A DNA stretch of 39,095 nt. Source: a virus. Its lineage: Duplodnaviria; Caudoviricetes. Positions 1-39,095 of the stretch are shown one piece after another. The stretch is taken from the IMG/VR virus record IMGVR_UViG_3300016665_000018, positions 1 through 39,095 of that record, one strand, 5' to 3'. The position numbers were made by a program, and so were the translations under genes. Below the pieces are notes generated by a model that saw only the letters and a program-made list of their open reading frames with translations, did not search any database and had not been told where the DNA came from. Position 1 is the first letter of the stretch. Every line of letters starts with the position of its first letter.

Positions 1-172
1 GCTACATATAAAGCATTAGCACCTTACATTGAAGGTGGATGAAAGGTTAAAGATATAGCTAATAACTTTATGAAGATGAAGGTAGATGAACTTGAGTTGA
101 TGGATGGAGCTATTGATATCTTTGATACAGATGTTCAAGCTGCATTAAGCGGCGATAAGTTGCCAGGTTATA
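1..172. repeat. Terminal direct repeat, left copy (circular assembly overlap)
   Basis: 1-172 equals 38924-39095 except position 41 (G) versus 38964 (T). Confidence 0.97.
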
Positions 173-288
173 ACGATTACCTAATGAGTATTCGTTCTAA
201 TCCTAATTGGCGATTTACAAAGAAGGCAAATGAAAGTGCAGCAGGGTTCTTGGATACACTTCTTAAGATGTGGGGGAAGGTCGGTTAA
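1..288 (+). CDS. C-terminal part of the putative internal virion protein that starts at 37718 and spans the junction
   Basis: In frame with the ORF from 37718 (38924-37718 = 402 codons); stop TAA overlaps the next ATG at 288. The left copy has TGA at 40-42 where the right copy has TTA. Confidence 0.85.
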
Positions 289-1673
289 TGGCTAGAATAT
301 TTGACGATTCAGCTTTTCGTGAAAGAGCTAACTACACATCAAGAACTCCTACAATTGAAGAATCTGATGCTTCAGAAAAAGCTCGTGCTAGAGCTAAAGC
401 TCCAGTTCCTAAAATTGGTTTACCTGAACTATATGCAGAACTATCTAAGTCTGTTACTGAAAGCAAAACATTTGCTGCTGAAAAAACAGCTGAACTTGCT
501 GAAACACAATTAGCACAAGCTGAAGCAGCTGCAGCTCAAGCTGCTGCTAGAGAAAATGCTATAGCAGTAGCTGCACAAACAGGTGCTAAGATTGATGAGA
601 AGACTGGCATCTTAACTCCTAAAACTACTTCTACTTCATTGGTTGATAATAAAGATGGTGGCGGTACTCAGTTCGTAGAGTATGAATACTCTAAAGACTT
701 TAAGAAGCGTAGAGCTAAGTTTTTTAATCCTACTACTGGGCAATTCACTTATGGTGAATGGGAAGATGCCCCTATGTCAAAGGAAGAATTTGACAAGCAA
801 CAGGCAGCTAAAATTGCAGAAGAAAAAGCGCTTAATGAAAAGCGCGATGCGTTTGCTCTTATTGAAGCAACTATGCGTTCTTATGGTTTTAATGAAAGTG
901 AACTAAAAGAACTTATTGATTATATTCAGTCTGGTCTACTTAATCCAGCGCTGGGCGCTAACCAGTTAGTATTGCAGCTACGTCAGTTGCCGTCTTACAA
1001 AGCCCGATTTGCTGGTAATGAGGAACGTAGAGCCAGAGGATTAAACACCTTAGATGAGGGTGATTACATCCGTCAAGAAAATGCTTATGCTGAAACATTA
1101 CGTCAGTATGGTTTACAAAGACTTGGTACACGTCAACAGTATGCAACTTTAATGGGCAATGCTATATCTAATATTGAGTTAGGAAAGCGTGTAGCTTTAG
1201 GTGTTGATAGATTACAGAATGCAGACCCAGCAGTTTTAAATCAACTACGTAAGTATTACAACATTACAGATACTGATGTACTTGCTTATCTTTTGAATCC
1301 AAAAGAAATGTTGCCAGAACTAGAAGCAAAGGTAACAACCGCTGAAATTGGCGCTACTGCTCAACAGTTTGGATTAAATGCTGACCTTGAAAGAATGAGA
1401 GAACTTGAGAAGTACGGCGTTAATCTACAGTCAGCTCGTGCTGGATACAGCCAGATTGCATCACGTTTACCACGTGCTACACAATTATCTGATATTTACA
1501 AACAATCAGGTATTACTTACAACCAACTAACTGGTGAGGAAGAAGAATTTAAAGGACTTGCCTCTGCTAAGCGGGCAAGAGAAAGACTTGCTGAACTTGA
1601 AACAGCCGCATTTAGCGGTGCAGCAGGTCTAGGTCGTACCTCATTAGGTAGAACTACAGGCGGACAAATATAA
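288..1673 (+). CDS. Putative internal virion/ejection protein
   Basis: Long helical Ala/Glu/Gln-rich ORF with TAATG coupling at 288; last of three large genes between portal and scaffold. Confidence 0.55.
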   Translation: MARIFDDSAFRERANYTSRTPTIEESDASEKARARAKAPVPKIGLPELYAELSKSVTESKTFAAEKTAELAETQLAQAEAAAAQAAARENAIAVAAQTGAKIDEKTGILTPKTTSTSLVDNKDGGGTQFVEYEYSKDFKKRRAKFFNPTTGQFTYGEWEDAPMSKEEFDKQQAAKIAEEKALNEKRDAFALIEATMRSYGFNESELKELIDYIQSGLLNPALGANQLVLQLRQLPSYKARFAGNEERRARGLNTLDEGDYIRQENAYAETLRQYGLQRLGTRQQYATLMGNAISNIELGKRVALGVDRLQNADPAVLNQLRKYYNITDTDVLAYLLNPKEMLPELEAKVTTAEIGATAQQFGLNADLERMRELEKYGVNLQSARAGYSQIASRLPRATQLSDIYKQSGITYNQLTGEEEEFKGLASAKRARERLAELETAAFSGAAGLGRTSLGRTTGGQI

Positions 1674-1682
1674 GAATCCCGA

Positions 1683-1792
1683 CGTGGACCAACCAGCCCC
1701 ACGCGGTGTACAAGACTGGTAGCAAGAGCCAGCCCATCAACCCCTGGATGGAACTGTGGCTTGCGACTAACTACAAATAGAAAGGGTGGTTG
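1683..1792 (+). ncRNA. Candidate structured leader (pseudoknot plus hairpin) upstream of the scaffold gene
   Basis: CGTGG 1683-87 pairs with CCACG 1699-1703; loop ACCAG 1692-96 pairs with CTGGT 1716-20; then hairpin GCAA..GCCA..CCATC/GATGG..TGGC.TTGC at 1722-1764. Confidence 0.5.
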
Positions 1793-1794
1793 CT

Positions 1795-2265
1795 ATGAGC
1801 AACAACTACTGGGATGACGAAGACGATGACCAAGATACACCTGAGCAGCAATTGACTGGTGATGACTTAGTTAAGAAACTAAGAAAAGCCAAGCGTGCTG
1901 ATGAGAAACGTATCAAGGAACTTTCCGAACAACTTGAAGGATTCCTCAAGGAAAAGAAGGAAAAGACAGTCGCAGAAGTCCTAGCAAAAAAGGGAGTAAA
2001 CGCTAAGGCTGCTCGCTTAATACTTAAAGATGTGCAGGAAGCCACTGAGGAGTCTATTGACTCTTGGCTCCGTGATAACGGAGATTTAATCGGCTATAAC
2101 CCACAGGCTGAAGTAGAAGAAAAGCGTGCTGACCTTGCTGCATTACGTCAGCAAGACATCATTACCCAAGGCGGTATTACCCCAGACAAACTCGCAGACA
2201 TTGAAACTCGTATGGAAAACGCAGGTTCAATGGATGAGTTAATAACACTCCTGCGAAATTCCTAA
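1795..2265 (+). CDS. Capsid scaffolding protein
   Basis: Acidic N-terminus, coiled-coil core, directly upstream of the capsid gene; SD AGAAAGGG before ATG 1795. Confidence 0.8.
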   Translation: MSNNYWDDEDDDQDTPEQQLTGDDLVKKLRKAKRADEKRIKELSEQLEGFLKEKKEKTVAEVLAKKGVNAKAARLILKDVQEATEESIDSWLRDNGDLIGYNPQAEVEEKRADLAALRQQDIITQGGITPDKLADIETRMENAGSMDELITLLRNS

Positions 2266-2297
2266 TCGTTCATAGTCACTGGAGGTGACGCAAAACA

Positions 2298-3500
2298 ATG
2301 GCAAATGCATACACAGATACAGGTGCTTCCTCTCTTGGAGGTTCCGTTGGTGGTGCTGGTCTAGTACAGAAGGCGTATGACCGTCTTCTAGAGTTTGCGC
2401 TACGTTCTGAACCACTTATTCGTTCAGTCGCAGACAAGCGCCCAGCTCGCCAAGCATTCCCAGGCTCAACCGTAGTTCTACAGAAGTACGTTGACTTGGC
2501 TCAAGCTACAACCCCACTTACAGAAACAGTTGACCCAGATGCAGTTTCTCTGACAACACCTACTTCTGTAACCATTACCCTACAAGAGTACGGTAATCCA
2601 GTTCTTGTAACCCGTGCTCTAGAGTTGTTCTCACTAGCAGACGTTGACCCAGCTATTGCAAATATCATTGCATACAACCTAGCTGACTCAATTGACGCTA
2701 TTGCGATGACAACCCTACGTTCTGGTACAAACAACATTTTTGCAGGTAACGCAACAGCAGTTTCTGATGTTGACGCTGCAGATACCATTGACTCAGCTGA
2801 CATCCGTAAGGTTGTAGCTAAGCTACGCGGTAACAAAGCTAAGGCTCGCCGTGGTTCTTACTACTGGACAGGTATCCACCCAGACGTTTCACACGACCTT
2901 CGTGCTGAATCAGGTAACTTGGGCTGGAACTTTGTTCACGCACAATCTGCTCCTGCTGTAGATAACATCTGGGCTGGAGAAATCGGAGACTACGAAGGTT
3001 CATTCTTCGTTGAGTCACCACGTCTATATAATGCTAAGACTGGCGCAGACCAGACAGCATTGGCAACAACCGCTGTAACCGTTGCAGGTACTTCAGCTGG
3101 CTTCACCTTTGGTGTAGCTTCTTCTTCCGTTATTGCTTCTCGTGCAGAAGTTGGCGATAAGATTGCTGGAACTGGTATTGCTTCAGGTGCAAAGATTACA
3201 AACATTGCAACCAGCGGTTCAACAACCACAATTACTGTAGATACAGCTAATACAGCTGCTGTAACAGCTACAACAACTGTAACTGTAACTCCAGTAACCC
3301 GTGTATACAATACAATTACCTGTGGTCAGCAGGCAATGGCTGAAGCTGTTGCTGAAGAGCCACACATCGTTATCGGTAACGTAACTGATAAGTTGATGCG
3401 CTTCCGCCCAATGGGCTGGTACGGCGTACTTGGCTTCGCAGTTTACCGTGACGAAGCGTTGTATCGCATTACATCTGGTTCTTCAATCGCTGCTAAGTAG
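2298..3500 (+). CDS. Major capsid protein (HK97 fold) with a Thr-rich insertion
   Basis: 400 aa, strong SD GGAGGTG, follows the scaffold; capsid-like motifs (TITLQEYGN, IHPDVSHDLR, GEIGDYEG, DKLMRFRPMGWYG). Confidence 0.9.
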   Translation: MANAYTDTGASSLGGSVGGAGLVQKAYDRLLEFALRSEPLIRSVADKRPARQAFPGSTVVLQKYVDLAQATTPLTETVDPDAVSLTTPTSVTITLQEYGNPVLVTRALELFSLADVDPAIANIIAYNLADSIDAIAMTTLRSGTNNIFAGNATAVSDVDAADTIDSADIRKVVAKLRGNKAKARRGSYYWTGIHPDVSHDLRAESGNLGWNFVHAQSAPAVDNIWAGEIGDYEGSFFVESPRLYNAKTGADQTALATTAVTVAGTSAGFTFGVASSSVIASRAEVGDKIAGTGIASGAKITNIATSGSTTTITVDTANTAAVTATTTVTVTPVTRVYNTITCGQQAMAEAVAEEPHIVIGNVTDKLMRFRPMGWYGVLGFAVYRDEALYRITSGSSIAAK

Positions 3501-3508
3501 TTGATTGA

Positions 3509-3568
3509 CTGTCAGGCTGGGATATTGAAACGGTTTTCTTAACCATTAAGAAACCCCCAGCCTGGCGG
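3509..3568 (+). promoter_or_regulatory. Nested stem-loop after the capsid gene (mRNA stabiliser/attenuator candidate)
   Basis: CTGTCAGGCTGGG/CCCAGCCTGGCGG 13-bp stem with 2 G.U pairs, enclosing TTTCTTAA-CCA-TTAAGAAA; no U-tract. Confidence 0.6.
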
Positions 3569-3589
3569 TGAGTCCACTAAGGAGGATTT

Positions 3590-3862
3590 ATGACTGAATG
3601 GTTATTTAGAACACCTACAGTAGAAGAAGGTCCTGCTGGTGGTGCTCGTCTGTTTTATTTTTACAGACTTGACCGCGGCATAACTATTGTTATGGATGAC
3701 AATGGTGAATATCAGCAGATTAGATACCCACAAGATAGCGACCTATCACTATACCCACAGGTATATCGTGGTGGTTATGAGCATATTGTTGATGATGCAG
3801 TGAAGGCAGCATTAATTGCTGGCGATGTAGGAGTAACGGAGGACAACTTTACAGCGCTATGA
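3590..3862 (+). CDS. Hypothetical protein (probably virion-associated)
   Basis: SD AAGGAGG; first gene after the capsid gene. Confidence 0.7.
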   Translation: MTEWLFRTPTVEEGPAGGARLFYFYRLDRGITIVMDDNGEYQQIRYPQDSDLSLYPQVYRGGYEHIVDDAVKAALIAGDVGVTEDNFTAL

Positions 3863-4170
3863 AACATTGGGAACACCATCCAGAGCCAGTGGACGGATGC
3901 TTTGGGTGTAAGGGACTATCCATCCAGATGAATACAGGAGACGCTAATAGTCGCAAACAAATGACTAATAAAGCGTTTAATTCAGAATTGAATGCCTACA
4001 AAGAAGCGAGAGCTCAAGGTATTCAACCAGCTGGAACTTCTTTACAGAAAGTACAAGAAGCGGTTAAGGCTAGTGAGACATTGGGTAAAGCCTATGACTC
4101 TAGCAAGATGCCACCAGCTAAACATATAAATAAAAAAACAGCAGCGGTAATGAAAGAACTAGGAGCATAA
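3859..4170 (+). CDS. Hypothetical protein with HxxHH/CxxC N-terminus
   Basis: ATGA overlap; HWEHHPEPVDGCFGC. Confidence 0.7.
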   Translation: MKHWEHHPEPVDGCFGCKGLSIQMNTGDANSRKQMTNKAFNSELNAYKEARAQGIQPAGTSLQKVQEAVKASETLGKAYDSSKMPPAKHINKKTAAVMKELGA

Positions 4171-4171
4171 A

Positions 4172-4348
4172 ATGCCAAAGGTAAATGGAAAGAAATTCCC
4201 TTATACAGCTAAGGGCAAGAAAGCCGCTAAGGCTTATGCAATGGGCGAAAAGATGGAGTCCAAAGCAGAGAAGAAAATGGAAATGAAAAAGGGTATGAAA
4301 AAGATGGCAGCAAAGAAAATGGCTGCTAAGAAAATGAAGAAGAAGTAA
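4172..4348 (+). CDS. Small Lys/Met/Ala-rich basic protein (58 aa, not in ORF track)
   Basis: SD AGGAG; MPKVNGKKFPYTAKGKKAAKAY...KKMAAKKMAAKKMKKK. Confidence 0.75.
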   Translation: MPKVNGKKFPYTAKGKKAAKAYAMGEKMESKAEKKMEMKKGMKKMAAKKMAAKKMKKK

Positions 4349-4350
4349 TT

Positions 4351-4557
4351 ATGGCTTACGTATCTAAATCACCTGATGATGCAAGAATGCGTCAGGCTAA
4401 AAAAGAATCCCGTAGAGAAGACAAAGCTATTGCTAGAGCAGAAGCTATGTATCGCAAGATGATGGAGCAGGGTTTAGTTAGCCCAGCAAACATTAGAAAA
4501 ATTAAAGAACAAATTGCTAATAAAACTGGTGCATATCCAATGGGAGATACCAACTAA
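4351..4557 (+). CDS. Small basic hypothetical protein
   Basis: Tight packing; TAATG coupling to the next gene. Confidence 0.7.
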   Translation: MAYVSKSPDDARMRQAKKESRREDKAIARAEAMYRKMMEQGLVSPANIRKIKEQIANKTGAYPMGDTN

Positions 4558-4742
4558 TGAAAGCAAAAAAAGGAATGGGCTTCAAAGCAGCCCAATCACA
4601 AATTGCCAAAAAGCAGGGTATCTCAAAGGAACGTGCAGGAGCAATCCTTGCGGCTGGTGCTCGGAAAGCCTCAGCAGCGGCCAAGAAGAAGAATCCAAAC
4701 CTTAAGAAGGTTAAAGGTGCTATGAAGAAGGGTAAGAAGTAA
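4557..4742 (+). CDS. Small Lys/Ala-rich basic protein
   Basis: Coupled at both ends; GFKAAQSQIAKKQGISKERAGAILAA. Confidence 0.75.
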   Translation: MKAKKGMGFKAAQSQIAKKQGISKERAGAILAAGARKASAAAKKKNPNLKKVKGAMKKGKK

Positions 4743-4981
4743 TGGCACGTAGAGTTGTTAGAGTAAATAGCAATCCAAATCCAAACCCTTATGATGATAA
4801 TCCTTATAAACAATTAGGACAAAATTGGCGTTGGAATCCTGAAACTGGCGGCGAAGTAGATAATGAAAAAGCACCTAAGCGAACAGTTAAAGTAGATAGT
4901 AATCCTAAACCAGGCAAAACCCGCATTGGACCACTTGCAGGTGGCGGTATGGGCGGAATGTTCGGCATAAAGAATAGATAG
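4742..4981 (+). CDS. Small hypothetical protein
   Basis: TAATG coupling; internal repeat VRVNSNP/VKVDSNP; Gly/Met-rich tail. Confidence 0.65.
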   Translation: MARRVVRVNSNPNPNPYDDNPYKQLGQNWRWNPETGGEVDNEKAPKRTVKVDSNPKPGKTRIGPLAGGGMGGMFGIKNR

Positions 4982-4990
4982 GGGTAGATA

Positions 4991-5041
4991 ATGGCAGCAA
5001 AGAAGTGCAAGAAGTGCGGCAAAGCAAAGTGTAAGTGCTAA
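4991..5041 (+). CDS. 16-aa Cys/Lys micropeptide MAAKKCKKCGKAKCKC (not in ORF track)
   Basis: SD AGGGG; stop overlaps the next ATG; fills the intergenic gap. Confidence 0.55.
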   Translation: MAAKKCKKCGKAKCKC

Positions 5042-5190
5042 TGTCTTCAGGAAAATATAAACCGCACCGCAAATTCAACTCTGTGCAAATCAAAGATGGT
5101 TATGTGGTGCGGTTAAATAAGAACGGAACAGTAAGAGCAGTACTAGGAAAGTATGGGGAATATGGCAAACAAAGCGGACCCAAGGCTTAA
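5041..5190 (+). CDS. Small basic protein (49 aa, not in ORF track)
   Basis: MSSGKYKPHRKFNSVQIKDGYVVRLNKNGTVRAVLGKY...; coupled to the upstream ORF. Confidence 0.65.
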   Translation: MSSGKYKPHRKFNSVQIKDGYVVRLNKNGTVRAVLGKYGEYGKQSGPKA

Positions 5191-5452
5191 GAGGGCTGGT
5201 GTATCTGGTTATAACAAACCAAAGAGAACGCCTAATCATCCAACTAAAAGCCACATTGTTGTTGCTAAATCAGGCGACCAAGTTAAGACTATTCGCTTTG
5301 GCGAACAGGGTGCTAAGACTGCTGGTAAGCCAAAGGCTGGCGAGTCTGACCGTATGAAGAAAAAGCGTGCATCTTTTAAGGCACGTCATAGCAAGAACAT
5401 TGCCAAAGGCAAAATGTCTGCAGCTTACTGGGCGGATAAAGTCAAATGGTAA
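5162..5452 (+). CDS. Conserved basic phage protein of unknown function
   Basis: KPKRTPNHPTKSH..IRFGEQG..SFKARH..MSAAYWADKVKW, a motif I recognise from aquatic phages; SD GGGGA. Confidence 0.8.
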   Translation: MANKADPRLKRAGVSGYNKPKRTPNHPTKSHIVVAKSGDQVKTIRFGEQGAKTAGKPKAGESDRMKKKRASFKARHSKNIAKGKMSAAYWADKVKW

Positions 5453-5604
5453 AGAAATTTTGGGACACTAAAAACCCTAAGAAAAAATCTACAAAACTAA
5501 CACCAGCACAAAAAGCTGCTGCTAAGAAGCGGGCTAAAGCTGCTGGTCGTAAGTATCCAAACCTAGTAGATAACGCAGCAGTATTACGTAAGAAAGGTAA
5601 GTAA
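5446..5604 (+). CDS. Small Lys/Ala-rich basic protein (52 aa, not in ORF track)
   Basis: MVKKFWDTKNPKKKSTKLTPAQKAAAKKRAKAAGRKYPNLVDN...; stop overlaps ATG 5604. Confidence 0.75.
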   Translation: MVKKFWDTKNPKKKSTKLTPAQKAAAKKRAKAAGRKYPNLVDNAAVLRKKGK

Positions 5605-5879
5605 TGGCAACGGGCACAGCAGGTACTTCATTTACCAGTGAGCTTAATAGGCTTGCTAACGGTGGGACATATCCAGCATTGGGTGCATATCTTGCACCAA
5701 CTGAAGCTGCAAATGTTTATGCAGGTACTACTGGACTAGCTTTGCTAGGAGCCCTAAACCTTAAAGCAGACGCTAATCGTCAACCAGAAGATTACAAAGC
5801 ACTAGGTGGCATTTGTAATGAACTTGCTGGTACTACAGATTTATCCCCTACTGACGCTCTAAGGAGCATAGACCTATGA
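5604..5879 (+). CDS. Hypothetical virion protein
   Basis: SD AGAAAGG; coupled; repeated AN-x-x-AGTT-x-L element. Confidence 0.7.
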   Translation: MATGTAGTSFTSELNRLANGGTYPALGAYLAPTEAANVYAGTTGLALLGALNLKADANRQPEDYKALGGICNELAGTTDLSPTDALRSIDL

Positions 5880-6799
5880 CATATACCTTGGCTCAGATGA
5901 TGGATGAAGTTCAGATTAATCTATCTGGCTACACCTATCAGCAAGACCGTTCTACTTATTTGACGGCTGCAGTTACAACCACTACTTCTCCTAGTTCTTC
6001 ACCATTAATCCTTAGCTTGGGTTCAACTCAAGATATTGGCAAAGGTGTTGTTGAGATTGATGAAGAATTGTTATGGATTGATTCTGTAGACCGTGTTGCT
6101 AATACAGCAACTGTTGCTCCTTATGGACGTGGATACCTTGGCACTACTGCAACTACTCACGCAGTAGATGCTAAAGTAACTGTTAGCCCAATTTTCCCAC
6201 GTCAGTCAATAATGAAAGCTATTAATGACACTATTCAAGCTGTTGGTTCTGCTATCTATGCAACTAAACAGACTACTTTTACTTACAATGCAGCAGTAAC
6301 GACTTATTCATTTACTAATTTAAACATAGAGAATATTCTTACTATGTCTTGGCAGGACATTGGTCCTACTAAAGAGTGGATAAGAATCCGTAGATGGGAC
6401 TTTGACCCATTTGCAGATGTAGATACTTGGGGTAATAACACACAGACTGTCACTATCGGGGATGTAATTGTCGCTGGCAGAACTGTTAAGGTTATGTATG
6501 CAACAGACCCAGATGTATTTACAGCTAGTAACCAAGATTTTGCTACACAGACTGGATTGCCAGAATCTGTTAAAGATGTAGTAATTCTTGGCGCAGCATA
6601 TAGATTGCTACAGTATCTAGACCCAGCCCGTGCTGCTCAATACAGCCCACAGGCTGATGAGATTGACGCTAAGCGTCCATTCGGTGCAAGTAACAATGCA
6701 GTCCGACAACTATTTGCTTTGTATACACAGCGTCTTAATGAAGAACGCGGCAAGCAACAAAATAAATATCCTCCCCGAGTTCACTACAGCGCCCGATAG
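5876..6799 (+). CDS. Putative head-tail adaptor (tail tubular protein A-like)
   Basis: Helical N- and C-termini (TLAQMMDEV; GLPESVKDVVILGAAYRLL) around a beta-rich core; precedes the fibre genes. Confidence 0.6.
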   Translation: MTYTLAQMMDEVQINLSGYTYQQDRSTYLTAAVTTTTSPSSSPLILSLGSTQDIGKGVVEIDEELLWIDSVDRVANTATVAPYGRGYLGTTATTHAVDAKVTVSPIFPRQSIMKAINDTIQAVGSAIYATKQTTFTYNAAVTTYSFTNLNIENILTMSWQDIGPTKEWIRIRRWDFDPFADVDTWGNNTQTVTIGDVIVAGRTVKVMYATDPDVFTASNQDFATQTGLPESVKDVVILGAAYRLLQYLDPARAAQYSPQADEIDAKRPFGASNNAVRQLFALYTQRLNEERGKQQNKYPPRVHYSAR

Positions 6800-6807
6800 G
6801 AACATAA

Positions 6808-8694
6808 ATGACAACACGGCAATACTCATCTCGCAGCCAGCAAACTACTTTAACTGGCGCTATTACTTCTGGTGCTACGTCTATGACAGTAGTATCTGGA
6901 ACAGGTTTACTTGGTGGTGTAACAATCCCAGCAGGCAGAACTTTTACACTTGTTATTGATGTTGATACAGCTCTTGAAGAAATCGTAGATGCTACGGCGG
7001 TATCTACTAATACATTCACAATCACCCGTGGTCGTGATGGTTCAACAGCACAAGACCATTCAGCTGGTGCAGTTGTCCGTCATATGGCTATTGGTCGTGA
7101 CTACAGAGATGCCAACCTACACGCAGAGGCTGACGCTTCCTACAATGACGGTAGCGGTAACGCCCACACAATGCACGGCATTGGTGCAGGTGAAGGTGTT
7201 GTAGTAGGTACACTTAAAACACAAACTTTAACTAATAAGACTCTTACCGCACCAACAATCTCTGACCCAACAATTACGGGAACTGCTTCGGCAGGTGCCG
7301 TATTGGTATTTGAAGGTGCAACTGCTGACGCATATGAGACTACTCTGACTGTAGTTGACCCAACACAGGACAACACAATCACCCTACCTAATACAACAGG
7401 TACAGTAGTCATCGCAGATGCAACTCAGACCTTAAGCAATAAAACCCTTGGAACTAATCTTAATGCCGGTGGATATACTATCACGAATTTGGCAACGCCA
7501 GTAAATGCGTCTGATGCTGTTCGTAAAGACTTTGCTGACGCTCAAGTCGCAGCAGCTGCTACCAGCGCAGCAAGCGCTGCTACTAGCGCTACCAGTGCTG
7601 CAGCCTCTGCTACCGCAGCAGCAACCTCTGCATCTTCTGCTGCTACATCTGCTTCATCAGCATTGACTTCTGCTAATAGCGCAGCAACTTCGGCTTCTAC
7701 TATGGCAGCCAGCGTTGCCGCTGCAGCCACATCAGCAGCTAGTGCTGCTACAAGTGCTACAGCTGCAGCAACCAGCGCGACAAGTGCTGCTGCTTCTGCC
7801 ACTGCTGCTGCTACCAGTGCGTCTAGCGCTGCCACATCAGCTTCTAATGCTGTAACTTCTGCTAACTCTGCTTCAACCTCAGCGACTGCTGCTGCAACTT
7901 CAGCTACTTCTGCTGCTGCCAGTGCAACTGCTGCAGCAACATCTGCTACTAGTGCAGCTGCATCGGTTACTGCCGCTGCAACGTCTGCCACAAGTGCAGC
8001 CGCTTCTGCAACAGCTGCAGCGTCTAGTGCTACTGCAGCAGCATTTAGTGCAACATCTGCTGAAGCTGCTTGGGATTCATTTGATGATAGATACTTAGGA
8101 CCAAAAGCATCTCCACCAACTGTGGATAATGACGGAAACCCCTTGACCGCTGGTGTAATCTATTATAACACAGGCGATGGAAATATGTACGTCTGGTCAG
8201 GTTCTGTCTGGTCAGTATTCACCTCAACTGGTGACATCACTGCAGTTACAGTGTCATCTCCGATTACAGGAGGAGGCGCTTCTGGTAGCGTTAATATCGG
8301 TATTCAAGCAGGTACTACAGCCCAGTCTGGTGCAGTACAACTTACTGACTCAACTGCTAGCACATCAGTAACAACAGCAGCTACACCTAACTCTGTTAAG
8401 TCAGCCTATGACTTAGCTGATGCTGCTGTGCCTAAATCAACCTTTAACGCTAAAGGTGATATACTTTCGGCTAGCGCAAATGATACACCAGTAATTTTAA
8501 CAGTAGGAACCAATGGGCAATATCTTAAAGCTGACTCAAGTACTACATCAGGATTGGCTTGGTCTACAGTAGATGCCTTACCTTCTCAGACTGGAAACTC
8601 AGGAAAATATTTGACCACAAACGGAACAACCGCTTCGTGGGCAGCAGTAGCAACCGACCCAACACCGTCAGTATTTATGCTGATGGGCGCTTAA
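6808..8694 (+). CDS. Tail fibre protein with an Ala/Ser/Thr repeat shaft
   Basis: QTLTNKTL repeats, ITNLATP..DAVRK motif, long AATSA repeat, GAVQL..AATPNSVKSAYD fibre repeat, GQYL/GKYL..W repeats. Confidence 0.8.
   Translation: MTTRQYSSRSQQTTLTGAITSGATSMTVVSGTGLLGGVTIPAGRTFTLVIDVDTALEEIVDATAVSTNTFTITRGRDGSTAQDHSAGAVVRHMAIGRDYRDANLHAEADASYNDGSGNAHTMHGIGAGEGVVVGTLKTQTLTNKTLTAPTISDPTITGTASAGAVLVFEGATADAYETTLTVVDPTQDNTITLPNTTGTVVIADATQTLSNKTLGTNLNAGGYTITNLATPVNASDAVRKDFADAQVAAAATSAASAATSATSAAASATAAATSASSAATSASSALTSANSAATSASTMAASVAAAATSAASAATSATAAATSATSAAASATAAATSASSAATSASNAVTSANSASTSATAAATSATSAAASATAAATSATSAAASVTAAATSATSAAASATAAASSATAAAFSATSAEAAWDSFDDRYLGPKASPPTVDNDGNPLTAGVIYYNTGDGNMYVWSGSVWSVFTSTGDITAVTVSSPITGGGASGSVNIGIQAGTTAQSGAVQLTDSTASTSVTTAATPNSVKSAYDLADAAVPKSTFNAKGDILSASANDTPVILTVGTNGQYLKADSSTTSGLAWSTVDALPSQTGNSGKYLTTNGTTASWAAVATDPTPSVFMLMGA
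7549..8070 (+). repeat. Degenerate ~7-aa (AAAATSA/AASATSA) coding repeat
   Basis: About 170 codons almost exclusively Ala, Ser and Thr. Confidence 0.85.
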
Positions 8695-8709
8695 AGGAGA
8701 AATAACTAA

Positions 8710-9036
8710 ATGGCTAAAAAAGTCCTTGGGCAATCAAACCCATCTGCGACAACACTAACAACCCTATACACAGTACCATCAGGTAAGGAAGCAGTAGTAT
8801 CAACAATCTCTGTTGCTAACCTGACTTCAACTGCTGCGACTTTCCGTCTTGCAGTACGTCCTGCTGGTGCATCAATTACCAATGCTCATTATATTGGTTA
8901 TGATATTACAGTGGGCGCATCTGACTCAACATTAATTACTGTAGGTATAACACTTGCAGCGTCAGATGTAATCTCAGTATATGCATCTACAGCAAACCTA
9001 GCATTCCAAGCATTTGGAGATGAGGCTACCGTATAA
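8710..9036 (+). CDS. Tail/fibre-associated beta-sandwich protein
   Basis: SD AAGGAG; TTLYTVP motif; tail module context. Confidence 0.65.
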   Translation: MAKKVLGQSNPSATTLTTLYTVPSGKEAVVSTISVANLTSTAATFRLAVRPAGASITNAHYIGYDITVGASDSTLITVGITLAASDVISVYASTANLAFQAFGDEATV

Positions 9037-9866
9037 TGGCAATAAGAAGTCTAAAGACATCAGTTCTTAGCCCAAGCTTACTTGCTGGTAATCCTGCATT
9101 TATACCTTTTGAATTTTTAGTAATTGCAGGAGGTGGCGGAGGTGGTGCTAACCAAGGCAAAGGTGGCGGTGCTGGTGGTTATCGCTCAACTGTAGTTGGT
9201 GAATCTTCAGGTGGTGGAGCGAGCGCAGAAAATAAAGTTTCTTTTGTGACTGGCACAACTTATACGATAACCGTTGGTGCTGGTGGTACTAGTGGTGGTA
9301 CTGGAAGCCCAGCTTTGTGTGGATTAAAAGGCGCTGATTCATCTATATCAGGAACTGGAATTACAACAGTAACCTCAACTGGAGGCGGAGGTGGAGGAGC
9401 CTGGACTGGTTCTTCTAACTTTGCAACCTGGGATGCTGGCGGTAAGAATGGTGGCTCCGGTGGCGGAGGAGGCGGTTCTGGAACTACTGGACAAGGTTAT
9501 AATGGTGGAAGCCAATCAGGTGGTGGAGCTGGAGCAGCAGGTGGAGATAACGTAAACTCTGCTGGAGGCGCTGGCGTTGCTTCATCTATTACTGGAAGTT
9601 CTGTTACCCGTGCTGGTGGTGGTAATGCATACGACAATGCAACTGGCGCAGGTGGAGGTGGAGGTGGTTCACAGAGTGGAACTGCAAACACTGGCGGTGG
9701 AGGTGGTGCTTGGAATGGTACTGGCTCTGCTGGTAATGGTGGTTCAGGTGTTGTAATTATTAGAGCACCTTTTGCAGCAGCATCTACAACTGGCTCACCA
9801 ACTTACACTACATCTGGTTCTTGGCATATTTATCAATTTACTGGAAGTGGGAGTATTACATACTAA
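9036..9866 (+). CDS. Glycine-rich tail/receptor-binding protein
   Basis: LVIAGGGGGG...GGGGAGG...YTITVGAGG...GGSGVVIIR glycine-rich domain. Confidence 0.75.
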   Translation: MAIRSLKTSVLSPSLLAGNPAFIPFEFLVIAGGGGGGANQGKGGGAGGYRSTVVGESSGGGASAENKVSFVTGTTYTITVGAGGTSGGTGSPALCGLKGADSSISGTGITTVTSTGGGGGGAWTGSSNFATWDAGGKNGGSGGGGGGSGTTGQGYNGGSQSGGGAGAAGGDNVNSAGGAGVASSITGSSVTRAGGGNAYDNATGAGGGGGGSQSGTANTGGGGGAWNGTGSAGNGGSGVVIIRAPFAAASTTGSPTYTTSGSWHIYQFTGSGSITY

Positions 9867-10228
9867 TGGCACACTTTGCACAACTAGACAATGACAATAA
9901 AGTCACACAAGTAATTGTAGTAGCTAATGAAGAACTACTACTTGATGGAGTTGAAAGCGAAATCAAGGGTATCCTGTTCTGCAAGTCACTCTTTGGTGAA
10001 GACACCAAGTGGGTTCAGACTTCCTACAATGGCACTATCCGTAAGAACTATGCAGGCATTGGTTATGCCTATGATGTTGACAAAGATGCGTTTATAGCAC
10101 CTCAGCCGTATCCTTCTTGGACACTAGATGCTGACGCTAAGTGGCAGCCTCCAGTTGCTATGCCAACTGACGGCAAGATGTATGCCTGGAATGAGGCAAC
10201 CCTATCTTGGGATGAGGTAGTAGCCTAA
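9866..10228 (+). CDS. Conserved phage protein accompanying Gly-rich fibre genes (possible assembly chaperone)
   Basis: Start at TAATG 9866; MAHFAQLD..WVQTSYN..RKNYAGIGY..PQPYPSW..W. Confidence 0.7.
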   Translation: MAHFAQLDNDNKVTQVIVVANEELLLDGVESEIKGILFCKSLFGEDTKWVQTSYNGTIRKNYAGIGYAYDVDKDAFIAPQPYPSWTLDADAKWQPPVAMPTDGKMYAWNEATLSWDEVVA

Positions 10229-10791
10229 TGGCTGTAGTTAGCATAAAGAACAAACTACGCAGAGGTAATCTGCTGGTGGGTAATGACCCGTTCATACCTT
10301 CTGACTATGAGTCAATCGCTACTGTTGCGGTAACAAGCAATACGACAACCATTACTTTTTCGTCTATTCCTCAGACTTACGCTCATTTACAAATTCGTGG
10401 AATAGCTAGAACGAATAGAAACTCCACTATTGATTCATATCAAATAAATCTAAATGGAAACGTCAATACAAAAACACACGAATTGATTGGAGATGGTTCG
10501 TCAGCCACAGCCAGTTCAGGAAATGTGGCCAACGGTATTGTTCCCGGCAATAACGCTACCGCAAATGTTTTTGGAGCATTTGTTAGTGATATTCTAGATT
10601 ATTCAAATACAAATAAAAACAAAACCATTAGAAGTCTTGTCGGTTATGACGCAAATGGCAGCGGACAAATCAATTTTACATCTAGTTTTTATGACTCAAC
10701 TGCGGCTATTACCTCAATAACTATAAATCTTGGAACGAGCAACTCTTATGTTGCCAACTCCCACTTCGCCCTCTACGGAATAAAGGGGTAA
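10228..10791 (+). CDS. Tail-associated beta protein, paralog 1
   Basis: YESIAT..FSSIPQTY..DYSNTNKNKT..AITSI..LYGIK. Confidence 0.7.
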   Translation: MAVVSIKNKLRRGNLLVGNDPFIPSDYESIATVAVTSNTTTITFSSIPQTYAHLQIRGIARTNRNSTIDSYQINLNGNVNTKTHELIGDGSSATASSGNVANGIVPGNNATANVFGAFVSDILDYSNTNKNKTIRSLVGYDANGSGQINFTSSFYDSTAAITSITINLGTSNSYVANSHFALYGIKG

Positions 10792-10794
10792 CCA

Positions 10795-11313
10795 ATGCCA
10801 ATGACATATGAGCCAATAGCAACAACTACGCTAAGTAGCGCACAAGGGTCGGTTACTTTCTCATCAATTAGTGGTAATTATACTGATTTAGTTTTAATAA
10901 CTGTCACAACAGGGGACAGAGCGTCAAATGTTGATTCTTTAGCGATTCGTTTTAACTCTGATACTGGTTCAAACTATTCCTATACCTATATGGCAGGAGA
11001 AGTAAACACTGGCGCAATCTCTGGTAGAGCAAGCAATCAAACAAATATATGGTGCGGTAACTTTACATCTAATAATATTGATAATCCTTCTTCAGTAATT
11101 ATTCAAATCCAAAACTACTCAAATACAACAACAAATAAAACAACACTATCTAGAGGCAATCCAATGGCTGGTGGTGGATATACTGCGGTAAACGCTAATG
11201 TTGGTTTATGGCGTAATACCGCAGCAATTACATCTGTTACAGTTCGTTCTGAAACTGGAAACAACTTCAAAAGCGGCTCAACCTTCACTCTCTACGGCAT
11301 AAAGGCGGCATAA
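10795..11313 (+). CDS. Tail-associated beta protein, paralog 2
   Basis: YEPIAT..FSSISGNYTDL..NYSNTTTNKT..AITSV..LYGIK. Confidence 0.7.
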   Translation: MPMTYEPIATTTLSSAQGSVTFSSISGNYTDLVLITVTTGDRASNVDSLAIRFNSDTGSNYSYTYMAGEVNTGAISGRASNQTNIWCGNFTSNNIDNPSSVIIQIQNYSNTTTNKTTLSRGNPMAGGGYTAVNANVGLWRNTAAITSVTVRSETGNNFKSGSTFTLYGIKAA

Positions 11314-11831
11314 TGCCTACTACATATAACAAGATAGCGACTGTGACTGTGGGCTCAGGCGGAGCGTCTAATATAGAGTTTACCAGCATCCCTGGAACTT
11401 ATACTGACCTAGCAATTTTCGTAAGCGGTAGGTATACTGGTGGCGGAACACAAGCAACTTTATGGATTTCAGCAATAAATGGAAGCACTAGCAATCTTAC
11501 AAATAGATGGTTGAGAGGTTCTGGTTCTGGGACTTTTACTTCTACTGATGCAAGTGGTGGTATTTATGTTGGTCAAGCAAATGGTTCTAGTTCAACTAGT
11601 AATACATTTACAAACGTATTTATTTACATACCAAACTATACAGCAAGTGCAAACAAATCTATCTCAATAGATGCGGTTCAAGAAAACAATCAAACCGAAG
11701 CATATATGAGCATAACTGCTGGTCTTTGGTCTAATACAGCAGCAATTACATCTATTACCATAGACCCAGATGGCACTAATACATTTGCTCAATATTCATC
11801 TGCCACCCTTTACGGAATCAAAAACTCATAG
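11313..11831 (+). CDS. Tail-associated beta protein, paralog 3
   Basis: YNKIAT..FTSIPGTYTDL..NYTASANKS..AITSI..LYGIK. Confidence 0.7.
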   Translation: MPTTYNKIATVTVGSGGASNIEFTSIPGTYTDLAIFVSGRYTGGGTQATLWISAINGSTSNLTNRWLRGSGSGTFTSTDASGGIYVGQANGSSSTSNTFTNVFIYIPNYTASANKSISIDAVQENNQTEAYMSITAGLWSNTAAITSITIDPDGTNTFAQYSSATLYGIKNS

Positions 11832-11840
11832 GAGATAACA

Positions 11841-12065
11841 ATGCCAACCAAACTAATCGTAGACTGCTCAACTGGTGAGACTACTGAGGTAGAACTCACT
11901 GCCGAAGAGGTAGCACAGATGGAAGCAGATGCAGCAGCATACGCTGAAGCAAAGGCTGCAGAAGAAGCAGAAGCAGCAGCAAAGGCAGCAGCCAAGGCTG
12001 CAGCCGAAGCCAAACTAGCAGCACTTGGATTGACTGCAGACGAAATCGCAGCACTAAGCAAGTAA
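11841..12065 (+). CDS. Small Ala/Glu-rich helical protein
   Basis: SD AGGAG; ELTAEE...KLAALGLTADE. Confidence 0.7.
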   Translation: MPTKLIVDCSTGETTEVELTAEEVAQMEADAAAYAEAKAAEEAEAAAKAAAKAAAEAKLAALGLTADEIAALSK

Positions 12066-12080
12066 AGAAAGTAGGGGACA

Positions 12081-12803
12081 ATGATACAAAAGAATGAAAC
12101 AGTAGCTGTCGGTTGGTGCGACAATGGCACCACCGATGGCAAGTTTACAGAAGGTTTAATGACAGCAGTCCTTGCAGGACCTGCTAATGGTATGACTATT
12201 AGTACCAGTATCCGAGTTCAGGGTAATCAGATTGGCAGACAACGTCAAGTATTGTTTGACCATTGGGCAGACAAGCTTAAGACTGACTGGCTACTATGGG
12301 TTGACTCGGACATTGTGCTGAACCTGGATTCAATGCAGAAGCTATGGAAGACAGCTGACAAGGTCAACCGACCAGTAGTCAGCGGTGTGTACTTCATCTC
12401 TAAAGAGAATGAAGGCACACTAATGAAGCCATACCCCGTGCTATTCAACGATGTATCTGAATATCAGATTCAGTATGTGCATCCTTTGCCAGAGGATGAA
12501 GTAATTAAGATTGACAATGCAGGCTTTGGCTTTGTGCTTATGCACAAGTCTATTGTCCCTAAGATTCGTGAAGCTAACCCTGGTAAGGGTATGTTTATGG
12601 AGACTGGCGATGGCGAGGACGACCATTTCATAGGCGAAGATATTATCTTCTTCCGCCGTATGAAAGCAGCTGGTATTCCACTACACGCCCATACTGGCGC
12701 AGTAGTAAAACATATGAAGCGGTTTAGTCTTGACTTTGACTATTACGCTATGTATTGGACTAACGACCATTTAAAGAAACAACTTCAACAGCAAGGAGAG
12801 TAA
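12081..12803 (+). CDS. GT-A fold glycosyltransferase-like protein
   Basis: DWLLWVDSD (DxD), VVSGVY, GFGFVLM, GEDIIFF, HTG..KH motifs. Confidence 0.8.
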   Translation: MIQKNETVAVGWCDNGTTDGKFTEGLMTAVLAGPANGMTISTSIRVQGNQIGRQRQVLFDHWADKLKTDWLLWVDSDIVLNLDSMQKLWKTADKVNRPVVSGVYFISKENEGTLMKPYPVLFNDVSEYQIQYVHPLPEDEVIKIDNAGFGFVLMHKSIVPKIREANPGKGMFMETGDGEDDHFIGEDIIFFRRMKAAGIPLHAHTGAVVKHMKRFSLDFDYYAMYWTNDHLKKQLQQQGE

Positions 12804-14789
12804 GTGGCTGGGAGAGATATTACAGAAGGTCGCTCTAGTAGAGCGATTGCTGTAGATGTTGGTGTAGTTGCTACCGATTCTATTTGGCAGAACACAGATA
12901 TTGCCTATGATACAGCTATAGGTGGTATGCCGTTTATTTATGCAATTAGTGACCAACGTCCATATGTCCGACAGACAGCTCCTTATCGTAAAGAACAGTT
13001 TGATAATCAGACCGAGCCAGGTGAGCAGTCGCTCACTGGTTGGTGGATTAGAAGCCAGTCCTCGTTTCAAGACGGGACTGGCATTACTTTTTATGACCCT
13101 GCTTTAATTCCTGGCGAAGGTACTTACCAGTTTGCAGATAGTCGTGGTGTTAATGTATGGAAACCAGGAGAGGTAACTTTACTTAATAACACAGCTAGTA
13201 CTCACGAAACTACTGGCAAAATTAAATCTAATGGTAGACCATTTCAATTGGCTCGTACAATTCAATGGTCAGGTACTGATGGCATTCTACTTAAAGATGA
13301 GTATGATGTAGATAAGATTGCAGTAGATGGCACACTAACTCACTTTGTAGATTATAACTCTGGCTCTGACTATCCTGTTTATGCTATTTGTGATGATGGT
13401 GTCAATGCTTATTGGGTAACCAACGTACTGGATTCGGGTACTCCTAGACTACGTGTTTACAAGAAACCGTTAACTGGTACTTCATCTACCACAGCAACTT
13501 TAACTATTAGCGATAACAGCATTACAGTATCTGAAGGTGTAATGGAATACGTTAAAGACCGTATTGTTATGGCTATTAATAATAAGATATTTGAGTTTCC
13601 AGCTAGTGCAACTACCTTACCTAGCGCTGTTTATACACACGCAGATACTGATGTGGTATTTACTAGTATTACTGCATCTGGTACTGCTATTTATGTAGCT
13701 GGCTTTAGTGGAGTACAGTCATTTATATATAAGTTTGTTTTAGTTACAAGCACTGGTTCTATGCCTACTTTAACTTCTGCTATTACTGCAGCTGAAATGC
13801 CAGTTGGTGAGAAGATATACAAGATTGAATCTTATCTAGGGTATATGTTAATTGGCACTAGCAAGGGTGTAAGAGTAGCTACTTTTGATGATGCTGGTTC
13901 TATAACTTATGGTCCACTTATGGTGGAGACTAGCCAACCTGTATATGATTTTGCTTTCCGTGATAGATTTGCTTGGGCTGCTACTGGTGTAGGTGGAGAA
14001 GCTGGTGTTATCCGTATAGATTTGGGCAATGATTTAGGTGGCTTACGCTTTGCCTATGCTAATGATTTGTGGACAGACAACGGAGTAACAGGACATCAAA
14101 CTACAGCTTGCGCCTTTAATGGCGCAACAGACAGACTTACATTTGTAACTACAGCTACAACATCAGCCAGCGGTAGTATTAACATAGAATCAGCAGGCAC
14201 AAAATTAACAGATGGATACCTAACCACAGGTTACATTAGATACAATACATTAGAACCTAAGAACTTCAAACGCCTTATCGGCAGAGGTGATTTTACCTAT
14301 GGTTCTATGACATTAGAAACTGTAGATACAGCAGGTACTGAGTATGACTTGGTTACTTACGATTCTTCAGTTCCACCAGTAGAAGTAACTACTAGCCAAC
14401 CATCAGGTGCACAAGAATACTTAGCTTACAAGTTTATTCTTTATAGAGATGGTACAGACAATACTAAAGGTCCTATATTCAAGGGCTATCAGGCAAAGGC
14501 TACAATCGCTACACCTCGTCAACGAGTAATTAAGTTTCCTGTCTTTTGCTACGACGTTGAGACAGACAAATACAATGTAATGGTTGGCTATGAAGGTCGT
14601 GCTAAAGACCGTATAGCTCAGCTAGAAGACATTGAATCAAATGGTGATGTCGTAACTTGGCAGGACTTACAGACTGGCGAATCACGTCAGGTTGTAATTG
14701 AACAAATCACATTTAATAGATTGACTCCGCCAGACAGGGGGTTCTCTGGCTATGGTGGAATCGTTGACATACTTATAAGGACTGTATAA
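12804..14789 (+). CDS. Putative tail nozzle (tail tubular protein B-like beta-propeller)
   Basis: 661 aa, beta-rich, with GYLTTG and KNFKRL motifs near the C-terminus; last tail gene before lysis genes. Confidence 0.6.
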   Translation: MAGRDITEGRSSRAIAVDVGVVATDSIWQNTDIAYDTAIGGMPFIYAISDQRPYVRQTAPYRKEQFDNQTEPGEQSLTGWWIRSQSSFQDGTGITFYDPALIPGEGTYQFADSRGVNVWKPGEVTLLNNTASTHETTGKIKSNGRPFQLARTIQWSGTDGILLKDEYDVDKIAVDGTLTHFVDYNSGSDYPVYAICDDGVNAYWVTNVLDSGTPRLRVYKKPLTGTSSTTATLTISDNSITVSEGVMEYVKDRIVMAINNKIFEFPASATTLPSAVYTHADTDVVFTSITASGTAIYVAGFSGVQSFIYKFVLVTSTGSMPTLTSAITAAEMPVGEKIYKIESYLGYMLIGTSKGVRVATFDDAGSITYGPLMVETSQPVYDFAFRDRFAWAATGVGGEAGVIRIDLGNDLGGLRFAYANDLWTDNGVTGHQTTACAFNGATDRLTFVTTATTSASGSINIESAGTKLTDGYLTTGYIRYNTLEPKNFKRLIGRGDFTYGSMTLETVDTAGTEYDLVTYDSSVPPVEVTTSQPSGAQEYLAYKFILYRDGTDNTKGPIFKGYQAKATIATPRQRVIKFPVFCYDVETDKYNVMVGYEGRAKDRIAQLEDIESNGDVVTWQDLQTGESRQVVIEQITFNRLTPPDRGFSGYGGIVDILIRTV

Positions 14790-14993
14790 ATGACTCCTGC
14801 TGACTGGGCTAAATTAGCCGTTGCATTAATAACTATCTTTGGCGCACACGCTGGGCTAGTTAAATTCCTAACTAAACATTATCTATCTGAACTTAAACCA
14901 AACGGCGGTTCCAGTCTTAAGGACAAGGTTAATGCGTTAGAAGATAAAGTAGATTTATTAACTGAACTGGTGAAAGAATCTTTGAGGAGATGA
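14790..14993 (+). CDS. Membrane protein (holin/lysis accessory-like)
   Basis: N-terminal TM helix, PNGGSSLKD motif and coiled coil; upstream of the endolysin. Confidence 0.6.
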   Translation: MTPADWAKLAVALITIFGAHAGLVKFLTKHYLSELKPNGGSSLKDKVNALEDKVDLLTELVKESLRR

Positions 14994-14999
14994 AAGAGT

Positions 15000-15527
15000 A
15001 TGAAGAAAGCTGTAGTCGGGAAAGCCACACCTGCTGCAATCGCTCTGTTGCGACAGGCGACTGCCATTGCTCCGAAGCGTATGAAGGCGAGCGATGGACT
15101 GCTACCTTCTGCTGCTCACCTCAAAGTAAGTCCGAATTCGGACCACAATACTGGGCTAGCAGTAGACCTGACGCACGACCCGAAGAATGGAATAGACTGT
15201 GAGCTCATCTTTGAAAAACTTAAAGAGGATGAACGCGTTAATTACCTTATCTTCAAAGGGAAAATCTGGTCACGTCAAAGGCGCAAAGAAGGTAACAGAA
15301 AGTACACTGGTAGTAATCCTCACAATAAGCACCTTCACGTTAGTATTAATAGCACTCACAGTGATGACACTAGCCCTTGGTTCTGGTGGCTAGACCAGCC
15401 TAAAGTTCTCAATCAAGTAAAAGCTAAACTACAACCTACTCCTAAAAAGAAAGTTGTAGTTGAACCTGTTGCTGTGTGTACCTGTTGTAAGGTGCACGGG
15501 ATTGGGAGTAACCGAAAGGAAAAATAA
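15000..15527 (+). CDS. Putative endolysin, Zn peptidase (LAS/M15-like)
   Basis: SDHNTGLAVD (H-x6-D) and HNKHLHVS (HxH) motifs; lies between two membrane genes. Confidence 0.7.
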   Translation: MKKAVVGKATPAAIALLRQATAIAPKRMKASDGLLPSAAHLKVSPNSDHNTGLAVDLTHDPKNGIDCELIFEKLKEDERVNYLIFKGKIWSRQRRKEGNRKYTGSNPHNKHLHVSINSTHSDDTSPWFWWLDQPKVLNQVKAKLQPTPKKKVVVEPVAVCTCCKVHGIGSNRKEK

Positions 15528-15713
15528 ATGGAAACATTAAAGCAAGTATCTCTAACTTGGTTCCGCGCTGCAGCTTCTGCTGCTATTGCGCTATACCTAG
15601 CAGGAGAAACTGACCTAAAGACACTTGGAATGGCAGCACTTGCTGGTTTCTTGGGTCCTGTTCTTAAGTACCTAGACTCATCAGCGTCTGAGTTCGGCAA
15701 GGGCGCTAAGTAA
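15528..15713 (+). CDS. Putative holin
   Basis: 61 aa with two hydrophobic segments; follows the endolysin. Confidence 0.65.
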   Translation: METLKQVSLTWFRAAASAAIALYLAGETDLKTLGMAALAGFLGPVLKYLDSSASEFGKGAK

Positions 15714-15722
15714 TACAGTAAT

Positions 15723-15776
15723 AAAAGAGACCCCTCTACCTAGTCCGATATAGGTAGGGGGGTCCTTTTGTATTTT
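15723..15776 (+). terminator. Intrinsic terminator between the convergent arms (probably bidirectional)
   Basis: AAAA..GACCCCTCTACCTA-loop-TAGGTAGGGGGGTC-CTTTTGTATTTT. Confidence 0.85.
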
Positions 15777-15803
15777 CTGGCAGTCTTCCCCTTACTGTCA
15801 GAA
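15775..15803 (+). other. Hairpin with pyrimidine (anti-SD-like) loop CTTCCCCTT
   Basis: TTCTGGCAGT/ACTGTCAGAA 10-bp stem with a G.U pair on the + strand. Confidence 0.5.
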
Positions 15804-15808
15804 ATCTA

Positions 15809-16192
15809 TTATATCTTAACTCCTTGACTTATATCTATAAAACCCACAGCTTTAATTACTTTTTTTGTATTAGTAAACTCTGTAGTAGCTGGCATTAATC
15901 TGTTTGACCAGGCTGGTTCTGGTATTTTACTAAGGTCAAATGACCATTGTCCCTCTGGAGTTGAGTTAATATACATAGGAATCATAGCTCTAACTTTAGC
16001 CTGAACTATTAGATGGTCATACTTGGATTTTTCTATAAGTAGTTCTGGATAGTGTTTGTATCTGCACTTTAATTCTATATACAGGTTATTCTGCTCTGAT
16101 GTGCAGTCAAAGCAGTCGTATGTACCAGTAGATTTGACTAGGTCTTTATATAGATTTTGCTTGACATAGTCAAACAGTTGTTTCTCATTCAT
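15809..16192 (-). CDS. PD-(D/E)XK nuclease-fold protein
   Basis: E..FD..IELKCR..LLIEKSKY. Confidence 0.65.
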   Translation of the reverse strand: MNEKQLFDYVKQNLYKDLVKSTGTYDCFDCTSEQNNLYIELKCRYKHYPELLIEKSKYDHLIVQAKVRAMIPMYINSTPEGQWSFDLSKIPEPAWSNRLMPATTEFTNTKKVIKAVGFIDISQGVKI

Positions 16193-16646
16193 TGATAATT
16201 AAGTTATGCCAATACTCAGGTCTACTTCTAGCATCATAAAAGACTACAAGGTCACGCTCTTGCGTGTCCCATCTAGTATGAAACACTGGCTCTAGATGTG
16301 CTAGCTCTCTGGCTGGCACCATACTGATACCGTCTGAGAATCTAAAGCAGATACGATGATAAGAATGTTCACTGTCTGTGTATGGTGGTGCTATTAGCAT
16401 CTGCTGTAGCTTATTAAATGGGAAGATAGCTGGCTTGCTACTGTCCGTCTTAAGCCATTTGATTTCTAAATCACCGATGTAGTTCTCTCTATTGTTGCCC
16501 CATTGTAGGCAGATGTGAAAGTCAGTAAAGTAAAAGCGGGGAGTTGCATACATTTTCCAGCCTGTGAAGTATTCAGCTAGAGCTGTTGCTGCAATCTTTT
16601 CTCTCTTGCCGTCAGCATTTACCTGACGAATAGGTTCAAGCGCCAC
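16185..16646 (-). CDS. PD-(D/E)XK nuclease-fold protein
   Basis: REKIAA..FTDF..DLEIK..FPFNKL..RFSDG. Confidence 0.55.
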   Translation of the reverse strand: MALEPIRQVNADGKREKIAATALAEYFTGWKMYATPRFYFTDFHICLQWGNNRENYIGDLEIKWLKTDSSKPAIFPFNKLQQMLIAPPYTDSEHSYHRICFRFSDGISMVPARELAHLEPVFHTRWDTQERDLVVFYDARSRPEYWHNLIINE

Positions 16647-16914
16647 GTGCTCTTATCTCCCAATCTGGCATCACAGGTTTAGCTGTCATACCTCTGTGCC
16701 TACGGATTTGTCTACGAACTGCTGTAGTTGTACCTGCCCACCAGCCTTCAACATTGTACTCAAGTGCATACTCAAGACACTCTGCTTTAGCTGGGCAACC
16801 TGCACAAATTCTAATTAGTGATTCTTTTTGGTGATAAGTATTGCCGTTATCTGGAAACCAATCATTTGTATCTGTACCCTCACAAGCTGCTGGATTACTA
16901 AATACTGGTATCAC
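16636..16914 (-). CDS. whiB: WhiB-family Fe-S transcription factor
   Basis: Four Cys (C..WFP..ICAGCPAKAEC), LEYAL, GWWAG turn, basic tail. Confidence 0.93.
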   Translation of the reverse strand: MIPVFSNPAACEGTDTNDWFPDNGNTYHQKESLIRICAGCPAKAECLEYALEYNVEGWWAGTTTAVRRQIRRHRGMTAKPVMPDWEIRARGA

Positions 16915-17082
16915 TTAGCCTCCTGTTTTGTAGAACCCTGTACCCTTAAAGTGTACTGGGTTAGCTGTCCATAACCTAATCATTGTTTCACCGCACAACT
17001 CACAAGGCTCTGGCAAATTAGTAGTTGTTTCTTTTACTGTGCCACAAGACTTACATTTAAAATCATAGGTCGGCAATGCCAT
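16915..17082 (-). CDS. FmdB-family zinc-ribbon protein
   Basis: PTYDFKCKSCG..CELCG..FKGTGFYKT; start re-called after SD GGAGAGG. Confidence 0.85.
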   Translation of the reverse strand: MALPTYDFKCKSCGTVKETTTNLPEPCELCGETMIRLWTANPVHFKGTGFYKTGG

Positions 17083-17305
17083 CATCCTCTCCTGTTGGTG
17101 TAGGTAGTGTGACCATACTTCCACAGCTAGCACACTCTGCATCTACAAAGTAGAACGCCATCTCACCATCTACAAATCCACCTAACATTACAAAGATGTC
17201 GCAGCCACATACGCATACTTCTGTTGGCTCACCACGCAAGTCCATTGACTTGCTGTAGTCTGCTAAATGAAATAGCTCTCTTATGTCCCTACTCTGACTC
17301 ATCAT
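17063..17305 (-). CDS. Small Zn-finger protein
   Basis: CVCG..CASCG; DLRGEPT motif. Confidence 0.7.
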   Translation of the reverse strand: MMSQSRDIRELFHLADYSKSMDLRGEPTEVCVCGCDIFVMLGGFVDGEMAFYFVDAECASCGSMVTLPTPTGEDDGIADL

Positions 17306-17942
17306 CGTCCGCCATTGCTACTATGTCCTCATCTGAGAATGGCTTCCAGCCACCTAGATTTCTGATTAGTGAGTTGATGGCTCGCTGTACTTTCATACGT
17401 GCACCATCTGGGGTGGTATTTAAGTCTTTAGATATGTATGACCAGTCGTTTGAGTCTGTACTAAACCTGACCTTGAGTACATATTGCTTAGCTTCTGTTA
17501 GTTTATAGAAAGCATTGGCTATATCTGACCGTAGTACTAGCCAGTTGTTGCCGTCATTGCTTGGTTCTGACTTGCTGAACTTAAAGTTTAAATCTTTTAT
17601 CTTGGTGGGTATTTCATATGATTCAGAGATAATGCTTGGCAGGAATGCTTCAATGACTGTAGCGTCATAGTAGTACAGGTCTAAGATTTCATAGCCTACT
17701 GTCTTAGCTTTCTCACGTTCGCAGAACTTGATAGCTGCGTTGCGTAGTGACTTGGCTATTAACTTGTCCTTGTCCTTTTGGTCAAGGGCTGACCAGTCTT
17801 GGTACTTTCCTGGGTGGGTAACAAACCACAACCACAGTATCTGCTGTATGTCCTGTGCCTCAACCATTGGATACCGTCTGTGGTATTCCGAAGCTAGTGA
17901 GGCTACAAGAGCCTCATACTCAGAGAGATACCCTTGGTTCAT
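17289..17942 (-). CDS. RNA polymerase sigma-70 (ECF-like) factor
   Basis: Region 2-like (VEAQDIQQILWL..LRNAAIKFC) and region 4-like (KLTEAKQYVL..ISKDLNTT..VQRAINSL) segments. Confidence 0.75.
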   Translation of the reverse strand: MNQGYLSEYEALVASLASEYHRRYPMVEAQDIQQILWLWFVTHPGKYQDWSALDQKDKDKLIAKSLRNAAIKFCEREKAKTVGYEILDLYYYDATVIEAFLPSIISESYEIPTKIKDLNFKFSKSEPSNDGNNWLVLRSDIANAFYKLTEAKQYVLKVRFSTDSNDWSYISKDLNTTPDGARMKVQRAINSLIRNLGGWKPFSDEDIVAMADDDESE

Positions 17943-18228
17943 CTACGCCTTCCCATTGACCTCTTTGTACCATAAGTCCTATTATGGCATAGTTTGCCAA
18001 ATCTTTTAGGGTATCCTCAATAGATTCGTAGTTCGGCGTGTTGGTTTTTCTATTGAACTTTAGATGTTCTAACCGTGCCATCTTGTCGTGCATCCTAACA
18101 ATGAGTCCGTTCATCGGACCACCAGGTGCACGAGCAATATTATATGGACCGTAGTCTTGGTGCTTATGCACCATAGTTACTTTTAGTTCCATAAGGATGT
18201 CATCTAGATACTTAGTGTCCTTCATCAA
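17920..18228 (-). CDS. Nucleotide modification-associated domain 1 (DUF1599-like) protein
   Basis: KHQDYG..VRMHDKMARL..ESIEDTLKDLANYAII. Confidence 0.8.
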   Translation of the reverse strand: MMKDTKYLDDILMELKVTMVHKHQDYGPYNIARAPGGPMNGLIVRMHDKMARLEHLKFNRKTNTPNYESIEDTLKDLANYAIIGLMVQRGQWEGVDEPRVSL

Positions 18229-18520
18229 GCACTCCCTTTAGCTCTTTGTCTAGGTTGAACATTGCATCCTGCACTAATACTTCTTCAATAACTTCTTCAC
18301 CATCACCCTGTGCTGATGCTACTAATACTGTAGCTAGTAGGGTGAGCAGCACTTTAGCTTTGTAAACATCCTTATCCATCTCTACATAGACATCCCGCAT
18401 AGCGGTAAGCAGGTCTAGTCCTTTGTTATCTGAGATAGGCAAGCCTAATATAAGTGGGTTTTCTAATATGTAATCCCATACTTGTTCGTTATCCAGCGAT
18501 ACATTTTCTGATTCGTTCAT
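18212..18520 (-). CDS. Hypothetical protein
   Basis: Overlaps its neighbours within the operon; acidic and helical. Confidence 0.65.
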   Translation of the reverse strand: MNESENVSLDNEQVWDYILENPLILGLPISDNKGLDLLTAMRDVYVEMDKDVYKAKVLLTLLATVLVASAQGDGEEVIEEVLVQDAMFNLDKELKGVLDEGH

Positions 18521-19118
18521 CTAACCAGCCCGCCCCTTCTTGTAGTACGACGCTGTTAACGTCCTGCCCTTCTGGCATTTGAATAATATTAACATTACCT
18601 AACTCACGACTTATCTTCTTGCCAAAGTCCAGCCCTGGATTATCACCATCTGCTAGCACAATGACTGTGTCAAAGTCGTCTAGTATCTTGCTGTAGTAAG
18701 GCTTCCAGTTGTTAGCACCTGGGATGCCTACGGCTGGATGACCTGTCTTGACTACTGTTGTGATGCAGTCAATCTCACCTTCGGTAACACAGATGTAGCC
18801 GTCTGCTGTTAGCACAGCTTGTGCATTGAACATAGTTGTCTTAGCTCCTGGCAGACCAATGTACTTAGGGTCTTCGCCGTGGATGCTACGGAAACGTAGG
18901 TCTACTACACCTGATGGTGTTGTGTAAGGGATAACCAGCTTACCCACGTAGCCTTCGTGCCCTGGCAATGGATTCGCCACTACTCCTAAATGAAACGTCC
19001 TTGCTTCGTCTACCGACAGACCCCGTGTTGCTAGATAGTCTGCTGCTAGATGAATGTGCTGGGCGTATTCTGTCGCTGCCTGTAGGAGAAATTGTCTCTG
19101 CGAATTTGACAGCCTCAC
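18489..19118 (-). CDS. DNA primase catalytic (Toprim) subunit
   Basis: YLATRGL, PKY, VTEGEIDC, LADGDNPG, DVN; own SD GGAGG before GTG. Confidence 0.9.
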   Translation of the reverse strand: MRLSNSQRQFLLQAATEYAQHIHLAADYLATRGLSVDEARTFHLGVVANPLPGHEGYVGKLVIPYTTPSGVVDLRFRSIHGEDPKYIGLPGAKTTMFNAQAVLTADGYICVTEGEIDCITTVVKTGHPAVGIPGANNWKPYYSKILDDFDTVIVLADGDNPGLDFGKKISRELGNVNIIQMPEGQDVNSVVLQEGAGWLDERIRKCIAG

Positions 19119-19332
19119 GGTAGTTACCTCCCTCTCTCTGCATAATTAAATCGTATACATCTCCACCAACGCCACATCCGTGGCATTTAAATCTGTTCTC
19201 GTCAAAGTTGATACCAGCAGAAGCGTGTTTGTCTGGGTGGAACGGACACTTTATCTTGCGCCAGCCGCTACCTCTAGCAGGTACGGCTGCGCCTATATAC
19301 TCTAGGTATGCAGCAATACTATGCTTTTCCAT
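18940..19332 (-). CDS. DNA primase CHC2 zinc-binding subunit
   Basis: CPFHPD..FKCHGCG..GD. Confidence 0.88.
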   Translation of the reverse strand: MEKHSIAAYLEYIGAAVPARGSGWRKIKCPFHPDKHASAGINFDENRFKCHGCGVGGDVYDLIMQREGGNYREAVKFAETISPTGSDRIRPAHSSSSRLSSNTGSVGRRSKDVSFRSSGESIARARRLRG

Positions 19333-19663
19333 CTACTTTCTTCAAGAGTGCTAGCCATACCGATGCTGGCATCGTGGCATACCACTGCCCTACGTCTCCT
19401 TTGCCTTTGCGTTTGTGGATAACAACACCAGTCCAAGCATTGTCATTCTTCATCTCTACTTCTAACTCTGCTAGCCAACCAGCAAGGTCCATCTTAGCGT
19501 GGTTCTTTATCTCAATGGTAACTCCTGGGATACCACTGACATCACCCTTGTCTAGGGTTGCACCAGCTAATCTGCGGTCTGCATATGGGTAGCCATTGGC
19601 TTTAAGCCAAGCTACTACATCTCGTTCTGCTCCGCTGCCCTTGCGTTTGGCTGCACTACTCAA
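19319..19663 (-). CDS. Holliday junction resolvase-like PD-(D/E)XK nuclease
   Basis: KRKGSGAERDV..DKGD..IEIKN. Confidence 0.8.
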   Translation of the reverse strand: MSSAAKRKGSGAERDVVAWLKANGYPYADRRLAGATLDKGDVSGIPGVTIEIKNHAKMDLAGWLAELEVEMKNDNAWTGVVIHKRKGKGDVGQWYATMPASVWLALLKKVDGKA

Positions 19664-19839
19664 TCGCCCACTTCTTCTTTCGCTATCTCATAAACCATAT
19701 CACTAATTTCTTTGTAAAGTTTATCGTTGTTATACAAAGAATCAACTATCATATCCCATTCAACATTATTAACTGTTCTACCAATTAGAACTTCTACATC
19801 TTCACGACTGAATGAACAGTCCCAAATCTTAGTTTCCAT
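19660..19839 (-). CDS. Small hypothetical protein
   Basis: Start re-called at METKIWD after SD AGGAGACTA. Confidence 0.6.
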   Translation of the reverse strand: METKIWDCSFSREDVEVLIGRTVNNVEWDMIVDSLYNNDKLYKEISDMVYEIAKEEVGD

Positions 19840-20647
19840 ACATAGTCTCCTGTGCATATTTGATTTGAACATCATCTAGATACATACTGTCAGGGTTGAA
19901 AGCTAGGCTGACATAGTTGTTACCTGTCTGGTCTGCTCGCCCATATCTGTTCTTGACTGGGGCTACACATAGATAGGTGTCATCACCCTGCTTCATCTGT
20001 CCGATAGTCAGAACCATTGCTGGTATCTGATTGACTAGACCCTGGATTGCACTGCGTGGCTGGCAAGGATAACCCTCTGAGCCTTCTTTGGTGTGGTGTA
20101 AAACTAATACTGCTGCATTGGTATCACGGGCTAAGTACTTTAGTTCCTTCATAGCAGAACGCATACCCTGAAATTCTTCGTGACCATCCATAGCAATATC
20201 CATTAGATTGTCTACGACAATTAGTGTTGGGCTTCTGCCCCATACAGTTTCAAATGCACTGACCTCATCATCTAAATCTTTAAGAGTGGGAGTTGATTCA
20301 AAGGACCAGAACAAATGATTGTTAAGTGTAAGTATTTCTTCTGCTTGTTGTGGCTCACGCTTGAGCATCTGCTCTGCTGCTGTTTGTGTAATACGACTAG
20401 ACATAGCTAGCAAACGCATTGCCATAGTATGAGCATTAGTATCTGCGCTGAAGTACAGCGTAGGAACCTTTGCTCTGGCTGCAATTGCCAGTGCAACTGA
20501 TGACTTACCTGCACCTGGAGTGCCAGCTACCATTGTAATTTCTGCACGGCGCAGGATAATTCCTGCTCGTTCAAATGCCGCAAAAGCGGGGGGCAATGGT
20601 TCGCCCCCCACCTCTGCTTTGTTAATGCTTCTTCTTAGAGTTCTCAA
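19829..20647 (-). CDS. DnaB-like SF4 helicase (RecA-fold domain only)
   Basis: Walker A GTPGAGKS, Walker B IVVD, LKYLAR..VLHH, VKNRYG. Confidence 0.88.
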   Translation of the reverse strand: MRTLRRSINKAEVGGEPLPPAFAAFERAGIILRRAEITMVAGTPGAGKSSVALAIAARAKVPTLYFSADTNAHTMAMRLLAMSSRITQTAAEQMLKREPQQAEEILTLNNHLFWSFESTPTLKDLDDEVSAFETVWGRSPTLIVVDNLMDIAMDGHEEFQGMRSAMKELKYLARDTNAAVLVLHHTKEGSEGYPCQPRSAIQGLVNQIPAMVLTIGQMKQGDDTYLCVAPVKNRYGRADQTGNNYVSLAFNPDSMYLDDVQIKYAQETMYGN

Positions 20648-20738
20648 CTGTTACCACCTGACCGCACCGTGTGCAATAGATTGTTTTGTTGACAAGCGAG
20701 CTCCAATAAGTATGCCCGAATAATTTGCAGAGCCACAT
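20622..20738 (-). CDS. DUF1660-like small Zn-binding protein (38 aa, not in ORF track)
   Basis: MWLCKLFGH..YCTRCG; ATG overlaps the upstream stop. Confidence 0.7.
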   Translation of the reverse strand: MWLCKLFGHTYWSSLVNKTIYCTRCGQVVTVENSKKKH

Positions 20739-21208
20739 TACTTAACTTGTTCAGCTACGAATGTGTTCCACTCTGGTGAACCTGCACGAACATATACGTT
20801 CTTGCACTTATCAAATGCACCCTTTGGTGCTGGGCAGAAGTAACCACGGTATGTCTTACCGTCTTTGCCTGTGCCTTGGATGGCTGTCATCTTTCCGTGA
20901 GGACAGTTCTTGCCACCTAATGATGGGGCTGCTGCTGGAGCAGATGGTGTTGACCAATTATCTGACGGAGTTGTGTCAACGATTGATGCGCCAAGCACTG
21001 CTGCTACTTGTGCTGGTGCCATAGCTGGTGCTGCTGGTGTAGTTACACCACGCACTGCGCCTTCTAGTTCTGTGACTGCAGACTTAACTGCATCTAGTGA
21101 TAGTGATACTAGCTGGTCTAGTTCATCACCGTGCTCTGCACGGATAGTTACTAATGAACCTGCTGGTGTTTTGACTGTGATACTGATTGGTGCTTCAGTG
21201 CTAGCCAC
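20738..21208 (-). CDS. Hypothetical protein with C-terminal Zn finger (possible recombination partner of the exonuclease)
   Basis: Pro/Ala linker then CPHG..YFC..C; lies between exonuclease and helicase. Confidence 0.65.
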   Translation of the reverse strand: MASTEAPISITVKTPAGSLVTIRAEHGDELDQLVSLSLDAVKSAVTELEGAVRGVTTPAAPAMAPAQVAAVLGASIVDTTPSDNWSTPSAPAAAPSLGGKNCPHGKMTAIQGTGKDGKTYRGYFCPAPKGAFDKCKNVYVRAGSPEWNTFVAEQVK

Positions 21209-21986
21209 TGATTTCTCCTTCTGTAAATGGAGTAGCTAAACCTTTTTTGTCTCGCCACTCTCTGACTTTCATTGCAAATTGTACACCCTTCCATCCTTCT
21301 TTAATATCAATCCATACTAATTTGCATAGACCAGTACCTGCAGGAAGATGGATGATGATGGCTTTATCTTTATTGATATCGCCCCAACTGCCACGGGTTG
21401 CCGTCGCAACATCGTATGGCAACCCGTTAGCATAGATAGCTAACTGCATAGCAATGTTGTTTGGGTGGTCAATCCGTCCAGTTTTAATATCAGCAATGAA
21501 CCGTTCACCGTTTAACTCAACAACTCTGTCTGGTGTTCCAGCTATTTTATACTTGTCAAGGACTGTGAACTGTTCTATGTAAATCTTATTTAGTTTTTTT
21601 GTAGCTTCCTCATAGGCTCGGATGTCCCCTGCCCACTCGCTTGGAACAGTACCAATGTCTTGTCCCAAATCTAATCGCTCAGTGAAAGCGTGAATAGCTG
21701 TGCCGATAGTTGCTGCACGGCTTGCACCTGCAACTTCCATAGCATCTTCTATGTATCTATTAATAGCCATCTTGTCATCTTGTGATGCGTTAATAGCTAG
21801 CAGCAGGTCGCTGCGAATTGTTAAACCAATCGCTGCCATACGCATCTTCCACGCTGTCAGCGCAGCAGGGTCATCTAAACTATTGGCAATAGTAGTAGCC
21901 CTTGTATATGCCATCGGCTTGCCACCTTTAGGTGGTGTAACTAACGGACGACCATATCTGTCCCGTTGTATTTCCGCTTTTGTCAT
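21201..21986 (-). CDS. PD-(D/E)XK exonuclease (RecB/Cas4-like)
   Basis: GTAIH, IE, AGTPDR, DIKTG, QLAIYA. Confidence 0.85.
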   Translation of the reverse strand: MTKAEIQRDRYGRPLVTPPKGGKPMAYTRATTIANSLDDPAALTAWKMRMAAIGLTIRSDLLLAINASQDDKMAINRYIEDAMEVAGASRAATIGTAIHAFTERLDLGQDIGTVPSEWAGDIRAYEEATKKLNKIYIEQFTVLDKYKIAGTPDRVVELNGERFIADIKTGRIDHPNNIAMQLAIYANGLPYDVATATRGSWGDINKDKAIIIHLPAGTGLCKLVWIDIKEGWKGVQFAMKVREWRDKKGLATPFTEGEISG

Positions 21987-22006
21987 TAGGTCCTTAAGTC
22001 TCCTTG

Positions 22007-22105
22007 TAAAAGAGGCGGGCTAGAAAGGAGACTAATCAAAACCAGCCCGCGCTCTGTGCTACAAGACTACCACGAAAGGCAAGTGGTAGTGATGGATTGC
22101 AGCAC
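22007..22105 (-). ncRNA. Candidate two-hairpin sRNA/terminator with anti-Shine-Dalgarno loops
   Basis: On the minus strand: GUGCUGCAA..ACUACCAC[UUGCCUUUC]GUGGUAGU.UUGUAGCAC, then GCGGGCUGG[UUUUGAUUAGUCUCCUUU]CUAGCCCGC-CUCUUUU; G.U pairs fix the strand. Confidence 0.6.
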
Positions 22106-22524
22106 TACTGCTGGGTTGTGTCGTTTACTTCCACATCCCAATCATCTAGTGAGCCATTGCCAAAGTCTAGGTCAACACTTAAGTTGCCCTCTACTATCTC
22201 ACGGGCTTCATCTTCTGACTCTGCTTCCAGGTCTGTGATAGTAAAGTTAATGGTGCCTGTAATTGTGAACAGTACCTTTAACTTTTCTGAACCAATAGAC
22301 TCAAGCAACTCATTGACATCATCTACTGTAGCTGTGATGGTGTCATCTGATGAATCATAACGGTCTTTAAAGAATTCATAGACCTTATCACGATTGCCAC
22401 TATACTTAACAAAGTAACTATTGCTTTGCTTCTTATAGTAGTCACGGTCTGTGATTGCATTCTTAATCATATCATCGGTGTACTTGGTAGTACTACCGTC
22501 TTCATTTGTGTGTAGGTATTCCAC
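22105..22524 (-). CDS. Acidic hypothetical protein
   Basis: Start re-called at GTG 22524 after SD AAGGAGACTA. Confidence 0.7.
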   Translation of the reverse strand: MEYLHTNEDGSTTKYTDDMIKNAITDRDYYKKQSNSYFVKYSGNRDKVYEFFKDRYDSSDDTITATVDDVNELLESIGSEKLKVLFTITGTINFTITDLEAESEDEAREIVEGNLSVDLDFGNGSLDDWDVEVNDTTQQ

Positions 22525-22534
22525 TATAGTCTCC

Positions 22535-22747
22535 TTATGCTGTATAGGACCAGCGATGGTTGTCATCTGCATACCGCTTAGCATCTTGCCAAGCAGTCTC
22601 CCCATAGAAATACTTAGGGGATTTATTAGGTACTTCTACTTTGTAGAAGAAACCATAATCAATGTCAGCAACATATACCTTAGCGGTTGGGTTGCTGTTT
22701 TCGTGTTGCTCCCATTTGGATACATCTCTTACTGATGGTCTTCTCAT
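22535..22747 (-). CDS. Hypothetical protein
   Basis: ATGA overlap; KYFYGETAWQDA. Confidence 0.7.
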   Translation of the reverse strand: MRRPSVRDVSKWEQHENSNPTAKVYVADIDYGFFYKVEVPNKSPKYFYGETAWQDAKRYADDNHRWSYTA

Positions 22748-23733
22748 ACTGTTAATAACTCCAATGCACGTAGCTTTAGATTATCTGAGCCACCTGACAT
22801 AGCCCTGACACCTGTGGCTGTGCCTTTGTCTTGCTTACCGTGGTCGGCATATTCAACAATAGATTGCCACAAACCAAAGGCTGTGCCTCTGATGTTTTCC
22901 TGCGTCGGGCTACTCTCATAGATAGCCCGCGCAGTATTGCGGGCTGTGACTGCACGAGTTAGCTGTGCTTTCTCACCCATACTGAGCAGATGATGAGGTG
23001 ATTCCTCAATGTGAGCTGGCAACGGAAATACTTTCTTGAAGTAATTAAGTGCGTGCTCACGTGCTATCTCTTTGTCTAGCAGATGGTTAGCTATATCTGA
23101 GTAAGCCTGAATGTTGTCATAGGTAAGCCCCATAATGTGACGTATCTCTGATACATCCAGCTTGCTATTACTGGTGTGCTTAAGTGTGTATGTGAACTTG
23201 TTCTTGCCCCGATAGATTTTGTTAATCTGATTAGAGCAGAACAGACGCTCAATGACTGGCTTGATAATGACTGAGCTGCTGCCATCGTGGCTGGTCTTAG
23301 CCAGGATAAAAGCTGCGTGTGGGTCATTGGCTACATTGATTTCATTAGGTAACTGCAACAACATCCACACCTTTGCGCCGCCATCATACTCACCAGCGGC
23401 TGCATATCTAGCCTCGCCAGAATCAATCAGTGTATCCAGCGCTGAGAATATCTCACCGTTCTGGAATATCTGATAGCGATTACCAACTACACCTATGTTG
23501 TCTACATTGCCGAAAGGTGTGGTCTTGATAACTGCCTGCTTGTTTCTGACTGGAATACTGATGGGCTGACCTGCGCCTGGGATTACATACTGCGCTGTCA
23601 TTGGATGCAGCGATACTGTCCAGTCAAGACCTGCTTGTCTGGCTACATCGCTAGCTGAGGTAGCTGTTACTGCTGTGCCTGACTTGTACCAGTTAGATAC
23701 ATTTTTAGCTGGCACTGTCAACGTGGTTGTCAT
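22744..23733 (-). CDS. DUF932 family (phage/plasmid-like, TIGR03299-type) protein
   Basis: AGLDWTV, GVVGNRY..QN, SHDGS, RLFCSN, KHT, GTAFGLWQSIVEYADH; SD AAGGAGAC. Confidence 0.88.
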   Translation of the reverse strand: MTTTLTVPAKNVSNWYKSGTAVTATSASDVARQAGLDWTVSLHPMTAQYVIPGAGQPISIPVRNKQAVIKTTPFGNVDNIGVVGNRYQIFQNGEIFSALDTLIDSGEARYAAAGEYDGGAKVWMLLQLPNEINVANDPHAAFILAKTSHDGSSSVIIKPVIERLFCSNQINKIYRGKNKFTYTLKHTSNSKLDVSEIRHIMGLTYDNIQAYSDIANHLLDKEIAREHALNYFKKVFPLPAHIEESPHHLLSMGEKAQLTRAVTARNTARAIYESSPTQENIRGTAFGLWQSIVEYADHGKQDKGTATGVRAMSGGSDNLKLRALELLTV

Positions 23734-24253
23734 ATGTCTCCTTGTCATAGATTCTTTCTAGTACTGCGCCGTGCAAATCTTCTGCCATCATACGCATTAT
23801 GCTTGAGTCCCAACCTGCTTCATATACTTGGTTAAGTAGTTGAGCTAGTGCATACTCTGGGTCAGTCTCAAATACTTTTGCAATTGTTTCTCTTGCTTCT
23901 TGTGGCATATCAAACTCATATAGATAAGATGATAAGACAGTAGCAAATGGAACTGCATACTCTTTGTCTAGCACTTCATTAAGAAGTGTTAGGTATGTAG
24001 CTACATTAGGTGATGGTTTCTCTGAGCGGACACCCATAAAGAAGTCACGCATTTGTAGATGTTCTTTGCAAGCTATTGCTACTTCTGCAATGTGCTTAGC
24101 TGTTGGAATAACTGGCTCATCTAGCTGCATACCGTCAATGAAGGTACGGATTTCTTCTACCAATCTAATATTGGTATCAGTATCTTCCCAGTTATATTTA
24201 ACTTTAGGTAGCTCAAGTGCTACGTCTACCTGTAATTGTCCTACTGTTGTCAT
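23705..24253 (-). CDS. DUF4192-like helical protein
   Basis: LQMRD..PFATVLSSYLY..DPEYALAQLL..G pattern; SD AAAGGAGACTAA. Confidence 0.6.
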   Translation of the reverse strand: MTTVGQLQVDVALELPKVKYNWEDTDTNIRLVEEIRTFIDGMQLDEPVIPTAKHIAEVAIACKEHLQMRDFFMGVRSEKPSPNVATYLTLLNEVLDKEYAVPFATVLSSYLYEFDMPQEARETIAKVFETDPEYALAQLLNQVYEAGWDSSIMRMMAEDLHGAVLERIYDKETYDNHVDSAS

Positions 24254-24283
24254 TGTTAGTCTCCTTTGTTGTTATGTTTGTGT

Positions 24284-24364
24284 GTGCTAGGTGGCACGAC
24301 TACGTCACTCTTACCCTTTTATCATTGAGGACCTAGCACTTTTCCTGGCTATACAAGCAGGAAA
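24284..24364. other. Two intergenic inverted repeats
   Basis: GTGCTAGGT/ACCTAGCAC (24284-24339) followed by TTTT on +; TTTCCTG/CAGGAAA (24340-24364). Confidence 0.5.
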
Positions 24365-24365
24365 T

Positions 24366-24800
24366 CTAATACCATCCGTTCTTGCGCCAATGCGCCCAAG
24401 CTACTGATGGTTTGCCGTAGCGATGTTGGATGTACTCCAAGCCACGAGCAATCTGCTCGGGCGCAGGAGTATCAGGTTTCATACCTAGTATCTGTGGGAT
24501 ACCAAATGCTGTTGACTTAGGGTTGTCTGCTGTGTGGTCCCACGCAGATTCTTTACCCCAAAGTTTTGCCAATGCACGGAACTCTGATGCTCCCCAAGTT
24601 TCATACTGCGCTGTAATTAGCGCCTTCGCATAGGATTTGCTCAAGGATTTCGTCCAGCGAATCTCCTTGCGTTCCTTCTTGGTTGGCTCGGTCTTGTCCT
24701 GCAATCTGTCTGCGACTGCTACTGCATATGATTGACTGGGATAGAGAGTGTATGACAGCGTCAATGCCCAGCTGAATAGCTTTGCTAACTTGGTCTTCAT
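24366..24800 (-). CDS. Lytic transglycosylase (SLT/lysozyme-like) with N-terminal signal/TM segment
   Basis: KESAW..ADNPKSTAFGIPQ..QIARGLEYIQHRYG..AWAHW..GWY. Confidence 0.85.
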   Translation of the reverse strand: MKTKLAKLFSWALTLSYTLYPSQSYAVAVADRLQDKTEPTKKERKEIRWTKSLSKSYAKALITAQYETWGASEFRALAKLWGKESAWDHTADNPKSTAFGIPQILGMKPDTPAPEQIARGLEYIQHRYGKPSVAWAHWRKNGWY

Positions 24801-24892
24801 TTAGTACTCCATCTGTATAGGCAATACCCAATTGCAATGAGGTAAAGCCAGGTGATACCTGTTGAGATGTGCGGAAAGATAGCTTCATTCAT
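24797..24892 (-). CDS. 31-aa membrane peptide (not in ORF track)
   Basis: MNEAIFPHISTGITWLYLIAIGYCLYRWSTK; SD GGAAGG; ATGA overlap with the SLT gene. Confidence 0.6.
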   Translation of the reverse strand: MNEAIFPHISTGITWLYLIAIGYCLYRWSTK

Positions 24893-24901
24893 AGTGCCTT
24901 C

Positions 24902-25375
24902 CTACCAGGATGATTGGTAATACAGACTGATGTCCTCGGGCAAGGATAGCACCTTGTTAATCTGTTTAATAGTATCTTCTAGCTCTGCCCAGTAGTACTC
25001 GTCTATGTCATTAGAGCCAAAGAAAAAACCAGCTACTCTTGGCAGTATGTCTGGGTCTTGGGTGTTGATTGCCTGTTGGCAAGCATCACGTAGGTCTGTT
25101 AAACCTCTGCGACTTACATAATACTCCTCGCAGTTGTCCTCACCAGCTTGCACATTATCCACAAACCAGCCGTGTATATGGTTGGCTTTTCTCCAGTATG
25201 CAACAGGGAATTGTATGGTTAGCCCGCAGTCTGCTGACTCACAAGCATCTTTAATATTGACCAGCTCTTTGACACTGTCTGCCAAGGGATTGGTCTTAAA
25301 CTTTCTTGCTTCATCGTCCCATTCTGTAATGCCAGTAATATATTTCTTGGCAAATAGATACATATCTAGTCCCAC
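24902..25375 (-). CDS. Conserved phage hypothetical protein (MGLDMYL..YWRKAN..YQSSW family)
   Basis: Recognisable motif family; SD AAGGAGACTAA. Confidence 0.85.
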   Translation of the reverse strand: MGLDMYLFAKKYITGITEWDDEARKFKTNPLADSVKELVNIKDACESADCGLTIQFPVAYWRKANHIHGWFVDNVQAGEDNCEEYYVSRRGLTDLRDACQQAINTQDPDILPRVAGFFFGSNDIDEYYWAELEDTIKQINKVLSLPEDISLYYQSSW

Positions 25376-25385
25376 GTTAGTCTCC

Positions 25386-25496
25386 TTACTTGATAGGTGC
25401 GTTGGCTATTAAATCTTCTACGACTTCGTTAAGTCTATTTACTTCTACAATAAGGCTGTCAAGCCATTGGCATATCTCTTGCAAATCATTACTCAC
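25386..25496 (-). CDS. 36-aa amphipathic helical peptide (not in ORF track)
   Basis: MSNDLQEICQWLDSLIVEVNRLNEVVEDLIANAPIK; SD AGGAGACTAA. Confidence 0.65.
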   Translation of the reverse strand: MSNDLQEICQWLDSLIVEVNRLNEVVEDLIANAPIK

Positions 25497-25497
25497 T

Positions 25498-25635
25498 TTA
25501 GTCTCCTATCCTAATTTCATCTAGCTGTATGTTGCAGTTGTCGCAGTAATATTGCTGCTCATTAAGTGTCTGATACTCACACTTCGGGCAAGACCAGGCA
25601 TAACCGTGCAGCTTGCCATCTTGTAGTAGCCACAT
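25498..25635 (-). CDS. 45-aa Zn-ribbon protein (not in ORF track)
   Basis: CPKC..CDNC; fills the intergenic gap. Confidence 0.65.
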   Translation of the reverse strand: MWLLQDGKLHGYAWSCPKCEYQTLNEQQYYCDNCNIQLDEIRIGD

Positions 25636-25636
25636 A

Positions 25637-25765
25637 CTATGCGCCTATCTTGGCAAAGGCACAGGTTTGGCATAGGTAATAGTCATACTCGTTCTTGTCA
25701 TCAACTGGAATCACTAGGTCCCAGTCACATTTCTGACAGGTTGCGTTGAAATATTTACTAGTCAT
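25637..25765 (-). CDS. 42-aa Zn-ribbon protein
   Basis: Start re-called at MTSKYF; CQKC..CQTC. Confidence 0.65.
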   Translation of the reverse strand: MTSKYFNATCQKCDWDLVIPVDDKNEYDYYLCQTCAFAKIGA

Positions 25766-25979
25766 TGTAGATTTCCTCTCGGTCTTGACCAAAGGTTTCT
25801 TCCCAACATTTGGGGTGCATACCACTAATTATCTGCTCTCGTAGTGGCACTGTCAATGATTTGAAAGCTGTGGCTACAAATTCTCCACGCAGATAGGTGA
25901 ACAACTCGTTCTCATCTACTGTTACTGTGCCTGTCTTGAAGCAGACTGGGCATCTGCGGGTAGCAAATACTGTCATCAT
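25758..25979 (-). CDS. Small Zn-binding protein
   Basis: CPVC..REQIISGMHPKCW; SD AGAAAGGG. Confidence 0.75.
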   Translation of the reverse strand: MMTVFATRRCPVCFKTGTVTVDENELFTYLRGEFVATAFKSLTVPLREQIISGMHPKCWEETFGQDREEIYND

Positions 25980-26131
25980 CGGCGGGCTGCCCTTTCTGTT
26001 TTTAATAGCCTGACTGTTGCTCTGTATTCACGTTCCCATTTACGGGCAGAACGGAATAGGATTACATTTATAAACATCTGTGATAATAAAGCAATACTGA
26101 TAGCAATTAAATCTAATTCATTGAAAATCAT
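25976..26131 (-). CDS. 51-aa single-pass membrane protein (not in ORF track)
   Basis: MIFNELDLIAISIALLSQMFINVILF plus basic tail; ATGA overlap. Confidence 0.65.
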   Translation of the reverse strand: MIFNELDLIAISIALLSQMFINVILFRSARKWEREYRATVRLLKTERAARR

Positions 26132-26176
26132 TTGGTTGACTCGTTCCTGTCCACGGATTACCCGTCTGCGCCTGGC

Positions 26177-26224
26177 AAAAAAAGGGAAGGTGAGCTAGCC
26201 GAGCCGAAGCCCGACTAGCCCACC
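26177..26224 (-). terminator. Intrinsic terminator with cUUCGg loop
   Basis: GGTGGGCTAGTCGGGC-TTCG-GCTCGGCTAGCTCACC-TTCCCTTTTTTT on the minus strand. Confidence 0.88.
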
Positions 26225-26231
26225 GAGTGAC

Positions 26232-26552
26232 TTAGCTTAGTAGCTCAAGGGTGGTAACGATTTGGTTGTCATACCACTTGGTCTGACCTTTGTCCTCACG
26301 GACTGTTGTGGTCATATAGCCTGACAGATTGACGAAGAACTCTGCATTGTCTGCGAGTAGTGGACGAATCTGGGCGATGATGGTTGGGTCTGTAATGGTG
26401 ACCTGACGGCTAGCGATGAAGCGAGCACGAACTTGACCATCTGGTGTGTATTCAGTTTGACGGGATTGAACGATACCTTTGACAACGGTGCCGTAATCCT
26501 TGACTGACTTGAGTAGAGCATTGTTGAAGTTGAAGCTGTTTACTGTGTTCAT
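26232..26552 (-). CDS. Divergent SSB-like OB-fold protein lacking an acidic tail
   Basis: Strand pattern MNTVN..KD..SRQ..DG..F..VNLSGYMTT..EDKG..W..IV..LELL parallels SSB; SD AAGGAGACTAA. Confidence 0.6.
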   Translation of the reverse strand: MNTVNSFNFNNALLKSVKDYGTVVKGIVQSRQTEYTPDGQVRARFIASRQVTITDPTIIAQIRPLLADNAEFFVNLSGYMTTTVREDKGQTKWYDNQIVTTLELLS

Positions 26553-26587
26553 TGTTTAGTCTCCTTGTTAGTTAGTTACTTTTTGTT

Positions 26588-26622
26588 GGGGAATTCCCCC
26601 GTCACCCTGACGGGGGTTCCCC
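26588..26622. promoter_or_regulatory. GC-rich hairpin in the leader of the SSB-like gene
   Basis: GGGGAATTCCCCCGTCA-CCC-TGACGGGGGTTCCCC; on the minus strand it is followed by an A-rich enhancer and SD, not a U-tract. Confidence 0.65.
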
Positions 26623-26632
26623 TTGGGATAGA

Positions 26633-26986
26633 TTAGTTGCAGTTTGGACAGACTGAGTGTCTGTTATGGGTAAGATGGCAGGACTCGCAGATGGTTTCTG
26701 CTGGAGTCACAGTGACACTGGTTTCTAAATCATACAGACGGTCAACCAGTAGGCTGATTGGCGGGAGGAACTCGTCCTCACGCTCTGTCCAGTCGTGACC
26801 TGAAGGTTGCTCCTGTTGGATAGACCAGATGAACTTGTATTGCATATTACCCTCATCAACTATCTGATGAGCAATATGTATGTCACGACTGTCACGGGTT
26901 TCTTGGCAGTCGGGGCATAGTTCGTTCAGTGCTTGGCATCCATAGCACATAGTTTGGATTGAGATGCCGTTGTCTGTTGTGTTCAT
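26633..26986 (-). CDS. Cys-rich protein with two Zn-binding clusters (first gene of the early arm)
   Basis: CYGC..CPDC and CESC..CPNC; start re-called after SD AGAAAGG. Confidence 0.7.
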   Translation of the reverse strand: MNTTDNGISIQTMCYGCQALNELCPDCQETRDSRDIHIAHQIVDEGNMQYKFIWSIQQEQPSGHDWTEREDEFLPPISLLVDRLYDLETSVTVTPAETICESCHLTHNRHSVCPNCN

Positions 26987-27003
26987 AACTACCTTTCTGT
27001 CCT

Positions 27004-27404
27004 CAGCCACCCTGGCTGGAACAGCCCCAGCAGGACCGCCCTGTCACTCCGACAGCGCCGAGGCGCTGGCGGCGGGGCGCGGCTCTGACGCGCCAGAACG
27101 CGTGGTTTACCACGCGGGCGAGCAATCGGCTTCTGCTTAGGCTTTGCTGATTAGGCAAAGCCTGAAGCCGATTTGACAGGAGCGGTACGCTGGAAAGGAA
27201 TACTGTCGGACTAACAGCGACAGAGCCGCGGAAGCAACGCGGCTCTCGCTGGGGCCGACTTGGTATAAAGACAGCGACAGAGGTTGTCAGCGCGTGGCGA
27301 GGCTGCGACCGAAGCCACGCGGTCCTGACAGCCTGCGCTGTCGGTGCGGGCTGCACAGTCCACGGCTTTTACCTGTGAGCCGAAGGCAATCGGCTCTGCC
27401 GATT
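27004..27404 (+). ncRNA. Large GC-rich multi-hairpin element (structured ncRNA or ssDNA element)
   Basis: More than 10 local stems plus long-range pairings 27024-31/27248-55, 27040-46/27174-80 and 27048-55/27203-10; G.T pairs favour the + strand. Confidence 0.55.
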
Positions 27405-27649
27405 TAGGTTTTTATTTAATAGTCCGAGCGCCAGAAACTATGGTTTATAAGCGAGGCAGACTGTCTGTCAGCCAGCGTCCGCTGGAACTGTACAGGTACG
27501 GCGACAGCCAAACAGGATGGGGTCTAGATGACCCCAGACTGTTTAAAACTGAGCCCTGATAGTATGAGTAACACTGAAAAAGATTTTTCCGTACAGAGCC
27601 TATGCCCCTGCTCCTGTCCTATTATGTCCTATTTTGTATATATGCTTTC

Positions 27650-27665
27650 TGTGAGTTAGCTCACA
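27650..27665. promoter_or_regulatory. Consensus CRP/GlxR-type binding site
   Basis: TGTGA-GTTAGC-TCACA, a perfect TGTGA-N6-TCACA. Confidence 0.55.
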
Positions 27666-27685
27666 CTTTGCAAGCAAAGCGTTCG

Positions 27686-27714
27686 TTTGGGCTGTTTGAA
27701 CGGATTAATACTAT
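27686..27714 (+). promoter_or_regulatory. Possible promoter for the terminase/late arm
   Basis: -10 TACTAT at 27709-14; weak -35 TTGGGC 16 bp upstream. Confidence 0.35.
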
Positions 27715-27840
27715 ATAGGGGCGCAAAGCGCCCACTGATAGTAGCAAGGTCTTTCGGACCTTGCGTTACAGACTGTATCTACTATCTGTTTCTAACTGTC
27801 TGTACTAACTATCAGTATAGTTTATAGATGGGACAGTTCT

Positions 27841-29727
27841 GTGACTTTTCAGAAGGGCAAAGCCAACCCTAGGACGGAGGCTATGGCTGAGGCAAAGGCT
27901 AAAGTAATAGCCCTTGTCTCTGAGGGGTGGACCCCCCATAAGGCTATGGCTGAGGTTGGCAAGCAACCCGATACCATTCGTATCTGGTGTATGAGGGACC
28001 CGAAATTTGCCACTGCCCTAGCACAGGCAAAAGAAGATGCTAAAGAGCGAAGCCTCACGGCTTTGGGGATTGCCCGTGAGGAAATAAGTTTTCCACAGTT
28101 TTCTGAGATGTTTTTGGAGCAGAAAGTCTTTCCACACCATCAAGACTGGATTGACCTACTTGAGGGACGGGAGCCTAGCTGGCTCCACGAGAATATGATT
28201 TACGAGAAGGGCGACCCAAATCGCCTTCTGGTAAACGTGCCACCTGAGCACGCTAAGTCCACCGTTATTACGGTGAACTACTCTACCTACCGCATCGCGC
28301 TAAATCCCAATGTTAGAATCATCGTAGTTTCTAAGACGTTGGTCAAGGCACGTGAGTTCGTGTATGCCATCAAGCAAAGGTTATCCCACCCGCGCTGGTT
28401 GAAGTTGCAGACAACTTTTGGACCAGAAGGGGGCTGGAAAGAAGATTCCGATACCTGGCGTGTTGACACCGTCTATTTGGGAAGCGATGCCCGTAATTCA
28501 TCTGAGAAGGACCCGACTATTCAGGCACTCGGTATGGGGGGTCAAATCTACGGTGCCCGTGCCGACCTAATCATTCTTGACGACTGTATTACTACTGCTA
28601 ACGCTCACGAGTATGAGAAGCAGATTAACTGGCTACAAAAAGAAGTTATTACCCGTTTAGGTAAAAACGGTAAGTTGTTAGTGGTAGGAACCCGAATTGC
28701 GCCAACTGACTTTTATAAAGAACTCCGTGACCCAAAGCATTGGTCAGGGGGCAAGAGCCCATTTACGTATATGGGTATGCCTGCTGTTCTACGTTATGCT
28801 GAGAACCCAAAAGATTGGGAAACACTCTGGGCTAAATCGGATGTTCCCTGGGATGGCGATGAGGACACGCCAGATGAGGACGGATTATATCCTAAGTGGG
28901 ATGGTCCGACCCTGGCACGGCGCAGAGGCGAAGTTACTCCGTCTACGTGGGCTTTGGTTTACCAGCAGGAAGATGTAGTAGAAGATTCCATTTTTCCCGC
29001 TGAACTTGTTCAGGGTTCCATAAATGGGATGAGAAAGCGTGGTCCTTTGAGACCAGGCGCTGCAGGTCATCCAACACAGGTTGAAGGTTATACCGTTGTA
29101 GGTTTTGACCCAGCTATGGCTGGTAACGCTGCATTTGTAGCTATGACTTATAACCGATTAGACGGCAAGATTTATGTGCTGGATGTTCTTAATATGTCAG
29201 AACCTACACCACAAAAGATTAGACAAGCTATTGAGGAATTTGTAGAAAAATTTAAACCACAGGAGTTACGTGTTGAGATTAACGCACACCAGAAAGCGTA
29301 CTCCCTTGACACAGAATTACAACAGTGGTTGGCAACTAGAGGTGTTCGCCTCAATTCTCACTTCACTGGCAAAAACAAATGGGACACAAACTTTGGTGTT
29401 GCAGGAATGTCAACACTGTTCGGCAGCACAAACAACGGAAAGCATCAAAAGAACAACCTCATTGAGTTACCAAGTACTGAAGGCTCTGAGGGTCTAAAGG
29501 CGTTAGTACAACAACTACTAACTTGGAGACCTGAAACCAGAGGTAAGACTGACTGTGTGATGGCTTTGTGGTTCGGAGTATTACGTTGCCGTGAATTTAT
29601 GCAACAAAACTCTGTAGTGCAAAGGTATGCCCATAACCGTTGGGCAACAAGAGCACAAGTAGCAAAACGATACACAGTAAATCTTGACGAGATGATTGCC
29701 GAACAATGGCAACAAACATACGGATAG
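27841..29727 (+). CDS. terL: Terminase large subunit with N-terminal HTH extension
   Basis: VNVPPEHAKST (Walker A), LIILDD (Walker B), VGTR, YQQ, GFDPA and DCVMALWF nuclease motifs. Confidence 0.92.
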   Translation: MTFQKGKANPRTEAMAEAKAKVIALVSEGWTPHKAMAEVGKQPDTIRIWCMRDPKFATALAQAKEDAKERSLTALGIAREEISFPQFSEMFLEQKVFPHHQDWIDLLEGREPSWLHENMIYEKGDPNRLLVNVPPEHAKSTVITVNYSTYRIALNPNVRIIVVSKTLVKAREFVYAIKQRLSHPRWLKLQTTFGPEGGWKEDSDTWRVDTVYLGSDARNSSEKDPTIQALGMGGQIYGARADLIILDDCITTANAHEYEKQINWLQKEVITRLGKNGKLLVVGTRIAPTDFYKELRDPKHWSGGKSPFTYMGMPAVLRYAENPKDWETLWAKSDVPWDGDEDTPDEDGLYPKWDGPTLARRRGEVTPSTWALVYQQEDVVEDSIFPAELVQGSINGMRKRGPLRPGAAGHPTQVEGYTVVGFDPAMAGNAAFVAMTYNRLDGKIYVLDVLNMSEPTPQKIRQAIEEFVEKFKPQELRVEINAHQKAYSLDTELQQWLATRGVRLNSHFTGKNKWDTNFGVAGMSTLFGSTNNGKHQKNNLIELPSTEGSEGLKALVQQLLTWRPETRGKTDCVMALWFGVLRCREFMQQNSVVQRYAHNRWATRAQVAKRYTVNLDEMIAEQWQQTYG

Positions 29728-29734
29728 GAACTAA

Positions 29735-31480
29735 ATGTTAACTATTGAGCAAATCTCAGCCCGCGTAGAGAATCTACGTGAGCGTGCTGCGGAGCGTGAT
29801 TCACGCCAACAAGATGTTCTTGCTGTCCGTAAAGGTCAAATCTCTACTGTTTATCCTGACTTCTTTCCTGAAGGTGTAGACCAGAATGTCGTTGCAAATT
29901 TTATTGATATTGTGGCTAGAGACCTATCAGAAGTTATGGCACCTCTGCCTTCGGTCAACTGCTCCGCGGCGAATCAAGCTAATGACCGCGCTAGGAAATT
30001 TGCTGATACACGCACTCGCATTGCTAATAATTATTTCTCTCATTCGGACTTACAAGTCCAGATGTACACAGGCGCTGATATGTACATCACCTTTGGTTTC
30101 GTCCCGTTCGTTGTAGAACTAGACGAAGAAGCGGGGTTGCCGCGCATACGCATAGAAAACCCAGTGGGTGCTTACCCTGAGTTTGACCGCTATGGGCGCT
30201 GCATATCCTTTACAAAGCGTTACTACACTGCAGTTGGTGAACTAGCTTCCCAATTCCCTGAGTACGCACATATCTTGCTAGGTAAGGAAATGTACAAAGC
30301 AGATATGAACTCACAGATTGAGATTATTCGTTATTACGATAAAGACCAGTCTGTGCTTTATGTGCCAGAACGAAACAACCTAGTCTTATCACACGCAAGA
30401 AATCCAATTGGTAAGATGATGGTAGTTGTGGCAAAGCGTCCATCTATTGATGATGAGATGCGGGGACAGTTTGATGACGTATTAGGTATTCAGTTGCTTC
30501 GCAATAGGTTCGCATTACTTGCGATGGAAGCCGCGGAAAAATCTGTACAGTCACCGATTGTTCTTCCTACTGATGTTAATGAACTTGAGATGGGTGCTGA
30601 CGCGGTTATCCGTACTGCTAACCCAGCTGGAGTTCGTCGTGTAGACCTTAACATTCCACCTGGAGCATTTACTGAACAACAGTTGCTGCAACAGGAATTA
30701 CGTACAGGAACACGTTATCCAGAGGGACGTACTGGAAACATTGATGCCAGCATTATCACGGGACAAGGTGTGCAGGCACTTATGGGTGGATTTGATACAC
30801 AGGTCAAATCTGCACAAGCTATTTTTGCATCAGCATTGCGTGATGTTATTTCTGTTTGTTTTGAAGTTGATGAGAAGTTTTTTGATTATGAAAAGACTAT
30901 CCGTGGTGTAGATGCTGGTAGCCCATATGAAATTACTTATAAGCCAACAAAAGATATTAAGAAAGATTATTCAGCCGATGTTCGCTACGGAATGTTGGCG
31001 GGATTAAATCCAGCACAGGGTCTTATCTTTATGTTACAAGCACTTGGTGGTGGATTAATTTCTACAGACCTTGCTATGCGTGAACTACCATTTGGTATTA
31101 ACGTAACACAGGAACAAGAAAAGATTGAGATTGAGAATATGCGTAAGTCGTTAGTTCAATCTCTACAAGCCTATACACAAGCTATTCCACAAATGGCAAT
31201 GCAAGGCGGGGACCCATCTAAGGTAATCAAGCAAGTAGCTGATGTAATCAAGGCACGCCAGAAAGGCGTGGCTATTGAGGACGCAGTTGAAGAAGTATTT
31301 GCTCCTGAAGAATTACCTCCTGCTGGTGCACCACAGGTTGAGCAACCGTCCCCTGCTCCCGCTGCGCCAGTAGGAGGCGCTATGCCTGAAGGCGCTCCAC
31401 CATCACTACAAACTTTATTATCTAATTTATCACTAGGCGGACAAGCTAGCGCAAGCGCTAGAACTGCTACACGGAGGTAG
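29735..31480 (+). CDS. Portal protein
   Basis: 581 aa directly after terL; portal-like organisation with a Gln/Pro-rich tail. Confidence 0.85.
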   Translation: MLTIEQISARVENLRERAAERDSRQQDVLAVRKGQISTVYPDFFPEGVDQNVVANFIDIVARDLSEVMAPLPSVNCSAANQANDRARKFADTRTRIANNYFSHSDLQVQMYTGADMYITFGFVPFVVELDEEAGLPRIRIENPVGAYPEFDRYGRCISFTKRYYTAVGELASQFPEYAHILLGKEMYKADMNSQIEIIRYYDKDQSVLYVPERNNLVLSHARNPIGKMMVVVAKRPSIDDEMRGQFDDVLGIQLLRNRFALLAMEAAEKSVQSPIVLPTDVNELEMGADAVIRTANPAGVRRVDLNIPPGAFTEQQLLQQELRTGTRYPEGRTGNIDASIITGQGVQALMGGFDTQVKSAQAIFASALRDVISVCFEVDEKFFDYEKTIRGVDAGSPYEITYKPTKDIKKDYSADVRYGMLAGLNPAQGLIFMLQALGGGLISTDLAMRELPFGINVTQEQEKIEIENMRKSLVQSLQAYTQAIPQMAMQGGDPSKVIKQVADVIKARQKGVAIEDAVEEVFAPEELPPAGAPQVEQPSPAPAAPVGGAMPEGAPPSLQTLLSNLSLGGQASASARTATRR

Positions 31481-31482
31481 TT

Positions 31483-31740
31483 ATGCCACCACGTAAAAAA
31501 GTTAGCAAGGCTAAACCACAGCCTAAACGTAGAAGAACTACAAAAGAACCTGTATTAGTAAAGATTGATTTTTGGGCTATTGCAGCTAAAGAAGTTTATG
31601 ATGCCTGTATTCGTGCTGGTTTTGACGAAGGTACTGCAATGGCATTTGCTATGGATAGGTCAAGCTATCCTGACTGGATTATTGACCCACTTGACCCTAT
31701 TAAAAATCCGCTGGACGACTTTGATGAGGATGATGACTAA
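31483..31740 (+). CDS. Hypothetical protein (basic N-terminus, acidic C-terminus)
   Basis: SD GGAGG; ACIRAGFDEGTAM motif. Confidence 0.7.
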   Translation: MPPRKKVSKAKPQPKRRRTTKEPVLVKIDFWAIAAKEVYDACIRAGFDEGTAMAFAMDRSSYPDWIIDPLDPIKNPLDDFDEDDD

Positions 31741-32159
31741 TGTCAATGATGCAACCTACCGATAACCGCGGCGGATACCGCAAGCCTACTAATCCAGCAG
31801 TTGTATCTGGTCCTGGTTCTTTATCACAAAGAACTGATGGTTCACCAACACAACCAGCAACTTATATTTCAGGATTGCCTTATGGGCAAGGTCAAGAAAC
31901 TTACGACCAACAAACTGCTGCACCTATGGCTGGTGTTGAAGAAGTACCTGCTGCAAGACCAGTAAAACCTTTGATTGGTATTAATGAGCCAACTAGATTT
32001 CCTAATGAGCCACTTTCTTATGGAGCAGATTACGGAGAAGGACCAGGACTTAGAGCGGTTGTCAACCAAGGTCCATCATTATTGCAAACTGTAGAGAAAG
32101 CAATTCAGTATGATAATACTGGCTTGATGGAATTTCTATTTAACAGGTTGAATAAATAG
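31740..32159 (+). CDS. Pro/Gly-rich putative virion protein
   Basis: TAATG coupling; VSGPGSLSQRTDG, GLPYGQG. Confidence 0.7.
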   Translation: MSMMQPTDNRGGYRKPTNPAVVSGPGSLSQRTDGSPTQPATYISGLPYGQGQETYDQQTAAPMAGVEEVPAARPVKPLIGINEPTRFPNEPLSYGADYGEGPGLRAVVNQGPSLLQTVEKAIQYDNTGLMEFLFNRLNK

Positions 32160-32162
32160 CCT

Positions 32163-35100
32163 ATGTCACTTCAGGATTTTATTCCCGTAACTGTTGATGT
32201 GGAGACATTACAAAATTCTCCCGAACTTATTCAAGTTCGTACAGCTGGTAATTGGACACCAGAGGAAAATACGTATTTACAGTCATTGTCTAAGATAATG
32301 AACTTAAATACATTTTTAAGCTCTGACCCAGACCTACGCACCGCAAGAGATACTTTTGCACGTCTTGACCCAGCAATTCAACAGGCATTAGTAGAGATTA
32401 ATCCTGAAGCAGAATATGCTAGACCTGATAAGAATTTTTTACAGAAAGTATTTTCTAAAGAAAATAACTATCTACTTCAGTTGATTTCCGACCCATTAAG
32501 AACACTTGGCAAAGCTGCTGATGCTTGGATTGGTGGAGTAGAAAATACTGCATTAAATGTTTTGCAGGCTAAAGACAAAGCTCTACAGGTTGGAGCTGCA
32601 GTATTGGGGCAACCTGGTGCTTTAGAAAAAGTAACCAGTGCAGAGTTTTGGAAAGATGGCTGGAATGGTTACAACAAATGGAACCAAGAAGGCATTCAAA
32701 AATTAGATGAAGAATATGATACTGCTACAGGTGTATTAGCCCGTGGTATCTTAGACGGCAAGAGCGATTACGAAATCTTCAAAGAGTATGGCGTTATTGA
32801 TGACGCTATGGCTGAAGCATATTTCAAGCGTGGTACTCCAGAGTTTGAAGAAATTTTGGCTAGATACCGTGCTAAGAAAATTAATCTTGGTACATTAATT
32901 AATGACTGGGCAAATGGTTTTGCGCCATATAAAGAGAACCCAACAACTATAGATACAGTCAGAGATACTCTGGCTTCTACTGTGCTATCTATTGGCGGTA
33001 TCAGAGGTGTAAAGCGTAACGAAAAAACTGGTGAGTTTGAGACTGAAAAACTATTTGGTCAAGGTTTTGGAGACCCATCTACAGGTTTAGATATTGCTGC
33101 TACTTTCTATGTAGACCCATTGACCTATATGACTATGGGTGGCAGCCGAAGCATTAGTGCTATGAAGGCTGCAAGAACTGGTGAAGAACTAGCTAATGCA
33201 GTTAACCTAAATACTAAGATACAAAAACTAAATGATTTATTTGTTGACCCACAATGGGTTGCTAAGAATGAATCTTTTATTCAGGATTTTGACCAGTATC
33301 GCACAGCACTAGAGAAAAAAGAAACAATCAATGCAGCTAATGCTAGATTAAAGATTTCTTTAGACCATCCAGAATATGATGATGATGTACTACTTGGTAT
33401 CTTAGCTAAGTCTACTGTCAAAAAAGAGGGCGATGAAGTGCCCATTACAGACCTAGATACCTTTAAGTCTTTTCTAACAACTGGTGAATACACCAATTAC
33501 ATCATTAACGGTAGAGTAAATAACTTACTTACAATGCGTGAAGAAAGCGTTGCGTTGCAAAATCGTCAACGTCGTATGGTAAATGGCGCACGTAGCTATG
33601 CAGCAAAGGTATTTCAGGGACTAGACCGAGATGTAGTAATTGGCAAGAAGCCAATGAAGGATGAAGTTGTCAATAATTGGCAGCAACTTGAAGAACAAAT
33701 TCTTAAGCGTCCTACAATTTTGCCTAATGAGGCTGTGACTCCACAGGCGTTGGCTGAAATTGAACGTAATGAAGCACTACTACAGTCATTAACTAAACCT
33801 AAAAAGTATCAAGGCAAAGAATTAAAGAGAGCCTTTGGCGAGTTATTGGCACGTATGCCTTCTAGCGGTGCACAGATTTTTTGGTCAGATGCTTTAGTTG
33901 ACAAGGGTCTACCATTTTTCCGTGACTATGCACGTTTAGTTACTGGCGATAAAATGCGAGCAGAGTTTTTAACACAGTTATACAAAAAGAGTTCGGTTAC
34001 TGACCGTATCAATATTATGTATAACCTAGATAAAATTTATCTAGACTCTATTGGTGCTGCTTTTACAGCTGAAGGTTTAAACTATCGCAATACCGTACTA
34101 CAAAGTCGGTATATGCCAGATAAAACAGCTAGCATTGTTGACTACACAATAGAAACTTCTGATGTATTTAAGAAGTTTGATGACATTAATCCTGTACCAC
34201 CAGGACCATCACAGCTATTTCACACTACAGAGGGTGTAACCCTGCTGCAGTTTGACACAATCATTAAAGATATTTACGACAAAATTGGCGGAATGCGTGG
34301 TGCCGTTAAGGCTAAGTATGGAAAGACTCCAGTCTATAAAGACCTAATCAAAAAAATAGGTTATATGGGCTACATTGGTTCTACCAATGGTTCTTTCTCT
34401 AGAGCTATTAACCGTGGATTTTCGTTTGCATTGCTATTTCCCAAACTTGGTATCAAGGCAGCTTTTGATGAGGCTACAGTTTTAGCCAATGTAACTACAC
34501 CTGCAATGCTTTTTGATTTGCTATATGGCAAAGGTCGTCAGTTAACAAATATCAATACAGCTATTACTGGTTCTAATATGAGCCAAGGCTTTTTGAAAGA
34601 AAAGTTCTTAGATGTAATTGGTAGAAACCCAGCTAAGTTTAGAAGTGCCCAGCAGCGCCGTATGGACCGTGAGATGAAGGAAGTTCAGACAACCTTTGTT
34701 GACCCAGATACAGGCGAAATGGTTGTTCAGACAGAGCGTATTACTGCTGAAGAATTTTTTGGTATGAGCCCAGAAGAATATCTAGTTCGTGGAGCCATTG
34801 ATAAGTATGGTAGTAAGTTAAGCAAAGAAGATATTGATTTCTTAATTGAAGACTATATGCTGGATGGCAGCGCAGCCGATGCTATGGTTGGTTCTATCAT
34901 TGGTGCTACCTTTGGTGAAGCAGTAACTGAAGCTAACCTAGCTAAACAAATGTATGGTGCTAGCCCATTGACACAGGCTATTGAAGCTAGAGGGCTGGAA
35001 ATTCTTGGCAAGCCAGTATGGGACCAGTTCAATAAGTTAAAAACAGCTGAAAGAACTTTAGCTCACTATAGATATTTTTACTTATTGTTTGCTAAGAATG

Positions 35101-37718
35101 AAAAATACGGCATTAACTTTGGTGATTTGTTTATTCAAAACAATGCTTTGCGTACCGAAAAAGATGTAGAGAATTTTGTTAACTATGCAATGGCACAGGT
35201 TGGATGGTATCCACAGAATCCAAAGCCAGAGATTGCCAAGATGTTTAATGACCGATTTGGTCAGGTATCTACCCTACGTTCACTTGGTTTAAGTGAGCAA
35301 GAGATTAGCGAAGCTCTTATAGTCAATGCTGCCAAGGAGATGCGCTATGTATTCCACGGCAGTGGTACAGCATTCAATAACGACCTATTAAAACTTATTC
35401 AAGATAAGCTATGGGATGCTAAGCAAAAAGTTGGCAAGAGTTCTTACTATCAAGAAAAGAAAATGCTTGAGCGTGAGGCTGCTGGTCAACCATCTGAGAT
35501 AGTATCAAAGGCTGAATTAAAGCGTCGTCGTGATTGGGAAAGAAAACAAGTAAGACCGTCTACCCAAATTGGTAATATAACCTTTGAAGAATTTGAAAAG
35601 GCTACTGTTAACTATCCTATTAAGGGTCAGATTCAAACTGATATTAACTTTGAAGACCTTGAGATATTGCCTAAGAACGGTTTTGTTGACCGAACAATGA
35701 TTAAAGGTTACGAATGGATGGACCGTCAGGTTAATGATGTTATCCGTTCAGATGTATACCGCCTTAAAGTACTGGATGAGCGCCGTAAATTAATGCCTGA
35801 CCAGGAGATGTTAGAGAAGACTCTTATTCAAAATGGTTCTGACCCAGATATAGCTAAGATTCAAGCTGCAGGTATTATGGCTAACCAAGCTAGACACAAT
35901 GCTGCTAATACAATTTTAAAGTATGTAGATAATCCAGAGCTACGTTCACAGCTTGCATTTAATATGCGAGTAGTAGGACGCTTTATTCGTGCTACCGAAG
36001 ACTTTGCCAAGAGAGCAATTCGCTGGGTAGCCCGTCATCCAGATTCTATTCCTTGGAAGTTGGGTCATTTAAGCCACGCTACTGATGGTAGTGGTATTAC
36101 ATATGAAGACCAAGATGGAAATATCTATGTAGTTATTCCTAATGATGGTATCTTCTGGCAAGATGTAGCACCAGCAATTGCAATGTTAATGAACCCAGCA
36201 TATGCAGTTCCAATGGCAGGTAAGAGCTTAGCCTCTGGCGACTGGGGATTCTTTAAGCAGGCTGAGTGGAATCAATACACAATGAAGGTATCTTTACTTA
36301 ACCCTTCATATTCAGAAGGTGCGGGTATCTATACCTTTACTGGTCCTAATATGGCTATACCTGTAGCTGGTATTCGTGATTTACTTGTAGGTATTGGCGT
36401 TAATTTAGATAATAAAAATATCTATAATTTTGGTTTATCGTTAGATAATATTCTACTTGGTGAAGTTAGCGATGATACAGACCTTTGGAGAGCAACTATT
36501 CCACCAGCTATAGCTAACTTCTTTAAGGCTATGGTAGGAGAATACAAAGATACCCAGGGTGCTATTGCTGCATATCAAGCTATTAGCTATATGCAATACA
36601 ACCCAGAAACAGCTAAGACGCCTGAAGACTTCTTGAATGATAAGGGTGAATATGACCCAGCTAAGACACAAGAGTTCTTAGATGAATGGCGTATTCAGAC
36701 CGCTAACGTATTAGCACAGAAGGCTGCTTTTAATACTATCTTCGGTGCACCATTGTCACTAGGTGCCCCAGATATTCCTGGTTATATGCGAGATAATCAG
36801 ACCGTCACCCTTACAAAAGAATATGGAGATATTCTCAGAGGGCTATTGCAGTTTAACCAGGAGAATGGTTTTATTCTTCAAGACCCATATTCTGTGGCTG
36901 TATCTCTACACGCACAGTACAGACCTGGCAAGTTAATCTTCCAAGTTTCTAAGAACTTGAATGAATCAAAGACTGTTATTAACTACAGCAAGCAAACCTT
37001 AGATTGGGCTATTGACAATAAGGGCTTTATTGAAAAGTATCCTACAGCTGCTTGGATATTTGCGCCTAACATTGGCGAGTATGACCCAAAGGTTATGAAG
37101 TATATGCAAGCTGCTGACCTATTGCCACCAGATGATAACCCATTTGATTGGAATAACCAAGCACTTAAAGAATACATTGAGCGTACAGCAACTGCTAAGT
37201 TAATATCTGAATACTATCAATATGATAAAGATGTAGATAGATTGCTTAATGACCCTAATAATCCTAACAGAAACTTTGTTGATTATCGTAAAGAGATTAG
37301 AGCAAAAGCTGATGCAGAGAAGCAGAAGCTATTAGACTCTAATCCTTTGCTTAAGAGTGTATTTGGTAATCGTGAATTTACACCACTAGAAGGTTTGCGT
37401 GATAGATTCTTAGAGCTTAAGAGCATAGTTAATAAAGAGGAATATCCAAAAGAACTATCTAAAACTAACCGTGAATTACTTAAGACCCTAGTTAGAGCAT
37501 CTAACCAGCTATTGATAGCAGCTGAAAGCAGCACTATTGATAATCAATATATGGGTAATACAGTATTAGAGCAGCAATTAACTGCAGCATATGAACGTTT
37601 TAATAATCTTGCTAGCACAAATGCAATACTTAGTGAGGCTTGGCAAGGAATTATTCGTCCATTGTTAGACAAAGTTTACAATACTCCACTTAGAAATGTA
37701 AGAAAGCCTGGTGAGTAA
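32163..37718 (+). CDS. Very large (1851 aa) putative internal virion/ejection protein
   Basis: Uninterrupted, mostly helical ORF in the head module of a genome without a tape-measure gene; FYVDPLTYMTMGG hydrophobic motif. Confidence 0.6.
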   Translation: MSLQDFIPVTVDVETLQNSPELIQVRTAGNWTPEENTYLQSLSKIMNLNTFLSSDPDLRTARDTFARLDPAIQQALVEINPEAEYARPDKNFLQKVFSKENNYLLQLISDPLRTLGKAADAWIGGVENTALNVLQAKDKALQVGAAVLGQPGALEKVTSAEFWKDGWNGYNKWNQEGIQKLDEEYDTATGVLARGILDGKSDYEIFKEYGVIDDAMAEAYFKRGTPEFEEILARYRAKKINLGTLINDWANGFAPYKENPTTIDTVRDTLASTVLSIGGIRGVKRNEKTGEFETEKLFGQGFGDPSTGLDIAATFYVDPLTYMTMGGSRSISAMKAARTGEELANAVNLNTKIQKLNDLFVDPQWVAKNESFIQDFDQYRTALEKKETINAANARLKISLDHPEYDDDVLLGILAKSTVKKEGDEVPITDLDTFKSFLTTGEYTNYIINGRVNNLLTMREESVALQNRQRRMVNGARSYAAKVFQGLDRDVVIGKKPMKDEVVNNWQQLEEQILKRPTILPNEAVTPQALAEIERNEALLQSLTKPKKYQGKELKRAFGELLARMPSSGAQIFWSDALVDKGLPFFRDYARLVTGDKMRAEFLTQLYKKSSVTDRINIMYNLDKIYLDSIGAAFTAEGLNYRNTVLQSRYMPDKTASIVDYTIETSDVFKKFDDINPVPPGPSQLFHTTEGVTLLQFDTIIKDIYDKIGGMRGAVKAKYGKTPVYKDLIKKIGYMGYIGSTNGSFSRAINRGFSFALLFPKLGIKAAFDEATVLANVTTPAMLFDLLYGKGRQLTNINTAITGSNMSQGFLKEKFLDVIGRNPAKFRSAQQRRMDREMKEVQTTFVDPDTGEMVVQTERITAEEFFGMSPEEYLVRGAIDKYGSKLSKEDIDFLIEDYMLDGSAADAMVGSIIGATFGEAVTEANLAKQMYGASPLTQAIEARGLEILGKPVWDQFNKLKTAERTLAHYRYFYLLFAKNEKYGINFGDLFIQNNALRTEKDVENFVNYAMAQVGWYPQNPKPEIAKMFNDRFGQVSTLRSLGLSEQEISEALIVNAAKEMRYVFHGSGTAFNNDLLKLIQDKLWDAKQKVGKSSYYQEKKMLEREAAGQPSEIVSKAELKRRRDWERKQVRPSTQIGNITFEEFEKATVNYPIKGQIQTDINFEDLEILPKNGFVDRTMIKGYEWMDRQVNDVIRSDVYRLKVLDERRKLMPDQEMLEKTLIQNGSDPDIAKIQAAGIMANQARHNAANTILKYVDNPELRSQLAFNMRVVGRFIRATEDFAKRAIRWVARHPDSIPWKLGHLSHATDGSGITYEDQDGNIYVVIPNDGIFWQDVAPAIAMLMNPAYAVPMAGKSLASGDWGFFKQAEWNQYTMKVSLLNPSYSEGAGIYTFTGPNMAIPVAGIRDLLVGIGVNLDNKNIYNFGLSLDNILLGEVSDDTDLWRATIPPAIANFFKAMVGEYKDTQGAIAAYQAISYMQYNPETAKTPEDFLNDKGEYDPAKTQEFLDEWRIQTANVLAQKAAFNTIFGAPLSLGAPDIPGYMRDNQTVTLTKEYGDILRGLLQFNQENGFILQDPYSVAVSLHAQYRPGKLIFQVSKNLNESKTVINYSKQTLDWAIDNKGFIEKYPTAAWIFAPNIGEYDPKVMKYMQAADLLPPDDNPFDWNNQALKEYIERTATAKLISEYYQYDKDVDRLLNDPNNPNRNFVDYRKEIRAKADAEKQKLLDSNPLLKSVFGNREFTPLEGLRDRFLELKSIVNKEEYPKELSKTNRELLKTLVRASNQLLIAAESSTIDNQYMGNTVLEQQLTAAYERFNNLASTNAILSEAWQGIIRPLLDKVYNTPLRNVRKPGE

Positions 37719-39095
37719 TGACTCCTCCCAAGATAGCAAAAGGTAGTCCTAGACCAAAGCGTGCAGATTATCCCAAAGGCACAAAAGGTGACAGCCAATT
37801 TATAGCTGATGTTGAAAAGTGGAATAAATTAAATGGCACCCCAGCTAATACAGCAGGTGCACCATCTGTTACTCAGCAAGGTGTTGTAGCTACTGAGCCT
37901 GTAGAAAGTGATACAAGAGTACAGACAGATAAAAATAGAACTGACTGGAATGTCTTTACAGACGGTACACTTAACTACCAACAAGGTGATGCAACTGTAG
38001 GCACTACACCTTATGTCACAGCTAGATTAAAAGAATACGGTGAAGCACCGACTTCTGTTGTTATTCTTCCATCTGGTGATGGCAAAGGGTTTAAACTTAT
38101 ACCAACAGAGGTATTGCTGGACAGGGTTATTAAAGATATAGCCCGCGACCCAGCCAACCTTAAGGTCTGGAAGACACAGTTAAAAGATTATTACAGGTCT
38201 GATGATGCGTTTCAACGCTCACTTAGTGGCGGTCCAATAACGGACAAAGATGTAGATTTTATCTTTGCATTAAAATCTGCACTTGGACAGATAAGCGCTA
38301 ACAACCTTTCAGCTGGTACTGAAACTGCATTGCAGGGTATTTTTGACAGCTCTAACTTTTATGATGTTAACTCTTGGGTTAAGAGCAGAATGCCTTTGCC
38401 AGGGCGACAGAGCTCAAGTACTTCTACTAGAAACTTTACTAAGAAATCTGATGCTATCGCAGACTTTATGCGTGAGGTTCAGATACAAGTAGGCGACCCT
38501 AAGCTAGTAGATAATGTTAAAGACTTAGCAGAAGCCTACTGGGAAAAAGTTCAGTCTGAAGAAATGAAGCGTATGGGTAAAAGTACTTCGGTATATGACC
38601 CCATTACTGGTAAGACTGTCAGTACTAGCACGGGTTTTGCTATGCCATCTGAAGCATTGCTTAAAGAATGGCGTATTAGCTTTATTACTAAAGGTGCAAT
38701 AAGTAAAGATAAAGTTATTTCTACTGGTATTCGTAATGTTAAACCAATAGATTTGCAAGATGCTGGCGGTGACATAGGAGATAACTACACCAAACTTAAA
38801 GGTTATGCCTATGAATATGGTGTAAGACTTAGCGATGATGACCTTAAGACTAAAGCAGCAGAAGCAAGTTTGCCTGGTGGTTCTTTAGAAGAACAGCGCA
38901 GAACTATTCAGTTAGCATCACGTGCTACATATAAAGCATTAGCACCTTACATTGAAGGTGGATTAAAGGTTAAAGATATAGCTAATAACTTTATGAAGAT
39001 GAAGGTAGATGAACTTGAGTTGATGGATGGAGCTATTGATATCTTTGATACAGATGTTCAAGCTGCATTAAGCGGCGATAAGTTGCCAGGTTATA
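37718..39095 (+). CDS. Putative internal virion protein, ~497 aa after joining to 173-288 (missing from ORF track)
   Basis: ATG overlaps the upstream TAA; open to the window end (MTPPKIAKGSPRPKRADYP...). Confidence 0.85.
   Translation, partial: MTPPKIAKGSPRPKRADYPKGTKGDSQFIADVEKWNKLNGTPANTAGAPSVTQQGVVATEPVESDTRVQTDKNRTDWNVFTDGTLNYQQGDATVGTTPYVTARLKEYGEAPTSVVILPSGDGKGFKLIPTEVLLDRVIKDIARDPANLKVWKTQLKDYYRSDDAFQRSLSGGPITDKDVDFIFALKSALGQISANNLSAGTETALQGIFDSSNFYDVNSWVKSRMPLPGRQSSSTSTRNFTKKSDAIADFMREVQIQVGDPKLVDNVKDLAEAYWEKVQSEEMKRMGKSTSVYDPITGKTVSTSTGFAMPSEALLKEWRISFITKGAISKDKVISTGIRNVKPIDLQDAGGDIGDNYTKLKGYAYEYGVRLSDDDLKTKAAEASLPGGSLEEQRRTIQLASRATYKALAPYIEGGLKVKDIANNFMKMKVDELELMDGAIDIFDTDVQAALSGDKLPGY
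38924..39095. repeat. Terminal direct repeat, right copy
   Basis: Matches 1-172 with one mismatch. Confidence 0.97.

Follow-up and report, generated by a model that had tools for sequence, protein, structure and literature searches.

Hairpin 2, a minus-strand stem-loop directly upstream of the exonuclease gene that heads the replication operon, is a real and conserved phage RNA element, and apparently one that has not been described so far. Its loop is complementary to a private, extended Shine-Dalgarno (SD) tag on early genes of the phage. We consider it fairly probable that the element is a trans-acting anti-RBS leader of the replication transcript, whose loop would pair with this tag and dampen early translation.

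Genome setting and conservation of hairpin 2

The window, the whole stretch of 39,095 nt analysed here, is a 39-kb virus record with 43% G+C and an estimated completeness of 99%. The plus strand carries the terminase, portal, and capsid genes, and the minus strand carries a block of small genes (26986–22105), called early here from its position and gene types, followed by the exonuclease, an L5 gp49-like gene, a helicase, a resolvase, a primase, a sigma-like factor, and WhiB. Since WhiB is present and the closest annotated exonucleases belong to Mycobacterium and Streptomyces phages, an actinobacterial host is indicated, possibly a freshwater Nanopelagicales bacterium. Scans of genome contigs found no prophage and no actinobacterial host. 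The features around the element are as follows.

22066–22090, minus strand: hairpin 1, 8 bp, loop UUGCCUUUC; relatives keep the stem, not the loop; overlaps the predicted promoter
22064–22072, minus strand: extended -10 promoter (TG-G-TAGTCT) predicted within the hairpin-1 3' arm; predicted start at about 22057
22011–22055, minus strand: hairpin 2, inner 9-bp stem (22050–22042/22023–22015, one G.U) plus a lower AGAG/CUCU helix; 18-nt loop
22024–22035, minus strand: anti-RBS loop segment UUAGUCUCCUUU, 10 of 12 bases unpaired at a probability of at least 0.88
22008–22014, minus strand: CUCUUUU tail, unconserved
21997–22005, minus strand: distal AAGGAGACU site of the exonuclease leader, GGAG to AUG 13 nt; possible cis partner of the loop
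21991–21995, minus strand: proximal second SD-like AAGGA of the exonuclease leader, read from the sequence
21201–21986, minus strand: Cas4-like/PD-(D/E)XK exonuclease, first gene of the replication operon (phrog_466, E 3e-65; PF12705)

Both of the neighbouring minus-strand hairpins that the preliminary description placed past the stop of the last small gene (22105) are present. The 126-nt stretch that holds them folds at -46.8 kcal/mol (z -4.1), which none of 200 shuffles equalled, and an RNA reading through from upstream is predicted to fold both. The loop of hairpin 2 is UUUUGAUUAGUCUCCUUU, and the longest C-run in either loop is at most 2 nt. The strand had been assigned from G.U pairs; the window alone has one such pair and does not settle it, but the family does: with pairing registers set on Watson-Crick pairs only, hairpin 2 has 23 G.U and no A.C pairs, and hairpin 1 has 39 and 10, respectively. 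A second copy of the element was not found within the window (next match E 4.3). Rfam gave no match at gathering score in the window, none at E ≤ 5 in 21800–22300, and none in six related loci.

Exonuclease queries retrieved 312 loci. When the window is counted in, the start could be located and the upstream DNA sufficed in 303 loci, 203 of them unique. Contigs from three sequencing runs presumed to be RNA contain relatives only and do not bear on expression. Hairpin 2 lies directly upstream of the exonuclease in 154 of the 203 unique loci and is absent from 49, detection being by a CUCCU-type loop rule that makes conservation of the core partly a matter of definition. Among 15 hand-picked diverse copies, compensatory changes occur at eight of the nine stem pairs and no pair is broken, and the 18-nt loop is nearly constant while the stem sequence varies. 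An independent search of IMG/VR with the 18-nt loop pattern returned 60 matches. In 53 of them, the loop sits in a stem of at least 8 bp and the exonuclease follows, and 52 carry the promoter motif; the other seven have neither stem nor adjacent exonuclease, and those listed look like opposite-strand RBSs of other genes. In the homologue search, the best 120 exonuclease proteins all share at least 76% identity. In Dulem virus 32, whose exonuclease identity is 38%, there is no intergenic gap ahead of the exonuclease.

A second structure, an apparent H-type pseudoknot of about 35 nt, was observed 30–180 nt upstream of the exonuclease in 67 of the 203 loci (L049, L064, L087, L130, and others), and it occupies the hairpin-2 position in 47 of the 49 loci without hairpin 2. 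Both of its helices show compensatory changes (GUCCCG/CGGGAC to GCCCCG/CGGGGC; GAUGG/CCAUC to AGUGG/CUACU). In the L049 group, it starts at the predicted transcription start site. It was not found in the part of the window searched (14001–29000) and has no Rfam match.

The literature searched holds no description of the element. Four loop strings are absent from six files of the supplementary data of a viral structured-RNA catalogue (PMC10690425) and three from its file 4; files 1 and 2 of that catalogue lay outside the search and may hold the element. A preprint (10.64898/2026.09.22.753630) contains no Shine-Dalgarno passage.

The early-gene tag and its relation to the loop

In the window, the tag is the extended Shine-Dalgarno sequence AAGGAGACUA, and a leader that carries it reads AAGGAGACUAA. 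The predicted targets and the one match elsewhere are listed below.

26556–26566, minus strand: predicted target RBS AAGGAGACTAA, gene 26552
25498–25507, minus strand: predicted target RBS AGGAGACTAA, 36-aa ORF at 25496
25377–25387, minus strand: predicted target RBS AAGGAGACTAA, gene 25375
24256–24267, minus strand: predicted target RBS AAAGGAGACTAA, gene 24253 (DUF4192)
23736–23743, minus strand: weaker predicted target RBS AAGGAGAC, DUF932 gene (start 23733)
22527–22536, minus strand: predicted target RBS AAGGAGACTA, last early gene (GTG at 22524)
19843–19851, minus strand: sole tag match beyond the early block (AGGAGACTA), ahead of a small replication-region gene

The complementary matches to loop 2 reported earlier were all recovered: the longest, of 12 nt, lies at 24267 (gene 24253), two of 11 nt lie at 26566 and 25387, and one of 9 nt lies at 22005 (exonuclease). 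To these are added 10 nt at 22536 and 25507 and 9 nt at 19851. Loop pairing with the tagged early leaders would extend over 10–12 nt, across the SD and the spacer, at a predicted -15 to -18 kcal/mol. The 5-kb early block holds five copies of AGGAGACTA and the remaining genome, on both strands, two, one of which is the element itself. The sequence stands ahead of 5 of 14 early genes versus 1 of 46 other genes (Fisher p 0.002, with five of the 46 non-early start positions approximate), the exception being the replication-region gene; plus-strand (structural) genes have none. Good targets make up only 5–6 of the 14 early leaders, and the difference in pairing energy is modest (p 0.023).

Whether the loop follows the dominant early RBS in relatives was tallied from the three letters after GGAG in distinct early RBSs, grouped by loop type, the RBS lists coming from a simple GGAG-plus-start rule with its noise included. 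ACT occurs in 60 of 153 early RBSs of anti-ACT loops versus 2 of 66 for anti-ACA, 2 of 279 for anti-AGA, and 0 of 119 in hairpin-less loci. ACA is found in 22 of 66 for anti-ACA loops and in 5 of 119 in hairpin-less loci, and AGA in 33 of 279 for anti-AGA loops, 0 of 153 for anti-ACT, 3 of 66 for anti-ACA, and 3 of 119 in hairpin-less loci, AAA (37) being commoner than AGA (33) in the AGA lineage itself. The 5' side of the tag behaves similarly: ACAA-GGAG makes up 32 of 278 RBSs with UUGU loops (AGA lineage) versus 0 of 119, 1 of 105, 4 of 88, and 1 of 43 (0–5%) in the other large groups. RBSs of downstream genes do not track the loop (5/53, 1/39, 0/170). Among the 32 of 46 tree representatives with a GGAG-type hairpin and at least four early RBSs, the excess of own over foreign pairing is 0.45 nt for early RBSs and 0.01 nt both for downstream genes and for the exonuclease RBS. 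Anti-ACA loops pair with ACT-lineage RBSs (1.71 nt) as well as with their own (1.57 nt; Watson-Crick pairs only).

The expected tracking thus appears at the lineage level for GGAG followed by ACU, ACA, or AGA, but not in five small groups: anti-ACG (0/17, in two separate sub-lineages), anti-ACC (1/15), anti-AAA (0/11), anti-AGT (0/5), and anti-ATT (0/3). A fourth lineage (L073, L128, L129, L146, L188) has a different hairpin with a loop complementary to ACAAAAGGA, and its early region carries ACAAAAGG at 0.47 per kb (7 in 14.9 kb) versus 0–0.07 elsewhere. The anti-SD hairpin of this lineage lies in the early 3'-UTR, right after the last early stop, and both the pseudoknot and the promoter come after it, which makes the intergenic cassette modular. 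The loop-tag signal at the lineage level is real and falls short of proof of co-evolution; it rests on about three to four lineages of the tree and therefore may partly be shared descent, and carries no valid p-value.

Predicted promoter, hairpin 1, and neighbouring features

Of the 154 loci, 152 have the motif TGnTAnnnT no more than 32 nt from the hairpin-2 stem, versus 898 of 30,600 random windows (2.9%), and in 150 of these 152 its distance to the CUCC of the loop is 29–34 nt. The three middle letters vary freely. A T two places 5' of TG, outside the search pattern, is 94% conserved (C in the window itself) and agrees with the extended -10 motif T-17 G-16 T-15 G-14 given in the accessible text of PMC6212719. 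The motif is kept where a rearranged hairpin 1 puts the -10 in a loop (L324, L332), and reading the 5' arms on the reverse strand yields it in only 3 of 64. The first paired base of hairpin 2 falls 5–8 nt past the -10 in 98 of 103 distinct leaders, the lower bound of this spacing being set by the fold window. Because the promoter motif stands at a fixed distance in the 3' arm of hairpin 1, hairpin 2 is probably the 5' end of the replication transcript rather than a terminator-ended 3'-UTR sRNA, and transcription would start at the foot of hairpin 2, near 22057.

An RNA of about 100 nt from the 3'-UTR, ending in CUCUUUU, had been proposed earlier. The tail exists in the window, but only 9 of the 154 loci have TTTT in the 14 nt after the stem, and hairpin 2 is therefore not a conserved U-tail terminator; with the promoter motif conserved between the two loops, the proposed transcript is not supported. 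Terminators without a U-tail exist in actinobacteria, and hairpin 2 could still be one.

Hairpin 1 is likely the 3' end or terminator of the early transcript. Its loop had been described as complementary to a second SD class, GAAAGG/GAAGGCA; such leaders do exist at 26986, 25979, and 24892, but a conserved second anti-SD does not. GAAAGG also precedes the plus-strand genes 1780, 5592, and 15514, GAAAGG leaders are present in relatives regardless of the sequence of loop 1, and no preference for early leaders was found (p 0.82). The 64 distinct hairpin-1 loops comprise 44 of CCGU type, five anti-AUG, two with CCUUUC (CCTTTC in the DNA), and 13 others, the GCCUUUC loop recurring among the near relatives of the window. 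The CCGU(C) motif (L003, L087, L126, and many others) lies at a variable distance from the -10, and a target for it was not found. In the L049/L055/L157/L169 group, the hairpin-1 loop is complementary to a start-codon region (AAAUGAAnAAAC) resembling the start of the transglycosylase-like early gene. Covariation of this anti-AUG loop with that gene start in the hairpin-less lineage was apparent in four loci and was rejected, as the full listing has as many mismatches (L163, L164, L168, L149, L055).

Several further features of the window were recorded. Two extended -10 motifs that point towards each other, at 27738–27746 (minus strand) and 27557–27565 (plus strand), lie between the early block and the terminase; the former, TTGCTACTAT, is found again in many loci of the ACT, ACA, and hairpin-less groups, 79–104 nt from where the terminase starts, though not in the AGA lineage. 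The G+C-rich 746 nt at 26990–27735 (minus strand), between this predicted early extended -10 (27746) and the first early gene, lack a convincing gene, fold far better than shuffles (z -7.6, 0 of 20 as good), and have no Rfam match; they could form a long structured leader, an ncRNA, or an origin or packaging structure. Strong terminator-like hairpins lie at 26189–26224 (minus strand), within the early block after gene 26552, and at 15729–15764 (plus strand), where the two arms converge. A 31-codon ORF at 24797–24892 (minus strand) has a stop that overlaps the start of the transglycosylase-like gene (TAAATG), as in most of the relatives listed, an arrangement that suggests translational coupling. 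The ORF at 32163–37718 encodes 1851 aa and has no PHROG family.

Mechanism, alternatives, and related systems

The co-varying structure, the promoter motif at its regular spacing, the complementarity, and the lineage tracking lead us to infer the following course of events. A host-type RNA polymerase would start at the foot of hairpin 2, and the 5'-terminal stem would stabilise the resulting RNA piece, which may accumulate as a leader, as a processed piece of about 50 nt, or within read-through RNA from the early operon, which may provide the same loop. The open loop would then pair over the SD and spacer of tagged early mRNAs and keep out the 30S subunit, and early synthesis would drop as the leader builds up. 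This course does not account for the timing, since a similar extended -10 also stands ahead of the early block (27746) and a promoter of host type could fire without delay. Trans action on RBSs had already been suggested in the preliminary description. The part of it that remains the best reading is loop 2 acting on the phage's own early mRNAs, which the conservation, the single-stranded state, and the lineage tracking of the loop favour; the parts concerning a 16S mimic, loop 1, and a 3'-UTR origin were not borne out.

The nearest possible partner of the loop is the exonuclease leader itself. The loop and the nearby GGAGAC could form an H-type pseudoknot that gates or self-limits exonuclease translation, with the match to early RBSs reflecting only a shared phage SD style. 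This cis control would fit the 9-nt match 19 nt downstream in the window, the four of five anti-ACG loci that match their exonuclease site, and the pseudoknot at the equivalent position in nearly all hairpin-2-less loci. Moreover, among 40 distinct ACT/ACA/ACG/ACC leaders, the distal GGAGAC is kept at long, poor SD spacing in 35, which hints at an additional cis role. We nevertheless regard cis control, already raised in the earlier account, as rather unlikely to be the main role, since the exonuclease RBS equals the loop tag in only 7 of 154 loci and shows no cognate excess. The predicted stem (median 12–15.5 bp) and the 3–7 nt linker would also, on steric grounds, hold the loop out of reach unless the lower stem melts, and the second SD would often be left free. 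In the window, a cis pseudoknot is possible given opening of the lower helix. A second purine SD is present in 29 of the 40 leaders. The exonuclease gene seems to be spared by its own leader, as most of its RBSs do not match the tag and several lineages have another SD past the GGAGAC site; the retention of the distal GGAGAC together with a second SD may serve loop masking or exonuclease escape.

A loop that pairs with early leaders might also favour them, by stabilising the mRNA or helping ribosome loading, and base complementarity by itself is compatible with an effect of either sign. The SD core lies within the paired stretch, however, and the tested precedent in the accessible text of PMC10470900, B11/6C, represses, which makes a favourable effect highly improbable. 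Alternatively, hairpin 2 could simply stabilise the 5' end of the replication mRNA or serve in its processing, with a loop that is CU-rich by origin (e.g., an inverted RBS) and tracks early RBSs through common descent only. The location at the predicted start site, the small number of independent lineages, and the seven stemless pattern matches, the listed ones resembling opposite-strand RBSs, agree with such a hairpin, but the loop is nearly fixed despite a changing stem, both flanks of CUCC track the early tags, and an antisense gene using the tag as its RBS would need an antisense start, which follows the tag in 0 of 154 loci; we hold this explanation to be quite unlikely. The version in the preliminary description, a 3'-UTR sRNA of about 100 nt that carries two anti-SD loops, imitates the 3' end of 16S rRNA, and shuts off host translation as well, is in our view very unlikely. 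Both hairpins would fold in read-through RNA, the U-tail is present in the window, the L073/L128 lineage has an anti-SD hairpin in the early 3'-UTR upstream of the promoter, and the CUCCUU core could pair over 6–7 nt with host SDs. Yet, against the 16S 3' end as quoted in that description, CUCCUUUCU occurs in 15 of 154 loops and CCUCC in none, and the final two nucleotides of the CUCCUUUCU match belong to the stem rather than the loop. The loop reads the phage tag GGAGAC and not a host consensus, which speaks against host shut-off, and the rarity of the U-tail, the unconserved loop 1, and the promoter motif between the two loops all count against the remainder.

Loops that cover SD sites are known from S. 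aureus RNAIII/RsaE and alphaproteobacterial cuckoo/CcsR, host regulators of other phyla with C/U-rich hairpin-loop motifs; Rfam scans of the window gave no sequence or model match to them. In T4, RegB ends early translation through GGAG Shine-Dalgarno sites and is a protein endoribonuclease, not an RNA. The closest likeness is to the mycobacterial 6C/B11 sRNA, an actinobacterial stem-loop whose unstructured pyrimidine loops pair with the RBSs of many mRNAs and, as compensatory mutants demonstrated, repress through this pairing; in the accessible text, 6C/B11 is a stand-alone host sRNA whose two C-run loops read G tracts (PMC10470900). Unlike it, the element described here is encoded by a phage, is a predicted mRNA leader, and has one CU-rich loop, directed at a private tag of GGAGAC type that genes of the phage itself carry. 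With no Rfam match and no C-run loops, it does not belong to 6C/B11, though it shares with anti-SD loop RNAs a conserved stem and an exposed loop complementary to several RBSs.

The tag itself resembles the start-associated sequences (SAS) of cluster K mycobacteriophages, extended SD-like tags that precede non-structural genes and include conserved positions unable to pair with 16S rRNA (PMC3203893). According to the accessible text, the SAS is a 13-bp GGGATAGGAGCCC in 11–19 copies, often with inverted repeats (ESAS), and four genomes hold a single opposite-strand copy; the authors left an RNA or protein partner open, and no partner RNA is identified there (PMC3203893). The phage studied here differs in that its one antisense copy forms part of a co-varying hairpin loop that follows a promoter motif. 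An extended SD-like repeat limited to non-structural gene starts is likewise found in the window, whose leaders, as inspected by eye, carry AAGGAGACTA and not the SAS consensus GGGATAGGAGCCC.

The phage early-to-middle switches known so far are mostly protein-run. We tentatively propose, as a distinct possibility, an all-RNA timing switch in which early genes bear a lineage-specific address tag in the SD region and the 5' leader of the replication operon that follows serves as the cognate antisense repressor, so that entry into the middle programme would silence the early genes; the gene behind this leader would be immune, and no protein regulator would be needed. If true, an mRNA leader would repress a whole class of the phage's own genes by antisense pairing, with a co-evolving tag as the address, and if general, the switch would explain the actinophage start-associated sequences left unexplained in the 2011 paper. 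A hairpin of about 50 nt and a 12-nt leader, with natural compensatory variants, offer a concrete and cheap test of the role of these sequences, which PMC3203893 left open. A conserved promoter class is also indicated in an abundant family of uncultured aquatic phages, and the element would provide a compact, chaperone-free design for addressed translational repression.
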